IMG/VR virus record: IMGVR_UViG_3300044707_000140
Location: 1-64,000 of that record
Reading direction: 5' to 3' (one strand)
Length of the DNA stretch: 64,000 bases
Source of the DNA: a virus
The notes under the pieces were generated by a model. It saw only the letters and a program-made list of their open reading frames with translations, was not told the DNA's origin and ran no database searches. Positions 1-64,000 of this stretch are shown in pieces; the first letter of the stretch is position 1; every line of letters begins with the position of its first letter. The translations under genes and the position numbers were made by a program.

Positions 1-451
1 CAAGAGCTATCTGAAGGTTGTCATTTGTATTAATCTTCGTATATATCAAGTTGGGTCCCTCATAGAACACACATGTTGCGTTCAATATAATAGGACAGGG
101 GCTCGCTGCGCATATTACTGGGCTGCTTGTAAAGGCTGTATTGTTATTTGCATTAGCAAATAGCTTAGACATGAACGATTGGTTGTCTGCTGGATCCACT
201 GGATCAGGAGCAGCAACGTAAACGATTGGCTCACTAGTAATAATAGGAGTGACGCTTTGTTGAGGCACCCTACCATAAAGCTTAGACAAAAAGGAGTTCT
301 GACTAGATGATAATTCACTAGATGGTGGTTCTGAAACCACTGGAGCTATAAAAACGGGGGAATTATTTACGTAGTCAGAAGTTTGTGACGCACCTGATGT
401 ACCAGATGTGCCACTACTTCCATACTGTAGTATGTTAGGAAGTACGTTCAT
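1..451 (-). CDS. Putative fibre/structural protein, 3'-truncated by window edge (not in ORF track)
   Basis: Manual translation from ATG 451 stays open to base 1: MNVLPNILQYGSSGTSGTSGASQ...CPIILNATCVFYEGPNLIYTKINTNDNLQIAL. Contains the shared C-x2-Y-x-G docking motif. Confidence 0.75.
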   Translation of the reverse strand, partial: MNVLPNILQYGSSGTSGTSGASQTSDYVNNSPVFIAPVVSEPPSSELSSSQNSFLSKLYGRVPQQSVTPIITSEPIVYVAAPDPVDPADNQSFMSKLFANANNNTAFTSSPVICAASPCPIILNATCVFYEGPNLIYTKINTNDNLQIAL

Positions 452-459
452 GTCTTAGA

Positions 460-855
460 TTAATGTACGATTTTCAGAACATCACCTGTGCGGTACACTT
501 GACCAGCAAGCAAACCACCAGCGATAGCAGCAGCATTATCAGCATATTGAGGGGCTCCTGTATAGGGTACAGAAAGCACAATCCTCCAATCCAGGGCACC
601 TGTACCTGTTGTTTGGGCATAATATAGGGTTCTAGGTGCAGTGGTTCTTACAAAGAGCTGGCCTAAATAAATGGCAGCAGCTGTTGGGGCCCCGCTTCCT
701 GTAACAGGAACGAGGTTATTATTCACCTTTTCTAACGCAACCTCCAGAGAATCAAGGGGATTGACGTCAATATTGGTGAGATATTCTCCGTTATAGAGGA
801 TGCAAAGGGCATTCTCATATACAGAACATGTTGGGCAAATTGCAGCGGTTCTCAT
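460..855 (-). CDS. Short fibre-like structural protein
   Basis: Likely start is ATG 855 (MRTAAICPTC), just downstream of a TAACTTTG box. Has CILYNGEYL..VNPLDSLEVALEKVN motif and a C-terminal YADNAAAIAGGL..GQVYRTG motif seen in phage fibres. Confidence 0.6.
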   Translation of the reverse strand: MRTAAICPTCSVYENALCILYNGEYLTNIDVNPLDSLEVALEKVNNNLVPVTGSGAPTAAAIYLGQLFVRTTAPRTLYYAQTTGTGALDWRIVLSVPYTGAPQYADNAAAIAGGLLAGQVYRTGDVLKIVH

Positions 856-861
856 AGTGAG

Positions 862-891
862 CAAAGTTAATTAATAAGTGTTAATATTCAA
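862..891 (-). promoter_or_regulatory. Bacteroidota sigma70-type promoter (-33/-7)
   Basis: TTG(891-889)-N19-TAACTTTG(869-862). Confidence 0.7.
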
Positions 892-929
892 TGAGTTGGA
901 GGAAAAATTCCTCATAATATAGCTATAGG

Positions 930-3900
930 TTACCTTATTCTTGACTCAGTAGTAACTCTTATTCCAAGAGACTTAGCAAGTTCAGGATCTATATAAGGCA
1001 GCACCTCTGTTTGGAACTGATATCCAACAGGCATTAGGTTAAGAGCATATTTAATAGGATGGGCTTTCTCCATCATCTTCTCATCATTTATGGCATATCC
1101 TGTCACCTCTCTTTGTAGGTTATCAATCAGCTGAGCAGACTTGGAAATAAGACCTACAGCAGGCATTACGCTACCCTTGGTGATGCTCTCAAAGGACCTA
1201 GGATCGTAATAGAACTTAAGCTCATCTGATATCTTATTGATAGCCTTAGCCCAGAACTTGTATCTGTTTCTGGTGAGCTCATCAGCATCCTCAGGAGGTT
1301 CAGCAGCCTTAGCAGCTATTACAAGTCCCATTACACTAAACAGTAGACCAAGCTCTTTCATTTGGTTAGAGAGCTGTCTTCTCACCAGGTCATAGAACTC
1401 TTCGTCTGTGATTTCCAGTTTCTTACCAGTTTTCTTGAAGTGGTCTTCTCTCTTAGCTTCCAACATCTCGTCCAGTATCTTCAGTCCTTTGTCTGTTCCA
1501 AGAAGCACTTGTCTCATTTGGAAGACATTGAACAAGCCCAGCTGAGCCCAGGTTTTGAAGAACAAACGTGTTCTACCATATTCCCATTCTTCCTGTTCCT
1601 CACTCTTTTGAATATCCTGACCCCTTACAAAGATTTGTTTAGGTATCCAGGTTTTAAACATCATGAAGGAACGGAACAAAGCATCTCTTCTGTAACCAGC
1701 TTTATTATCTGAGTTCATTTGACCACTTAGATTTCTACCATACTCAATCACCTTGGTACGGTATTTTGCCAGCTCCTCATCACTCACTCCAGGAATTACC
1801 ACCTGACCATCTTCTATTTTAGCCACCTTATCAAGAGACGAGCTTTCTTTCAAAGCCTTCACACGCTCCTCATATCCCTTCTCATATGTTCTTCTTTCAG
1901 CCTCAGACATTGTCTTATATCTAGCTCTATCCTGAGCCTTTACATATTGTCTAATGTTCACAATCTTACCATCCATCACCATTGAGTTCTTATTGAAAGC
2001 CAGTGCATTAGCAAGCTGTAGCTTTCTATCAGGGAATGCGTTGGTGGACATCATTACATCTGTAAAGGTCCAGGTTCCTAGATACTCACGGAAGCCTTGT
2101 TTCCAAGCAATACCTCTTCTTTTCTCTGCAGAAATATCTTCATTCAAAGGAACTACTAAATCTATAAGCCCTTTATCTAATGTGCTGAGACCCACTCCTG
2201 TAGTGATGGCTAAGTTCTGAGCTTCAAACTCTCTAAACCTATACATGTTTCCAGCATTAATAAATGCTTGGAAGTTAAATCCTGCATAGTTGGCAATAGC
2301 AATTAAAGGTTTCAAACCTACAGCAAGTGCTCTCACTAGTACGTTTGATGTATCCAGTCCTTTCTTGATAGAGAGCACAGTTTTCTCTTTGCTTTCCTCA
2401 TCCTTTTGAAGCTGTCCAGCAAGTCTGTTCATGTTCACATTACCAAGAGAAGACAGGTCTTCTGTAATACCATACACCTCATCATCAATAATTGTCTTCA
2501 AAAGAGCAGCGTTCTTAATGTTGTCATCACCCACTCTTGGAACATTTCCTTCATATACAATGCTTCCATCAGGAGCAGTGATGATGTGTCCTTTGCTTTC
2601 CTCTACGTTATGTAGGGTGAGAAGGATGTTCTCCATCTCTTTAGCGTTCTCATATTCTAACAAAGCCTTAATCCAAAGTGTTCCCACCTTGTTCAGGTCT
2701 TTAGAAAGTTCATCTACAGCTTTTTCAGTTCTTGTGAAGAAACGAGGTATTTGTCTTTTCACCTCACCAGTCTCAGGATCAATTTTAGCATGCGCAGGAA
2801 GCTCATCTATCTTCGTAGTGTACATGTCATTAAAGAAATCCTTAATCTGTTTTGTTGTTTCAGAACTTTGAGATATCTTCTGAAGGAGTGTAGCTTCTAT
2901 CAATGGGAAGAAAGACATACCTTCCTGATCTAAATATCCTAATTGCTTAGCTCTTTGATTTAGGTTGGTTAAGAATGTCCACATTTTCATGGCATTCTCA
3001 TTACCCCTCATCTGTAAGTATTCTGGAGAGTAGTGACCTTCTTCTTTCATTGTTTGATTGAAGAGGTATTTGAACTGTCCTTGATTATAACCATTAAACG
3101 TTTCAAGATTAATATCAAGAGAGTTTCTCAACTGCTTGATTCTGAACTTTCTTTTGAGTTCATCTTGGTCTGGGTCTGACGAAAACTTGATAGTGTTAAG
3201 TTCCTTGATTCCTCTATCAATAGCTTCTTTGGCTAGAGCGTTATACTTCTCACGATCCATGTTCTCTAAGAAGAACTGCTTATTCCTAGCTTTAGCATTC
3301 TTAGCTATTTCATCCCAGAACTTTCTATCAATCTTCTTGATTAGTTGCAGTCTTCCGTTGTTCACTGTACCAATCATATCAAATGCACTTCTACCAGAAC
3401 GATTCGCATCTTCGTATAAAGGAAGAAGCAGCTTTTCAAACTCATTAATAAGCCTAGACATCTTGATGTTTACCAAGCTCTTAGCGTTCATAATGAGGTT
3501 GGATGCAAGACGAATGTTTACAGGAGCAAGCTTAGATCCTTCTAGGAAGGTTTTGGAAAGACCATCCACCTCTTTCTCTGCAGCTAGGAAGTTCTCTTTG
3601 GCTGCTTCTGTATCTTCTATAAAGTTTTCTTTAATAGCATATTGTACAACAAAGTCTTTCTGAAGCTGATCAATCTTCTTAAGCATTCTTCCTGTGGAAT
3701 TGTTAATCTCTTCCAACGACTTAAGAGTTTTCTTATCCTCATCACGGAGGTTTTCTTTACCAATGTGGTTAATGAACACCTCGTCCATTGTAGCAAACTT
3801 CTCAGCACTTGTTCTATATTCTAACAAATCACCCAGCTTCTTCCTGAGCTCTTCTTTGCTAAGTGTCTTATAATCAATGTTTTCAAATGTCTTAAGTGTT

Positions 3901-6900
3901 TCAGCAGCGTTGTTCAAGAAGGTTCTACCTACGTTTGCCAAAGGACCAAAGTCAAGCTTCATATGCAAATGACGTATGGCCTTACTTATCTCATTGAGCA
4001 TCAGGTTCTTAGCATACTTTTCCTCAGGAGATACGGGCACCTTGTATAACTTCTCGTAATACTGTCTCATAGAAGCAAGTAGTCTGTCCACTTCAGGATT
4101 ACCTGTGGACTCTGTATTCAATGGAACAGGCAAAAGATATAGGTTAGTTTCCTGTAAGTTGTCTAGCTTTCCTATTTCCATGGAAGACAATACAAGACCA
4201 CTTTGACGATCTCCCTGAACAGCATATGTATAGTTAGCTAGGAAAGGAATCATACGTGCCTTTCTAAGCTGATCAGGTTGCACCTTCAAGTTGTACATAA
4301 TCTTTGACTGTTCACCCATCTGCATCTTCCATTCCTTCTGCTTATACCAAGGGACATCCTCGTCCTTAGTCTTATCAATGCTTGTAGTTTTCCAGTCAAA
4401 CATGTCCACTACAAATCCTTTTTTTTCATCAGGTTCAATAGCAATAAAGTCTGCTGTTGTACCAATCATTCCTTTAGCCTTAGTGTTCACTATCTTACTT
4501 TCTATTCTAAATCTTGTACCAGGCTTGTAGGAACGAATGAGTTCTTTTGCAAAGTTTCTCAGTCTCTCCTGAATAGCAGAAGATAGTCTTGACTCAACAG
4601 GAGTATCTAAGAACTGAGCTCTTGCAAATCCATCTTTGTCTATAAGGTTGTTTGTAACATAGTCTTGCAGGAAAGCATGGACATCTGTACCCCAGTCTCT
4701 CTTCTGGTCATCTTCCAGCTTATCCATAGGAGATCTTTCAAATTGTCTACCCACCTCTTCTTTTATCTTCTGTGTAACACTTCTTGCTACACGCTCATTG
4801 TTGTACGTGTAGTGTCTGTCGTTAGGGTCTGTGGTAATAATATTCATGCTGGCATCCATTTGAGCCAGTGTGTCATAGAACTTGTTCACCTCATCATTAG
4901 AAGCAATCTGCAGAAACACCTCATTTCCAAGAGAGTCTGTAACTAGCTCACCCCCTTCAATTCTTGCTGCAGCTTCTTCAAATACATCTATAGTAGACTT
5001 CCTATAGATGCTTCTAATCATATCTTTGATAGCATCCCACCACTGTTGAATCAGGCTTCTAGTTTCCTCTTGCATCAGTTCTGGATATTCTGTGGTGCCC
5101 TCATTTCTGTTGATAATCACTTCTGTAATGAGCTTATCCACAGCCTCCATCTTTATCTTACGGATGTTAGGTCTTCCGTCAGATAGTTGATAGTAGGGGT
5201 TGTCCTTATACTTCTCAAATACCTGCTTGTATATCTTGAATCTCTCAATCTTGGAGATCATTTCTGTAACTAGCTTAGGATCAACTTGTTCAATCATTGC
5301 TCTAGAGATGTGAACAATCTCCTCTGTTAGAGCAACATCTTCTCTACCAGCAGCTACAGCTACAGACATCTTAGCTAAATCAGCCACACCATTAACACCT
5401 TTTGTATCAATATTAGGATTAGCTTTAGCATAGTCAGCTAGAGATTGGATGTTGATTCCCATCTGCTTAGCTGCTTCTTTCATCTTAGCTACAGTGGATT
5501 CAGAAGCTCTAGAGGTAGGTACGCCTTCTATTTGGAACAGTATTTTCTCTCTTTCTCTTTCTTTGTTAAGAGCTACCTCATTCCACTGGTTACCATACTC
5601 ATCTGTAACCACCTTAGGACTGTATCCCTGCTTCTTCAGAACATTAGTTACAGTGGTTTCGTAGAAGTTATAGATAGGCTTGAGAGCACCAAATCCTTCT
5701 CTCTCTACTCTTTCAAGTTCTTGTTTGAGCTGGTTTATCTCTCTGTTTATACTTTCTATGCTATTTAATTCAGGTTTAGTATTAAGGTACTCTTGCTCAG
5801 ACATACCTTTCATTTCTAATATTTTTTCTTTTTCAGACTCTACAAATTTAATCCTATCTTCTTTTTCTCTTTTAAACTCTTCTAATGTACTATGACCTTC
5901 CACCTTACTAGCTGTATCTCCTTTAGGAAACAACACTTTGTTATATCCCTTCTTAGCTGAGTCTTGGATGATAGATTTGATAAAGAATGTTACCCAGTTA
6001 TTGTCTTTGTTTAGGAGTTGTAGGAATTGATTTTTAGAAACATCTTCTTTTGAAGGACCGCTAAAAGCAATTGCTTCTTTCTCACTTTTAAACCCTCCTT
6101 CTATAAGACCTACAAGATTATTATAAATACTCCATGTTCCATCTGATTCTTGTTTAATTTCATCTTCAAAGTCTCCTGGTTTTTGATTAACTAAATCACT
6201 TTTATCTCTACCCTTCTGAAACAAATCAGATTGTAGTTCTAGTATTCTACGAGTTTTAGTTAATGTACCTCCAACACTAGGAACACCGTTTTTTTCTAAT
6301 TCTTTAGCTGCTTGAACACCTTGGGTGTCTCTAGCTTCTTCTATTTCTTGAGGTAATGCTTTTCTATTTTGAATACCAACCACAGAATCATCACTTCTAA
6401 ACCATCCAATTCCTTTGTCTGTAGCAAACTGAGCATGTCCTCTAATAGCAGGAGTAATGGCTGGTGTAGCTATTTCGTTCTCTGTATAATTGGTTCCTCC
6501 TGGAACTGTTAGGTTAGAATAAAATTGTGTAGGTGTCGCTCCTGGAATAGGAAATCCTCGATCATCTGTTTCATAATCTTCAACTTGCATTCTCCAAGGT
6601 TCTTCTACAACATCTCTTTTAGCAACATTAATCTCAATAGCAAAGCTGTAGTCACCTAACATATTAGCAACTAGCTCTTCACGATTGATGGTGTTGTATT
6701 GCTTGAGGAGCTCAATCTGCTCCTTAGGAATCTGAAGATCTGCTTGCACCTTGTTCCAGAACCTATCACCTGTCACCTTGTTTCTATCTAAGGTGCTGAA
6801 CAGTGTAACAGCCTTGTCTGTTTGCAAAGCGTTAACAGCCTTTAGACCAGCCTTTACAACAGACTCTTTGCTCTCAGACTCTGGTACAATACCATCATAC

Positions 6901-6989
6901 TTGTCCCACAGATAGTGAGCAACATCGTTTCCTCTAGAAACCACTAGATTTTGCCAGCTTTCAAGGTTCTTATTTGGACAGGTAGCCAT
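930..6989 (-). CDS. Large virion cargo (ejected) protein; multi-domain with PD-(D/E)XK nuclease-like and degenerate zincin segments
   Basis: 2019 aa, directly downstream of the vRNAP as in crAss-like phages. GTDVH...E...D..DWKT...Q nuclease pattern (~4290-4800), EEIVH (~5310-5325), N-terminal CPN motif, hydrophobic C-terminal helix. Confidence 0.75.
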   Translation of the reverse strand: MATCPNKNLESWQNLVVSRGNDVAHYLWDKYDGIVPESESKESVVKAGLKAVNALQTDKAVTLFSTLDRNKVTGDRFWNKVQADLQIPKEQIELLKQYNTINREELVANMLGDYSFAIEINVAKRDVVEEPWRMQVEDYETDDRGFPIPGATPTQFYSNLTVPGGTNYTENEIATPAITPAIRGHAQFATDKGIGWFRSDDSVVGIQNRKALPQEIEEARDTQGVQAAKELEKNGVPSVGGTLTKTRRILELQSDLFQKGRDKSDLVNQKPGDFEDEIKQESDGTWSIYNNLVGLIEGGFKSEKEAIAFSGPSKEDVSKNQFLQLLNKDNNWVTFFIKSIIQDSAKKGYNKVLFPKGDTASKVEGHSTLEEFKREKEDRIKFVESEKEKILEMKGMSEQEYLNTKPELNSIESINREINQLKQELERVEREGFGALKPIYNFYETTVTNVLKKQGYSPKVVTDEYGNQWNEVALNKEREREKILFQIEGVPTSRASESTVAKMKEAAKQMGINIQSLADYAKANPNIDTKGVNGVADLAKMSVAVAAGREDVALTEEIVHISRAMIEQVDPKLVTEMISKIERFKIYKQVFEKYKDNPYYQLSDGRPNIRKIKMEAVDKLITEVIINRNEGTTEYPELMQEETRSLIQQWWDAIKDMIRSIYRKSTIDVFEEAAARIEGGELVTDSLGNEVFLQIASNDEVNKFYDTLAQMDASMNIITTDPNDRHYTYNNERVARSVTQKIKEEVGRQFERSPMDKLEDDQKRDWGTDVHAFLQDYVTNNLIDKDGFARAQFLDTPVESRLSSAIQERLRNFAKELIRSYKPGTRFRIESKIVNTKAKGMIGTTADFIAIEPDEKKGFVVDMFDWKTTSIDKTKDEDVPWYKQKEWKMQMGEQSKIMYNLKVQPDQLRKARMIPFLANYTYAVQGDRQSGLVLSSMEIGKLDNLQETNLYLLPVPLNTESTGNPEVDRLLASMRQYYEKLYKVPVSPEEKYAKNLMLNEISKAIRHLHMKLDFGPLANVGRTFLNNAAETLKTFENIDYKTLSKEELRKKLGDLLEYRTSAEKFATMDEVFINHIGKENLRDEDKKTLKSLEEINNSTGRMLKKIDQLQKDFVVQYAIKENFIEDTEAAKENFLAAEKEVDGLSKTFLEGSKLAPVNIRLASNLIMNAKSLVNIKMSRLINEFEKLLLPLYEDANRSGRSAFDMIGTVNNGRLQLIKKIDRKFWDEIAKNAKARNKQFFLENMDREKYNALAKEAIDRGIKELNTIKFSSDPDQDELKRKFRIKQLRNSLDINLETFNGYNQGQFKYLFNQTMKEEGHYSPEYLQMRGNENAMKMWTFLTNLNQRAKQLGYLDQEGMSFFPLIEATLLQKISQSSETTKQIKDFFNDMYTTKIDELPAHAKIDPETGEVKRQIPRFFTRTEKAVDELSKDLNKVGTLWIKALLEYENAKEMENILLTLHNVEESKGHIITAPDGSIVYEGNVPRVGDDNIKNAALLKTIIDDEVYGITEDLSSLGNVNMNRLAGQLQKDEESKEKTVLSIKKGLDTSNVLVRALAVGLKPLIAIANYAGFNFQAFINAGNMYRFREFEAQNLAITTGVGLSTLDKGLIDLVVPLNEDISAEKRRGIAWKQGFREYLGTWTFTDVMMSTNAFPDRKLQLANALAFNKNSMVMDGKIVNIRQYVKAQDRARYKTMSEAERRTYEKGYEERVKALKESSSLDKVAKIEDGQVVIPGVSDEELAKYRTKVIEYGRNLSGQMNSDNKAGYRRDALFRSFMMFKTWIPKQIFVRGQDIQKSEEQEEWEYGRTRLFFKTWAQLGLFNVFQMRQVLLGTDKGLKILDEMLEAKREDHFKKTGKKLEITDEEFYDLVRRQLSNQMKELGLLFSVMGLVIAAKAAEPPEDADELTRNRYKFWAKAINKISDELKFYYDPRSFESITKGSVMPAVGLISKSAQLIDNLQREVTGYAINDEKMMEKAHPIKYALNLMPVGYQFQTEVLPYIDPELAKSLGIRVTTESRIR

Positions 6990-6990
6990 A

Positions 6991-9900
6991 TTATCTCTTA
7001 CAAGTTAAGGTTATAATTTTACCAGCTTCTTCAGGTGCATATCCCATTTCTTCTAGCATCTTAGCATTGATTGCTGGGAAGGCATAAGTTACACCATCTT
7101 TTAATTTCATTGTCTTCTGAGATTCTATTTCTATAGGTGTTTCAGCAGCCTGTGCACCAAAGTATCTAGCCACATAGTTATTAGAACGCTCAGGAGATGT
7201 AGCACCTTGCATGGTGTACTTCTTATCTTGGAATGTGTACTCCTTGGTGTATGTAGTGGGTTCCACCTTTACAAACCCATTGTCTATTACAGACACTGTA
7301 GGCTCTGTGTAGAACTCATTAGCTCTGAAGCCATCTCCCCACGCATTGATCATCTGGAATACGTAGTTCTCATATTTACCTTCCTTCAGAACTGCAGGGA
7401 TTTTGTTAGCCTCATCGATGTACACCTTCTTAAACAACCCTCTCTTTCTAAAAGAATAGTCACCCTCTTTCATCATCTGTATCTTGGTTTTACCAGCAGG
7501 AACCACATCCCACGAATAAGCTACAATATCTGCTTGAGCAGAAGCTGTTCTAGAAGAAAGCTTTAAGAGCTGTGGAATCTCTCCATTTCTCATGGCATTC
7601 AATAGAGCACCATGTTTGTCAAAGTTCATGTTCAGGTTGTAATATGGCTCACCCATATAATTGTAACCACCTCTAGCTTTCTCAGAAGGAACAATATCAT
7701 CATTGTTCCAGTTGTTTCTCTGGAAGGCATTCACCTCATAGAACTTGGTTACATCAATATCAGATTCCTCTTCTAGCTTGGTAATCACGTTGTTATATAT
7801 GTCTGCAAAGTCCTCATAAGGAAGCAGAGATGTAAAAGAGAATGGTGTAGTGGACAGTCCTGATTGTAGGATGGATACACCAATAATCTTCTTGTACAAG
7901 CCTTCTCTATTCTGACCCTTCAGATATTCTCTCACTTCACGGAAGGAACTAATTACGCGATCCTGGTCATACACCTTATTATCCTTGTTCTTCAAAGATA
8001 GGTTATTTACACCACCATTCTTCTGAGGAGTTTGGTGTTGCATGATACCATTTTTACCTACGATATAGTTCGTAAACAAAGGATGATCAGGCTTATTCTC
8101 AATGGAAGTCATAAACTCCATCACTTCCTTGGGAGCATTGTTATCACTAAGTAGGAGCTTTGGAATGAGGGCATTCCTACTGCTATCAATCTGTACAGCC
8201 CAATCAAAGAAATCATTCACAGCCTTTCTAGCCACCTTTAAAAAATCTCTTTCATTGTACATTCCAGTGTAAGGCTCAATCACCTTTCCAAGCACATCCC
8301 CAATAACTCCTCTGTCAGAAATTAGGAACTTTGAAATAGCCTTTTTAGATCTATTTATTCTATCACGCATAGTTCCTAAAAAGCTGTTTTTCAATATGTT
8401 ATCAGGAGAAGAGATTACAGATTTTCTAGCCTTGATGAGCTGTTGCTCTTTTTTAACTACTAAGAATGGATCATTAAAGCTAGCTGTATCATAGTTGGTT
8501 CCTTGTGTCACCATCATTAACTGCTCACTTAGCTTGGCATATTTGAGGAACTCGTTCAGGATAAACTGCTGTTCTGCTTTTTGTTTTTCATCAAAGCGGG
8601 TTTCACCAATCATCTCTAATAGTTTACCCTTAGAAGGAATCTGTGTCACCTTAGCAAGCTGTTCTTTAGAGGCTTTATATTTACCCTTCACCTCATCCAC
8701 CATTCTATCATTGAATAGGTAGCTATATCCAGCATTCTCTAGGTTCTGTAGGTAATCACGGACGATAGGCTGGTTCATGAAGTAGGACACTGTATCAACA
8801 GGAACTCCTGCTTTTACAAGGAACAGGTAGGTTCCTGCTACATTGTATGTAGCACCCAACTCAATAATCCATGGACCCTTAGAGATGTCTACATATCCAT
8901 CGATGAACATACCGATGGTGTTGGATATATATTTTTTATCAGCACTCTTGATTCCAGACAGAGACACGTAAGTATTTCCATCTATATCAATAGTGTTAAA
9001 TCCATCTGCAAACTTAAGCTGAGCATCTCCTAACCAATATTGATCCACCTTACTAAGACCAGAAAGCTTTCTAGGATCAATGATGATTGGTTCTCTTTGA
9101 TTTAAAGAGTGGTTAGTTTGAGCCACAGCTGCAATACCAATAGCATACTTACCTGTTACAAACGCATGGCGCAGTCTTGACATGAATGTTCTGTCAAGCA
9201 TGTTTCCTACATTAGTGTAATCAAACGTGGGAAGACCAAGCTTCTTTGTAATCTTCTTAGATAGGTCTTCTAGTTCTTTAGAAGAGTTGGGCCTTGTAAG
9301 CTGAGCATAGTTGTCTTCTCTTTCTACCAGATTCTGACTAGACTGGATGTACGCGTTCTCTAAGCTTTGCTTGTAGAGTTTGTCAATCAGAGCTTGTTTA
9401 AATTCTTCCTTAGTGATACTCTTCACAAAATCCCTTGTAATCTCTTGATCATCATAGGCTTGTGCAAAGATGGTTCTGAGAAGTCTCTGTTGTTCAGTGC
9501 CAACTGGATTACCATCTAGGTCATATTCAGGGCTGAATAAAATATCTTTCTCTTCTTCAATAATACGGTCAAGTTCCTGCAGTTGTTTCTTGCTAAGGAA
9601 CTCACCACTATCAATCATCTTAGCAAACTCAGCTCTAGCCTTCTCACCTATACCAAAATAAGGAACCACCTTAAGGTTTCCTCTTCCATCTGTATACAGG
9701 TTTTTTAGATAGACACTGAGTTTATCTATGTCAAAGTCAGATCCCACCTTCTGAACAAGTGCAGAGGGGACAATTACAGCATCCCCATATTCTGCAGGGA
9801 GGAAGCGTTTGATTCTGAATGACTCAATGTAGTTTTGTTTACCTGTAGGAATACGGAAAGCTACACCAGTTAAAGCAGCTAGTTGTGCTTGCCCTTCCTT

Positions 9901-12900
9901 AGTATTATTGAAATAGTGTAGCAGCTCTTCATCAGTCTTATCACTCTTGAACCATCTGCCCACCATTATCTCACAATAGCGTTCACCATCTTTATTCTCA
10001 TAGAACTTAAGGAAGTCAGATGTGTATGCATCTCCTTCTTTCTTAGCACGCACTGCCTCAAGAAGTGTAGAAGGAAGCTGCACCTTTAATCCCCCTGTAA
10101 CTTTAGGAGAGATGAAGTTTTTATCAGCTAGTGAGTAGAGGATGTTTCTAACTTGTTGGTAGACAGGGGTAGCTTCTAATACAGCCTTACCTTCTAAGAA
10201 ACTGTTTAATGCAGCAATCGTGTTGCTGTTAGCTTCTCTTTTAAGAATCTCGTTACGCAGTGTTTTTGCTGCCTTAGAGAAATCTGTAATAACAAATTCA
10301 TCACCCACCTCAACAAGCCCTAGCTTCTTCAAGAAGGTTTTATATCCTTCATCTGTAAGAGCTTCTAGAAGTGATTGGTTAGTCTTAATTTCTTTATATA
10401 GAGGAGATGCTTCTTCTCTTCCCTCTTCGGTTTTAATGTCATACCACATTTTGTAGCGCTCAGGGAAGGTCTTACTCTTCTCAAAGTCAATGGGCACACC
10501 AGCATCCATAAAGTCCATGGTGATGAGCTTAGTCATCTGAGATCCTCTGGTAACTAAGTCTTCTTCTTTAGAAGGCACCTCAGATTGTACACTCATGATA
10601 GAGAATGGAACATTAATAATACCCTTGTAAGGAGCTGTATTGAATTCTCCTTTATCATTGTATACATCATTTATCTCTTCAGCCCCCACCTTTCTAGCAC
10701 TACCATACACCACGTAGTCCAGATTCTCACCTTCCATCTTTTTTAGAAGCTTCATAGCGTTAGACTCACCATGTTTGGCTAGTCTATCCATCTCATTTAA
10801 TACACGGAAGGATAGAGGATAGAGGGCAAACTTATCTAGTACAGGGTCATTGTAACTTTTGTTACCACCTTTATTACCAGCAACAATAGGTTTGCTAGGA
10901 GTGTATGCGCTCTTTACAGCAGGGTTGTTCTTTTCAAACTCAGCAATCTGTTTATCTGTAGCACCAGAGTCTACAAGCTTTTTATAAGCTACATCATGTC
11001 TGTATTGTCTTTCCTCAGCAGCACTCCAGTTGGAAGAACGAATTCTAAAGTTTCTGTGGGCTTTGAATGTAATCATACCAGCACCATCAGGTTCTTTAAA
11101 ACCTTCATATCCTGGCATTTCATTCATAGCAATCACATCAGCCAATGTGGTGCTATTGAAACTATCTCTTGTGAAGTCTGTACGTCCATAGTCTTCAGGC
11201 TCAAATCCTTCATTCCACACTTTATCCAGAACAGAGTTCATGTTAGCTGAACCATGTAGGATAGCTTGACGTGGAGACAGAAAGTTCTTAATACGCTTCA
11301 ACTCATCAGAATACTGATAAGGATCTGAATATAGAAGTTTGTGGTATTCTATATTGGCAATCATGTAGTTCACCGTGATGGTGGACATATGAATGTCAAG
11401 GTTAGCTTTGCTCACCACTCCTGACTTAGAGAAAGAAAGGTCCTCCACAACATACTCATCCTCTTTAGTCTTCTCTACAATACCATACTTCTCAAGGGTG
11501 TTCTGAAGCTTGGCTGTTTCAGCCTTTATGTATCTTTCAAAAGCAGCATCCACCTTCTTCTTTATAGCATCTCTGCTTACAATATCTTTAGCTTCTCCCT
11601 CTTGAGCAAGAACTTGTTTAGACAGTTCTGGGCCAAGGATGGCATTCATGAAGCGTAAATCATCTGTGTTTCTATCTTTAGCTACACGTCTGTCCTCTCT
11701 AGCTAGGTTGATTTCATCAATCAAATATCCTCTAAAGATTTCATTTATAGTGTCATATCCTCTTCTCATATCCTCCAGAGACACATGATTTCCCATATAT
11801 GTCTGGTATTCTAGAGAAGCATCTCCAGCTACAAGATTGTAATAGTAACCCTCTAGGTTCATGTTAATCTCCTGGATCAAACGTTCCTTCTGGTTGAGTC
11901 TAGAAGATTCTTTCTTTCTACCGCTAGTCTGGTCATTGGTACCATTAGCCACACTGGTTTTCATAATCTCTGCCACTCTTCCACCAGTCCTCTTATTGCC
12001 AGTTTTTGTTTCTTTATCAATGTTAAAGATGGCATTCAGTATCACTGAGTTCTGAGCAAATAAGTCTGTGTACAGATAACCATATCCATTACTACCCTGC
12101 AAAGATTCATAGGTGGGAGCTGCAGATATATTCTTGTATAGCTCATTGCTAGGATTGGTTCCAATGAATGTTTGCAGCTTTTCACCATTTACACCATAGA
12201 ACGTACTAGGGAATTCTGGATTCTCTATACGTGCCTTGATAGCAGCTAGTGTGCGTAATCTCTTAGTGATGTCTAAGGTTTTACCCGTAACTGTAGCAAT
12301 CTTCTCACGTTCCAAGAGGCTCTTGTACACACCGTTGGTAGCTATGTTGAATCTCTCAAACAGTCCAGGGTTACTAGTCTCCAGGTTAATTATATCATCA
12401 GCATTGAATGTGATACCAAAAGATTCCAAGAACTTCACCTTCTCTTGAGGAGTTCCAATGGGCATTTCTTTTACAGCATCAGGTTTAGAATAATATCCCT
12501 TAGTTTTAACATCGTATGTAAAATACTTATTCTTTGGATCAAGGAATACACTTCTAATACCGTTCTCAAAGTCTTTTACAATCTGTCTTGTGGCAGTGTT
12601 TAAGTTACCCTCAGACACTTGTACACCTCCTTCAGAAAGGATATCTAACATCTTCACCTCAGGATTCTGCTTATTGAAAGCTATGGTGAAAGCTGTAAGT
12701 AGTTGAATATTATGCTTTTGCATAGCATTCCAGTCAGGAGCATTCTCAGAACTGGTCTTTGCTAAGCGCTGGTAGAGCAACTCATAGTTTGTATCATTAG
12801 CTGCCATGTCAGCAATTCTGCTAAGCATATCCTCTGTATTCAGAGAATCATGAACATTGTTCATTACAGAAACATAAGCTTCTCCAAGAGGAACAAGATT

Positions 12901-15900
12901 CACTCCTCCTATAGAAGAAGGAATAGGCTTGCCATTATTATCTGTTATGGGTAGTGTGGCTAGTACAAGCTTTACAGCGCTGTTAAGCTTTCTGTAATTG
13001 TCTATTTTGTGAGCACCATCATACTCACCCTTTCCACTGTTCTCATCGCTCTTCAGGTTTACATCATCATTCTCATCAAACTCTATTCCGTATTTCTTCA
13101 GATAGATCTCATGAGCATCCACTAACTTATCCCAGTTGAGCATGATTTTGTTGAACATCTCACGATACACCATACCACGCTGGAGGGCTGTATCTTCAGC
13201 AATCAAACCTGCCTTAGCATCATTCTTTAATTGCTCGTTCATACCCTTGAGCTTAGACATAATGTTTGTCTTCACTCTAGCATACACATCAGACTTTTTG
13301 ACTTCCTCATCAATATCAAACAAGCTCTGACCATCTCTTTGCATATATCCTATGCTCAGGAAGGTCATTTGCTCCATGATGTCATTCACCTGTTTAGTGG
13401 TGAATATAGGAATTTCACTGAGACTAGCATCTGCTGTGATGTAAGCATCTTCAATGTCTATAACACCCACCTTTGCAAAAGCTAACTCAGACTCTCCCAT
13501 TACAAGAGTGTTGTAATACCCTTTACCAATCTTGTCAAATAACTTGTTGGTGTTTGTTTCAGCATCCTTTCCTGTGAAGAAGGTCTTAAAGAAGTCAACC
13601 AATTGCTTGAATATACGAGCAAGCAAAGACTTAGGTTCTACAGGAAACTTACCATCCTTGTAGTATTCAGCAAACTCGTCTGCTAACAGCTCTTCAATTT
13701 GCTTAGAAGTGGCGTCAGCATAATCAATAGTTTGGAATGTTCTTCTGTCTACAAAGCTACCCTTTCTAGCACGCACCTCATTTTCAATGAGAAGACGCTC
13801 TTCAGGGGTTGCAAAATTTTGCCAAATGGGGTGGAATATCTCGTGTAGAGCTGTACCCATCACTGCATTCTCAGCAATATAGATGGCTCCATTCTTATAC
13901 ATACCCCAAGCCTGCAAACCGTTAGTTCCTGTAATTATGTTCTTTACACGGTATACAGGAATGTTAGGGAAGATTTGTTTGATGGCTTTCTCCACCTTGG
14001 GCCAGTTCTCAGCACTGAACTTCTTAAGATCAGAATGCAACACTCTACGAAGTTCTGGATCATCAGGAGTGGGATCAGTGTTATCCCAAGCCTCATCTAG
14101 GTTAGCCTGTGTTTCAGCGTTCACCTCAGGAATCTGAGGAGTTTGAGGAATCATCTTGGGTGTAGCCTTCTGTAGTTCAGTGAGAACAAAAGCAGCTACA
14201 GTGTTCTTGATTACATCCTCATCCACCTTTCCAGTGGTAGCCTGTTGCACCTTACGCATGTTCTCCAGAAGGCTATCTGGAACCTTAACCAACCTTAGTG
14301 TACCTGCTAAATCTTTCTCATCAGCAGTGAACACTACATCAGCACCAGCTATAGGAATAGTGTTTTCTGCAGTGCCATTTAGATTGTATCCTGTACTTAC
14401 AGGAGCTGGTGCTACAGCAGGAGCAGCTTTTGGAGCTTCCTTAGGAGCTTCAACAACTTTAGCTACACGAGCTTGGTCTTCTTTTATCTTACCAATAACA
14501 AATTGAGCAAGCGTGTTCATAACCATTTCCCTATCAGGTTGGCTTTCTAACAACTTGTCAATCAATGCTTTATCAGTCTTGTCAGATATCTTAACTGTTC
14601 CAGCTAGGTCTTTACTATCCGCTGTGAACACTATTGTATTATCACCAATTTTAACACGGTTCTCTGAAACACCGTCTAGTTCAAACTTACTCTGAGGAGT
14701 TGTACTTACAGCAGGATTAGCAACAGGAGCCTGATCTGTATACTTCTTATCAAAGTCAGCATCATTAATAATGAAATAGATACCATTTCTATTTACATCA
14801 TTTGCATCCTCTTGAGGTCTGATGTTTGTGGTGAGAGGTATTTCTTTACCATCTCTATTACCCTTACCATCAGCTTGCTTTGGAGAAAGCAGATAGGTTT
14901 GGTAGTTGGGCCATATTACAGACTCAATTGTACCATCAGGGTTTATGCCTGTGATCTGCTCATAACGTTTGTTATAGTCAGCATCATTCTCTGTCAGCCT
15001 AGAATTGGTGTTGGTAAACATTCTCTCTAGGACAGCAGTGATGATTCCTCTGTTATCCTCTAGAGCTGTAGGAGTGAACTCAGAAACGGGTGTGTATTTA
15101 CCCTCATCATTCTGCTTTCCAGACATGAAGAGTTTAAATCCATCTTCTGTTTTCTCAAACCAAACGCTATTGAATCCAGCCACCTTTCCTTCTCTAGGAC
15201 TTCCCCAATACACAACAGTTCTCAACCAGTCTATAAGTCGTTGAGCCTCAGGGCTGTTCTCTAATACAAACTTACCTTTCTTATTTTCATCAACGATGAT
15301 GTTAGACAGACGATGAATTACTTGGTAGATGGTGTTAGCTTCTTTAGCAGTGTGTTGTCTATTGTTAAGTGCTACATATGCATTGTTTAAACGCAGGAAC
15401 ACTCTACCTAGCGCATTACCAAAGGATGTAGATCCACGGGTGATTCTTTCTTCAAGCGTAGGAACATACAGCACAGGACTTTCTGTAAGGTCAGTTTGTT
15501 TAACAAGACCAGAATCTACAACACTTACAGGCACATAGTCTTCTTTAAGATTGCCCTTATCATCTAATTCCTTCACTCTATCAGGTGTACCAAAAGATGC
15601 TGTAACATTATAATTAGTCAGGGTGGTAGCTGCAAGAGCATCCTTTCTAAACTGATCAAACTTAGCGCTTGTCTTGAGTTTTGCTTCTTCAGATGCAGAC
15701 TCAGGGAACAGGTTATCTATGCTAAGTGGAAATACTTGGAACACAGCTGAGTTGTGCAGTCTATCACGGTATTGCTCATCTGTTTCTGTTTCAGCCTTAC
15801 CAGGAATAGCTTCACCATTCTCGTTCACTAAGGTGTAACTCTTACCATCCTTACTAGGGATAGCCATTACCAAAGCTATAGTGTTCTCAGGTTTTACGTC

Positions 15901-18900
15901 AGTTCTACCCTGAGCAAGGAACTGTGTAAGACCAGGGATGAGCTGAGCCTGTGTACTATTAGTAACCACCACTCCTTTAACATCTGCTCTATTAGCTAAT
16001 GTAGGAAACTTAAATCCAAAACGATTAGCTCTTAATGCATGTTCTGTAGGAGGAATACCCTCTCTTTCAAATGATCTTGCAGAAGGACCTGTGGTGGCTT
16101 TATTTATTACTCGTAGAGATTTTCTTCGATCAGGTTGATATGCTCTATCATAAGGAGCATTTGCAATCCCTTGATTGAGTGTACCTAATATCTGATTGAT
16201 TACCTCTTCGTTCTTCTTAATACTTTTCTCCTCTTCCTTTCTAGAAAGCTCTTTGTCCATAGCTTTGTAGAAGGCTTCAAGAATCTGTTCCTTAGCACGC
16301 TGCTCTTTACCTATTGCATCAATCTGGTTATAGAGATCAGTGATTTTGTTACGTAAGTTGGTAACATCTTCCTCACTAATAGCAATCTCTTTCTTGAGAT
16401 CCTCAAGGAAGTTGTAGTCTTCTATCATCTCCTTAAGGCCAAGGATGTCTGTGTAGTTTACAGTTTTGGACTTACGGAGCTCATCAAACTTATCTCTAAT
16501 CTCTTGAGGGTATTGACTATCAAACTTTTGGAAAGCTGTCTTCAGCATAGACAGAAGATCCTTCATAGTATCTTCCACTGAATCCAACAGCTTAGAGAAC
16601 TGGTTGATTTGCTTACCACTAGATATGGCAAGATCTTTGAGCCCTTTTACCTGCTCATCCAGTTCATCCATCATGTCATAGAAGTCTTCAGGCAGTTCTC
16701 TTAGGTTCTGCATGAAGTCTTCAAAGTGAGAAACGTTAAACTCAAGGGCCTCTTTCTCAGCCTCCAGCTCACCTATTTCTCTTTCAAGATCTGTTCTAAG
16801 ATTTGCAAGCTTTGTTAAACCCTTCATAGATCTGTTGAACACCTTACTGAAGTCAGTGATGATAGATACATTGCTGTATTTATCCTTCACTCTGAACTGA
16901 CCTAATGTATCAAGATCTTCATTAAGTTTGGCTAAAGCTTCTTTTTTATCTACAATCTTACGATCAATCTCCTCAATTTTAGCTTTAGTCTCATCATGTA
17001 TCTCCTTGATAATCTGTCTTCTAGCAGCTATCTTGTTTTCCAGATTCACTCTTGCATCTTTCTCTGCAGCACTTTCTTCCTCACTAAGGATGGCATTTGT
17101 TGCTGGAGAGTATTTGCTATTAGTCCAGATTTGAGCACTGTCATAACCTGGTTTAATCTGGAACTGATCTAGATTTACAGGAATTCTGTGCTTAGGTTTA
17201 CCATTCTTTCTAAGCTCATCAGATTCAAAATAAAGAGTCTTGGTTGCTTTATCATATACAATCTTACCAATAGCTTCTTTACCACCCTTGAATCTGAAAT
17301 GATATTTGTTGTCAGAGTTTTCTACATAGAATCTAGCAGCACGGTTCATGTCAGCTTTCTTACTGAGCATATATTCTTCAAACACTGCAGGCTTTATGGC
17401 TAAGGTTCTACCATCATCAGTCTTTACAACAATATTTCCTTGCTCATTTGTACCAATCACTTGGAACTCAGAGAACTTCTGCACCTTAATACCATCAACA
17501 GTTTCAATAGTTTTGGCTCCAGCTACATAAGTTTCACCCACCTCAACATCTTTAACGCCATCTTTTGTCTTCACCTTGATGATGTCTTTAGGCTTCTCAC
17601 CTCTAGTGTTTGTAGGAGCTGTTGCCTCAGGAGTGGTGTACTTCTGAGGATTGTTTTTCATGTCGTTATACTCATTCATGAAAAGTTTCCTACGTAAAGA
17701 AAGCTCTACAACATCTCTTAAGTCTTGCTGAAGACCGTCTGTATCAACCGCATCTATGTTGGAAATATCAGCAGCAGCTTTATCAACAGCTTCTTTTACA
17801 GGCTTGCCCTCTTTGAAAATGCTAGATAGTATCTCAGAAGTGTCTACACCAGCCTCAGCCAGCCTAGCATTCACCTGAGGAATACGCACATCATAGTCAG
17901 CAATCTTGGAAGTGGCATATGCCATCTTATCAAGCACCTCAGGAGTGTAAATCTTCTTACCATCTGGTGTAGTAATTCCTCCAAATCTGATACCTAAAGA
18001 GTTGTATATTTCGTTAGTAGCAGTCGCTGCTTTCTCAAGATTGGCAACTCTCTGTTGGAAAGAGTCCACTGTATCATTGATATTAGCATAGCCTTGAGAC
18101 TTTAAGTTAGCTAATCCTCCAGCAGTGAGTCCTTCTTTTTTAAGGTCAGCCAGATCATCCATCACCATATCAAACCTACCATACTTAATACGCGTAGACA
18201 GGTAGTTATGCATCATGTCTCTCTTGAGGTCAAGAGCCTCAAGTTTATCTCCTTTTACAATTGCTTGTTGTTCTTGTTCTCTTAGAACAATACCTCTGTT
18301 AACAGAAGCAAGTCTGTCTTTGAATGCTTCTCTAAGTGTAGGAGCATTATTTAGTCCAGAGATGAACTGCTGTGTATTTGTAGCAAGGGCAGTGGATTGA
18401 CCAAACTTACCAATGGCTTGCATCAGTCCTCCAGTGATACCACCAAGAACCATACTTTCCATACCCTCTTTAGAAACAAAGGCACCTTTACCCTCACCTT
18501 TTTCATCTCTACCTGTAAGTCCGTATAGGAACCCATCCACCCAAAGACTAGCATCTCCTGTTTGTTCTGCTTTGTCAAAGTAGTTTTGTACACCTACCTG
18601 AAGGGCATATTGTCCAATCTCTTGACCAGCTTCTTTAGGATCAAACACATATCCTCCCACCTTCATAGATGTTTGGAATAGTTTTCCAAATCCAGTTTTC
18701 TCTGCAGCTTTGGCTACATACTTTCCATCTTTTAGGATGACATCATCTGCTCTTGTCAGAAGACTGTTAGCAGCATTCTTAGTAGAGCTATATGTTGATC
18801 CCAGTAAGTAAGGAAGTTGGGTGAACTCTGTTGCACTCAGAAGAGCAAGGTTTCCAAAGAAGGATGATTTACCTACAGCATCAGCTTTTGCATTGATTTC

Positions 18901-19917
18901 ATCAAGAGCTTGACCTACAGGTTCTTGTCCATTGTTAACTTGTTTGTATTCCTCAATAAGATTGTCTCTATACTCTTTGGCTGTTTGTAAAGCCTCAAAG
19001 CTAGACTCTCCTGCAGAAGAATAAGCAGCAACAAGGGCTCTTCTTCCCTCATCACCAAACTGTGCAAATCTGCTAGTTTGAGCAGCAACGTCTGCCAGTT
19101 TAGAAGTTCTTGTTGTAAGGTCGGCAATAGAAGATATTTCTTTTTCAAGAACAGTAGCAGCCTCTATATTCTTACCGTTGCTGAATGCTCTAGATAGATT
19201 CTTCAGTAGAGGTGTGTAGAGTTTAAATCCTTGTGCAGACTCAGCAGCAACAGCAGTGCTAGGGGCTAAAAATCCTCCAAGTGCTCTACCTGCTCTTAGG
19301 AGTCCAGCATTAGCAATATTACCACTCACCATTGCACCCACAGCAAAGCCAGAGTTTTTGATGAGTTTGTCAAATAAGAAATTGGTTTTTAACCAGTTAT
19401 CAGTGGAATACCAAGTGGCATTCTTTTCTACATCTGTATAGTAGTTAGGAAGGTATTCATTATCCACTTTATTGTTCCACTCATCTAATCCCCTCATCAT
19501 CTCATTATCCCATATGTCAGCAAGTCTTCCTGAGAAAGGAGACTTGGCTAATCCGTATAACATGCCCACACTACCAGCAACCGTGGTGGCTGTCAGGTTC
19601 ACACCCTTTAGAAGACCATTAACAGCTTTGTCAAGGTTAGATTGGGCATAAGCTTTTTGGTCCTCAATGTTTACAATATCAGGAGAATAGATAGCATACC
19701 TTCTGTTTTCATAAAGTTCTTGAGCACTTACAGTGGGGGCCATAGGTGTAACCACAGGCCCAGCACCGAAGAACCTATCTAATGCATTACCTGAATTCCC
19801 AGAAAGACCACCTTGCACACTTCCACGATTTACATTGGAAGAGGGGTTGTCTAACTCAGGAAGTTCTGTGTTAGTATTAGTGAGTAGGGGATTCAAGTTT
19901 TTATCAAAACCTGGCAT
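6991..19917 (-). CDS. Virion-packaged single-chain RNA polymerase (crAss-like, double-psi beta-barrel type) with zincin-like domain
   Basis: 4308 aa. Catalytic GSDFDIDK (9721-9744) preceded by RIPT. HEIFH...EELLA zincin motif (13831-13845). Gly/Ala hydrophobic N-terminal segments. Confidence 0.93.
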   Translation of the reverse strand: MPGFDKNLNPLLTNTNTELPELDNPSSNVNRGSVQGGLSGNSGNALDRFFGAGPVVTPMAPTVSAQELYENRRYAIYSPDIVNIEDQKAYAQSNLDKAVNGLLKGVNLTATTVAGSVGMLYGLAKSPFSGRLADIWDNEMMRGLDEWNNKVDNEYLPNYYTDVEKNATWYSTDNWLKTNFLFDKLIKNSGFAVGAMVSGNIANAGLLRAGRALGGFLAPSTAVAAESAQGFKLYTPLLKNLSRAFSNGKNIEAATVLEKEISSIADLTTRTSKLADVAAQTSRFAQFGDEGRRALVAAYSSAGESSFEALQTAKEYRDNLIEEYKQVNNGQEPVGQALDEINAKADAVGKSSFFGNLALLSATEFTQLPYLLGSTYSSTKNAANSLLTRADDVILKDGKYVAKAAEKTGFGKLFQTSMKVGGYVFDPKEAGQEIGQYALQVGVQNYFDKAEQTGDASLWVDGFLYGLTGRDEKGEGKGAFVSKEGMESMVLGGITGGLMQAIGKFGQSTALATNTQQFISGLNNAPTLREAFKDRLASVNRGIVLREQEQQAIVKGDKLEALDLKRDMMHNYLSTRIKYGRFDMVMDDLADLKKEGLTAGGLANLKSQGYANINDTVDSFQQRVANLEKAATATNEIYNSLGIRFGGITTPDGKKIYTPEVLDKMAYATSKIADYDVRIPQVNARLAEAGVDTSEILSSIFKEGKPVKEAVDKAAADISNIDAVDTDGLQQDLRDVVELSLRRKLFMNEYNDMKNNPQKYTTPEATAPTNTRGEKPKDIIKVKTKDGVKDVEVGETYVAGAKTIETVDGIKVQKFSEFQVIGTNEQGNIVVKTDDGRTLAIKPAVFEEYMLSKKADMNRAARFYVENSDNKYHFRFKGGKEAIGKIVYDKATKTLYFESDELRKNGKPKHRIPVNLDQFQIKPGYDSAQIWTNSKYSPATNAILSEEESAAEKDARVNLENKIAARRQIIKEIHDETKAKIEEIDRKIVDKKEALAKLNEDLDTLGQFRVKDKYSNVSIITDFSKVFNRSMKGLTKLANLRTDLEREIGELEAEKEALEFNVSHFEDFMQNLRELPEDFYDMMDELDEQVKGLKDLAISSGKQINQFSKLLDSVEDTMKDLLSMLKTAFQKFDSQYPQEIRDKFDELRKSKTVNYTDILGLKEMIEDYNFLEDLKKEIAISEEDVTNLRNKITDLYNQIDAIGKEQRAKEQILEAFYKAMDKELSRKEEEKSIKKNEEVINQILGTLNQGIANAPYDRAYQPDRRKSLRVINKATTGPSARSFEREGIPPTEHALRANRFGFKFPTLANRADVKGVVVTNSTQAQLIPGLTQFLAQGRTDVKPENTIALVMAIPSKDGKSYTLVNENGEAIPGKAETETDEQYRDRLHNSAVFQVFPLSIDNLFPESASEEAKLKTSAKFDQFRKDALAATTLTNYNVTASFGTPDRVKELDDKGNLKEDYVPVSVVDSGLVKQTDLTESPVLYVPTLEERITRGSTSFGNALGRVFLRLNNAYVALNNRQHTAKEANTIYQVIHRLSNIIVDENKKGKFVLENSPEAQRLIDWLRTVVYWGSPREGKVAGFNSVWFEKTEDGFKLFMSGKQNDEGKYTPVSEFTPTALEDNRGIITAVLERMFTNTNSRLTENDADYNKRYEQITGINPDGTIESVIWPNYQTYLLSPKQADGKGNRDGKEIPLTTNIRPQEDANDVNRNGIYFIINDADFDKKYTDQAPVANPAVSTTPQSKFELDGVSENRVKIGDNTIVFTADSKDLAGTVKISDKTDKALIDKLLESQPDREMVMNTLAQFVIGKIKEDQARVAKVVEAPKEAPKAAPAVAPAPVSTGYNLNGTAENTIPIAGADVVFTADEKDLAGTLRLVKVPDSLLENMRKVQQATTGKVDEDVIKNTVAAFVLTELQKATPKMIPQTPQIPEVNAETQANLDEAWDNTDPTPDDPELRRVLHSDLKKFSAENWPKVEKAIKQIFPNIPVYRVKNIITGTNGLQAWGMYKNGAIYIAENAVMGTALHEIFHPIWQNFATPEERLLIENEVRARKGSFVDRRTFQTIDYADATSKQIEELLADEFAEYYKDGKFPVEPKSLLARIFKQLVDFFKTFFTGKDAETNTNKLFDKIGKGYYNTLVMGESELAFAKVGVIDIEDAYITADASLSEIPIFTTKQVNDIMEQMTFLSIGYMQRDGQSLFDIDEEVKKSDVYARVKTNIMSKLKGMNEQLKNDAKAGLIAEDTALQRGMVYREMFNKIMLNWDKLVDAHEIYLKKYGIEFDENDDVNLKSDENSGKGEYDGAHKIDNYRKLNSAVKLVLATLPITDNNGKPIPSSIGGVNLVPLGEAYVSVMNNVHDSLNTEDMLSRIADMAANDTNYELLYQRLAKTSSENAPDWNAMQKHNIQLLTAFTIAFNKQNPEVKMLDILSEGGVQVSEGNLNTATRQIVKDFENGIRSVFLDPKNKYFTYDVKTKGYYSKPDAVKEMPIGTPQEKVKFLESFGITFNADDIINLETSNPGLFERFNIATNGVYKSLLEREKIATVTGKTLDITKRLRTLAAIKARIENPEFPSTFYGVNGEKLQTFIGTNPSNELYKNISAAPTYESLQGSNGYGYLYTDLFAQNSVILNAIFNIDKETKTGNKRTGGRVAEIMKTSVANGTNDQTSGRKKESSRLNQKERLIQEINMNLEGYYYNLVAGDASLEYQTYMGNHVSLEDMRRGYDTINEIFRGYLIDEINLAREDRRVAKDRNTDDLRFMNAILGPELSKQVLAQEGEAKDIVSRDAIKKKVDAAFERYIKAETAKLQNTLEKYGIVEKTKEDEYVVEDLSFSKSGVVSKANLDIHMSTITVNYMIANIEYHKLLYSDPYQYSDELKRIKNFLSPRQAILHGSANMNSVLDKVWNEGFEPEDYGRTDFTRDSFNSTTLADVIAMNEMPGYEGFKEPDGAGMITFKAHRNFRIRSSNWSAAEERQYRHDVAYKKLVDSGATDKQIAEFEKNNPAVKSAYTPSKPIVAGNKGGNKSYNDPVLDKFALYPLSFRVLNEMDRLAKHGESNAMKLLKKMEGENLDYVVYGSARKVGAEEINDVYNDKGEFNTAPYKGIINVPFSIMSVQSEVPSKEEDLVTRGSQMTKLITMDFMDAGVPIDFEKSKTFPERYKMWYDIKTEEGREEASPLYKEIKTNQSLLEALTDEGYKTFLKKLGLVEVGDEFVITDFSKAAKTLRNEILKREANSNTIAALNSFLEGKAVLEATPVYQQVRNILYSLADKNFISPKVTGGLKVQLPSTLLEAVRAKKEGDAYTSDFLKFYENKDGERYCEIMVGRWFKSDKTDEELLHYFNNTKEGQAQLAALTGVAFRIPTGKQNYIESFRIKRFLPAEYGDAVIVPSALVQKVGSDFDIDKLSVYLKNLYTDGRGNLKVVPYFGIGEKARAEFAKMIDSGEFLSKKQLQELDRIIEEEKDILFSPEYDLDGNPVGTEQQRLLRTIFAQAYDDQEITRDFVKSITKEEFKQALIDKLYKQSLENAYIQSSQNLVEREDNYAQLTRPNSSKELEDLSKKITKKLGLPTFDYTNVGNMLDRTFMSRLRHAFVTGKYAIGIAAVAQTNHSLNQREPIIIDPRKLSGLSKVDQYWLGDAQLKFADGFNTIDIDGNTYVSLSGIKSADKKYISNTIGMFIDGYVDISKGPWIIELGATYNVAGTYLFLVKAGVPVDTVSYFMNQPIVRDYLQNLENAGYSYLFNDRMVDEVKGKYKASKEQLAKVTQIPSKGKLLEMIGETRFDEKQKAEQQFILNEFLKYAKLSEQLMMVTQGTNYDTASFNDPFLVVKKEQQLIKARKSVISSPDNILKNSFLGTMRDRINRSKKAISKFLISDRGVIGDVLGKVIEPYTGMYNERDFLKVARKAVNDFFDWAVQIDSSRNALIPKLLLSDNNAPKEVMEFMTSIENKPDHPLFTNYIVGKNGIMQHQTPQKNGGVNNLSLKNKDNKVYDQDRVISSFREVREYLKGQNREGLYKKIIGVSILQSGLSTTPFSFTSLLPYEDFADIYNNVITKLEEESDIDVTKFYEVNAFQRNNWNNDDIVPSEKARGGYNYMGEPYYNLNMNFDKHGALLNAMRNGEIPQLLKLSSRTASAQADIVAYSWDVVPAGKTKIQMMKEGDYSFRKRGLFKKVYIDEANKIPAVLKEGKYENYVFQMINAWGDGFRANEFYTEPTVSVIDNGFVKVEPTTYTKEYTFQDKKYTMQGATSPERSNNYVARYFGAQAAETPIEIESQKTMKLKDGVTYAFPAINAKMLEEMGYAPEEAGKIITLTCKR

Positions 19918-19929
19918 GTCTTAAATATT

Positions 19930-22539
19930 TTAAAAGCCTGCTATATTAGAAAAGTCGTAATTAGGATACTGAAGTTTTAACATTGAACGCAACTCATTAT
20001 TAGTTAATGTGTTAAGTTGCTTTCTACCTTGGTCATATCCAACTCTTTGAAGACCACCCATTCCTGAAACTTCAAAAGGAACCCATTCTCCCACCTTTGA
20101 TTTTAAAAATATAGTGGGTACAAATAGATCAGGATTAGTTGCATCCCCTGTAAGGTCAGCATTTATTTGGAAATCAGTTACTCTTGGGAAGTCTCCAAAA
20201 GACTTTTGCATAAACGCACGGTCAGGATTACCTGTTGGGTTAGTGCTACCTTTTCCAAAACGGAGCATCTGTGCAGCTTGTGTATTATCATCTGTATAGC
20301 CGCTATTGTTAAGCACCTTATCAATAGTTCCTTTATCTAATTTAAGTTTCTGGATATTTGAAGGATCTTTTTCATTCTTCAACCACAGCTCAAATTGATT
20401 ACCAGATTGATGCACAAACAGTCTAGTGTCCTTGAGATTTTCACCAGCTAAGAAACCAGACGCTGTGCCTAGACTAAAGTTGTTATCAGCAGCAATTCCT
20501 TTTTCATTAGCTCCTGTTAACAATCCACTTAGATTAGCAGCCACTACAGGAGGAATCTCTTTTGACTTCCCTGTAGAAACAGCTTTGATTGTGGGAAGAA
20601 GATCATTAGCAACAGGAGCCATGATATCTTTGTACCTCTCATCAATAGATCTATTGATATTTTTATCAAAGTCACGGTAGTTATTGTAATATTCATTAAC
20701 ACTTAAAAGTGCTTTTCTCATTTCAGGACCACCAATAACATCTGCCCCCAAGGTTCTTTTACTCATCTCAACAGTGGCTTTCTGTCCATTAGGAAGAGTG
20801 TAATTAAGACGAATCTTTCCAAGAGGAGCTCTATCTACACTAAGAGAAGCTTTCCCAGTTTCAATATCATTTATGATTTGACTAGGGGTTTTAATAAGAG
20901 ATGTAACACCTTGACCAGGAGTGTAGAACTGTAAATTCACAGCACCTCCAACATCTAATTGTCTTCTGACAGCATCTCTTGTAGCTATAGCACCTTGGTT
21001 TGTTCTATATACATCAGCTTTAGCTTGTGCTTTAGCTTCTTCATCTCTATCTTGAATAGCCTGTAATGTGTTTGTCTGTCTAAGGATTTCCATAACAGAC
21101 CCTAAAGCCCATGCTGGTTTCTTAGTAGCCTTGTTAGTATTGTTCTTATAATCATCGAGGATTGCATCTATTTCACCATTTGTCAATCCTTTATTAATCA
21201 ATCCTTGTCTTAGACCATTGATGCTACCCATGGTCTTCTCAGTGAAATCTAGAACAAGTTTGTCAGCATTGTTTCTAGCATCTGTAGGGGTTCCTAAAGA
21301 TATAGCTGGTGACATGGTGGGGTCTCCATAAAGCTCAGCACGTTTAAGTGCATTTGCTATAGCTGATTGTTCTAATTCTTGTTGTTTAAGTGTAGTGGTG
21401 ATACCAAACTCATAAGACTGACGTTTCTCTGTAGTCCACTTTAGACGCATCTCCTCATTCCACTGTGCCACCTTTTTAAGAGGACTCTCTACATATTGCA
21501 CAGACTGTTGCTTCCATGAGAAAGCGTTTGCAAACTCTTTTACAAATCCATCCTTGTATATAGAAGCTTTTACAGCATCTGGGTTAGTTCTTACTAATTC
21601 CAGGTTCTTCTTTAGTTCATCATCAAGCTCTCCAGGTGTACCATCTTTTCCTAGAAGCTTATCTAGGTAAGCAATTCTTTGATCAATTTTTTGAGACTCA
21701 GTGGGATCAGTTACTATCTTCTTTTGACCCTTCAGATAGTCAAGAGTTTCTATTGCATCAGCTCTTTGAGCATCATAGCTCAAACGAGCTCTTGAAACAA
21801 GTTGGTCAGTGCCCACTCCCCTAAACTGATATCTAGCATCAATGTCAAGTTGATTGATATCATCTGGAGTGAGAGACGCATTGATAGCAGCCTTGATCTG
21901 TCCCTCATCAATGCCCTCAATCTTATAACGCTTCATAGCGTCTGCTATCTCTTTTGTATTTATCTTACCATCTTCTACTTTAAAAGGAATATCATATTCC
22001 TGAAGCTTTGGATGGAGAAGTTTGATAGCATCTAACGCTGTCTTCTTAACATCTCTATAAGGAGTGTATCTACTTCTAAATGAAGCATTTACATCATTAG
22101 AATTTAGATAGGCCCCTGCCTTATCTGTAAAGTCTACAATATTAGCCTGTGAAGATTTTCCTTCAGATATGGCCTTTTCCATTTCAGCCAGTTGCTTTCT
22201 ATAGAAAGCTGTAGAACCTACAGCATTTTGGATGACAGGGTCTTTGCTCACCTGAGTCACCATACCTCCTACAGAGTTAACAAGTTGAAAGTTAGAGAAA
22301 TCAGCAGCTGCAACTGTTTTTAAATCACTTCCCAATTGGTTAAGTCTAGACTGCAAATAGGCCTTCTGAGTGGGATTGGCAATATCCAAACCAGCCACAT
22401 TGTCAATATAATTCTGGATCTTTTGTACTCCAGCATCATATTGAGCCTGCTTTTGCATACCCACAGACACCATAGCCTCCACAGGAAGCTGCTGGATGTA
22501 AGGGTTAAATTGGGGTATTATGTCTGTATAAGAAGCCAT
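19930..22539 (-). CDS. Virion cargo protein adjacent to vRNAP
   Basis: 869 aa. N-terminus (F.PY.QQLP.E.M..V...KQ.QYD) and position match the crAss-like cargo gene preceding the RNAP. Confidence 0.7.
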   Translation of the reverse strand: MASYTDIIPQFNPYIQQLPVEAMVSVGMQKQAQYDAGVQKIQNYIDNVAGLDIANPTQKAYLQSRLNQLGSDLKTVAAADFSNFQLVNSVGGMVTQVSKDPVIQNAVGSTAFYRKQLAEMEKAISEGKSSQANIVDFTDKAGAYLNSNDVNASFRSRYTPYRDVKKTALDAIKLLHPKLQEYDIPFKVEDGKINTKEIADAMKRYKIEGIDEGQIKAAINASLTPDDINQLDIDARYQFRGVGTDQLVSRARLSYDAQRADAIETLDYLKGQKKIVTDPTESQKIDQRIAYLDKLLGKDGTPGELDDELKKNLELVRTNPDAVKASIYKDGFVKEFANAFSWKQQSVQYVESPLKKVAQWNEEMRLKWTTEKRQSYEFGITTTLKQQELEQSAIANALKRAELYGDPTMSPAISLGTPTDARNNADKLVLDFTEKTMGSINGLRQGLINKGLTNGEIDAILDDYKNNTNKATKKPAWALGSVMEILRQTNTLQAIQDRDEEAKAQAKADVYRTNQGAIATRDAVRRQLDVGGAVNLQFYTPGQGVTSLIKTPSQIINDIETGKASLSVDRAPLGKIRLNYTLPNGQKATVEMSKRTLGADVIGGPEMRKALLSVNEYYNNYRDFDKNINRSIDERYKDIMAPVANDLLPTIKAVSTGKSKEIPPVVAANLSGLLTGANEKGIAADNNFSLGTASGFLAGENLKDTRLFVHQSGNQFELWLKNEKDPSNIQKLKLDKGTIDKVLNNSGYTDDNTQAAQMLRFGKGSTNPTGNPDRAFMQKSFGDFPRVTDFQINADLTGDATNPDLFVPTIFLKSKVGEWVPFEVSGMGGLQRVGYDQGRKQLNTLTNNELRSMLKLQYPNYDFSNIAGF

Positions 22540-22553
22540 AGATCATCAAGTTA

Positions 22554-22584
22554 CAAATGTAATAGAAAGAATTATAATTTCCAA
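22554..22584 (-). promoter_or_regulatory. Bacteroidota sigma70-type promoter for cargo/vRNAP genes
   Basis: TTG(22584-22582)-N20-TACATTTG(22561-22554). Confidence 0.7.
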
Positions 22585-22625
22585 GAGAACTAACGAGTTT
22601 TGGTAATTCTCTCTAACTGAATTGG

Positions 22626-25600
22626 TTATAGATTTTTGAACGCTTTAGCAACTGCTCCATTTTTACCTTCCTCATTCTTTCCTTTTTTTCTAGTAGAAAC
22701 AACTCTTCCAGAAGCATCATACAGGTGTTCGTATCCAGGAGCAAGAGTAGCATCAGACCCTTTACCTGAAGAAAGAGATCCTTCCATGTTAAATTCCTGA
22801 AGAGGGTTCATGTTCACAGCTCTAAAGCGAGGATCAAAACGGTAGTTGTACATGTTCTCATATACAGCTAATGTTCTGTTTTCCAGCTTGTTCTGAGCAT
22901 ATTTAGCAGCAATAGAATTAAGGGCAGCCTGTGTTGTAGCCTTTGTATTAGAAAGAGCTTGAGCCTGTCTTTGTGCTTGAGTATCAAGGATTTGTAAGTT
23001 TTGAAGCTTAGCTTGGTTAAGCAAGTTTCTATTCTCAGAATACACTCTTTGTTTCTCAGCTTGGTTCAGTCTAAACTGCTCACCTAACACCTTTTGATTA
23101 GCTGCATACTTCTGAGCATTCAGAGAAGCTAGAGCTGCAGGGTTATATCCAACAAGTCTTTGTGTAGCATTATAGTCAGCCTGATTAGCATTTAGAATAT
23201 CCTGAAGAGATATGTCCATAGGAACACCAAGTTCAGGAGTAAACTTCTGAGCAGGCACAGGTTCTACCTGATTTTGAGATAAAGCATACATCTCACCTAA
23301 TAGCTGGTTAGCATCTAATCTTTCAGCATCAGAAGGTCTTAGATAGGGAAGTATTTGATTTAAATAAGAAAGTGCACTTAGTCCACGATTTGGTGGAATA
23401 ACTGGTGCAACATTTGCTTTTGTAGGTGTTGCAGAAGGTTTAGGAAGATCTAAAGGAGGAATTGTTTTAAGTGTACGAGGAAGACCTCCTGTTTTAGGTC
23501 TAAGTATTTCACCAACACCTTGCCAACCAGCACCAAGTTTAGAGTCTACAAATGGATCTCTACCATATAAAGCTCTGTGCCTAGTCTCAATTAATGGTCT
23601 TGATTTAGGATTGGTAAGTAGAAACTCTTGGAACTCTTTATTACCCTTACCCTTAAATCCAAGAGCATCAGCCACCTGATCCCATTCTCTTGCAGAAAGC
23701 TCAGAAGCTGTAGCTACACCAAGTCCTGTTACATTTCCTTTCCAAGGCTGAAGTCCATATCTACTTACATATCCATCATTTGTAGAACTAGCCACTCTTT
23801 GACTAGAAACTGAATCACGTACAGGTGCTGCGGTGGGTGGAACCATTTGATAAGGAAGAAGTCCTGATTGTTGAACAGGTATACCAAACTGAGCTTTAGG
23901 AATATTAGCTCCCTTCTTAGCCAAAACATCTCCTTTGTCTGTAATCTTTACAAGCTCTTCTTCTTTTGTATCATTGATAGCATTCTGAAGAGAAGCAGCA
24001 TTTATCTTCTTGTCTGCCAAGTCTTTAAGTTTTGCGTTAGCACCTTCGATGTTTGCTTGTAGAGTTCCTAGAGCAAGCTTGTCAAAAGATGATTGTACAT
24101 TCAAACTATCAAGCTCATCTATTGATTTATCAATCAACTTATTCTGCTTATTCTCTTTTTTAGATAAGTCAGCCACATAGGTCTTGAACTTCTTACCCTT
24201 AGATTTAGGATCTGCTAGCATATCAGCAAATGCTTTTGTGATTTTAATATTACCAAATACAGTGAGGTTAGACTCACCACTTGTACCATCTTGTAACTTT
24301 ACAGCTGGTTCACCACGCTCCACCTCTACAGGATTGTCACCATAGGTGATACCAATACCTGTGTTTCCTCTTCCATCAGACTCATCGTGAGATTGTCCTC
24401 TGAACATGATAGTTTCTCCTCCCTCAGGAAGATAAGGATTCTGAGACATAGTCTCTGCATATCCACCCCAGTGAGTTTGTAGTTCACCACCCATTTGCAT
24501 ATCTGGTCTTCCTGTAAACATTGCTCTTGCACTAGGAGGAGTGTATTCTTTCAGGTGACCACCAGCTCTGAGCATATCAGCATCAGCTGGGGGCTTAAGA
24601 AGGTCTTTCAACTTATGTTCTCCAAAGGTGGTAATCACCTGTGGTTGCCATGTGTGACTCATCCAAGCATAAGGGGATGTAGTTCCACCATCTTGCATGA
24701 AGCTTCTATTCATATTTTGAATAGCCATACCTGTAGATTGACCTACAATATTGCTTATATTCTTATCACGTCTTTCTCCTGCAGCTTCTGTTTTCTCTGC
24801 CTTTTGATCTAAAGCACTACCAATCACTCTACCAGCTACTTTGAATATTGGTCCAGTGCCAGGAATCAACATACCAACCGCTTCTCCAATTCCTGAACCT
24901 ATATCACCACCACCATCATTAAAAGCTCCTAGTTGATCAATAGCACCAAATATTTCATTACCTCCCTGCTGGTTCATAAATGTCTCAAAACCACCTTGAG
25001 CTTTTTTAAGCTTACCACCTTTCTTATAATTCTTCACCTTAGAAGTATCATTCAAAGGTTCATATCCAAGATCTGTGTATAGAACACCAGGATTGTACAT
25101 ATTTTGAATCTCTGTTGGATTACCACCAATCACTGCACCATCTTGAGCAAGTACGTTTGTACCTACACCATAAGAAGGAAACATTTGTTCTGGTTGAAAT
25201 TCTACATCTTCTGGTCTAACATATTGTCTTCTAGGCTGTTGTACAGGTCTACTAGCAGCAGCTTGAGAAAATACATCTGTAAGCTTTTCTTGTTGTATAG
25301 TTTGTTCCAGAAGATTTTTTGCCTCTTTAGATTTTTGTATACCACCAACAATCTGTCCTAAAACAGGAATACCCTTAGCCCAATTTTTAGGTTTCTTTGC
25401 TGTGTTAGACATACCTATAGATGTAGGCATGGCACTAGGTGTAATAGTTTGAGAAGGCATTCCAGCAGTTAACTGTTGTGCAGTTGGTATCTGTATTCTA
25501 GGAAGACCACCTGTACCTACCTGTGCTTTTGGAATCTTCTTACCTTTCTTAGCAGCTCCTGATTCAGCTAATGCACTAACCATTTGCATCATTTGATCAG

Positions 25601-25892
25601 AACCACCACCACCACCTTGTGATTGAGTGTTCTGTTGTGCTTGAATAGCAGCAAGTTGTCTACGTTCAGCATCTGTCATACCTGTTGCAGCATAATTAAC
25701 ATCAGACTGCATTCCATAGACATCTATAGGAGTAAAGGGAGCTGGAGCTTCACCACTTGTCATATATGCGCCAATCTGAGCCTTCTTTAAAGCTTTACCA
25801 TGTTTAGCCATAAATGCTTCTTCTGTAGGAAACTTCTTGTAGAATTCCTTTTCAGACTTAACACCAGCAATTTTGAGCATCTCTTTTTTCAT
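22626..25892 (-). CDS. Cargo protein with repeated [AKQ]-x-GG motifs
   Basis: 1088 aa. G.SH......G..I......VEVE.GE motif typical of crAss-like cargo 1; low complexity; Q/A-rich coiled C-terminus. Confidence 0.7.
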   Translation of the reverse strand: MKKEMLKIAGVKSEKEFYKKFPTEEAFMAKHGKALKKAQIGAYMTSGEAPAPFTPIDVYGMQSDVNYAATGMTDAERRQLAAIQAQQNTQSQGGGGGSDQMMQMVSALAESGAAKKGKKIPKAQVGTGGLPRIQIPTAQQLTAGMPSQTITPSAMPTSIGMSNTAKKPKNWAKGIPVLGQIVGGIQKSKEAKNLLEQTIQQEKLTDVFSQAAASRPVQQPRRQYVRPEDVEFQPEQMFPSYGVGTNVLAQDGAVIGGNPTEIQNMYNPGVLYTDLGYEPLNDTSKVKNYKKGGKLKKAQGGFETFMNQQGGNEIFGAIDQLGAFNDGGGDIGSGIGEAVGMLIPGTGPIFKVAGRVIGSALDQKAEKTEAAGERRDKNISNIVGQSTGMAIQNMNRSFMQDGGTTSPYAWMSHTWQPQVITTFGEHKLKDLLKPPADADMLRAGGHLKEYTPPSARAMFTGRPDMQMGGELQTHWGGYAETMSQNPYLPEGGETIMFRGQSHDESDGRGNTGIGITYGDNPVEVERGEPAVKLQDGTSGESNLTVFGNIKITKAFADMLADPKSKGKKFKTYVADLSKKENKQNKLIDKSIDELDSLNVQSSFDKLALGTLQANIEGANAKLKDLADKKINAASLQNAINDTKEEELVKITDKGDVLAKKGANIPKAQFGIPVQQSGLLPYQMVPPTAAPVRDSVSSQRVASSTNDGYVSRYGLQPWKGNVTGLGVATASELSAREWDQVADALGFKGKGNKEFQEFLLTNPKSRPLIETRHRALYGRDPFVDSKLGAGWQGVGEILRPKTGGLPRTLKTIPPLDLPKPSATPTKANVAPVIPPNRGLSALSYLNQILPYLRPSDAERLDANQLLGEMYALSQNQVEPVPAQKFTPELGVPMDISLQDILNANQADYNATQRLVGYNPAALASLNAQKYAANQKVLGEQFRLNQAEKQRVYSENRNLLNQAKLQNLQILDTQAQRQAQALSNTKATTQAALNSIAAKYAQNKLENRTLAVYENMYNYRFDPRFRAVNMNPLQEFNMEGSLSSGKGSDATLAPGYEHLYDASGRVVSTRKKGKNEEGKNGAVAKAFKNL

Positions 25893-25893
25893 G

Positions 25894-26670
25894 TTATTGG
25901 TATTTATCTAACCATCCACCCTTGGTTGGTTTGTTATAGTTTGTAAAGTTAAGCAATTGGTCTAGCTTCTTAATGGGTTGAGCATCAGCATTATTTACAC
26001 TCACACCACCTTTAGCCATAGGATATTCTGTCACATATTCTCCATCAAACTCATAGTCTTCTCCTGGTTCCATGTATTGGACATCTCCTGTGTCAGATAT
26101 TCCGAGGAGGGGTTGATCTACACCCTCCATAGTGATTACATTTGAAGGGATGATGACAGGGCTTCCTACATTCTCAGGGTTCCAATATCCCATGGGATCT
26201 ACAGGAATATCACTACCATCCTGACTAATAGTCTTAGGTTTGAAGTCTAGTCCTGCTTGGTAGTATTTCATTTCCTGACCATTCTGTGCACTAGCCTTGG
26301 TCTTCTTAGCATAGGGACCGTTAGCAGGAGCAGCCCCTGATACACGTGCGTATGTGAATCCTACAGCACCAGGAAGAGATCCTCCCATAGCTAATTGCAT
26401 TGGGATAGGTTTAACACTGTCTCCCAACTGAGCCATAGGAACTGTTTGGTTAGCACCAGCCATAGCAGGCATGATGTTACCACCATCTTGAAACTGTCCA
26501 CCCCATGCAGGGCTGTAGTTACGTCCTTTGGTGTTGTATGCCCACCCTTTGAATCCAGGAGGCAGGCTCACATCAGAGTTGTTAGCGTTAGGTTTTTTAC
26601 CATAGTTATCTTTGGTCTTTTGTTTCAAGACCAATCCTCCTTGTTCATATTTATCTAACCAATTAGCCAT
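25894..26670 (-). CDS. Small cargo-type protein with GG motifs
   Basis: 258 aa. IPSNVITM.GV.....G...M.PG.DY.F.G..V.EYPMAKGG domain; WLDKY at both termini. Confidence 0.6.
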   Translation of the reverse strand: MANWLDKYEQGGLVLKQKTKDNYGKKPNANNSDVSLPPGFKGWAYNTKGRNYSPAWGGQFQDGGNIMPAMAGANQTVPMAQLGDSVKPIPMQLAMGGSLPGAVGFTYARVSGAAPANGPYAKKTKASAQNGQEMKYYQAGLDFKPKTISQDGSDIPVDPMGYWNPENVGSPVIIPSNVITMEGVDQPLLGISDTGDVQYMEPGEDYEFDGEYVTEYPMAKGGVSVNNADAQPIKKLDQLLNFTNYNKPTKGGWLDKYQ

Positions 26671-27536
26671 TATTTGTAAGAGATTTGGGCTGGTGTAATA
26701 ATAAACTGAGATACCAAGTGAGCATCAAAACGATTGTCAAGGATGTGTCTCACTTTCAACTCTTTAGCTCTCAGGGGCTCCTTCTTGAAAGATCTCTTGC
26801 CATAGTCCATGTTAGCCTGGTTTACCACCTTATCCAAAGATAAGGACTCACATGTACGTACGAAAAGAGGTTCCTGTTTATACTTAACCAATGACCAGAA
26901 CGTGTTGTACTGGTAGAAGTTATCACTCTTAGTAAACGTAATTGTCTTACTATCAGTGTTATATATAGGATACTTCAAGTAGTCCTTGAGGTTGTTGATT
27001 GGTTTAGGAACCAACTCTAGGATACCAGTGGACTGCTGACCATTATATAACACAGCCTTATTGAACCAAGCGTTGTCAGTTTCTATCTTGCGGTTGTCAT
27101 CAGATATACCATCTGGATCAGGGAAGTATCTATATGCCTTGGTATAATCCTGTACACTCTGAAGAATCTCATCCTGATACTGGTAGGCAAATGGATACTC
27201 GATGATGTAAGGTTCGATGTTTCCGTAGAAGTAGTTATACACCACTGGATTCTTCAAGTGTCTCCAGATACAAGCACTGTACAACTGTTTAAAAGTGAGT
27301 GTCACCTGTTCATTAGGTGTCACCTCAGAGATGGGGAAGTTGATAGACTTTTTACAACTACCCGTGGAAGTGATGATAATAACAGTGGCATTACTGTCAA
27401 CGCTATAAGTGACACCATCAATTAGCTCACTCTTAGGCACACCCGTAGCTATTACATTTCCAAGATTGTCAGAAATGTTAAAAGGTCCACTCCTGGGAGA
27501 GGCTTTCACTAGCTTTATGAATACAATCTGAGGCAT
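26670..27536 (-). CDS. C-terminal portion of muzzle/tail-stabilisation protein fused to an N-terminal GPFN beta domain
   Basis: After ~85 aa: IWRH..YNYFYG..EPYIIE...FNKAVLYN.QQSTG..EL...LRAK.LKVR, resembling the C-terminus of crAss-like stabilisation proteins. Confidence 0.65.
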   Translation of the reverse strand: MPQIVFIKLVKASPRSGPFNISDNLGNVIATGVPKSELIDGVTYSVDSNATVIIITSTGSCKKSINFPISEVTPNEQVTLTFKQLYSACIWRHLKNPVVYNYFYGNIEPYIIEYPFAYQYQDEILQSVQDYTKAYRYFPDPDGISDDNRKIETDNAWFNKAVLYNGQQSTGILELVPKPINNLKDYLKYPIYNTDSKTITFTKSDNFYQYNTFWSLVKYKQEPLFVRTCESLSLDKVVNQANMDYGKRSFKKEPLRAKELKVRHILDNRFDAHLVSQFIITPAQISYK

Positions 27537-27537
27537 T

Positions 27538-30500
27538 TTATAAAGGTGGTAGGGTTGTTGTTGTTGTAGTTGTTACTGGTGGTTCTGTTGTTGTAGTGGT
27601 GGTAGTACATACTATACAATCCTGACCACTTGTACAAGATATGCCACATAAGGTGATAATCACTCCTGGGTCAGAATAAGGCACCGCTTTAGTGCTAAAG
27701 CATAGGTTTTCAATAGATTCTGGTTCTATAGAAGTGTAAGAAATTTGTGCACTTCCACATTTATATCCAGCTACATAACGAATAGAATCTGTTGTGTTAT
27801 AAACAACATAACACTCACAAGGATAGGCAGTAGTGGTAGTAGTTGTTGTGCTAGTGCTAGTAGTAGTAGTTGTGATAATTTCACAAGCTACACCCTCTAA
27901 ATCACAGCCTGTATAAGCTGTTGTTGTAGTGGAGGTTGTAGATGTGGAAGTTGTTGTAGTGCTACTGGTGGTAGTGGTTGTAGTGTTTGGAACAAGATTA
28001 CCCACAACAGCTTCAAAATCTGAACAGCAATCATTGAGTCCTGAGTAGAAGAAATTGTTCTCACCAATGTACCAGTTAGGGATATAGCTATGGAAGCTTA
28101 TCCAACTCTTAGTATTGAAGTTAAAAGATACTGTCCAGCTCTTGTTACAGAAATATTCTGTATCTGTCAGGAACACTTCTGTTTTAATTAGTTTCTCTTC
28201 ACCACAGCATTCTACAGGCTTTTCTAAGTAGAACTTCTTATCTGCATCATCATATATGATATTATCCACCTTTGGAATATAGTCAAGTTTGGTTATCAGG
28301 ATGCGATCATATTTACTATCATACACCCCATGTAGACCAACACCAGTGAAATGATTGTCCACATCCAGGTTGGGGAAATAACGTAGGATTTCAAAGGCCA
28401 GATGGTCTGTAAAGAACCTGTTCATTCCTGATCCAAATCCTGATAAATCAACCGCTTGTGTACCACTGATAAGAAATACCTGACCACGTTTAGCATCTAT
28501 AGTCACTTGTCCTTGCGGTATCTTCAGGAGCATCTTGTTCTGGGTTCCTACATATCCCAAATCAGTTTCTGCAAAATCAATTGGGGGAGCTCCTCTGAAC
28601 AGTGAAGGATTACCAACATATGCTGCCTGAGGGTTGCTAGTATCAATAGTTAACAAGTTGTTGTACATCAACGTCTTGTTCTCAAATCTAGCCAAAATAG
28701 CTCTGTTCTGAATTCCATCTAAAGAGATGAGATCTCCAAAGTTTTGAGGGAAGTCAAAGTAAGATATTGCTCTGTAAACCAACCAGTTATTTACTCTGTT
28801 ATCAGCATCTATATTTTGAGGATCTGAGTAGATGGTTCTGAAAGGATACTGTGTATAACATATTGCCTTCCAGTCAAATGGTAGATGAGTGAATGTGTTT
28901 TCTCTGTTTTGCTTAGAGAATGTTACATTATAATAGTAGGTGTTGTCCTGAGCGATAGGAACGTAGCTTTCTTGCACCCAATCATCAGGAATACTTGTAC
29001 TTACATGAGGCCAGAAGTCTCCTTCTCTATTGTTAAAAGCTTGACGTAAATCAACGTTGTAAGAACTCTCACAATAGAAATAAGGGATTCCATAAGCAAA
29101 CTGGTACATCTTACCATCATAGAAAGTTCTACCATTACTAGTAATAGGAGTTTGACTATTAGGACAGTCAAGATTATTAGCCTTAATAGAGAAGAAGTTT
29201 GTCAATACAGCTGTCTCAATTGACGCATCTACAAGGATGGAACGTGCTGAGTGCCAGTATTCTGGATAAGCCACGTTACCTATCTCATCATAGAATATGT
29301 CACTATCATCAGGAGCATTCACACGGTTGTCAATAAAGAAAGGCAGTTTGGTCTTGAAGGCAAACTTGTTAATGAATGTATCACCACCAAAGAATGTAGC
29401 TGTAGCAGTTGTTGCAGGAGTGATGTCTTTTTGAAATCCTGTGTCCACTGTATCATAAGAATAAATCTGTCCGTATTGATTAACAAATATATTCTTGAGA
29501 GATCCATAATAAGAGATAACACTTATATATTCATCTTTAGCAGGAACAGAACAATTGTCTAGATTTCCATCAACACCTGCATCACTAAGTGTCATTCTAG
29601 ACCTATCATTTACAGTGCCTGATATAGTGGGGGTTTGATTAGGGAATGGAAGAGGATCTCTAGCAAAGCCAAGAGATGATTCTTTAGTTTTTAAATATAC
29701 AGAACTCTCTCTATTCCAGTTGTTTATATCCTTATTATCATTAACACCTTGTACACCAGGAATCAGGTATTGCTTGAGATCAAGTTCACGTTGCTTAACT
29801 CCTATTCCGTTAGCAATTGAATTACTATAGTCGTAGCTAGCAATTGAGTTGTAGGAATATGAATAGTTTTGTCTAGTGATACCGTTTACATATATTGTTA
29901 GATAGGCTTGATAGGCAGCAAATAGAGCAGTGGCATTGTATGCACCAGTGGTAATTACTGCTATTTGGTTAGCGCTATTTAATGCATCATTTTGAGCCTC
30001 AAGACTTACCAGTCTGTACATTGCATTATCTCTCACTTGTGTAAAGTGAGCCCTACCAGCACCAAATATTACGTTCTCTAGCTTTAGCACACCACCTAAG
30101 AATGGTTGCCCAAAGGATGTTTCAGGAGAGTTGAATACATGTCTATATTTAGATCCTTCATCTTTAAATCCATCAAGTTGACCTGGAGCACAGAAATCAT
30201 ATCCAACTTTGTCTGTTAGTTCAATACTATAACCACCATCACCACTTTTGTAGGTGGGAGGGTTAAGAGATGGTATGATTCTAACACCACCAAATAAAGA
30301 TCCATCTACAAACCACTGTCTTTGTTTAAGGGCAGACATCGTTCCATTAGGGTTGCAACATCCATTAGTTGGATTGAGAGCACAATATTCTGCCCAATCA
30401 GTATATCCTACAGGAGTAGGCAGTAAGCTTCCAGTAGCAGCATCTATTCCACAAGTACCAATAGGAGGATAGAAGTTAAATGTTGTACTATCAGAAGCTG

Positions 30501-32592
30501 CCACCGTAATCTTATACCAACTATATGTATTAGATATAATTGACCCCTTTGCTCCTTGATCAAGTGTAGGGGATGGAAAATCTAGTGCACACAGATTAAA
30601 TGACTCGTTCACAGGAAAATCACCACTTGCACCAATTGTTTTTGTAACACTTTCTCCTGAATAACAATCAATATAGTTTATGGTACCAGGTTCTGTTGCA
30701 TATACAGTGAACTGTCTACACACAGAGGATGTACTTCTAGATGCAAGAGGAACTGTGTAAGCATTACTGTTCTCTAACAAGAATGGATCTTGTCTAAGAT
30801 CGTTGTAAGGATAGTTAGGGAAATAGTATTCTTGACCCTCACGCTCATATTTACCCACATTTCTGAGGATACCCTTAGCCACGATGGACTTATTCGTGCT
30901 TCTATCACCACGTATAATCTTAAAGCCAGCTATCTGGTTTTTCTGTTCAGTGGTGAGACCAGACGCCTGAATAAGAGAACTTACTTGTTGAACATCTATT
31001 CTTACACCCATTGGGAATATTGCATCCCTTTGGATAGCCATAGAGTTTTGGCCTGTGAAGATGGCAGACTCAAATATAGGACTCACTAGAACATCTGGGA
31101 ACTTATGGTGTCTAATGGGTTGACCAGCCAAATCTCCCCACAACTCATCGTTGCAAGGATAGTCTTCTGTAGACTCCCAATAGCTAAACTCACCATATTG
31201 ATAAGGTCCTTTGTAATCTGTTGCTGAAGAATAGCCAGGAGAGAATCCTGTAACTGTAGCTGTGTTATATATCTTCCAATAGGGACTAGTTCCTGTTAAA
31301 GGATCTGGATCACCTATAAAGTCATCATTTGTTGGAGAAACAGGAGATAGGTCTAAAATGTTTGCAAGTCTACTAGGAATATGAAATCCATCAGTTTGCT
31401 TACCGTTGTTAAGCAGAAACACTATCTCAAAGGCATACACCTCATCCCTCAGATACCCTCTAAGGTTAGTGGCATTGAATGCATCAGCATATGTTTCTGT
31501 ATTAGGAATACGATAAGTTTCCCATAGAAGATTAATACCATTAGCTATCTTCTGGTAGTTAATTCTCTCTACAGATGTAAGTTGGTCCCAAACTAATATG
31601 TCACGTACAGCTGTTACATCCTGAGCAATCTCATAATATGGAAACTTCTCAAGTATATCATTGATTGTCAGACGGATGTTAGTTTTGTTCTGACCTGTAT
31701 AGGTAATCACCTGACTTAGACCATCAATGAAATAAGTGCCTATCAACTCTACAGAGGTGATAGCGTTTACAGTTTTAATAACTGCTACATTAAAATAATC
31801 ATATAGTCCTGTATTATCTAAGTTGCTGACAGTGAGCTCAATAGATCTACCCACCTGATAATTAAAATTAGCAGTGGTGATACTTGGATCAGCAATAGGA
31901 GTGGGATTGGTAACAGAGTAGTAGGAAGTGAAAGGATTTCCAGCAGGATCGGAATACTGAATAGCAAACTGATATGTACCTGCTTGAAGATCTCCTCCTG
32001 TGGTGATTCTAGTGACATCCAACTGAGGAATAATAAAATCAGGTTGAACGTTCAGTCCATTACAATCTATCTGATCACTGTACACAGGATCGCACGCAGG
32101 GGTGCCTCCTATAAGAATATAGGGTAGATTTTCTGGGTTGAGATCAATATATCTACGGGGATTAAGACCATCTGTCCAATACACCTCTGTTGTGCATTCT
32201 GTGATTCTGTGAACAGCCTTATGAATTGGATAGTTAATGTTGAAGTTGAGACAAGCGGGATTTACATAGGTGTGATAGATACAATCATTATTATCCATAT
32301 ACCCTATCTCAGAAGCACCTGTTTCTGGGTTGGTGATAAAGAATACATGTTTGCTTCTCTCTTGGATGAAGTGTGTACCTATTAATGCAAAGCCAGAAGG
32401 GAATGTAACGCAAAGTTCATTCCCTGGCTCATTCTGATAGTTAACAGAATTAGCATCAAAGTTTTCTACAGCAGCATTCAGCGCATACGTTAGCTTACCC
32501 TTAGGAATCTGGTTGAGGGTCTGATCGAGGTTTAAGCCAGTGGTAGCGTTGTTAAACTCCTGTCTAATATTGCCTTGTTCTTGCTCAGCCAT
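27538..32592 (-). CDS. Muzzle / tail stabilisation protein (P22 gp10-like), N-terminal part, with Thr/Cys-rich tail
   Basis: 1684 aa. GLNLD..YALNA start, YLRDEVYAF, IRHHKFP, IDAKRGQVF, SWTVSF..WISFHSYIP. Located next to ring/IHF genes. Confidence 0.85.
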   Translation of the reverse strand: MAEQEQGNIRQEFNNATTGLNLDQTLNQIPKGKLTYALNAAVENFDANSVNYQNEPGNELCVTFPSGFALIGTHFIQERSKHVFFITNPETGASEIGYMDNNDCIYHTYVNPACLNFNINYPIHKAVHRITECTTEVYWTDGLNPRRYIDLNPENLPYILIGGTPACDPVYSDQIDCNGLNVQPDFIIPQLDVTRITTGGDLQAGTYQFAIQYSDPAGNPFTSYYSVTNPTPIADPSITTANFNYQVGRSIELTVSNLDNTGLYDYFNVAVIKTVNAITSVELIGTYFIDGLSQVITYTGQNKTNIRLTINDILEKFPYYEIAQDVTAVRDILVWDQLTSVERINYQKIANGINLLWETYRIPNTETYADAFNATNLRGYLRDEVYAFEIVFLLNNGKQTDGFHIPSRLANILDLSPVSPTNDDFIGDPDPLTGTSPYWKIYNTATVTGFSPGYSSATDYKGPYQYGEFSYWESTEDYPCNDELWGDLAGQPIRHHKFPDVLVSPIFESAIFTGQNSMAIQRDAIFPMGVRIDVQQVSSLIQASGLTTEQKNQIAGFKIIRGDRSTNKSIVAKGILRNVGKYEREGQEYYFPNYPYNDLRQDPFLLENSNAYTVPLASRSTSSVCRQFTVYATEPGTINYIDCYSGESVTKTIGASGDFPVNESFNLCALDFPSPTLDQGAKGSIISNTYSWYKITVAASDSTTFNFYPPIGTCGIDAATGSLLPTPVGYTDWAEYCALNPTNGCCNPNGTMSALKQRQWFVDGSLFGGVRIIPSLNPPTYKSGDGGYSIELTDKVGYDFCAPGQLDGFKDEGSKYRHVFNSPETSFGQPFLGGVLKLENVIFGAGRAHFTQVRDNAMYRLVSLEAQNDALNSANQIAVITTGAYNATALFAAYQAYLTIYVNGITRQNYSYSYNSIASYDYSNSIANGIGVKQRELDLKQYLIPGVQGVNDNKDINNWNRESSVYLKTKESSLGFARDPLPFPNQTPTISGTVNDRSRMTLSDAGVDGNLDNCSVPAKDEYISVISYYGSLKNIFVNQYGQIYSYDTVDTGFQKDITPATTATATFFGGDTFINKFAFKTKLPFFIDNRVNAPDDSDIFYDEIGNVAYPEYWHSARSILVDASIETAVLTNFFSIKANNLDCPNSQTPITSNGRTFYDGKMYQFAYGIPYFYCESSYNVDLRQAFNNREGDFWPHVSTSIPDDWVQESYVPIAQDNTYYYNVTFSKQNRENTFTHLPFDWKAICYTQYPFRTIYSDPQNIDADNRVNNWLVYRAISYFDFPQNFGDLISLDGIQNRAILARFENKTLMYNNLLTIDTSNPQAAYVGNPSLFRGAPPIDFAETDLGYVGTQNKMLLKIPQGQVTIDAKRGQVFLISGTQAVDLSGFGSGMNRFFTDHLAFEILRYFPNLDVDNHFTGVGLHGVYDSKYDRILITKLDYIPKVDNIIYDDADKKFYLEKPVECCGEEKLIKTEVFLTDTEYFCNKSWTVSFNFNTKSWISFHSYIPNWYIGENNFFYSGLNDCCSDFEAVVGNLVPNTTTTTTSSTTTTSTSTTSTTTTAYTGCDLEGVACEIITTTTTSTSTTTTTTTAYPCECYVVYNTTDSIRYVAGYKCGSAQISYTSIEPESIENLCFSTKAVPYSDPGVIITLCGISCTSGQDCIVCTTTTTTTEPPVTTTTTTTLPPL

Positions 32593-32597
32593 TAGTA

Positions 32598-33569
32598 TTA
32601 GTTATTGCGTCTCCAACCATATCTATTGCTACGGTTGGGTAGTTCGTACATGTTAAATCTGTTCAGGTCATTCTTAATCCTACGTTGCTTAGCCCACGGG
32701 TCTTGTTTCTTAATCTCAATATCAGCCATGATGAATGCCTCCTCAGCTTGTTGTTTGTAATATCCAAGCTTTTGTTGGAGCTGATTAAAGGTTTCATCAT
32801 TGGTCTGGTTAGTGAGGGTTTCCATCATTTTAAACTTGATGAATGCCTCAATATATTCCCTGATACGAAAGTTGTTGGGAATCATTTGATTTCCAATAGC
32901 ATCGTATTCTGTAGCATAGAAAATCAGATGCACAATACCATTACGGAAGTTAGTGACAAACTTATTGTCTCTAACGTCAAATGAGTCATACCCAGCAGAA
33001 CCAGGTGTGAACTCACGTAGAGGAGGAGCTTCTGAATAGAACTCCCAATTGCTAGTGTATTCCACTCCACAGTTTCTTTGAGCCGAGATGTTACCAGGTT
33101 TAAGTAGGTATTGTCTTTGATAAAGAACAGGAGCTTGATTGTTTGTTTTGTAGACAGTCTGGATTATTTCAGGCATACAAGATCCATCACATCCCACATT
33201 TCCACAACAAGGGCTAGGGATAGAGCAATCTGTAACAATAGGGCTCACCTGAATAGTAGTGGCTGTAGCAGCCTGAGAATAGAATGAGTTTGCTTGTTGA
33301 TAAGGATAACCATTTACAGCTGTACAAAGCCATGCCTCACGAACAGCATAAAAGTTGTCTGGGAGTCTAGCTTCGTAGTCACAGATGTTTAACACTTGCT
33401 CCTGAATCACAAACGTAGCTCTGCCTAGTTTGAGTAGACATTTCTCTAGGTATGTAGGAAACATAAGATCGTCAATAGCCCCTGTATCGAAGTAGCTTTT
33501 AAACTCTTCCTTTACAGTGGAATAGACAATCTCAGGGGAGATAAAGTTATATTTGTAATAGTATGACAT
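32598..33569 (-). CDS. Tail ring/tubular protein (P22 gp4-like)
   Basis: 323 aa; synteny upstream of the muzzle gene; F.TNF.NG.VHL..Y...D..G..MIP motif. Confidence 0.7.
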   Translation of the reverse strand: MSYYYKYNFISPEIVYSTVKEEFKSYFDTGAIDDLMFPTYLEKCLLKLGRATFVIQEQVLNICDYEARLPDNFYAVREAWLCTAVNGYPYQQANSFYSQAATATTIQVSPIVTDCSIPSPCCGNVGCDGSCMPEIIQTVYKTNNQAPVLYQRQYLLKPGNISAQRNCGVEYTSNWEFYSEAPPLREFTPGSAGYDSFDVRDNKFVTNFRNGIVHLIFYATEYDAIGNQMIPNNFRIREYIEAFIKFKMMETLTNQTNDETFNQLQQKLGYYKQQAEEAFIMADIEIKKQDPWAKQRRIKNDLNRFNMYELPNRSNRYGWRRNN

Positions 33570-33574
33570 CTAGT

Positions 33575-34051
33575 TTACTTTTTCCATTCGTGATAAATAT
33601 GTTGATACCTATCGTTGGTTTTGATATAGTGAGATAACAATCTGGATGTTGTTCTGGAGGGTTTGAAATACCACAGTTTTGAATGTTTAAACCTTGCTGT
33701 ATCCTTGAACCAAACCCATCCAAAGAAATAACCCTCTGTGTGAAAGTTGAAATTATATATACGCTTACCTTTCTCTTTTGTCTTCTTCCAGTCTATAGGC
33801 AGGTTGATAAACTCTTTCCCATCCACTCCCTTCATCTTCCTACGCTTCTTCTTGTTTATTGAAAACTCACCAAACCCAAATGGAAGCTTTGCTCTTTCTC
33901 CTGTCTCTAGAATGTACTCTTTGAAAGCATCACTAAAACCATAGACAATATTTCTCCATTCATCAAATGTTAATTTGACGGAGGGGTTTTTCTTACAGAA
34001 ATTGTTGTAGTTATCTTTACTGGCGCTTCTCCAGTCTATTTTAACTCGCAT
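33575..34051 (-). CDS. IHF/HU-like DNA-binding protein
   Basis: LPFGFGEFSI.KK..., IDWKKTKE; conserved crAss-like IHF position between ring genes. Confidence 0.75.
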   Translation of the reverse strand: MRVKIDWRSASKDNYNNFCKKNPSVKLTFDEWRNIVYGFSDAFKEYILETGERAKLPFGFGEFSINKKKRRKMKGVDGKEFINLPIDWKKTKEKGKRIYNFNFHTEGYFFGWVWFKDTARFKHSKLWYFKPSRTTSRLLSHYIKTNDRYQHIYHEWKK

Positions 34052-34779
34052 TATCTAGTGTTTGGAACATTAGGTGCTTGACCATCAACTCCATCACTTG
34101 TAATGTCTGTCTTTAATCTAAAGTAGGTGGATAGTAACTTCTGGGAAGTTAGCTCTAACACTTGCTTTTCTAGGTAGCCAGGAACAGGAGACTCTTTATC
34201 AAGAGGATTCTTGCAAAGTTCTTCTGTTGTATATTCTGGGGTACCACAGCCACATTCTGGAAACATAATGGAATTTGGAACATCCTCCTCGAACAAAGCA
34301 ACAAGTCTGATGGCTTTCAGAAGGGGGTTATTCACATAGAGATATCCATTAGCAATCCAGTAGTATTCTTCCTTCTTAATGATAGGAAGCTTAAGCAAGT
34401 TGATATATCTATTGATGGTTATTTCTTTTAGTTTCTTTCCTTGTCCACTTAATGCATTAATAGAGTAGACACCCTGGATAACGTATTGATAATTACCCTC
34501 TGTAATGCGTGGCAACTTAAATTTGGTTCTTGCCACCGTGCAAGGATCTACATAATCACAACATTCAGAAATAGGAACTTCCACCATCTCTAGACAAGGG
34601 ATGGTGGTGAACACTGTATCAGTGGCCCACAACTTCCTTAGATTAGTCTCACGTTTAATCAAAAGGAAGGCATTATTCTTAATCTCGGACATAACAGCTC
34701 TATCCGTGATCAAGTTGTCTGTAGACAGCAACTTGTGCATAGAGCGTACATCCGAAACTAATTTCCTAAAAGTAGACAT
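34051..34779 (-). CDS. Tail ring protein
   Basis: 242 aa; CLEMVEVP...C...LP...YY.I.NGYLY pattern; synteny. Confidence 0.65.
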   Translation of the reverse strand: MSTFRKLVSDVRSMHKLLSTDNLITDRAVMSEIKNNAFLLIKRETNLRKLWATDTVFTTIPCLEMVEVPISECCDYVDPCTVARTKFKLPRITEGNYQYVIQGVYSINALSGQGKKLKEITINRYINLLKLPIIKKEEYYWIANGYLYVNNPLLKAIRLVALFEEDVPNSIMFPECGCGTPEYTTEELCKNPLDKESPVPGYLEKQVLELTSQKLLSTYFRLKTDITSDGVDGQAPNVPNTR

Positions 34780-36029
34780 TATAAGTACTGTTTGAATATG
34801 TTTGTTATTCCATAATCGAAGTCTATGAGAAATCCAGTCACCTCACCTTTTGTAATAGTGTACCCATTTTTATCATCCCAAGAGCTTTTAGCTGTTGAGA
34901 ATGCAGGGAGCTGGAAGAACTTAATTCCATTAAAATCCAGGCTCACTTCGTGATGTTTGTCTCCTGTGAAGATGTAGAAGTTCTCATGGTTAGACCATGC
35001 TTCTTTATACTCCATAGGAAACAGACCAGCTAGTTTGGCAGGTTTCAAAGCATCCCCATGATTGAACATCATGGCAGAGCTTCCGTAGCTAACATACTTT
35101 CTATATCTTGGAGAGATGTCAAAAGAGACACGCTCTTCATTTCTAAAGTAGGTCTGTAACCAGCTAGCTAAGTGCCATCCTACAAACTCATCGTGATTAC
35201 CAGCTACAAATATCACCTCTATATCAGAGCTTTTTTGAAGAAGCAGATTTATTACATTTATCTCATGATCACAAATCCTTTGGAAAGCACTGTGATAGGA
35301 CAGAATGTTTTGTTGAGGTGTACCCTTTGTAGTTGTGTTAGTGAACTCACTATTAAATTCGTCTGACCCAATTATGTATTTAATATCTGTAATATTGTTA
35401 GAAAGAGCAGCTTGATTAAGAATTGTTTCTACCTTTTCAATGTAAATAGCAAATCTTTCATTAATATCATTGTTTCCTTCTATATCTAGTTTGTTCAGAT
35501 GGGAGTCTTGTTTGTTAATTACCAAACAAGCATCTGCTTTAGATGACTCAAACTTAGGAGCCATTATCTCGGGAGATACTGGTTGGTAGGCCTCTAAAAA
35601 AGAAATGAACGAGTCTTGGAAAACTTGTTCATTGTTTTTCTTACCTAACCAAGCCTTCACTTGATAGTGAGGGGTTTCAGCATTGCCCCAGTAGTTTTGA
35701 ACATATTTAGTTATCTCCCACTTGTCCGTATCAATCTTGCACTTTTCAATCAGCTCATCTAAACTTTTGATTTCTTCTTTACTATTGAAAACCACCTCAC
35801 CAGTTCCTTTCTGTACATCCTCGAAAAACCTCACAATTTGGTCTTCTAGTTCTCCAATGTAGTTCCCAACCTCTGCATCATTTTCTGCAGTTTCTGAATT
35901 TCTTAACTCTCGTATCAACGCATCCACCTCATCCTCTGTAATGTTTAGTTTCTCTGCGTAGAACTTTTTGCTCTTTTTCCAGTGTAGCATCTGCTCCATC
36001 TGGTGCAGAAGGGATTGATTTTCAGGCAT
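34779..36029 (-). CDS. Calcineurin-like metallophosphoesterase with N-terminal HTH-like segment
   Basis: DSH, GSD, GNHD, HGD and GDKHH motifs in canonical order. Confidence 0.8.
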   Translation of the reverse strand: MPENQSLLHQMEQMLHWKKSKKFYAEKLNITEDEVDALIRELRNSETAENDAEVGNYIGELEDQIVRFFEDVQKGTGEVVFNSKEEIKSLDELIEKCKIDTDKWEITKYVQNYWGNAETPHYQVKAWLGKKNNEQVFQDSFISFLEAYQPVSPEIMAPKFESSKADACLVINKQDSHLNKLDIEGNNDINERFAIYIEKVETILNQAALSNNITDIKYIIGSDEFNSEFTNTTTKGTPQQNILSYHSAFQRICDHEINVINLLLQKSSDIEVIFVAGNHDEFVGWHLASWLQTYFRNEERVSFDISPRYRKYVSYGSSAMMFNHGDALKPAKLAGLFPMEYKEAWSNHENFYIFTGDKHHEVSLDFNGIKFFQLPAFSTAKSSWDDKNGYTITKGEVTGFLIDFDYGITNIFKQYL

Positions 36030-36057
36030 TTACGATTTAGTTTAGTTAAAATTGCCA

Positions 36058-36089
36058 TAAAGGTAGAAAACTTTTTGATATTTTCCAAA
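36058..36089 (-). promoter_or_regulatory. Bacteroidota sigma70-type promoter
   Basis: TTTG(36089-36086)-N20-TACCTTTA(36065-36058). Confidence 0.6.
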
Positions 36090-36133
36090 TTATTTTAAGC
36101 ACTTAGGTTAGTGTGGATAACTAAGTTGGTTAT

Positions 36134-36168
36134 AAATAAAAACTCCCCAGGGTAGAGACCCCAGGGAG
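36134..36168 (-). terminator. Rho-independent terminator
   Basis: CTCCCTGGGGT-CTCT-ACCCTGGGGAG followed by TTTTTATTT, after the 193-aa gene. Confidence 0.7.
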
Positions 36169-36205
36169 AATACCCTGAAAACCAACAAACAGGGTTTTTG
36201 ATTAT

Positions 36206-36787
36206 TTAAAGACCGCAAGGTCCTGTAGGTGTTATACTTCCACTTCCTCCAGTTTGAACAACTGTTCCAGTTTCTGCACATATTGATATGCCACCTGAAC
36301 CTACAGTTTGTGTTAAGAATTCACCTGAGCATGCAAACCACTCTATACTAATAGATGGACTACCCACCACATCATATTGTGTACAGTCTAAAGGAGCTTC
36401 TGTAGTGGTGGTGGTAGTTGTAGGTGGTGGCTCTGTAGTGGTTGTTGTAGTTGTTGTTGGAGGTACTTCTGTAGTGGTGCTTGTTGTAGTAGATGTACTA
36501 GTAGACGTACTAGTTGATGTACTTGTAGTGGTTGTAGAAGAAGTTGATGTTGTGGTGGTACACTCTCCACTTATTGTAATATCTATGTAATTGGTGCAAA
36601 GTGCACTATTAGACATCACCCTAATAATAGTGGTTCCATTAGGAACCAGAGATGTTGTGTATCCAGATAAAAGAGCCGCTTTACTCACACCAGTCTCGAA
36701 AGCTGATACAAACCCATCAACATCTGAGTAGAGATTGAATGGGCCTGTATCAGTTCCAGCTGTTGTTAATGTTATTGTTACAGTCAC
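36206..36787 (-). CDS. Modular surface protein: GPFN domain + Thr/Ser linker + Cys domain
   Basis: Translation; GTG start. Confidence 0.7.
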   Translation of the reverse strand: MTVTITLTTAGTDTGPFNLYSDVDGFVSAFETGVSKAALLSGYTTSLVPNGTTIIRVMSNSALCTNYIDITISGECTTTTSTSSTTTTSTSTSTSTSTSTTTSTTTEVPPTTTTTTTTEPPPTTTTTTTEAPLDCTQYDVVGSPSISIEWFACSGEFLTQTVGSGGISICAETGTVVQTGGSGSITPTGPCGL

Positions 36788-36798
36788 AAATCAGTTGT

Positions 36799-37362
36799 TT
36801 AGACAGTGGTTGTAGTGGTAGTAGTTGTGGGAGGTGCAATTGTTGTAGTGGTAGTGGTTGTAGGTGGTGTAATCGTAGTGGTTGTTGTAGTTGTGGGACA
36901 CGCTCCAAGAGTTGACAGCGTTACACCAGGGGTTGGTGGTACAACAACAGATTCTGTACAAGCACAGACGTAAATAGTACCAAACGCACCAACCACAGCA
37001 GTTGTATAAATACCACCACAAGAATAGTAAATAATCTCTGCAGGAGTAATTGTACTGTTGTTTACAGAGTAAAACTCACAAGAAGGACATGCTATTGTAG
37101 TTGTAGTGGTTGTTGTAGAGCTAGTGCTTGTGGTAGTTGTAGTAGTTGTTAAACTATTCACCAGTGTTTGAAGAGCTGTAATTTGACTCTGCAAATCACA
37201 CACCTCAGCATCTATTTTTTGTAGAGATACAGTGACTGTATCACATGTATGAATTCCTGTACAAGGCAGGTTAGGACCACTATAGCACACATTATCTGTT
37301 GGTGTACATGGAACATTACAGGGGTCTACAGGAGCGTAGTTAGGTTGATTGCAACAAGACAT
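36799..37362 (-). CDS. Modular fibre-like protein: docking motif + coiled coil + Thr linker + Cys domain + Thr tail
   Basis: CYSGPNLPCTGIHTCDTVTVSLQKID, heptad repeats, poly-Thr tracts. Confidence 0.7.
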   Translation of the reverse strand: MSCCNQPNYAPVDPCNVPCTPTDNVCYSGPNLPCTGIHTCDTVTVSLQKIDAEVCDLQSQITALQTLVNSLTTTTTTTSTSSTTTTTTTIACPSCEFYSVNNSTITPAEIIYYSCGGIYTTAVVGAFGTIYVCACTESVVVPPTPGVTLSTLGACPTTTTTTTITPPTTTTTTTIAPPTTTTTTTTV

Positions 37363-37382
37363 TATATAATTATTTTAAACTA

Positions 37383-38471
37383 TTAAGGAATATACATGAT
37401 ATAGTAACATCCAAGACCAGGCTGGAAGTTCGGGTGACCTAATCCTCCTCCTGCAGAACCAACACTGACTGCCACAGAAACTCCTGTAACTGCTGTGTTT
37501 GTGGTGGTTGACGAACTTTTTGTACCATCTTGATCCATGTAATCAGCAACCGCTCCTGGCTCATCTGGATCAGAAAATCCAGGTGCATACGCAAGAGTGT
37601 GTGTATGTCCAGGGTCAGTTACAGTGGCTGTAGCTGAGTGAGAGTGAGCAGCAATCTGAGCAGAGGTAAGTACAATAGAGTTGGCTCCTTGTGTTCCTAG
37701 TAATGTATAAGAAGGATTTCCAGCAACCGCAGGATCAACAGCAGGATTGAGGGGTCCTCCACCCATGCCTGTTGTAGTACCTACAGGTACACGCCCTCTT
37801 TTATCAGGAGTTCCGTTGTTACCATTACAGAGGTAGATTTTATCAAAAGCACCAATACCTGCACCAGATACATCGAAATTACCAGTCAGTGAACCATAGT
37901 ATTCAACAACAGTGAAAGGCACCATTCTATCCTTGTATGAAGTAGTAGGAGAAGGTGGTGTACAAGCTGCCACTAGAGCGCACAGTTCTGATTTCTTTAC
38001 ATAGTTAGTTTCAACATCTATTACAAAAGCATCAAAGTCAGCAATGTGTGCACAGAGCTTTGTAATTACTGCCTGAAGGATGGCATGAGTTCCAGAAGTG
38101 GAAGTTACACCATCTAGACATCCTACAGTGTAGGGTCCTTCTAGTGCAGCAAAGTCATCCTCTAGAGCAGTAACTCGTGTGTCTAGCTCACATACAGCTT
38201 TGATAATAGCATTGATTACATTAGGAAGTGTAAGGTCTTCACAGGCTACTAGATTCTTATTAACAATCTCACAAATGATTTGTGGGTTAATGTCTAGTTT
38301 AATACCTGTACCGTTTAGTGTAGAGACAAGAAATCCAATCAATGCTTGCTCTACATAAGAGAGCGAATCACCAGTTTTGATTCCCAAAATAGGAACATCA
38401 ATACCTGTATACTTAACACACTGATCAGAAACAATCTCTGTACATCCGTTATAGCAATTTGAGCAAGACAT
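37383..38471 (-). CDS. Fibre protein with tail-collar domain
   Basis: LCNG.NGTPD.RGRV.VG ... LT..QI.AHSH ... H.N.QP...YIM (tail collar / microcystin-dependent-protein-like); N-terminal docking motif. Confidence 0.8.
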   Translation of the reverse strand: MSCSNCYNGCTEIVSDQCVKYTGIDVPILGIKTGDSLSYVEQALIGFLVSTLNGTGIKLDINPQIICEIVNKNLVACEDLTLPNVINAIIKAVCELDTRVTALEDDFAALEGPYTVGCLDGVTSTSGTHAILQAVITKLCAHIADFDAFVIDVETNYVKKSELCALVAACTPPSPTTSYKDRMVPFTVVEYYGSLTGNFDVSGAGIGAFDKIYLCNGNNGTPDKRGRVPVGTTTGMGGGPLNPAVDPAVAGNPSYTLLGTQGANSIVLTSAQIAAHSHSATATVTDPGHTHTLAYAPGFSDPDEPGAVADYMDQDGTKSSSTTTNTAVTGVSVAVSVGSAGGGLGHPNFQPGLGCYYIMYIP

Positions 38472-38738
38472 TTATCTAAATTTTAGAAGTTTAATTCTGC
38501 TGGCAATCATGTTCACAGTGAACGCAGCATTATAATTTGGATTGCAATATTTATATGTAAGAATTCTCCTGTAGTTCAGGAGATCCAACATTGTTCCACC
38601 AGGAACAGGTTGGTTTAGAATAAAGACAATATTATTGTACAGATTGCTTGCTAAGTCAGCTAACTTGCAGTCAATCTCAGCAATTAATGCTGGGATATTA
38701 GCACATTCTGGACAATTTGTAAGCCTGGGTGATAACAT
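38472..38738 (-). CDS. Small Cys-containing structural protein
   Basis: 88-aa ORF tightly packed in the operon. Confidence 0.6.
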   Translation of the reverse strand: MLSPRLTNCPECANIPALIAEIDCKLADLASNLYNNIVFILNQPVPGGTMLDLLNYRRILTYKYCNPNYNAAFTVNMIASRIKLLKFR

Positions 38739-38850
38739 TTGTTATAATTTTTTGTCCTTGTTTAGTGGCTGCATTGCACAGCCCACAAAGACCGTTAATC
38801 AATTGACATCCACACCCAACATTAGCTCCACAATTTCTACACTTTGCCAT
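38698..38850 (-). CDS. 50-aa Cys-rich protein (not in ORF track)
   Basis: MAKCRNCGANVGCGCQLINGLCGLCNAATKQGQKIITNVITQAYKLSRMC; ATG lies 1 nt after the upstream stop. Confidence 0.65.
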   Translation of the reverse strand: MAKCRNCGANVGCGCQLINGLCGLCNAATKQGQKIITNVITQAYKLSRMC

Positions 38851-38851
38851 A

Positions 38852-39415
38852 TTAGTAAAAGTTTATTACGTAGTTATTTCCAGAGCAACCACAGTTATTT
38901 CTGAGGAAGTTGTCAAGCATTATGTCTGCCTGGTTATATAACCTCATCGCATCCTGTGTAGCGCAGTTGTTAGCTGCAGCTATAGATCCTTGAATGAAGA
39001 AATATATGGAAGTGAGGTTCACCTTTGCTTGTGTTTTAATAGCTCTATCACATTCCATCATATCAAGCTTCATGAATGCGCCATCAAACTTTTCTTGTAA
39101 TCTCTCAACACGCATAATTGACTTTTCTACAAAGTTTACATATGCAGGTGCCACTGAGTATTTTAGAAAATACACACCATCAGGAAGTGGTTGTTCCACA
39201 CCTGGTGCAGTGATACCCAAGTTTGAAGAGTTGAAAACATTAAAATCGTTAACGCTGAAAGGTCTAAATACAATACCAAAACCAGGAACATTAATCTCAA
39301 TAGTAGCTCCAGAAACAACAGGAGGGTTTGTAGGATAGACAGATGCATCAGCAACTCCCAACGTAAGTGTGTTATACGTAGGAATCACTAGTATGTCTAA
39401 TTTCAAGTCTGCCAT
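38852..39415 (-). CDS. Structural protein (tail-hub/Ig-like)
   Basis: LPDGVY..KYSVAP motif and C-terminal CGC; position typical of crAss-like hub genes. Confidence 0.55.
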   Translation of the reverse strand: MADLKLDILVIPTYNTLTLGVADASVYPTNPPVVSGATIEINVPGFGIVFRPFSVNDFNVFNSSNLGITAPGVEQPLPDGVYFLKYSVAPAYVNFVEKSIMRVERLQEKFDGAFMKLDMMECDRAIKTQAKVNLTSIYFFIQGSIAAANNCATQDAMRLYNQADIMLDNFLRNNCGCSGNNYVINFY

Positions 39416-39431
39416 GTTGTTTTAAATAAAT

Positions 39432-39472
39432 AAGCCAGAGGATCTGAGTTTGTATCCTCTCACCTCTGGCTT
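39432..39472 (-). terminator. Stem-loop after auxiliary capsid gene
   Basis: AAGCCAGAGG...CCTCTGGCTT inverted repeat followed by ATTTATTT on the minus strand. Confidence 0.55.
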
Positions 39473-39508
39473 AGGTTAATATAATATTTCTATGTCTCTA
39501 TCCTACTA

Positions 39509-40696
39509 TTACGGAATCAAAGTTGATGTAGTAGTAGTAGAAGGCCATACAGTGGTTGTGGTAGATGTAGTGGTGATACAAGAGTTATCAGCAGTTACAG
39601 TACCAAGACCAGCCTCAAGAACAGCCTCAATCAATCCACCAATTGGGTTCGCAGAACCATTGGATTGTGTTTGAGGAGTAGCAATGATTACAGTGCTGTC
39701 TTCAAAGATGTAGTCACCCCATTGATAAGTAGATTTGTCATAAGTGTTGAACTTGATGTAGTAAGTGTCATAAGTAACACCATCACTTACCCAGCTTTCA
39801 AAGTTCTCGTTATAACCATTCATTCTGTAGAGGTGCTTCAAATATCCAGCCTGATAGCTGTAGAAGTTCTTCTCCAATTGAGCAATCTCAGCAGAAGTAC
39901 CAACAGCGTAAGAAGAACGCTGAATGATTACAGGAACTGCTGCAGTGTTACAAGCATCAGCAACGATGAAGTCAGCTGTAGTTGCAGGTCCATTGATAAT
40001 GAACGTACGGAACCACATGCGGTCATACTCGAAAGGAAATGCTGCCACATCACAAGGCTGACCATATTTAGTAAGAGGCTTACCAGTGATACGGAGAACA
40101 GCGTTTTGGTCGTTACCAAGTCTCTGGAACTGATAGAAGTCAGAGAAAGTGATGTTGTCAGGGTTGTTACCAGGAGCCTGATACAGGAAGTGAAGGATGA
40201 TGTCATCGATCAAAGCAGGCACATCAACAGTAGTACAAGGATCACCACCACAATCGCAACAAGGTGCATTTACAGTTACTGAACGAGTGAAACCGTTGAA
40301 GTACAGAGTGTCTAAGTAGCTAGAGTGAGCACGCAAAGTTACAGTGATAACATCACCACACTGTACGTTCCAATCTCCAACATCTGTAATCTGAGTGATA
40401 GGAGTAGGGCAACCTTGCACCTTGTACCACTCAGTTACGTTGCTGTTGCAACCAGATCCTGAAGGACAACCTTTAATCTTATCAGAACGCTTAGAGCCTT
40501 GCAGATAAGTGTTAGTACGGCCCTGCGCAACATAGAAATAAGGAGCAGCAGCGATGTTACCAGCTGTTGCAAGAGTGTAGTCATTGCGGAATATACCCAC
40601 CTGACCTGCTGTTAAATCTTGCGTAGATCCAGAGCTAGGGAGCGCAGTTTGCCCTACTGGTACTACGAACAGCGTAGTTAATGAAAAATCAGCCAT
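39509..40696 (-). CDS. Auxiliary capsid/decoration protein with Thr-rich tail
   Basis: 395 aa; codon usage resembles the MCP; position matches the crAss-like auxiliary capsid gene. Confidence 0.6.
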   Translation of the reverse strand: MADFSLTTLFVVPVGQTALPSSGSTQDLTAGQVGIFRNDYTLATAGNIAAAPYFYVAQGRTNTYLQGSKRSDKIKGCPSGSGCNSNVTEWYKVQGCPTPITQITDVGDWNVQCGDVITVTLRAHSSYLDTLYFNGFTRSVTVNAPCCDCGGDPCTTVDVPALIDDIILHFLYQAPGNNPDNITFSDFYQFQRLGNDQNAVLRITGKPLTKYGQPCDVAAFPFEYDRMWFRTFIINGPATTADFIVADACNTAAVPVIIQRSSYAVGTSAEIAQLEKNFYSYQAGYLKHLYRMNGYNENFESWVSDGVTYDTYYIKFNTYDKSTYQWGDYIFEDSTVIIATPQTQSNGSANPIGGLIEAVLEAGLGTVTADNSCITTTSTTTTVWPSTTTTSTLIP

Positions 40697-40724
40697 TTTG
40701 TTTTATTTTAGGTGATTAAAAAAT

Positions 40725-41456
40725 CTATTCGTTTGTCTGTATCCTGAATTGTGCACTTTGAACAGCAGATTGGTTCTCAGTGTACATTGCAAGGTTTTGT
40801 ACTGTTAAGTCTAACAGCTCATCCTCCAGATATAGTTCAAGTTCGCAGTCTTGATCAAATGATGGTTCTCCATCTAGCATGATATATCCTGTCTTATTTA
40901 TATACAAAGGATAACGCATGTAGGACATGTAAATCTTGCTCGGAGTGAAGGTACCATCAGTGAAGATGGATATTTCATCTGTAGAGAGGAAGTTGAAAGT
41001 CTCTTGATATTCAAAAGAAGGCTTGTAGTGATCATTGTTCAGAATGAACTGTAAGTCACCATGTTTAGCCAAGTCTCTGTTAATCCAGATCTTTCTATCC
41101 TTACACACCCCTTTGTCAGCTAGTACATATGCATCAATATAGAACATGTACTTAGGAACAAGTAGGTGCAGATTAGCAAACCATTGATTTAGTTCAGCGT
41201 TCTTGAGAGTGAGAGCAAGAGGTTGATTGTTATACGTGACCACTAAGCTTTGGAGGTCCTCATAACGCTTCTTGAAAGCATCGAGACCCATTCCACTTAT
41301 TACACTAAAACCATCAACCTTTTGTTTTATCAGCTTAATCTGGGCCTCATTGAGAGCCAGAATTTTATCTTCTAAGTTTATCTGCTGGTGTATATTGGTC
41401 GATAGTTTATTTAGTTTTTGGTCAATCTTATATAATAAACTATCTACTGGTATCAT
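40725..41456 (-). CDS. Ring/adaptor protein 1
   Basis: K.NK........EDK...LNEAQ...K...KR.EDLQ.L...Y.RYP...CEL pattern. Confidence 0.7.
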   Translation of the reverse strand: MIPVDSLLYKIDQKLNKLSTNIHQQINLEDKILALNEAQIKLIKQKVDGFSVISGMGLDAFKKRYEDLQSLVVTYNNQPLALTLKNAELNQWFANLHLLVPKYMFYIDAYVLADKGVCKDRKIWINRDLAKHGDLQFILNNDHYKPSFEYQETFNFLSTDEISIFTDGTFTPSKIYMSYMRYPLYINKTGYIMLDGEPSFDQDCELELYLEDELLDLTVQNLAMYTENQSAVQSAQFRIQTNE

Positions 41457-42421
41457 ACTGCAGCTAATTTCTTAGATTTCAACTTACCTTCGAGAGTCAA
41501 GAGCAAGTCTTGGTTATCATCGTCAGCAAGCAGTTTAATTAAATCATCTTCATCCTTAGCTACTTCAAACTCACCTTCATAAATCTTACCATTTGGTCGA
41601 GCTCTATAAATAGAATGTGTAAGAGCTTGTTTCACTAAGTCTTTGATATGGAGTAAGTTATCCTTCATATCTGCGAAGCGTGTGAACACTTCAACAGGAT
41701 TTAACCCTTGATACTTACCGTTTTTAAACTCGGTTTGTTTGAGGACATTATCTACAAGATTGTAAACAGCTTCCTCTTTAGTATCATCAGTTACAGGTAA
41801 TCCCAACAAGCGTGCCACTTTTCTTTTTCTCTCAGGGGTCATATTGTCAAACTTGACAATAGCCTTATTGATAAGTTGCTTCTTCTTGAACATCACTGCG
41901 TTCTCAATATCCTCGTCAGCCACATAAAACTGTGTATCTGCAGGAAATTCACCACGCTCCCAAGCTTGATAAGAACTTGCAATTGTGGGGTGAACACGCA
42001 ACCAAGAGAAAGCTATTTCCTGAAGAGGAATAGAAAGATCAAAGAAGTTGTCTCCATCTAGCAGCTTTACAGGCTGAACGTGCAAAGTGTCATTTGTAGA
42101 TGTGGACATTCCATAGTTCCAGAAATTAGAACGAGGACCTAGATCAACATCTCCTAAAGCAGCTTGTAACTTGTCTCTTAAAGCTGTTACACGTTCAGTC
42201 TCCATTTCTCTCTCTAGAGGATCAGAGATTCTGCGTATGTAAGCAGCATCAGGATCAATACCTGTGCGGTATTTACCATCAAGTTCTTTGTAAGGATACT
42301 TAAATACCCCTGTTCCAGGGATACGTGTAAGCCCTCTTAAAGACAGGCCACCTTGCATTGTTTGAAGTTGTGAGTTATTATACTCCTTCTTAAGTGTTGA
42401 GATTTTACCTAACTTACCCAT
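41453..42421 (-). CDS. Conserved crAss-like protein downstream of MCP (gene 75-like)
   Basis: Likely start is ATG 42421 (MGKLGKIS); the 5' extension in the ORF track runs through structured non-coding sequence. Confidence 0.7.
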   Translation of the reverse strand: MGKLGKISTLKKEYNNSQLQTMQGGLSLRGLTRIPGTGVFKYPYKELDGKYRTGIDPDAAYIRRISDPLEREMETERVTALRDKLQAALGDVDLGPRSNFWNYGMSTSTNDTLHVQPVKLLDGDNFFDLSIPLQEIAFSWLRVHPTIASSYQAWERGEFPADTQFYVADEDIENAVMFKKKQLINKAIVKFDNMTPERKRKVARLLGLPVTDDTKEEAVYNLVDNVLKQTEFKNGKYQGLNPVEVFTRFADMKDNLLHIKDLVKQALTHSIYRARPNGKIYEGEFEVAKDEDDLIKLLADDDNQDLLLTLEGKLKSKKLAAV

Positions 42422-42448
42422 ATGTAGTTTATTTATTTGGTTTATTAG

Positions 42449-42590
42449 CAGAGATGTGAGGACCGAACCTCGCAGCAATTGGGAGACACCCCAATTCTCA
42501 CCTCTGTAGTTTGAGAAGAGCTCCCCCACTCTGAAGTGGGGGGTATTCTCTCCTCGGTAGTTTATAAGAACAGCGTATAGCTGTATTCTT
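42449..42590 (-). ncRNA. Structured intergenic RNA (two hairpins plus a three-way junction)
   Basis: Several perfect inverted repeats separated by AAACUAC linkers. Confidence 0.45.
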
Positions 42591-42591
42591 A

Positions 42592-44145
42592 TTAGAACTG
42601 TGGAATTTCTTCAATAAGAACTGTACGAGACAAGTCCTCAATGAATACATCACAACGATCCTTCATCCAGATTTCATATCCTGGGAATTTGTTCGCAGAG
42701 CTCATACCCTGAGACTTAGCAAAGCCTAAGTGGTGGCGAGTTCCATCGATATATCCCCAAGTCATAGAAGGTGCACCCTTCATACGAACTTCACGGATGT
42801 TGTTAACCATAGAGCCATCAGACATTGGAGATACGTCGAACACCATGAATACAGGTGTAGACTTCTTGTTCTGTCCAAATTCTAGGTTAGATTGAGGAAG
42901 GTCAAGTTCTTTCAGGTGAATCAGTTCAACACGACCAGTCTCACGAGTTACCATTGCATCGAATGCAAAGTTGTAAGTGATGTGTTGTCCTTCGCCCTGC
43001 AGGTAACGGTTTCCGCTATCAGCTATGAAGCTAAGACCACTGTTCAAAGCGTCTGTCTTCAAAGCTTGTTGGAACACGTCAAAACCTGCTTCGTTAGTAT
43101 ACATTTTAACACGACGGTCTTTAACATCCACACGACGATAGAACAGGTCACCAAACACAGAACGGATCAGGTTGGCAGTAAATTCACCACGGTTGTATTG
43201 AACCAGGTTACCGTTGTTACGCATGCGGTGGTAAACACCAGCAGAAGTACGCTTAAGTTCTTGCTTGCTACCGTTAGTCTTAACAGTACCAGGACGAGAC
43301 CAAATCATACGCTTAACTTTCAACTCAAGCATAGATTTACGCATCCAGAACTCAATAAATGGCTCCCATTTAACATCGTTACGAGTTAAAGGAAGTTGGT
43401 TACGACGCTGAGGTGCATATACAAGGATATCCAAAGGACGTCCTGCAGAGTCACGCATCATTTTGTCATCAGCCCACTCAGTGATTTTGTGCTCAAAACC
43501 ATATGCAGAACCTAAAGATTCAAACATTGTGATTTGCTCACCCAAACGAGGAAGACCTAACAAATCTTGATCGAACTCACCAATTGCAGCATCAACCAAC
43601 TCAAGCTCGATACCTACTTGTAAGAAAGTAGAGCTAACGAAATCTACAGTTGGGTTGTCTGTAACCAAAGTGAAGCTATAAAGGAATCCCATGTTCCAAG
43701 GAATTGGGTCCTTAATAACGTAGAAACGAGGACCATACTGACGGCTACCAACAGAAACGATTGCGTTCTTAGAGAACTCGTTTGTGTCAAGTACCAATTG
43801 GAACTCTTGTCCATCGATACCAGGCTTGCTCAACTCAAGAGTTGAGTTAGGTACATCGATGATTTTGGGGAATTTGTAGGGAACAGCTACTTGCCATTTC
43901 CAAGCATCGCTATTATTATCAATGTAATAAGGCGTGCTTTTGTTGATCATGTCAAGGAAGTCATTGCTGTACAGAGAGCTCTGCGTATAGAGACTGATGA
44001 TCTTCTTGTCGTAATCAGCAGGCTCAGTTGAGTGAAAGCTCTCCAGGTGGTTAGCGTCAGTTAGCTTACCTACAGCACGCTTGTCCATAGAAGCGACACG
44101 AGCATACGTGAAGCCAGTTAGACCTGGGATTGTTTGAATTGCCAT
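42592..44145 (-). CDS. Major capsid protein (crAss-like, HK97 fold)
   Basis: 517 aa; T..NHL.S motif; strongly biased codon usage; between scaffold and gene 75. Confidence 0.9.
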   Translation of the reverse strand: MAIQTIPGLTGFTYARVASMDKRAVGKLTDANHLESFHSTEPADYDKKIISLYTQSSLYSNDFLDMINKSTPYYIDNNSDAWKWQVAVPYKFPKIIDVPNSTLELSKPGIDGQEFQLVLDTNEFSKNAIVSVGSRQYGPRFYVIKDPIPWNMGFLYSFTLVTDNPTVDFVSSTFLQVGIELELVDAAIGEFDQDLLGLPRLGEQITMFESLGSAYGFEHKITEWADDKMMRDSAGRPLDILVYAPQRRNQLPLTRNDVKWEPFIEFWMRKSMLELKVKRMIWSRPGTVKTNGSKQELKRTSAGVYHRMRNNGNLVQYNRGEFTANLIRSVFGDLFYRRVDVKDRRVKMYTNEAGFDVFQQALKTDALNSGLSFIADSGNRYLQGEGQHITYNFAFDAMVTRETGRVELIHLKELDLPQSNLEFGQNKKSTPVFMVFDVSPMSDGSMVNNIREVRMKGAPSMTWGYIDGTRHHLGFAKSQGMSSANKFPGYEIWMKDRCDVFIEDLSRTVLIEEIPQF

Positions 44146-44173
44146 TTTTTATTCTTTTGTGTTTATGAAAAAA

Positions 44174-45466
44174 TTATAAAAACCATGAATTTTGTTTAGA
44201 AGGCTGAGAGCCACCGCTAGTTGTTGACTTAGTTTTAGTCACCTGTCTAGCCACTTCCCCAAACAGCTCGTTTGATTTCTTAGAAACGCCTGTTCTTTGG
44301 ATGGTAGATAGTGTAGGATCTTTTTCTAAGATCTTCAGTAGCAGTGCAACCTTCACTTTGGTTGCATGGTTTTCAGGTCTTTTCAACTCTAAGATGGTCT
44401 TATCGAAATCTGTGAGAGTTTCTCCTGTTGCTGTCTTATACTTATCTACCAGCAGGAAGTCTTGTAGTTCGTTGGCCAACTTAGGGTTGATGGGTATTCC
44501 GTCAAACTCCTTGGATTTCAGCTTATCCTGAAGGACTTGCTGAACGTTATTAATATACTGATTCTTTACAGCTTGTTTCTGTTGTAGCTCCACCTCAGCC
44601 TTTTGCTCCATTTGGGCAAGTTTCTGGGCTTCCTTCTTAACCAACACCTTGTGGTGTTTTGTTGCTACACTTTCTAAATCACCGTAGTTTTTGAGTCTTT
44701 CAACCTCTGTGTTGATGTCTTCAGGCTCAAATCCTTGATCAGCTAGAGCTTGCTTAATGACTGACACTTGATTATTCTCTTGTGACAAGTCCATATCAGC
44801 GAAGCTTACAACATTGTTATATGTACCAAAGTATTCCTTTGGATTAACACCTTTTACGAATATAGCATCGAACGCTTGTTGATAATCTTCACCAAACTGA
44901 CCAATGAAGTTTTGTACCATTTCAACAGCTCCTTTCTTCTTCTCACTTTGGAAGCGTTCAAGGAACTCTTCAGGAGTGGATATACTTACATCTTCTTCAT
45001 CCTCATCCTGTGAAAACACACCAAGTTTGAAGAGGTCGCGGGACAGAGCTGTAAATTGACTCACTTGCTCATCTCCACCTTCTGCATCATCTGTTTCTTC
45101 AGCAGCAGGTTTAGCTTCAGCAACAGGAGCTGCGGGAGCTTTCTTCTTAACTGGTTGAGGATCAGCTTCTTCTGCATTATCCTCATCCCCAGCATTATCT
45201 CCCAAGAAGCTAGAAATCAGGTCTTGACCTGAAAGTTCTTTACCATCTTCTTTAGGAACAATCTCCTTTCCTTTTGGAACATCTGGTTTTGGATCTGCAG
45301 TGGGGGGTGTAGCCTCTTTTACAATCTCCTGAAGTTGATCAGGACTGCTTGTAGAAGTTTCAGGAGCTAAAAGGTCATTAAGAAGCTCCGTACCACCAGG
45401 ACCCATTTCCATAGTGTTCTCAATACTAAAGTTGCCAAACGATGGCGTATCAAGGTTCTCAGCCAT
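44174..45466 (-). CDS. Scaffold-like protein
   Basis: Acidic, disordered N-half and coiled-coil C-half, directly upstream of MCP. Confidence 0.75.
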   Translation of the reverse strand: MAENLDTPSFGNFSIENTMEMGPGGTELLNDLLAPETSTSSPDQLQEIVKEATPPTADPKPDVPKGKEIVPKEDGKELSGQDLISSFLGDNAGDEDNAEEADPQPVKKKAPAAPVAEAKPAAEETDDAEGGDEQVSQFTALSRDLFKLGVFSQDEDEEDVSISTPEEFLERFQSEKKKGAVEMVQNFIGQFGEDYQQAFDAIFVKGVNPKEYFGTYNNVVSFADMDLSQENNQVSVIKQALADQGFEPEDINTEVERLKNYGDLESVATKHHKVLVKKEAQKLAQMEQKAEVELQQKQAVKNQYINNVQQVLQDKLKSKEFDGIPINPKLANELQDFLLVDKYKTATGETLTDFDKTILELKRPENHATKVKVALLLKILEKDPTLSTIQRTGVSKKSNELFGEVARQVTKTKSTTSGGSQPSKQNSWFL

Positions 45467-45497
45467 ATGTAGTTGTTTTTTATTGGTTTATGAAACG

Positions 45498-45528
45498 TAA
45501 AAGTATATAATAGCTATTGAATAACAAA
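45498..45528 (-). promoter_or_regulatory. Bacteroidota sigma70-type promoter for capsid operon
   Basis: TTTG(45528-45525)-N19-TACTTTTA(45505-45498). Confidence 0.55.
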
Positions 45529-45595
45529 GAGTTAGATGGCTATATAGACCATTTTCATGGATAATATAGCATTAATGTTTTTTACTCTAACTAAA

Positions 45596-45850
45596 TCACT
45601 TTAATTCTACCCATCTAAAACCAAGTTTCCACAGAAATCTGGCTGTCTTGGAGGACTCTTTACTAACCTTTGTCTCGCTCCAGTCAGGGTGTTTTAAGTG
45701 AAAATGCTCATGTAGGGCGGTGAGTAAATACCTATAACCACTAAGTCTTACATCTAATTCTATCTTGTTCTTATCATCCCAGGCTAGTCCATGAGCTTTT
45801 TCTCTGCCTAGTTTACGATGCTCTACCTTATGTGGGTTTGTTATTTCCAT
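45596..45850 (-). CDS. Minimal zincin-like metallopeptidase
   Basis: G.A...IELD.RL......TALHEHFH...P.WSE..V; probable start ATG 45850. Confidence 0.65.
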   Translation of the reverse strand: MEITNPHKVEHRKLGREKAHGLAWDDKNKIELDVRLSGYRYLLTALHEHFHLKHPDWSETKVSKESSKTARFLWKLGFRWVELK

Positions 45851-46064
45851 ATTGACTTGCTTCAAATATTTCTTTAAGAGCCTGATAAGTAATTAATAAT
45901 GACATCTTTTTTATTCCACTCACCATCTCAACCTCTTCTTCAGACAACAAAACAGTGTCCATGTCCTCAACAACACCCATTGCTTGTATACAGGCTGTAA
46001 TGTCCTCATGAGGTGTTGGATCAAACTCCATGATGTCATTATCTAATATCTCGTTGATATCCAT
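45828..46064 (-). CDS. Small acidic hypothetical protein
   Basis: 78 aa; start overlaps the portal stop. Confidence 0.6.
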   Translation of the reverse strand: MDINEILDNDIMEFDPTPHEDITACIQAMGVVEDMDTVLLSEEEVEMVSGIKKMSLLITYQALKEIFEASQYGNNKPT

Positions 46065-48658
46065 TATTCTTTTTTAGGTTTCTTCGCTCTTCCCTTTGCA
46101 TTCTCTTTTGCTATCGCTAAATCATTTGCTTGATTCTCACGAGCCACTTTCAATTTCTCCCTTTCTACAGAAAGTTTTTCAGCAGCTAGTCTATTCTTGG
46201 AATTGATATCAGCCATTTTAGCATCAAACTCTCTACTTGCTTTCGATTGTTCTGCAGCTAACTTGCTGATTTCCAATACATCAGGAGTTCCTGACTCATC
46301 TACATCAGACAGACCCATACCCATAGACTTAGCTTCAGCATTGATTAGGGCAATCTCTTTCTTGTTTATGCGATCAAGCTCGTTCTGGTAGTTATCATTT
46401 GCAATATCCTGCTCTTTCTGTATTTGAGCTTGTTGCATTTGAGCTTGAGCAATTTGAGCCTGTTGATCAGTTTGTTGCTGTTGGATTTGCAATTGTTGCT
46501 GTTGCATTGCATCTTGTTTGTCACGAAGAGTTTTAAATACCTTCTTCATTTCTCTCATAGACTTAGTGCTGTACAGCTCGATCACGTCGTACAGAGATCC
46601 ACCATTCTGCATCAAAGGCTGTGCCAGCTGACGAAGCTCATTGAACATCTGTGTATCCTCAGGACGATTTGTCAAGAACACCTTCAGGTCACGAAACTTT
46701 AAGTCAGAACCATTAACAGAAACAAAAGCTGATTCACCCTCGCTAGTAATATAACTGAGTGTAGACTGAGGCTTCTTAGATTCTACATATAGAGCTGCAT
46801 CAATAATAGCTTGATAGAGCTGACCCATTACATATTCGTGAGCTATAAATAAAGGTTCTGTTTGAGCGTAAGACTGTTGAACAGCTGTGTTTACACCTGT
46901 AGCAGACTCACTGGCTGTAACAGATCCCATACGCTGTCTACTCATCCCCACGAGTTCCCAACATTCGTTCTTTAATTGTTGAGCTAGTGTATAACGAGAT
47001 TGAATTTCCTGTGTACGTGTGAGGTCAATATCTCTAAACTGGTTGAAGCTTGAAGGACTCTTCAAGTTCTCAGGGCTATCGTCAATAAAGACAACACCCC
47101 TGTTTCTTGCTTCTAATTCCCATATATCTAAAGCATCTTGGGCATCACCATCCTTAGGAACAGGAATATGTCTGATGGATGTTAAATACACCTTACCCAC
47201 TTCTTTCTCTAGTAGCTTATAGAGCTGGTTCATACATACGTTGTACAGCACCTGGAAAGGCTTCATCAAATCTACCAGAGATTTAGCTTCTGTGTTCTTC
47301 ACCTCAAAGGTTATACCAATGATAGGACAATAATTAAGAAGCTTAAAAGGTTTAACGTGATAGATGTCTGGACCAATTTTTGTACCCTGATACCACTGGT
47401 TAATCCATCCCCACTCTAACGATTGTTGTGTGGGCATTGTACCACTCTTATAGTTTTCATCTACAAGAACAGATTGCTCGTTACCAAGCTCATCTAAATA
47501 GATGAGTTTACCAATCTTCTTCTTACTTAACCAGTAACAACGAACAACAACATACTTATATCCAAAAGAACTAACATTAGATGTTAATCCTAAGAAGTCT
47601 TTTAGTCCATCATTATTCTCCTTCATTTCTGATTCAATAATCATACGTGTTTGAAGAACAAGAGGATCGAATGTATCATATGTCACTGAGTCAATACCAG
47701 GGACAGCATTGGGATTACCTAGATTAGATTCACGGACGTTAATAAGTCCATAGTCTTGGAGAGAACTTCTTAGATGGTCTATCTCTTCTTTAGTGAGATC
47801 AGGAATGCTTTCAATGATTTCTGAAAGCTCCATAACTTGCACTGTACCAGCGGCATAAGCACCCTGTGCTCTACCTGTAGGGTCAGAAATATACTTCCTA
47901 TCAGGAGTTGTAAGAAACCAAGTGTTCTTTGGGTTAGCCACCTCGATGTTAAAACCGAGCTTTGAGTTGTCTTCATATATATGATAGAATTCTCTTCCAG
48001 AAATTAGCATATCACGAAATGCATCTTCGCTCTTTTCCTTTACATTGAATTCAGCTTTCTGGCATGTAAGCACGTGGTTAGCCCACTTTTCAGCTACAGA
48101 TGTGTAACTGTCTAGGACATCCTGCACATCTTCCATTGTCATTTGTTGCACCTCTTCCTCAGAAAGTTCTTGACCATTCATTGCAGCATTTTCTAGAATT
48201 TGCTGTTTAGCTTTTCCAATAACATATTGCTGAAGAATTTCTGTTTTAAACTCAAGCTCTTCAGACTTACTATCATCATCAAAAGCCTTCACCCTGAATG
48301 TGTCAGGACGCTTGCTTATTTCACCAACCAGTTCATTAACAGGAGTGGTGATGATGGAGTACATCTTAACATAAGCAGGCAATTGTAGATCAGCTGTAAG
48401 TACGTCTGTGAATGAACGCACTTGTGGTTCCTGATAGAAGTCTTCCATCCTCAGGATACCCTTCATTAGGTCATAGTTTTTAACAAACGTGTCACGGTTC
48501 TTTACATACTCAGCATACGCTTTGTTTGCAAAGTAGTCCATGGTGTTTTTAATCCAGCTTTCATCTTGCTTCTCCTTATCTGTCTTAAACTGGTCAGGGA
48601 AGATGTTAAGATAGGCATACCTAATGGTAGCATCTTTGGTATATCTTATAATTGCCAT
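46064..48658 (-). CDS. Portal protein
   Basis: 864 aa after TerL; L.GE...RP, G.SRQR.G, Q-rich coiled-coil barrel typical of crAss-like portals. Confidence 0.9.
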   Translation of the reverse strand: MAIIRYTKDATIRYAYLNIFPDQFKTDKEKQDESWIKNTMDYFANKAYAEYVKNRDTFVKNYDLMKGILRMEDFYQEPQVRSFTDVLTADLQLPAYVKMYSIITTPVNELVGEISKRPDTFRVKAFDDDSKSEELEFKTEILQQYVIGKAKQQILENAAMNGQELSEEEVQQMTMEDVQDVLDSYTSVAEKWANHVLTCQKAEFNVKEKSEDAFRDMLISGREFYHIYEDNSKLGFNIEVANPKNTWFLTTPDRKYISDPTGRAQGAYAAGTVQVMELSEIIESIPDLTKEEIDHLRSSLQDYGLINVRESNLGNPNAVPGIDSVTYDTFDPLVLQTRMIIESEMKENNDGLKDFLGLTSNVSSFGYKYVVVRCYWLSKKKIGKLIYLDELGNEQSVLVDENYKSGTMPTQQSLEWGWINQWYQGTKIGPDIYHVKPFKLLNYCPIIGITFEVKNTEAKSLVDLMKPFQVLYNVCMNQLYKLLEKEVGKVYLTSIRHIPVPKDGDAQDALDIWELEARNRGVVFIDDSPENLKSPSSFNQFRDIDLTRTQEIQSRYTLAQQLKNECWELVGMSRQRMGSVTASESATGVNTAVQQSYAQTEPLFIAHEYVMGQLYQAIIDAALYVESKKPQSTLSYITSEGESAFVSVNGSDLKFRDLKVFLTNRPEDTQMFNELRQLAQPLMQNGGSLYDVIELYSTKSMREMKKVFKTLRDKQDAMQQQQLQIQQQQTDQQAQIAQAQMQQAQIQKEQDIANDNYQNELDRINKKEIALINAEAKSMGMGLSDVDESGTPDVLEISKLAAEQSKASREFDAKMADINSKNRLAAEKLSVEREKLKVARENQANDLAIAKENAKGRAKKPKKE

Positions 48659-50682
48659 TATGAGAACAATTTACTTTTTTTCTTTTGGAATAACCCTCTT
48701 GATTCTGTGAACAATTGGTTTTTCTTATTTGGTCTAAAGAATGCTTTTAATCTGTCATCTCCTGATCCTCCCACCTTTCCAAGTATGGGGTCCATTTTAA
48801 GAGCTTGTGCAATAGCTAACTCTGCTGCTACAATACGGTCAAAGTTACCTTGATCGTTATACTGAATAATCTCTTCTAGCAGAACAGGATCAAATATCTT
48901 TGACACACCTAGCACCTCTTTAATGATATCACCATCTTCGTTCTTTTCTTGATACACTACAGCCTCCATATACTTCTTGAGACAGTTGTGCAGATAGTCT
49001 CTTATCTTATCTGCTGAGCGGTGCACCCCATACTCACGCTTTACGGTGGTACCAGGCACCACTTCTTTCAACCACTCAGGTTGTTTTTCGAGGTAGTGTG
49101 CATCTCCTTTTGCTTTCATATATTCTATGAAGGAGATATCATCATTTTCACAGAGCGTTCGTGCATTATAATATTTGATAAGAAGTCTAGCCTGTTCTTC
49201 CCAGGTTTCTTTCTTATCAGGTCTTGCACAATACGAAGCTACGAACATATCTTGGTATTTCTCACCAGTTATGTCGTGCATTCTCTTATAAATATATACA
49301 GAACCCAAAGATGTAGAATAGGCAGCTTGTCCTTGTCTATAAGGGTCAACTCCTGCTACATAGAGTCCGTATGGTGGGTTTTCTAAAGGAAATTCATATA
49401 CAACTACAGGAGCATCCTTCAGATCAGTATTCTTAAGAGGGAAGTTAGTGATGGGTTGTTTGTCTGTAAACTCATGACTTATCTTCTCTCCATCATGGAA
49501 CAATATAACAGGAGTACCTGTGCGTTCTTGACCAATGAGTCTAGCTTTCTGACGTTTAGCTGCCTCAATATCAAATATGTTTGTGTCCTCATTCAGGAAG
49601 ATGTCATCCACTTCCATGGGATAGTACATCTTCTCTTTCAGATAGGCCACTCTATCTCCAGCCTTTTTCAGGCGTTCTAGATTAGATTCTGTAATTTGTT
49701 TAGCCTTCTCCTCATTACTCACCAACATCTTAACGTTGTGAAGATCGCTTCCTTTAGGCTGTTCCAAAAACGCACCAAGCGTACTTTCTTCCTTAGCCTC
49801 CATTCGATATTTATACGAAATAAACAAGCCATGAATACGTTTCTCATCCTTTTCATTATTGTATGTAAGGAAGTTAAAGTTGTCTACATCAAACATTAGA
49901 CTCTTGGCATCCATGAATCTCTTCATATCACCACCAGTCCCAGTAAGAATTGGAGAACACCCCCATCCGTATGGAGTTGTAAAACCTGGCACAGCTGCCT
50001 GAAATCCTCTGAGAAAATTACCCTTACCAATCTCATCAATAATTAGTTTACGTGGTTTGGTACCAGCAATAGCTTCTTCGTTATTACCTTCATCCAAGTT
50101 ACGGATGAGGATCTGGGAGAACGGAATACGCTCTCCTGATTTAGTCTTAATACCTAGGGTGACTTGGTTTTTCCAGTTGTCCTCAACTCTCTGCCATCTC
50201 CATGCTTCAGGCAAAAAGTTAAGGCCCTTGTCCAGCTTATCCGTGATCAGCTTTATATCGGGGGCATTCAACCCAGCGATCACATTCTGGGAATTCTCAT
50301 CAAATGTAGCGCCCCACCCTATGTAAGAAGCCTCTAAAACAGACTTAGCAAAACGTCGAATTCCTAGTATAACTAGTCCTTTCTTGTCTTGTTGAGCCCT
50401 TTCTATTTCGTTTGTTACAATCCACTCATTGTCACGCAATAAGGGATTGGCATATTTCTGTGATATTCTTCCACGCTCATCAATAACATCCACTTCTGTG
50501 TGCCAGATGTTAAGGTGCCAGTAGAGAAAAGGGTTAATGAACACCCCGTTCATCATAGCACCATTTAAGCATATATCTCTATGGAAGTCAAAAAAAGGTT
50601 TGTACTCTGCTGACTGACGATCAGGAATACGCCCCTGGTTTAAATACCAGTCTCTGTAATCTATGCTTTTTATTTCAGTCAT
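48658..50682 (-). CDS. terL: Terminase large subunit
   Basis: Walker A-like RRFAKS, Walker B LIIDEIG, GTGG, RNase H-like AGVDPY and NFDR. Confidence 0.93.
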   Translation of the reverse strand: MTEIKSIDYRDWYLNQGRIPDRQSAEYKPFFDFHRDICLNGAMMNGVFINPFLYWHLNIWHTEVDVIDERGRISQKYANPLLRDNEWIVTNEIERAQQDKKGLVILGIRRFAKSVLEASYIGWGATFDENSQNVIAGLNAPDIKLITDKLDKGLNFLPEAWRWQRVEDNWKNQVTLGIKTKSGERIPFSQILIRNLDEGNNEEAIAGTKPRKLIIDEIGKGNFLRGFQAAVPGFTTPYGWGCSPILTGTGGDMKRFMDAKSLMFDVDNFNFLTYNNEKDEKRIHGLFISYKYRMEAKEESTLGAFLEQPKGSDLHNVKMLVSNEEKAKQITESNLERLKKAGDRVAYLKEKMYYPMEVDDIFLNEDTNIFDIEAAKRQKARLIGQERTGTPVILFHDGEKISHEFTDKQPITNFPLKNTDLKDAPVVVYEFPLENPPYGLYVAGVDPYRQGQAAYSTSLGSVYIYKRMHDITGEKYQDMFVASYCARPDKKETWEEQARLLIKYYNARTLCENDDISFIEYMKAKGDAHYLEKQPEWLKEVVPGTTVKREYGVHRSADKIRDYLHNCLKKYMEAVVYQEKNEDGDIIKEVLGVSKIFDPVLLEEIIQYNDQGNFDRIVAAELAIAQALKMDPILGKVGGSGDDRLKAFFRPNKKNQLFTESRGLFQKKKSKLFS

Positions 50683-51017
50683 TATCTTCTGCTCCTGAGG
50701 AAGTCTTCAGCCATTGAACTCAACTCTCCATTCCCTCTAACTTCCACTTTAGCTTCTTCTTTCTCACGCAGTTTTTCCACAACCTCCAGAAGAGCTAGAT
50801 AGTTCTTCATTGTTTCCTGGATGAACTTACCCTGTGCCTCAATGCTTGCTATCACCATGGGTAACATACCTCCTTTAGCTGTAGGTTTCCACTCAATCCT
50901 GTCCTTCAGTTCATGAAGGGGATTTGCATCTACATAAGCTTTCCACGATGTGAGCTGTTGTTCAGCCCAATCAAGCTCTGTATTTATGTATGTAGTTTTT
51001 TTAATAGTCTTCGCCAT
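50682..51017 (-). CDS. Hypothetical protein, possible terminase small subunit
   Basis: Helical; abuts TerL; C-terminal VRG motif. Confidence 0.45.
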   Translation of the reverse strand: MAKTIKKTTYINTELDWAEQQLTSWKAYVDANPLHELKDRIEWKPTAKGGMLPMVIASIEAQGKFIQETMKNYLALLEVVEKLREKEEAKVEVRGNGELSSMAEDFLRSRR

Positions 51018-51282
51018 CTTGCTCTTTTAAAATGTCATCCAGATTCATACCATCCTTAATAATCTGGTCAAGTTCGTTCTCATCTGTATGAGGAACGTCT
51101 AGCTCTAGTTGAGACTTATACTTCTCTAGAGCAAATAGCACTTCTTTGTCTGTCAGTCCCCACACGTCTCCATACTCATCAAGCGCAGTGGCTAAGTGTC
51201 TACCCATATTGTAATTAGGGTAGGCAGTGTGTAGTTGTTGGAGAATTGTCAGAACCTGACTGTAATAACTTGCCTTTCTCAT
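51001..51282 (-). CDS. Hypothetical protein
   Basis: 93-aa ORF in a tightly packed operon. Confidence 0.6.
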   Translation of the reverse strand: MRKASYYSQVLTILQQLHTAYPNYNMGRHLATALDEYGDVWGLTDKEVLFALEKYKSQLELDVPHTDENELDQIIKDGMNLDDILKEQDGEDY

Positions 51283-51286
51283 TAGC

Positions 51287-51469
51287 TCATTTTACTATCA
51301 AGCCAGCGCTTGTAGCAGATAGCTTCTCTAATCCTGGTGAAACAACACTCTTGATTAGTTTAGCTATCTCTTCGTTAGCTAGCGTTTTTACATCTTCTGA
51401 AATTCCTGGAGTTGCTACCAAAGCTCCGAGCTTCTCAATAACAATCCATGCTTCTACTATTGGGTTCAT
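51287..51469 (-). CDS. Hypothetical protein
   Basis: 60-aa ORF in operon. Confidence 0.55.
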   Translation of the reverse strand: MNPIVEAWIVIEKLGALVATPGISEDVKTLANEEIAKLIKSVVSPGLEKLSATSAGLIVK

Positions 51470-51723
51470 ATTAATTGGTTTAAATCTTCGTCATCAAGCT
51501 TTTTAGAAGGGTCAATCTCCACCTCTATATCAAACTCATTTTCCTCTTTATCTCCTTTGGTGTAATATTCTTCCTTGATAGCAATTCCTATGTTATCTTG
51601 TAACTCATCAGGAACGCCTATAATATCCACGAAATCAGCGCCTTTGTTCCAAGCGTCTGTAAGCACCTCAATGAATAGCTTCAGAGGTATCTTCTTAAGG
51701 GTGATTTCTTGTCTATTTTCCAT
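51466..51723 (-). CDS. Acidic hypothetical protein
   Basis: 85-aa ORF in operon. Confidence 0.55.
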   Translation of the reverse strand: MENRQEITLKKIPLKLFIEVLTDAWNKGADFVDIIGVPDELQDNIGIAIKEEYYTKGDKEENEFDIEVEIDPSKKLDDEDLNQLI

Positions 51724-52003
51724 CAGGATTCATTTCATCTTCTTGATCTGGTGTTACCAGGGCCAACCACTTTTCTAAAGGGCAAGCACAAGATAGACAC
51801 TTAGTCTTGGCAGCCAGGGTGCATCCACAATGTGTGCAATGATCGTCTGGTCTGACAGTTTTATAGTTCTTTCTGTTTTTGGAGTGGTATTCACATCCAG
51901 CACAGATGGCCAACCTTTCTTCACTCGTTTCCGTTATCTTGCTCCTCAACTTTTTGGGCGGCAGCAGGTTGTTCCTCCACCCCTCGTAAATCTGAGAAAT
52001 CAT
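51713..52003 (-). CDS. Zn-finger protein (DUF6171-like)
   Basis: RLAICAGC...CTHCGC...KT....CP..KW. Confidence 0.7.
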   Translation of the reverse strand: MISQIYEGWRNNLLPPKKLRSKITETSEERLAICAGCEYHSKNRKNYKTVRPDDHCTHCGCTLAAKTKCLSCACPLEKWLALVTPDQEDEMNPDGK

Positions 52004-52379
52004 ATATCCTTGGTTTTAAATCTCTTATGTTGTCAAGGGCTGACTGAAGCTTCATGCTGGCGTTCCTCCTTTTGGCTTCTGGCAGCGCTTCGTCATTTGC
52101 CTTTTTCTCAAACAGGGCCTTTTGGCTTAGAAACTTCTGCATTGTTTTCACCGCCTTCCCATCATTGAAAAAGAACTTCCCAAACCCACTGATTTCCAAG
52201 CTCTTATGCTGAGACATTGCCTCGTTAGCGCTTTGGAACTGGTGGTTGACAACAGCCTCTAGCACCTTCTCACTCATTCTCATTTTCACAGCCATTTTCC
52301 TAATCAGATATTCCTTGACGGAAAGGCTAACAGGCTTATCAGTGAACAAGTCTGATTTCAAGGGTGATGTCATTATCAA
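51921..52379 (-). CDS. HU/IHF-like protein
   Basis: LIRKMA.K......V..QF..A.......LEISGFGKF; true start uncertain. Confidence 0.6.
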   Translation of the reverse strand: MIMTSPLKSDLFTDKPVSLSVKEYLIRKMAVKMRMSEKVLEAVVNHQFQSANEAMSQHKSLEISGFGKFFFNDGKAVKTMQKFLSQKALFEKKANDEALPEAKRRNASMKLQSALDNIRDLKPRIYDFSDLRGVEEQPAAAQKVEEQDNGNE

Positions 52380-52683
52380 AGTTTAACACGATTTGTGGAT
52401 TCACCTTCACCTTTGTCCCATCCTTCACCAGCACTCCTATCTTCTTCAGCCTAGAAATGATGTTATTTATGGAGGCATTGGTGGTGCCATATCTCTCACA
52501 GAAATCCTTACGTATGTTAGCATAAGAGATGTTACCCCTTACAGCAGCAAAAGCCAGGAGCTGTATTTCTCTCTGTGTTAGCTTCAGATCGTTTACAGCA
52601 GACAATAGGGTGTAATACCTTTCAGCAAGGAGGATGTTATCACTCTCTTGTTTCCTTAGTTTCTGTAATACGACGTTCTTCAT
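52339..52683 (-). CDS. Winged-helix DNA-binding protein (RepL/MarR-like)
   Basis: LTQREIQLL...TTNASINNIISRLKKIGVLVK.....VNP. Confidence 0.7.
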   Translation of the reverse strand: MKNVVLQKLRKQESDNILLAERYYTLLSAVNDLKLTQREIQLLAFAAVRGNISYANIRKDFCERYGTTNASINNIISRLKKIGVLVKDGTKVKVNPQIVLNFDNDITLEIRLVH

Positions 52684-52697
52684 AAATTTAGTTAGTA

Positions 52698-52729
52698 CAA
52701 AGATAGGAACTATTTATAACATATTCAAA
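52698..52729 (-). promoter_or_regulatory. Bacteroidota sigma70-type promoter heading the late module
   Basis: TTTG(52729-52726)-N20-TATCTTTG(52705-52698). Confidence 0.75.
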
Positions 52730-52848
52730 TACAATCTTTTACCCTATTGCTATATTATGTCTTATTTCCCTTATTTCTGTCTACCAGAAGGGGATGAAAA
52801 AGCTTTATATCTAAAGGATGTATAGAATAATAACCCACCCAACCTCCC

Positions 52849-52881
52849 CAAAGTTACAACATCCTTCAGATAGGTTCCAAA
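52849..52881 (-). promoter_or_regulatory. Second tandem Bacteroidota-type promoter
   Basis: TTTG(52881-52878)-N21-TAACTTTG(52856-52849). Confidence 0.6.
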
Positions 52882-52890
52882 TTTATTTTT

Positions 52891-52984
52891 TAGTAAAGCC
52901 ACATCTTGACAAACACCCCCCTATAGTAAAGCTTTAGCTTGACATTCCCCCCTACCAGGTTTCACGTGAAACAGGTCCCCCCTA
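52891..52984. repeat. Iteron-like direct repeats
   Basis: TAGTAAAGC-N4-CTTGACA-N2-4-CCCCCCTA twice (52891, 52924) plus a third CCCCCCTA; C6 tracts are 31 and 30 bp apart. Confidence 0.75.
52958..52973. promoter_or_regulatory. parS-like palindrome
   Basis: GGTTTCACGTGAAACA, 15/16 match to consensus TGTTTCACGTGAAACA. Confidence 0.55.
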
Positions 52985-53122
52985 ATTTTCTAATAGGTTG
53001 GAAATCAATTGTGTGCATGGGAGGGGAGGGTACTTCCAACAGCAACCCCTCCTAGGTTTCGAGTGGTCGGGGGCACCCCCCACACTTGAACTCCATTATT
53101 TAACCGCCAAAAAACAAAACAA

Positions 53123-53515
53123 ATGGCAAAAGAAATCAAAGGCCGTGATGTCCTTAACATCAAGACAATCTTAGTGGGAAGACCTTACAATGTAGAAGCT
53201 GGTCATCCTTTAGATGGTAAGACTTACAATCGTTACCAGTTCGATGGTATTGTGTTCACTGTGAACTCAGAAGATGAGTTTGTAAAGTGGAAGAATGATG
53301 GTACACTCTACAGTGCTACATTCACAGAAGGTAAGATGATGGTTGATGTTGATGGTCAACAAGTTGAGCGTAAAACTCTACAATTGACTGGTTGCACTAA
53401 CATCAATCAGGAGAAAGCAATGGCAAGAGCAGAGCGTGAGATTAGTTACTTCCTCACAGAGTTCGATCCTGCAAAAGTGGACGAGAGCTTGCTTGCACAA
53501 TTGCAAACTGCCTAA
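53123..53515 (+). CDS. First early gene, hypothetical
   Basis: 130 aa; A-rich leader; followed by a terminator. Confidence 0.8.
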   Translation: MAKEIKGRDVLNIKTILVGRPYNVEAGHPLDGKTYNRYQFDGIVFTVNSEDEFVKWKNDGTLYSATFTEGKMMVDVDGQQVERKTLQLTGCTNINQEKAMARAEREISYFLTEFDPAKVDESLLAQLQTA

Positions 53516-53523
53516 TAAAGACT

Positions 53524-53549
53524 TGAGCCCTTCGGGGCTCATTTCTTTT
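53524..53549 (+). terminator. Rho-independent terminator with UUCG tetraloop
   Basis: TGAGCCC-TTCG-GGGCTCA-TTTCTTTT. Confidence 0.85.
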
Positions 53550-53752
53550 CATATATAGGGGTGGGAGACAACCAAATGTTGTCAGGGTGGGATAAAACAA
53601 CCAACTTTGTAGTTGTAAGTGATTAATAATCAATGCGTTAGAGAGTGGGTGTGTCACCCATCACACCTTTTAGCACCCTTTTCACCATTTCTCAATAACC
53701 AAACGCTATATAGCATAAATATAGCATTAATTAACCCTTTAAACCAATTGGT

Positions 53753-53914
53753 ATGAAGAAGTTTATTATCACACTTATGGGATGGAATGGTCCTATTAAG
53801 TCAGAGTATTGTTATGGATATAACAGACAAGAGGTTTATTCTATGTATAGGAATGAATATCCTGTTTCTGATTATCCTCAAATACAATATATTGATGTGG
53901 CTGAGATGTTATAA
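53753..53914 (+). CDS. 53-aa early protein (not in ORF track)
   Basis: MKKFIITLMGWNGPIKSEYC...DVAEML; leader TTAACCCTTTAAA is shared with the next gene. Confidence 0.6.
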   Translation: MKKFIITLMGWNGPIKSEYCYGYNRQEVYSMYRNEYPVSDYPQIQYIDVAEML

Positions 53915-53940
53915 GAGCCTGGAATGGGCTCTTTCTTTTA
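53913..53940 (+). terminator. Rho-independent terminator
   Basis: AAGAGCC-N7-GGCTCTT followed by a T-rich tract. Confidence 0.7.
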
Positions 53941-53950
53941 ACCCTTTAAA

Positions 53951-54328
53951 ATGCTTGTTATGAACAATGAAACTATTTACACAATAGTCCCTGAGACTAT
54001 AGATAGTAAGTCAATAGGGGATTATACACGAGAAGAGCTTGTTAGAGCTAGTTTTTGTTATTTACATGGTGATTTACAAGATAAGGTGGGGGGATATGAC
54101 ATATTCAACATGCTAAGATCTGAATTAGAGCCTGAACAGATAAATGAGCATGGTTATTTAACAGATGAGTTTGGACCAGGCATATATTCATGTGTATGCA
54201 TGGGTGAGCCTTGTACATTCTTCAGATGGAAGCGTATGCACTATAAAGGACTTGTGGTCCTTAATGCAGATAAGGAGTCATACGAATATGCATCTAAATG
54301 TTATGAAGAAAGAGAATATTCAATTTAA
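53951..54328 (+). CDS. Hypothetical early protein
   Basis: 125-aa ORF. Confidence 0.7.
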   Translation: MLVMNNETIYTIVPETIDSKSIGDYTREELVRASFCYLHGDLQDKVGGYDIFNMLRSELEPEQINEHGYLTDEFGPGIYSCVCMGEPCTFFRWKRMHYKGLVVLNADKESYEYASKCYEEREYSI

Positions 54329-54362
54329 CCTATTAATAATCAATCATTTAAAACAGTTTGCT

Positions 54363-54866
54363 ATGAAAAAAGAACTTGTTCTCCCTTTGGGAGTAAAAAT
54401 TGAAGATGGTCACCTCTATTTTGGAGATCGTCAGGTTTCTTTCCGCGGTGAGCCATATAAGTTTGCTCACATTCCTACAATGGCAACAATGTTTGCTGTT
54501 AGGTATGGCAAGGGTGTATTATGCACCACATTTGACCTTATTTGGTCCAGAATGCTCATTGAGGAAGGCTATCATGATGAAACACTTATATGGATTCGTG
54601 GAGTGGAGATGTCAGGAGAGAAATATCTTCCTAGTGGTTATTATTCAGATTGGAAGTCTGTTGAGTATGTACTAAACACCTTTGCTAAAGAATTACAGGG
54701 TCAAGAGTGGTTTATAGAGGTGGATGATATTAATGATGAGTATGCCTGGGATGAGGAAAAAGGTGTATTTAGAAAGCAGATAAAAATAGAGAAGATAGAG
54801 TATATGTGGGCTGATGATGATGAGCCAGAATATGACTCAGCAGGCTATACAGAGGAAGATAGATAA
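54363..54866 (+). CDS. Hypothetical early protein
   Basis: Likely start is ATG 54363 (MKKELVLP); acidic C-terminus YDSAGYTEEDR. Confidence 0.7.
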   Translation: MKKELVLPLGVKIEDGHLYFGDRQVSFRGEPYKFAHIPTMATMFAVRYGKGVLCTTFDLIWSRMLIEEGYHDETLIWIRGVEMSGEKYLPSGYYSDWKSVEYVLNTFAKELQGQEWFIEVDDINDEYAWDEEKGVFRKQIKIEKIEYMWADDDEPEYDSAGYTEEDR

Positions 54867-55007
54867 GATATTTAAGGTGCCTATACACAAGATAGGTAAA
54901 TGGCTACATGGCACAGCCTTTTATTGTTTTTCATAAGCAAGCGTACGCTCCTGTGTTTCCACACTGGGAGCCTTTATTTTTATTAATCAATTAAAAATCA
55001 ATAAGTT

Positions 55008-55157
55008 ATGTTAAAATTAATCTACACAGGTGTAACCATTGCGTTATCAACACCTATTCTTGGATGGAATGCTCTTTTTACTGTCATCATGGGGGACATC
55101 AAGTATTGGGATAATGCTTGTGAGCAAGTTAATAACCTTATAAACTCAAAATTATGA
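55008..55157 (+). CDS. 49-aa membrane-associated protein (not in ORF track)
   Basis: MLKLIYTGVTIALSTPILGWNALFTVIMG...; ATGA overlap with the next gene. Confidence 0.6.
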   Translation: MLKLIYTGVTIALSTPILGWNALFTVIMGDIKYWDNACEQVNNLINSKL

Positions 55158-55270
55158 AAAAACTACTCTTATTAGCAGTTATTGCTGTATTTATGCTTCA
55201 GAGCTGTGCCACAAATGGATATGGCTGTAGGGGCAAAGGCAAGATTATTACACGTGTTAAACAATTCTAA
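55154..55270 (+). CDS. 38-aa lipoprotein (not in ORF track)
   Basis: MKKLLLLAVIAVFMLQS-CATNGYGCRGKGKIITRVKQF: signal peptide II with lipobox Cys. Confidence 0.7.
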   Translation: MKKLLLLAVIAVFMLQSCATNGYGCRGKGKIITRVKQF

Positions 55271-55281
55271 ATCAATTAGTT

Positions 55282-55428
55282 ATGAAAACTATCCTTTTAT
55301 CCCCTCGAGACTTTATTTTGTTCAAAACCTTAGCCAACCGTATTCACCTTATTTTTATGTATAAAGTGCTGCATGGTGTATTCCATGTAGAGGCTGATGC
55401 ATTACGTCTTGACGAGTTGGGTTACTAA
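55282..55428 (+). CDS. 48-aa hypothetical protein (not in ORF track)
   Basis: MKTILLSPRDF...VEADALRLDELGY; followed by a terminator. Confidence 0.65.
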   Translation: MKTILLSPRDFILFKTLANRIHLIFMYKVLHGVFHVEADALRLDELGY

Positions 55429-55433
55429 GGATG

Positions 55434-55469
55434 AAAGGACAGCTCTGAAATATGGGCTGTTCCTTTTTT
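55434..55469 (+). terminator. Rho-independent terminator
   Basis: AAAGGACAGCTC-N8-GGGCTGTTCCTTTTTT. Confidence 0.7.
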
Positions 55470-55701
55470 ATGTTTGAAAAAGTGTTGTAAATCACACTTT
55501 TACATACGTAAAACTGTATCCATACCCAAAAACACTCATAATGAGTCATATAATGCACTTTATGGCTCATATTGGTCCTTTATAAGTCACATTATCGCTC
55601 ATGTGTGAGCTATAAATGGCCAAATCAGGAAGTAAATGCATGACATTTTCGGTAAAATTCATGCAAACAATAATACATAACACATTTTAAATCAATTATT
55701 T

Positions 55702-55920
55702 ATGGCAATTAACACATTCGTGACTAAAAAGTCAACAAGCAAGTATCCCAGACTTATGACAAGTAAGGATGATGGATACGTTTATTTATTCATAGAGGAT
55801 GGTTTAGCTATTCCTCTGAACAATCCAGATTATGTTAGAACAATGGATATTGAGGATGTGACAGACTGGAATATGAGTAATTTTGAAGATTTTGATGGTT
55901 CAATCACCCTAACAAACTAA
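55702..55920 (+). CDS. Hypothetical protein
   Basis: YP.LM....W....F..F.G.ITL.N pattern seen in small phage proteins. Confidence 0.7.
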   Translation: MAINTFVTKKSTSKYPRLMTSKDDGYVYLFIEDGLAIPLNNPDYVRTMDIEDVTDWNMSNFEDFDGSITLTN

Positions 55921-55925
55921 AGCAT

Positions 55926-56141
55926 ATGGTAGGGACAATCTTCAGAAAGCATGTTGAAAGACATGAGGCTGGTACAGCTGGCAAATCAATGTATCAAGCG
56001 TGGAAGGTAACAAAAGACCTAGGAGATGGACTATACGAATGTGTTCGTGTAGATAATACACAAGATCCTATGGGTGCTGCTAATCCACAGAAGCGTACAT
56101 TTAAACAAAAAGACATCCTTAACTATCTCAAAACTAAATAG
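55926..56141 (+). CDS. Hypothetical protein
   Basis: 71-aa ORF in operon. Confidence 0.65.
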   Translation: MVGTIFRKHVERHEAGTAGKSMYQAWKVTKDLGDGLYECVRVDNTQDPMGAANPQKRTFKQKDILNYLKTK

Positions 56142-56143
56142 TT

Positions 56144-56725
56144 ATGCACTTCACCGTTGAGCTTGTGCTTAAGAGCTATATGCCTAAGCAACTAGAACCA
56201 GGTATGTGGTTTATAACAAAGCTTAATCCAGGCACCAGAAAAGAATATTCAGAGATATGGGCCTTGGATAAGTTTCCTAAAGAATCACTAGAAGAGTTTA
56301 TAGCTAAAAATGGTGCTCCTGTTGAGCCCTATCTAATCTATGATGAGCAGGTGCTTGCTGAGCCACACGAGATTGGATGGTGGGATGATGGACCAGACTT
56401 TGATGAGCTTAGAGACATCGATCTTAAAGATGTTAATGGTATCATCAATGAGTTTGATGGATTTGTAGACCTTGAGATAGACGAATGGGATTTTGCTCAT
56501 GAGGATGAGGTGAATCCTATCATTTATGCAGACAAGATTACCATCACTATTCCAGGGATGTATGATGAGGAGGAAGAAGAGGATGATGAGGAAGGTCCTT
56601 GGTTATGTATCACTTGTAATGGTTCAGGATATGGTGCTACACCAGATGTAGCTTGTCCTGTCTGTCATGGAGAGGGTGAAATCTATCCTTCAGATGATGA
56701 AGAGAATATAGAAGAAGATAATTAA
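56144..56725 (+). CDS. Acidic protein with C-terminal DnaJ-type CxxCxGxG zinc finger
   Basis: CITCNGSG...CPVCHGEG. Confidence 0.7.
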   Translation: MHFTVELVLKSYMPKQLEPGMWFITKLNPGTRKEYSEIWALDKFPKESLEEFIAKNGAPVEPYLIYDEQVLAEPHEIGWWDDGPDFDELRDIDLKDVNGIINEFDGFVDLEIDEWDFAHEDEVNPIIYADKITITIPGMYDEEEEEDDEEGPWLCITCNGSGYGATPDVACPVCHGEGEIYPSDDEENIEEDN

Positions 56726-56743
56726 TTAACAAAACAAAAGCAT

Positions 56744-56944
56744 ATGTTAAAGCACATTAAATTAGAAAGGCTTCAAGAAATTGAGGCTGAAAGAGCACAA
56801 ACAGAAACAGATCCCAACTTTCAACAATGGATGAGTGACCTTCAAATAGGTAAACTCTATGAAAAGAAAGATGGTATCACTAGAGCACAACAAATGATGG
56901 CAGATTGGAATCAATCACCTTTAAACAAAACTTTATGGGAGTAG
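56744..56944 (+). CDS. Hypothetical protein
   Basis: 66-aa ORF. Confidence 0.6.
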   Translation: MLKHIKLERLQEIEAERAQTETDPNFQQWMSDLQIGKLYEKKDGITRAQQMMADWNQSPLNKTLWE

Positions 56945-57507
56945 ACATCGCTGGGATCAATCCTCAAATAGTTGGGGAGCGTCCACAGAAACCAGATTGG
57001 AAAACAGCTACAGGATATGAAAAGGATATGTATATTAATTCTATGGATCTATTTCACAGTAGCAATCCTGGTATTTATTTCAGGAGTAATTGGTGGGGCT
57101 GGAGACCAATTCATGCTATTGCAGACATGGCTATTAGGTTGATGAATCTTCCTTTTGATACAAGCTTATGGGGAGAGAATAATGGTGGTGGATTGAAAAC
57201 ACAAGAAGAATGTAATCAGCTAGCTGATGCAATAGAAGCATTTATGACGCTAAATCATGCTAATATGTATGATGAGGATGATAGATTCTATTTGTGTCTT
57301 GGTTCATGGACCAATTCTAGCGGTACATTTATTGATAAAGAGATTGAAGCTGAGCTCAATGCACAACATCTATTAGGTACTATCCTCTACCGTGGAGTGG
57401 TAGCATCTAATGGACAATTAGTGTTTCCCTCTCATAGCGCTCCTCTGTATCACGTAACCAATTTTATCACCTTCCTTCGCAAATGTGGAGGATTTGAAAT
57501 CTGGTGA
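56935..57507 (+). CDS. Conserved phage hypothetical protein
   Basis: Start MGVDIAG; GIYFRSNWWGWRPI...F..FL..CGGFEIW. Confidence 0.7.
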   Translation: MGVDIAGINPQIVGERPQKPDWKTATGYEKDMYINSMDLFHSSNPGIYFRSNWWGWRPIHAIADMAIRLMNLPFDTSLWGENNGGGLKTQEECNQLADAIEAFMTLNHANMYDEDDRFYLCLGSWTNSSGTFIDKEIEAELNAQHLLGTILYRGVVASNGQLVFPSHSAPLYHVTNFITFLRKCGGFEIW

Positions 57508-57508
57508 C

Positions 57509-58069
57509 ATGACTACATATGCCCAAACCCTTGCTGCTCAGCCAGACAGAAGGAGAAAGAAGGAGGTCAGAGACTTCCTTTTTTCTTTATTTGCAGGCTT
57601 TGAGCTAAACAGAATAGTGGGACTCGCAGGCCCACATATTGGAGATTATATAGAATTCTGTAAATCAAAAGGATATACAGAGTTTGAAATCTATGAAATG
57701 GACAAACTAACTGCCTTACATCAACTAGTTCATCTTAACGATAGTGTACAGCTTAAACTCAAAAACATTTTGGAAGCTAATCCTGACCAACCTGGTACAC
57801 TGTATGATTTAGACTATTGCGTTACAGGTAGATATATGAAGGAACACATGATAAGATTCAAAAGCAACTTCATTATGACCTTCTCTGGTAGAGTGTCCTT
57901 AAAAGAAACAATGGATACATTTTTTGACGTGAGACAAGAAAAGGTGGTAGACATGGTGGAAAATAAGCGTCCTATGAGACATAACACTTATTTTACTAAT
58001 AAGGGTGTGTACGTACAGCTATCCTACCGTGACACATCACCTATGTTTTGTATCGCTAAAATTGCTTAA
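57509..58069 (+). CDS. Putative SAM-dependent methyltransferase-fold protein
   Basis: IVGLAGP...EIYEMD...LYDLDYC...Y.D..PM Rossmann-like motif order. Confidence 0.45.
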   Translation: MTTYAQTLAAQPDRRRKKEVRDFLFSLFAGFELNRIVGLAGPHIGDYIEFCKSKGYTEFEIYEMDKLTALHQLVHLNDSVQLKLKNILEANPDQPGTLYDLDYCVTGRYMKEHMIRFKSNFIMTFSGRVSLKETMDTFFDVRQEKVVDMVENKRPMRHNTYFTNKGVYVQLSYRDTSPMFCIAKIA

Positions 58070-58071
58070 TC

Positions 58072-58677
58072 ATGGCTATTGTAGACATCCCAGCTCGTGT
58101 TTGCCCACATTGTGGTGGTACAAGATGGAGCTTAGAACCCAAAAACACAGGGTTTGTACGCTACAGATGTCCTGTATTAGCACTAGAAAGGCGCAAACGC
58201 TGGAAAGAAAAGAATCCTGACCGCGTTTTGCAACATGAAAAGAAACATGCTGCAAAAAGAGTGGCTGCAGGGTATTTTAAAGAAAGAAGACAACTAATTA
58301 AAGAACAAACAATTATTAATCAACAATTAAATTCAAACAAAATGGCAACTAACAAATTTTTCTACAACTGGAAAGAAATCAAAGAACTAAAAGATCTCAT
58401 TCGTACAGGGGAACCTATTTCACGTATTGCTAAAAGAGAGTGTGCTCGTTTCAACACCAGTGCTCAAGCTTTACAAATGAAAATGTACAAGCTTGCTAAA
58501 AGTACCAATAATATTAGAGAGTGGGAAGGTCCTAAGAAAATACGTAGAACTAAGGCTCAAATGGCTGAAGCACAAGCACCTACCAACAAAGGGCTCACTG
58601 TTCCTGAAGGAACCACATTTGAGGGTACACCCAAGAAAGTGGAAATCCACACTGATCACTTCCGTATTTATTTCTAA
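58072..58677 (+). CDS. Zn-ribbon plus HTH-like protein; probable internal start at 58342
   Basis: CPHC..C N-terminus; A-rich leader before in-frame MATNKF. Confidence 0.6.
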   Translation: MAIVDIPARVCPHCGGTRWSLEPKNTGFVRYRCPVLALERRKRWKEKNPDRVLQHEKKHAAKRVAAGYFKERRQLIKEQTIINQQLNSNKMATNKFFYNWKEIKELKDLIRTGEPISRIAKRECARFNTSAQALQMKMYKLAKSTNNIREWEGPKKIRRTKAQMAEAQAPTNKGLTVPEGTTFEGTPKKVEIHTDHFRIYF

Positions 58678-58697
58678 ATCCATAAATACTCATCCTT

Positions 58698-58910
58698 ATG
58701 TCAACACTCGTCTATCGCTCTGCCTGGAGCACAGTAACACCCTTAGTTTATCAAGATGGCTCTGATGACACAGCTGTTAATGAATTCATTGACAGAGTGT
58801 TCAAAGCTAAATTGCGTACAACAAGATTAGTTCTTGATAACAACAAGATGTATTACAAACCTAGTAATCAGTACAAAAGATTTGTTGTTCGCATGCGAAA
58901 AATTAAGTAG
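58698..58910 (+). CDS. Hypothetical protein
   Basis: 70-aa ORF. Confidence 0.6.
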   Translation: MSTLVYRSAWSTVTPLVYQDGSDDTAVNEFIDRVFKAKLRTTRLVLDNNKMYYKPSNQYKRFVVRMRKIK

Positions 58911-58915
58911 ATTTG
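58885..58915 (+). promoter_or_regulatory. Bacteroidota sigma70-type promoter for replication operon
   Basis: TTG(58885-58887)-N20-TAGATTTG(58908-58915). Confidence 0.55.
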
Positions 58916-58968
58916 GGCTACGGTTCCTACTCTCATTTAGAGGGTAGGAACTTTTAAATCCAAACTAT

Positions 58969-59199
58969 ATGGCAAAAGACAAATGCGTACTGTGTGGCGC
59001 AGAAACTCTCTATGATGAGAGTGTACACATAGATTATAGACATGGATATATTGAAGGAGCTGGACAGCTCTGCAAATCCTGTTATGATAGGGGAACAAAA
59101 CGAACGCACATCACTATTCCTGCGGACGTTATTTATAATACCCCGAATGATCAAGAATTAGGACAGAAGGTGAGAACTATTTATAATCAAACTAATTAA
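58969..59199 (+). CDS. Small Zn-binding protein
   Basis: CVLC...YIEGAGQLCKSC...PND.ELG.KVR. Confidence 0.7.
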   Translation: MAKDKCVLCGAETLYDESVHIDYRHGYIEGAGQLCKSCYDRGTKRTHITIPADVIYNTPNDQELGQKVRTIYNQTN

Positions 59200-59200
59200 A

Positions 59201-59464
59201 ATGGCTACTAAAAAGAAAGCTGCTCCTAAAAAAGCAGTAAAAAAATCTGGATACCTGTATGTTGATCTATTTAACAATAACACTGCAGATGTTCAGCTAG
59301 ATTGTACTAATGGTGAAATGGTAGAAGCACTTGCAACAGTGTTCAGTGATGCTGAACATCCTGTCACTAGAATAGTTGTTACAGCATTAGGTTTAGCAGT
59401 TACTGAATTGGAAAAGAAAGAAAAGAAAGTTAAGAAGAAAGCAGCTCCCAAAAAGAAGAAATGA
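59201..59464 (+). CDS. Protein with histone-H1-like KKAAPKK tails
   Basis: KKKAAPKK at both termini. Confidence 0.7.
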   Translation: MATKKKAAPKKAVKKSGYLYVDLFNNNTADVQLDCTNGEMVEALATVFSDAEHPVTRIVVTALGLAVTELEKKEKKVKKKAAPKKKK

Positions 59465-61419
59465 TGAATGTGATCATTTATGATATCGAAACCTTAAAAG
59501 AATACTTTCTAGTGGTAGTATTAGTTCCTCAAGAACCGTATAGAGTATTTAAAGTTAATCAAGAAGAGAACAGTCTGGGTGCGTTTGTTAAGTTCACCGA
59601 GCAGTATAAAGATTATTATTGGGTGGGCTACAATAATCTTCGGTTTGACTCTCAAGTGGTGGAATGGGTACTGCGTAACAATGAATATTGGCATGAGCTT
59701 TCCAACTTGGAAATAACAGCCAAAATACACCAGAAGGCAGCTGATGTCATACATGACGCTAATTTCGATGTGTTTCCTGAATTTAGGGAGTATGACCTAA
59801 GCCTCAAACAGATTGATCTCTTCAAGATTCACCACTTTGACAACAAGAATAGACGTGTTAGTCTTAAGCGCTTAGAGTTTGAGATGGACCTTGAGAACAT
59901 TGAAGAAATGCCTATACACCATGACAAGACAAACATGACTAGGGATGAAATCATCCTTACGACAGAATATTGTTTGAATGATGTGTGGGCCACCTATCAG
60001 TTCTACAAGGTGACTATTGGTGATACAGATCATCCTTTGTATAAAGGTGATAACAGAATACAGCTCAGACAGGATATACAGGATGAGTTTGGCATTCCTT
60101 GTCTAAACTATTCTGACAGTAAGATTGGTGATGAGATGATCAAAAAGTATTACTGCCAGGAGAAGGGTATAGACTATAGGGACCTACCTAAAAAGGGTAA
60201 GTTTGAGAAGAAAACTTATGTCAAAAACTGTATTGCGGACTATGTACAGTTCCAAACACCTGAGCTGCAAAAGTTTCTAGCACGCATCAGAAAGATGAGT
60301 TTGGGTATGCAGGATGATTTCAAAGAGGAACTACACTTCTATAACAATGTGTATTCCTTCATGAAAGGTGGTTTGCATACAGAGAACGGTCCCAAGATCT
60401 TTGAAGCTGATAATGAGCACGAGATTATAGACTGGGATGTATCCAGCTATTATCCAGCCATTATCATTAACAATGGTCGTTATCCAAGACATTTGGGTAA
60501 AGAATTCCTTCAGGGCTATAAGACAATGTTTGAGAAAAGATTGGAACTCAAGCCTTTAGCTAAGAAGGACAAGAAAATCAAGGGTATTGTAGGAGCACTA
60601 AAGCTTGCTGTAAACTCAGTTTATGGTAAGAGCTCTGACATACAGAACTGGATTTATGATAGACAGCTCACTATGTTCACCACCATTACAGGTGAGCTGA
60701 GCTTAATGATGCTTATAGAAGCTTATGAACTGGCTGGCATTAATGTCATATCTGCTAACACAGATGGTGTAACAATTATGATCAAAAAATGTTACATAGA
60801 CAAGATGCACGAGATAAACAGCTGGTGGAGTGAGCTAACACAATATGAGCTCGAGAGGGCTGACTATCAAAAGATTATATTTTCCACGGTAAATGACTAT
60901 CTTGCAATAAAAACAGATGGAGAGATTAAGAAGAAAGGCGATTTCCTCACGGATTTCGAGCTTCATAAGAACAAGTCAGCGCGTATTGTCCCAATGGCTC
61001 TGGAACAATATTTTGTTAGTGATATACCTGTTGACACTACTATTCGCAACCATAGTAATATCTTTGACTTCTGCCTCAGACAGAAAGCCTCAAAAGACTT
61101 CCACTACGAAGGAATAGATAGGTCCACAGGTGTTAAAACTGTGTACAATAAGCTGATTCGTTATTATATCTCCAACACTGGAGAGAAGCTTCTAAAAATC
61201 AAGAATGAGGATTCTACAAGTGGTGCTGCAGCTGTTTCCCAAGTGGAAGCTGGTGAGTGGCTAGCCACTGTATGCAATAAACTTGATAAAAAACATCCTC
61301 TAGATAACATCAATTATGCCTATTACATTGAGCGTGCTGAGAAGCTCATTAGGAAGATTGAAACAGAAGGTAGATCTCGCAACATAGTTGTAAATCCTAA
61401 CCAATTAAGTTTATTCTAA
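59461..61419 (+). CDS. polB: Family B DNA polymerase
   Basis: Exonuclease DIET, YNN..FD, YC.ND; polymerase DVSSYYP, K.AVNSVYG, NTDG. Confidence 0.93.
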   Translation: MMNVIIYDIETLKEYFLVVVLVPQEPYRVFKVNQEENSLGAFVKFTEQYKDYYWVGYNNLRFDSQVVEWVLRNNEYWHELSNLEITAKIHQKAADVIHDANFDVFPEFREYDLSLKQIDLFKIHHFDNKNRRVSLKRLEFEMDLENIEEMPIHHDKTNMTRDEIILTTEYCLNDVWATYQFYKVTIGDTDHPLYKGDNRIQLRQDIQDEFGIPCLNYSDSKIGDEMIKKYYCQEKGIDYRDLPKKGKFEKKTYVKNCIADYVQFQTPELQKFLARIRKMSLGMQDDFKEELHFYNNVYSFMKGGLHTENGPKIFEADNEHEIIDWDVSSYYPAIIINNGRYPRHLGKEFLQGYKTMFEKRLELKPLAKKDKKIKGIVGALKLAVNSVYGKSSDIQNWIYDRQLTMFTTITGELSLMMLIEAYELAGINVISANTDGVTIMIKKCYIDKMHEINSWWSELTQYELERADYQKIIFSTVNDYLAIKTDGEIKKKGDFLTDFELHKNKSARIVPMALEQYFVSDIPVDTTIRNHSNIFDFCLRQKASKDFHYEGIDRSTGVKTVYNKLIRYYISNTGEKLLKIKNEDSTSGAAAVSQVEAGEWLATVCNKLDKKHPLDNINYAYYIERAEKLIRKIETEGRSRNIVVNPNQLSLF

Positions 61420-61850
61420 TGGATATCAAAAAAGGAGACAAGTTTAAGGACTATATAGGTACTCCTTGTTTCATTAGCTACATCAAGGGAGACATTATAA
61501 AGCTGTCATTCATAGAAGAGCGTCCACACGTAGAGGTTTGGGATAAGAAGGAATTCTTAGCTGAGATTAGCAAGAATAGATTCTTTCCTGAACCACGCGT
61601 TGTGGTGAATAGAACAAACATCACCACACATCTTATTGAATATCAGCTAAATATGGTGGGTAAAACAATAGAGCAAGCTTATGAGTTGGAAGATTGGTAT
61701 CAGCAATGGACCATGACAACAACACAGTTTGAACTCTTCAAAGCATATGCAATCCCTCTGCTTCGTAAGGTATTTAAATTCAACAAACGAAATGCGGAGA
61801 GTACATTTGACTGGTTTAATCTCCAGTATGGTCTTCGCATAAAAGACTAA
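61419..61850 (+). CDS. Hypothetical protein
   Basis: 143 aa; C-terminal WFNL.YGL motif. Confidence 0.7.
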   Translation: MDIKKGDKFKDYIGTPCFISYIKGDIIKLSFIEERPHVEVWDKKEFLAEISKNRFFPEPRVVVNRTNITTHLIEYQLNMVGKTIEQAYELEDWYQQWTMTTTQFELFKAYAIPLLRKVFKFNKRNAESTFDWFNLQYGLRIKD

Positions 61851-61853
61851 TCC

Positions 61854-62015
61854 ATGTTCTACTTTATTATCACCTTTGCAGTGGTTTTCACTGCATGGAT
61901 AGGATGGGAGCTATACAGAGCTCCTAATATGGAAGATGAAAATGATACACTGTATGACCCAACCACTACATGTTGGGATGATGATAAAAATCATACAGAA
62001 GGAGGCTTTCACTAA
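61854..62015 (+). CDS. 53-aa single-pass membrane protein (not in ORF track)
   Basis: MFYFIITFAVVFTAWIGWELYRAP followed by an acidic tail. Confidence 0.6.
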   Translation: MFYFIITFAVVFTAWIGWELYRAPNMEDENDTLYDPTTTCWDDDKNHTEGGFH

Positions 62016-62025
62016 ATCTTTTTTT

Positions 62026-62121
62026 ATGAATAACGATAGAGAGTCTGCGAAAGCAGAGATGATGGGCCTTTTTGCCCTATTTATCGCAATGTTTTTAATT
62101 ACAGTTTTTGATAAATGTTAA
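62026..62121 (+). CDS. 31-aa membrane peptide
   Basis: MNNDRESAKAEMMGLFALFIAMFLITVFDKC. Confidence 0.4.
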   Translation: MNNDRESAKAEMMGLFALFIAMFLITVFDKC

Positions 62122-62127
62122 ACAACT

Positions 62128-62685
62128 ATGGGATCACAATCATTCACCGTAAGAAGCAGAGGCATGTCTGCTAAAGAAGCATATGACAGAGCTGTAGAAG
62201 AGGCTGAATCAGAATATGGCCATCAACAAGGATATAGTGGCGCTATTAATGCTACACCAGGATTTAGAGATGTGACAAAGGACTACAAGTCTTCTAGTCT
62301 TCCTAAATACAATTTTATTGAAAAGCGCATGGATATTCTCACTAAACACCAAGGCGCAGAGTGCATTTGTATTACAGAACCCAAGACCAACACCAACAAG
62401 ATTAAAACACAGGTGGACCATGTTGTAGAGAAAGGCACCAAGAAATGGGTGCTTCTGTATTGTGTTTATGAAGCCTGGAGTGGTAAGTTTGTAGCATCTT
62501 TTGACAAAAAGGGTGATGCTGTAGCTAGAGCTCGTCAGCACACAGAGAAAACACAAGCTGAAACGCATGTAAAAATGGAGAAGAAACTTGAGAAGGGAAC
62601 ACCTCTCACTGCTAAAATCACCTACAAAAAAGCAAAAGATGAAAAAGAAGGCGAATGGGAGTTCTACGGCTGGGCAAGCTGTTGA
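62128..62685 (+). CDS. Conserved phage hypothetical protein
   Basis: MG...F.....G.SA.EAY..A...A..EYGH..GYSG.I...FYGWASC. Confidence 0.75.
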   Translation: MGSQSFTVRSRGMSAKEAYDRAVEEAESEYGHQQGYSGAINATPGFRDVTKDYKSSSLPKYNFIEKRMDILTKHQGAECICITEPKTNTNKIKTQVDHVVEKGTKKWVLLYCVYEAWSGKFVASFDKKGDAVARARQHTEKTQAETHVKMEKKLEKGTPLTAKITYKKAKDEKEGEWEFYGWASC

Positions 62686-62837
62686 TTACACACTTGTTAC
62701 AACCAGAGCAAAGCTCGTGGGTAACATCCTTTATTATTCAGGCGATGAGTTTGAAACAACAGATGACATTACAGAATTAGCAATGGAATCTGAGGAAGAA
62801 CTGGTTGACAGACTCATTAACCTTTTAGATTATTACT

Positions 62838-63035
62838 ATGATAAAGCCAACGAACTTTCCTGAAGATTTTGAGCGGGAAGCACTAAAAGATTCTGTATAT
62901 TTGCTAGAAGAACAACAAAGAATACTGCAGGAGATTAATGAAGAAGAACATAGACTGCCTGCGAAGATTACGCTTTTAACACCTCTTCCTGAATCTACGA
63001 CAAATGAATCTGAAGTTAACACCCTACCATTTTGA
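62838..63035 (+). CDS. Hypothetical protein
   Basis: 65-aa ORF. Confidence 0.5.
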   Translation: MIKPTNFPEDFEREALKDSVYLLEEQQRILQEINEEEHRLPAKITLLTPLPESTTNESEVNTLPF

Positions 63036-63630
63036 AGAGCTAATTAAAAAGAGTTATTCTCTTGATCTAATTTTCTTACTAAAGCTTGTCGAAGAACAGT
63101 ATGACATTGCTTCTCTAAAGGAAGCTAGTGTAAAGATTGCTGCTCTTCATCAAACTTTAGTAAGAAAAGGATTGATTACAGAAACAGAGGATAAACTCAC
63201 CACCATGGGTCAAGAGCTCATTAAGTTTATTGACACCAAAGAACCAAAGAAGATTGTAAAGAAGAAACCTGCAACCACAGAGTTTGAAGAGTGGTGGAAA
63301 GCATATCCAGGTACAGACACATTTAAGCATAATGGTAAGAGCTTTACAGGTGCAAGAAGCTTGAGACAAAACAAGGATGAGTGCAGGTTGAGGTTTGATA
63401 AGATACTTCTAGAGGGAGAATATACAGCAGCTGAACTAATAGAAGCGCTTAAATTTGATGTCCTTCAAAAGAAAGAAAGTTCTGTAAAGAGTGGGACCAA
63501 TAGGCTCACGTACATGCAGAATAGTCTCACCTATCTGAATCAACGCAGCTATGAACCATTTATTGAATTAATCAAAGAGGGTGTTCAGATTGAACAAGCC
63601 CCTAAAATTGTAGGAGGAACAGATATATGA
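63004..63630 (+). CDS. Putative replication initiator / helicase-loader-like protein
   Basis: wHTH-like N-half; FEEWWKAYP...Y.....TYLNQR motif; upstream of helicase. Confidence 0.6.
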   Translation: MNLKLTPYHFEELIKKSYSLDLIFLLKLVEEQYDIASLKEASVKIAALHQTLVRKGLITETEDKLTTMGQELIKFIDTKEPKKIVKKKPATTEFEEWWKAYPGTDTFKHNGKSFTGARSLRQNKDECRLRFDKILLEGEYTAAELIEALKFDVLQKKESSVKSGTNRLTYMQNSLTYLNQRSYEPFIELIKEGVQIEQAPKIVGGTDI

Positions 63631-63878
63631 CAATATATAGCATCTTAGACATAATGGAAAAACAAACATCCAATGCTAGATTTCCTCTAAGACATGACCA
63701 GATACTAAATTTTGGAGACATCATTGTTCGCAGAAATTCTAAATTTATGATTGTAATAAAAGACATGAAGGAGGAAGATAAAGTGATGGTTGCAGAGAAG
63801 TATGGAAATGTTTATGTAAGAGAAAGAAAGAACATATGGTTTTCTACAACACTAAATACTTTAATGCATGAGCTTTGA
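63627..63878 (+). CDS. Hypothetical protein
   Basis: 83-aa ORF. Confidence 0.5.
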   Translation: MTIYSILDIMEKQTSNARFPLRHDQILNFGDIIVRRNSKFMIVIKDMKEEDKVMVAEKYGNVYVRERKNIWFSTTLNTLMHEL

Positions 63879-64000
63879 ACAACTAAAACAAGAGGTCCAG
63901 CTAGGCCTAGAGGGCAGAAATAGCGGCATACCTATGGGCTTTGATAGGCTAAATAGATATATTGGCATCCGTAAGAGCATGTACTTTCTTGTAGGTGGTT
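63868..64000 (+). CDS. DnaB-like replicative helicase, N-terminus (truncated by window)
   Basis: MSFEQLKQEVQLGLEGRNSGIPMGFDRLNRYIGIRKSMYFLVGG leads into the expected Walker A position. Confidence 0.7.
   Translation, partial: MSFEQLKQEVQLGLEGRNSGIPMGFDRLNRYIGIRKSMYFLVGG

Follow-up and report, generated by a model that had tools for sequence, protein, structure and literature searches.

Known muzzles and split nozzles

All crAss-like phages, which eject large cargo proteins, share the muzzle as a conserved, nozzle-like gatekeeper at the tail tip; descriptions give it as a single-chain protein whose hexamer has about 1 MDa, with a β-propeller, the domains IG1/IG2 and a crass fold. The crAss001 muzzle gp44 (7QOK, 7QOL, 8CKB; PF25731) is one chain in the solved structure 7QOK at the site considered here, and the muzzles of Flavobacterium phage FpV4 (gp29) and Leptolyngbya phage Lbo-JY46 are single genes, which bears out the statement in an initial annotation of the present DNA that known crAss-like muzzles are single chains. 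Our literature search found no report of a split crAss-like muzzle. The closest precedent is the Pseudomonas podophage A1002, whose nozzle is divided into the nozzle-rope gp39 and the nozzle-base gp42; its propeller and platform are completed by the second protein, the N-terminal part of which bears an Ig-like domain and a fibre-docking rope, and this 300 Å extension docks 11 fibre dimers (PLoS Biol 2026, PMC13730344).

Two adjacent genes encode the muzzle

In the window, that is, the whole 64-kb stretch of viral DNA analysed here, the muzzle is encoded by two genes on the minus strand. P0001 (1684 aa, 27538-32592) scores 112.9 bits against the Pfam profile PF25731 crAss_MUZ (family cut-off 27; E 1.8e-32) and matches the PHROG family phrog_37948 with E 9e-107. 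Its core reads through the motif WISFHSYIPNWY..NNFFYSG, which ends at residue 1518, and after it come a stub of 18 aa with a Cys, a first poly-Thr run, the short motif CDLEGVACE, a second run, a four-Cys module of 71 aa and a last run up to LPPL, so that the poly-Thr, Cys domain and poly-Thr described in the initial annotation are all present in the translation. The ATG of P0002 (288 aa, 26670-27536) lies one base past the P0001 stop (TAA-A-ATG); as had also been described, this protein opens with a domain named GPFN and returns to muzzle sequence from IWRH (residue 90). The genes for ring proteins 1 and 2 lie directly upstream, which is the gene position expected of a crAss muzzle. The features are as follows.

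34051-34779, minus strand: ring protein 2 homologue (PF25702 CrAss_Ring_2, E 3e-17)
32598-33569, minus strand: ring protein 1 homologue (PF24228 CrAss_Ring_1, E 3.5e-9)
28039-32592, minus strand: muzzle N-fragment core, P0001 residues 1-1518 (PF25731, phrog_37948, BLAST to Lbo-JY46)
27985-28038, minus strand: loop stub past the break point, LNDCC..., P0001 residues 1519-1536, with a conserved Cys (comparison of relatives)
27919-27984, minus strand: poly-Thr/Ser linker 1, P0001 residues 1537-1558 (translation, run scan)
27874-27918, minus strand: short motif AYTG-CDLEGVACE-II, P0001 residues 1559-1573, a copy of the C.L.G(T)A.E mini-motif that recurs in relatives
27820-27873, minus strand: poly-Thr linker 2 and AYP, P0001 residues 1574-1591 (translation)
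27607-27819, minus strand: four-Cys β-rich module, P0001 residues 1592-1662 (alignment, AF2 model, HMM i-E 3e-15)
27541-27606, minus strand: poly-Thr linker 3, ...TTTTTTTLPPL, P0001 residues 1663-1684 (translation); stop TAA at 27538-27540
27276-27536, minus strand: GPFN domain, P0002 residues 1-87, predicted Ig/FN3-like β-sandwich (AF2, profile search)
26673-27275, minus strand: muzzle C-fragment proper, P0002 residues 88-288 (PHROG, BLAST, tblastn); stop at 26670-26672

Both fragments are homologous to single-chain muzzles. P0001 shares 33-38% identity with the Lbo-JY46 muzzle over residues 30-605 and 874-1519 (BLAST), and its residues ~1264-1516 align weakly to positions 1034-1219 of the 1224 in PF25731. 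Residues 88-288 of P0002 correspond to the last ~195 residues of the Lbo-JY46, FpV4 and crAss001 muzzles: they are 29% identical to residues 1461-1654 of Lbo-JY46, the end of that protein (BLAST, E 4e-23), they match positions 1588-1781 of the 1783 in phrog_15100 (E 1e-10), and they map to the 3' end of the FpV4 gp29 gene (tblastn). The alignment of the 288-aa protein to muzzle C-termini proposed in the initial annotation thus gave a match. Neither P0001 nor P0002 has a direct sequence match in the PDB. With P0001 matching up to residue 1519, the gap between the two alignments on the Lbo-JY46 muzzle is only about 5 residues; single-chain relatives join the halves by only 5-17 residues, and the loop at the site has 4-17 residues in gp44, FpV4 gp29 and the Lbo-JY46 muzzle; the equivalent site in crAss001 gp44 is at about residues 1233-1238 of 1371, and the hhalign alignment of unsplit relatives with gp44 is continuous across it. 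Pfam, PHROG, BLAST and hhalign accordingly place gp44, FpV4 gp29, the Lbo-JY46 muzzle and the split muzzle in one family, and these loci have in common the upstream ring proteins, large cargo-like genes downstream and the motifs flanking the break. The difference is that the C-terminal ~150-200 residues of the muzzle lie here on a separate gene, and that both fragments have been extended, the N-fragment by a tail of 166 aa with Thr-linked modules and the C-fragment by an Ig-like head of 87 aa. AF2 folds residues 1-80 of P0002 (pLDDT 81-90), but gives no fold for residues 88-288 alone (pLDDT below 50); that part of the model is unusable for a fold search, and the result suggests that the fragment needs a partner.

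The split is conserved among relatives

Of the 144 related muzzle C-terminal ORFs from IMG/VR, 143 have the same split, as separate genes with their own N-terminal GPFN domain. A stop and a separate ATG were found in all 80 loci collected with P0002, and 2639 proteins of 158-504 aa in a large protein database match P0002, the best 120 of these 2639 being nearly all 288 aa long. Among proteins of 505-2000 aa we found no single-chain intermediate with an internal GPFN domain, which is weak evidence. In the window alone, deleting a single T of the TTT run ahead of the TAA would fuse both muzzle frames, and one might suspect an assembly error, a pseudogene, or programmed frameshifting or protein splicing that restores one chain. 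However, relatives in independent assemblies all keep two genes, their spacers between stop and start vary in length with stops in several frames, and in 43 loci an entire gene, a free GPFN gene, lies between the two fragments; an assembly error, which the initial annotation had named as a possible source of the stop and start, is refuted by this comparison. As to recoding, the N-fragments end in LPPL, TAPL, IAPL, TIAP, also ECPS, EEVC and others, no conserved slippery or intein-type junction is apparent, Pfam scans of P0001 and P0002 gave no intein family at E <= 0.1, and the C-fragment starts with an Ig-like β-sandwich. We regard this whole group of explanations as exceedingly improbable. 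The muzzle gene split, as judged from these sequences, is real and heritable in a large clade of crAss-like phages from fresh water, which are uncultured, and the naturally split protein that had been proposed is upheld by the homology of both halves and by its relatives.

In the tree, the split forms make up one clade (SH-aLRT 95) nested among unsplit sisters, and one branch (SH-aLRT 91) divides the muzzle-type GPFN domains from those of the free type. One origin each of the split and of the muzzle-type GPFN domain fits a single insertion event, with the split as the derived state. The 154 long unsplit relatives have short loops at the break site, and one single-chain relative, P0282, reads LNDC...SC-MWRH there. 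A Cys lies within 6 residues past ..YSG in all 93 non-redundant split forms; a universal inter-chain disulfide at the loop base was considered and rejected, because the Cys on the C-fragment side is found in 64 of the 93 forms only.

The single origin would also be expected if one recombination had placed a gene junction into a permissive loop as a neutral scar, with roleless tail modules and GPFN domain and with host binding resting on free proteins and fibres only. Split muzzles with nearly empty tails of 17-32 aa persist (loci L012 and L026), so that the split can be maintained without display, and P0282 may have lost the insert again. On the other hand, the GPFN domain at the N-terminus of the C-fragment is kept in 143 of 143 split forms, with conserved residues across proteins of 68-100% identity, which argues for purifying selection, and the majority of tails have folded modules, which turn over and occur in the free proteins too. 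We consider a scar without function unlikely.

Tail modules and free GPFN genes

The N-fragment tails, built from poly-Thr linkers and small β-rich modules, are hypervariable, being 17-649 aa long beside cores of 66-100% identity. They carry about 72 interchangeable module types (clusters), and modules are common to muzzle tails and free proteins, the largest cluster having 57 muzzle-tail and 42 free-protein members. The alignment of 59 Cys modules shows four conserved Cys, and the AF2 model is all-β (pLDDT 91.6, pTM 0.77). Fold searches with it gave nothing significant among solved structures (Foldseek PDB E > 0.5; VIA Z <= 4.4), no significant match among lectins and carbohydrate-binding modules (best Z 4.4), and only uncharacterised phage proteins in BFVD (TM up to 0.76). 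An adhesive role of the module is thus suggested by its hypervariability and position only. A second junction of the same type lies in the tail-fibre block of the window, at the coordinates given in the initial annotation.

36799-37362, minus strand: P0003, 187 aa, Cys-rich N-terminus, coiled coil, poly-Thr, Cys module, poly-Thr (translation; Cys-module HMM E 2e-13)
36206-36787, minus strand: P0004, 193 aa, GTG start, free GPFN domain, poly-Thr linkers, C-terminal Cys module (GPFN HMM E 1e-26; Cys-module HMM E 3e-16)

The two genes are separated by an 11-nt spacer, P0004 opens VTVTITL...TGPFNL, and fusion by any single indel is impossible. P0003 adjoins a tail-fibre/collar protein at 37383-38471 and is fibre-like itself. 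The GPFN domains of P0002 and P0004 are homologous (41% identity, E 1e-6), and an ESM Atlas search with P0004 returned only unnamed viral clusters. The GPFN profile matched 1998 cluster representatives; among the 150 best of these, nearly every protein has the domain beginning at residue 1-5. Each collected locus has 0-3 free GPFN proteins, P0004 among them, in which the domain is about 75 aa long and strictly N-terminal and the C-termini are hypervariable. A strict regular expression had suggested that the free gene occupies mutually exclusive positions, but this was rejected after an HMM scan found 6 loci with free genes at both.

The initial annotation took the junction for a recurrent two-gene cassette. 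The junction type does recur among free genes, as a Thr-linked module tail, a stop and start, and a GPFN domain, and the Cys-module HMM matches P0001, P0003 and P0004; yet there is no fixed pairing, since some free GPFN genes follow genes without a Thr tail. From its distribution, the GPFN domain is an obligate N-terminal domain of a large free-gene family rather than half of a fixed two-gene cassette. In addition, L088, the only unsplit relative whose contig we examined, has three free GPFN genes, which indicates that the free proteins do not need the GPFN domain of the muzzle. The proposed insertion of a two-gene junction into a muzzle loop therefore stands in part: the break falls in a short loop and the single origin fits, but the GPFN domain is not half of a set cassette.

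We also weighed whether the GPFN domain, on the muzzle C-fragment and on the free proteins, could act as the socket of a plug-and-socket pair, binding an element of the N-fragment tail so as to clamp the halves and dock the free proteins. The bound element could be the Cys module, the mini-motif C.L.GTA.E or the Thr-rich peptide that closes the tail. At both loci of the window the tail ends right beside the start of the GPFN domain, at a stop and start, the free gene of the 43 loci lies directly between the muzzle fragments, and the mini-motif, of which related tails have 0-6 copies, often stands immediately ahead of the stop and is sometimes in tandem. An Ig-like sandwich could take an extra β-strand, and the fibre dimers of A1002 dock on the nozzle-rope by β-sheet augmentation (PMC13730344). 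Against this, mini-motifs and free GPFN genes are not correlated in number (rho 0.08, p 0.43), so that we rejected the motif count as the number of docking sites; the motif is absent from 23 of 93 tails and some tails lack any module; and free GPFN genes also stand behind genes without a Thr tail and, three of them in L088, in a phage with an unsplit muzzle. We find such docking quite unlikely. The pairing of Cys domain and GPFN domain that the initial annotation offered as one option is not supported as an obligatory one, because the Cys module is one of ~72 types and some tails are nearly empty; the alternative given there, independent display modules, fits the data better.

The best solved match of the GPFN model is a type 9 secretion (T9SS) C-terminal domain, that of RemZ (8GL8; Z 6.1, rmsd 2.4 Å over 65 residues, 17% identity), and both are small seven-strand β-sandwiches. 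The GPFN domains, six at the muzzle and others on free proteins, might then mimic T9SS C-terminal sorting domains and dock the tail tip on PorV/SprA, the outer-membrane T9SS machinery of the host, with the translocon as receptor or conduit. However, the score is tied with generic FN3 domains (Z 5.0-5.8), which indicates a common fold only, the GPFN domain is always N-terminal, and it has no match to the Pfam Por_Secre_tail family at E <= 0.1. We hold this mimicry to be very improbable; if true, a very wide translocon could serve as the receptor, or as the conduit for DNA and large ejected cargo proteins. A milder version would be an A1002-like rope and socket, in which free GPFN proteins would line up along the Thr-rich, glycosylated muzzle tail.

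A proposed two-chain muzzle as a display scaffold

The reading we favour, with a probability of roughly 0.6, is a two-chain muzzle that works by fragment complementation and also serves as a scaffold on which domains for host adhesion are displayed. The ancestor would have had a muzzle gene for one chain, interrupted a single time in a loop of 5-17 residues about 200 residues from the C-terminus. The incoming DNA would have been a gene junction, with the 3' end of a Thr-linked module gene on one side of a stop and start and the 5' end of a GPFN gene on the other; a junction of this type is present in the tail-fibre block of the same genomes. The N-fragment core (1518 aa) and the C-fragment (the last 201 aa of P0002) would now be translated separately from adjacent and probably translationally coupled genes, and in every one of six subunits would reassemble by complementation to form the C-terminal β-propeller and ring-joining part of the muzzle. 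The N-fragment would thereby have a free C-terminal end, where recombination could add, remove and exchange poly-Thr linkers and small β-rich modules; O-glycosylation of these linkers is possible, and the same genome encodes two GT2 enzymes, one methyltransferase and one methyltransferase-GT1 fusion. The new N-terminus of the C-fragment bears an Ig-like GPFN domain of the same family as the heads of the free, C-terminally hypervariable proteins. Reaching the host surface from the tail tip, the modules would most likely act as adhesins or bind glycans. The sequences and models show the split with its conservation and single clade, the domain boundaries, the sharing of modules and the predicted folds, from which we infer the insertion, the reassembly, the outward display and the adhesive function.

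In organisation this scaffold resembles A1002, where a nozzle-type tail protein is likewise made of two polypeptides and the C-terminal propeller/platform fragment has an N-terminal Ig-like extension. A1002 belongs to an unrelated lineage and is likened by organisation rather than sequence; it has a rope, whereas the split muzzle has poly-Thr linkers with hypervariable mini-domains, and reassembly of the muzzle fragments is our proposal from homology. The free GPFN proteins, for their part, are comparable to receptor-binding proteins with exchangeable tips and to the Ig-like decoration domains of virions, in that a conserved N-terminal domain of about 75 aa is combined with hypervariable C-terminal modules exchanged between genes. 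They differ in that the GPFN domain is only a candidate anchor and occurs in fusion with part of the muzzle as well, and in that their linkers are long poly-Thr tracts, not coiled coils or β-helices.

Significance

This work defines two abundant, uncharacterised domain families, the N-terminal GPFN Ig-like domain and a four-Cys β module with no solved relative. The hypervariable muzzle-tail locus could be used to trace host-range evolution in freshwater phage populations, and the combination of poly-Thr linkers and phage glycosyltransferases offers a testable case of virion O-glycosylation outside actinobacteriophages. The two-chain muzzle clade would be a natural experiment on the fragment complementation of a β-propeller-type tail protein, and together with A1002 it suggests that the splitting of nozzles, which gives free ends for host-binding appendages, may recur in tail evolution.

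Two adjacent genes encode the muzzle

Every gene of the region lies on the minus strand, and four of them form the two junctions considered here:

27538-32592, minus strand: P0001, the muzzle N-fragment ORF, 1684 aa
26670-27536, minus strand: P0002, the muzzle C-fragment ORF, 288 aa
36799-37362, minus strand: P0003, 187 aa, with a Thr / Cys module / Thr C-terminus
36206-36787, minus strand: P0004, 193 aa, GTG start, N-terminus VTVTITL...TGPFNL and a Cys module as its C-terminus

P0001 contains the conserved motifs WISFHSYIPNWY and NNFFYSG, the latter ending at residue 1518. The tail beyond them starts with an 18-aa stub with two cysteines (LNDCC...) and a Thr/Ser run of 22 residues. CDLEGVACE, a short motif, comes next; another Thr run then leads to a module of 71 aa with four conserved cysteines (residues 1592-1662), and the tail closes with a Thr-rich stretch whose last residues are LPPL. 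The junction with P0002 reads TAA-A-ATG; P0002 then starts with MPQIVFIKL...SGPFNI, and muzzle-type sequence is met again from IWRH at residue 90. The muzzle stop/start junction described in the initial annotation is present in each of these respects, and the second junction of the same type, which had been placed between P0003 and P0004, was also found as described, with a spacer of 11 nt.

P0001 scored 112.9 bits against Pfam crAss_MUZ (cut-off 27) and also matched two PHROG virion-protein families, and homologues of ring protein 1 and ring protein 2 lie directly upstream of the muzzle gene, in crAss001 and the window alike. P0002 residues 88-286 matched the last 195 positions of phrog_15100 (1588-1781 of 1783), a family also matched by the P0001 N-terminus. 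The nearest cultured relatives are phages of Flavobacterium and Leptolyngbya, and in tblastn P0002 88-288 corresponded to the extreme 3' end of one long gene in both Leptolyngbya phage Lbo-JY46 (1654 aa) and Flavobacterium phage FpV4 (gp29, 1961 aa). In pairwise comparison with Lbo-JY46, the P0001 alignment ends at 1519↔1455 and that of P0002 88-288 covers 1461-1654 (E 4e-23), with ~5 residues of the single chain in between. The crAss001 muzzle gp44 (1371 aa; PDB 7QOK) is unbroken at the site (...EFYAF-KDGK-MWEQF..., from residue 1229), whereas the window has two genes; hhalign of the unsplit-relative profile against gp44 passes unbroken through the site (gp44 949-1304, probability 96%, E 2e-9). 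Both fragments can be aligned to crAss001-type muzzles, and the C-fragment, far from lacking homology to muzzle C-termini, matches those of single chains. The IG2/crass insertion of gp44 comprises residues 318-1021 (PMC10172136); since the split site is C-terminal to it, we infer that the site falls in the later blades of the propeller, the ring-joining domain or both, PMC10172136 giving the boundaries in a figure only.

A weak internal four-Cys module without Thr linkers was seen in the muzzle core (P0001 residues ~627-672, window 30577-30714, HMM i-E 0.005), and an older insertion in the crass/IG2 region may account for it. Two giant ORFs downstream of the muzzle block (window 6991-19917, 4308 aa, and 930-6989, 2019 aa) occupy the position of the crAss-like phage cargo/virion RNA polymerase genes; FpV4 has a giant gene similarly placed.

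The split is conserved among relatives and is a derived state

Taken by itself, the window would allow the P0001 and P0002 frames to be joined by loss of a single T in the TTT run ahead of the stop, so relatives were needed to judge the split. Searching IMG/VR with P0002 brought up 415 related stretches, from which 80 loci of 67-99% identity were kept. The C-fragment has its own ATG after a stop in all 80, the stop-ATG spacers differ in length and sequence, and stops in several frames are common. Two genes kept in relatives with such varied spacers rule out an assembly error and show the split to be real. Across 160 fetched loci, GPFN stands at the N-terminus of 143 of the 144 ORFs with a muzzle C-terminal part, the sole exception being the unsplit gene of the relative L088. 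In the large protein database, P0002 matched 2639 proteins of 158-504 aa (E <= 1e-3), nearly all of the best 120 being 288 aa long, and 154 long unsplit relatives were present with identity up to 76%. BFVD holds the same split protein from the deposited 'Virus NIOZ-UU157' (55% identity), together with four more GPFN proteins.

The loop from ..FFYSG to WRH.. is 5-17 residues long in unsplit relatives. In a tree built on the last ~203 residues of 42 split rows and unsplit relatives, all 42 split rows and the unsplit P0282 formed one clade (SH-aLRT 95) whose sister clades are entirely unsplit; judged from these sequences, the split may be of single origin. P0282 is the muzzle of L088 (IMGVR_UViG_3300033571_020867), the one fetched relative whose muzzle is unsplit; its loop is LNDC...SC-MWRH, its place is within the split clade or next to it, and three free GPFN genes lie upstream. 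It is either a basal clade member or a case of secondary insert loss, and the L088 muzzle could be a re-fusion. Just upstream of position 10001 in the relatives L067 and L069, a 75-aa ORF (MIKYLKNENAVIKV...) with neither GPFN domain nor Thr tracts stands between muzzle-N and muzzle-C, which shows that the inter-fragment gap admits unrelated genes.

GPFN domains in the muzzle and in free proteins

An alignment of 26 sequences (A1) defined a GPFN domain of about 75 aa, and a profile search of 1.84 billion proteins with it gave 1998 cluster representatives at E <= 1e-3 (1208 at <= 1e-10). Among the best 150 of the 1998 (protein sizes 77-491 aa), only two or three have a domain start outside residues 1-5, and no such domain was found in proteins of 505-2000 aa, which is weak evidence. 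In the AF2 model, P0002 residues 1-80 (pLDDT 81-90) form a small β-sandwich plus a single short helix. The best solved match of this model was 8GL8_D, a T9SS C-terminal domain (Z 6.1, rmsd 2.4 Å, 65 residues), and many FN3 domains reached Z 5.0-5.8; such matches point to a common Ig-like arrangement and nothing further.

When the full 98-kb record of the virus was scanned, only P0002 and P0004 matched the GPFN HMM, their domains being 41% identical (E 1e-6), and the Cys-module HMM matched P0001 (tail and weak internal copy), P0003 and P0004. Fetched loci carry 0-3 free GPFN genes. These are sited in the tail-fibre block, as P0004 is, or immediately between the two muzzle fragments (43 loci), and 6 loci have genes at both sites. 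Their architecture is always GPFN, poly-Thr linker and variable C-terminal domain(s); some (77-87 aa) have GPFN and a Thr stub only. One branch (SH-aLRT 91) divides 102 GPFN domains of the muzzle type from 126 of the free type, so the muzzle copy was acquired once. Because L088 combines an unsplit muzzle with free GPFN genes, the free family is independent of the split, and it is probably the older of the two.

Variable tails and their modules

Tail length ranged from 17 to 649 aa (median 236) in 93 non-redundant split muzzles, and the adjoining 600 core residues keep 66-100% identity with the window. When tails and free proteins were divided at their Thr linkers, 298 distinct segments resulted, which fell into 72 clusters. 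The four-Cys module forms the largest of these (57 from muzzle tails, 42 from free GPFN proteins), and several further clusters are common to both sources. The model of the window module (59-sequence alignment A3; pLDDT 91.6, pTM 0.77) is all-β. No significant solved relative was found (Foldseek E > 0.5, best VIA Z 4.4), the only close look-alikes being uncharacterised uncultured-phage proteins (TM up to 0.76).

The initial annotation had suggested that the Cys module and GPFN might form a plug-and-socket pair. This specific pairing is unsupported, because many different modules occur and a tail may have none, and because the count of the recurrent C.L.GTA.E mini-motif does not track GPFN gene number. 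A universal inter-chain disulfide at the loop base was also ruled out, Cys following YSG in 93/93 forms and preceding WRH in 64/93 only.

In the fibre block, a 362-aa tail-fibre protein (window 37383-38471) has a tail-fibre/collar-type C-terminus (phrog_8763, phrog_8469) and a Cys-rich N-terminus (MSCSNC...); as the P0003 N-terminus resembles it, P0003 is probably a short fibre. A 395-aa structural-block protein (window 39509-40696; phrog_15060, function unknown) with a short Cys and poly-Thr end (...CITTTSTTTTVWPSTTTTSTLIP) brings to three the virion-block genes whose C-terminus is Thr-rich. L007, a relative of ~99% identity, has a P0003 homologue whose terminal Thr tail is shorter than that of the window protein (36799-37362), so ACN-repeat linkers grow and shrink between near-identical genomes.

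The record also encodes four enzymes, given here in its two numberings:

L169:2410-3207 (G000 83410-84207): GT2 glycosyltransferase
L169:3173-3739 (G000 84173-84739): GT2 glycosyltransferase
L169:3744-4289 (G000 84744-85289): methyltransferase
L169:14863-17079 (G000 95863-98079): methyltransferase-GT1 (GT-B) fusion, ORF open at the contig end

From this gene content, O-glycosylation of virion poly-Thr tracts by phage enzymes is plausible; the enzymes could also act on other targets. Collagen triple-helix repeats (PF01391, E 2e-12) occur in a 385-aa protein encoded near the glycosyltransferase region (L169:9893-11050).

Discussion

The best-supported reading of the split muzzle is insertion, separate translation, reassembly and display on new ends. 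A gene junction made up of module tail, stop, start and GPFN would have entered a permissive loop in one ancient insertion, and the two genes would be translated separately, the one-base spacing suggesting translational coupling. In every muzzle subunit the fragments would reassemble to form the C-terminal propeller/ring-joining part, and both new ends would be scaffolds on which domains can be exchanged, most likely for contact with the host surface. Reassembly is supported indirectly, as the part in question is one continuous domain in the solved homologue and the C-fragment (the muzzle part of P0002) is predicted not to fold alone, AF2 giving no fold. A conserved N-terminal anchor with a variable C-terminal binder is standard for phage receptor-binding proteins.

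In Pseudomonas phage A1002 the nozzle-base protein is incomplete in its platform and propeller; the missing portions come from a second protein, whose N-terminal part has an Ig-like domain and a fibre-docking rope (PMC13730344). A1002 is a close precedent, so the split-nozzle principle is already known, from one unrelated phage; no description of a split crAss-like muzzle was found in the literature searched. Two domain families, both uncharacterised, come with the split muzzle, and so does a strong natural data set.
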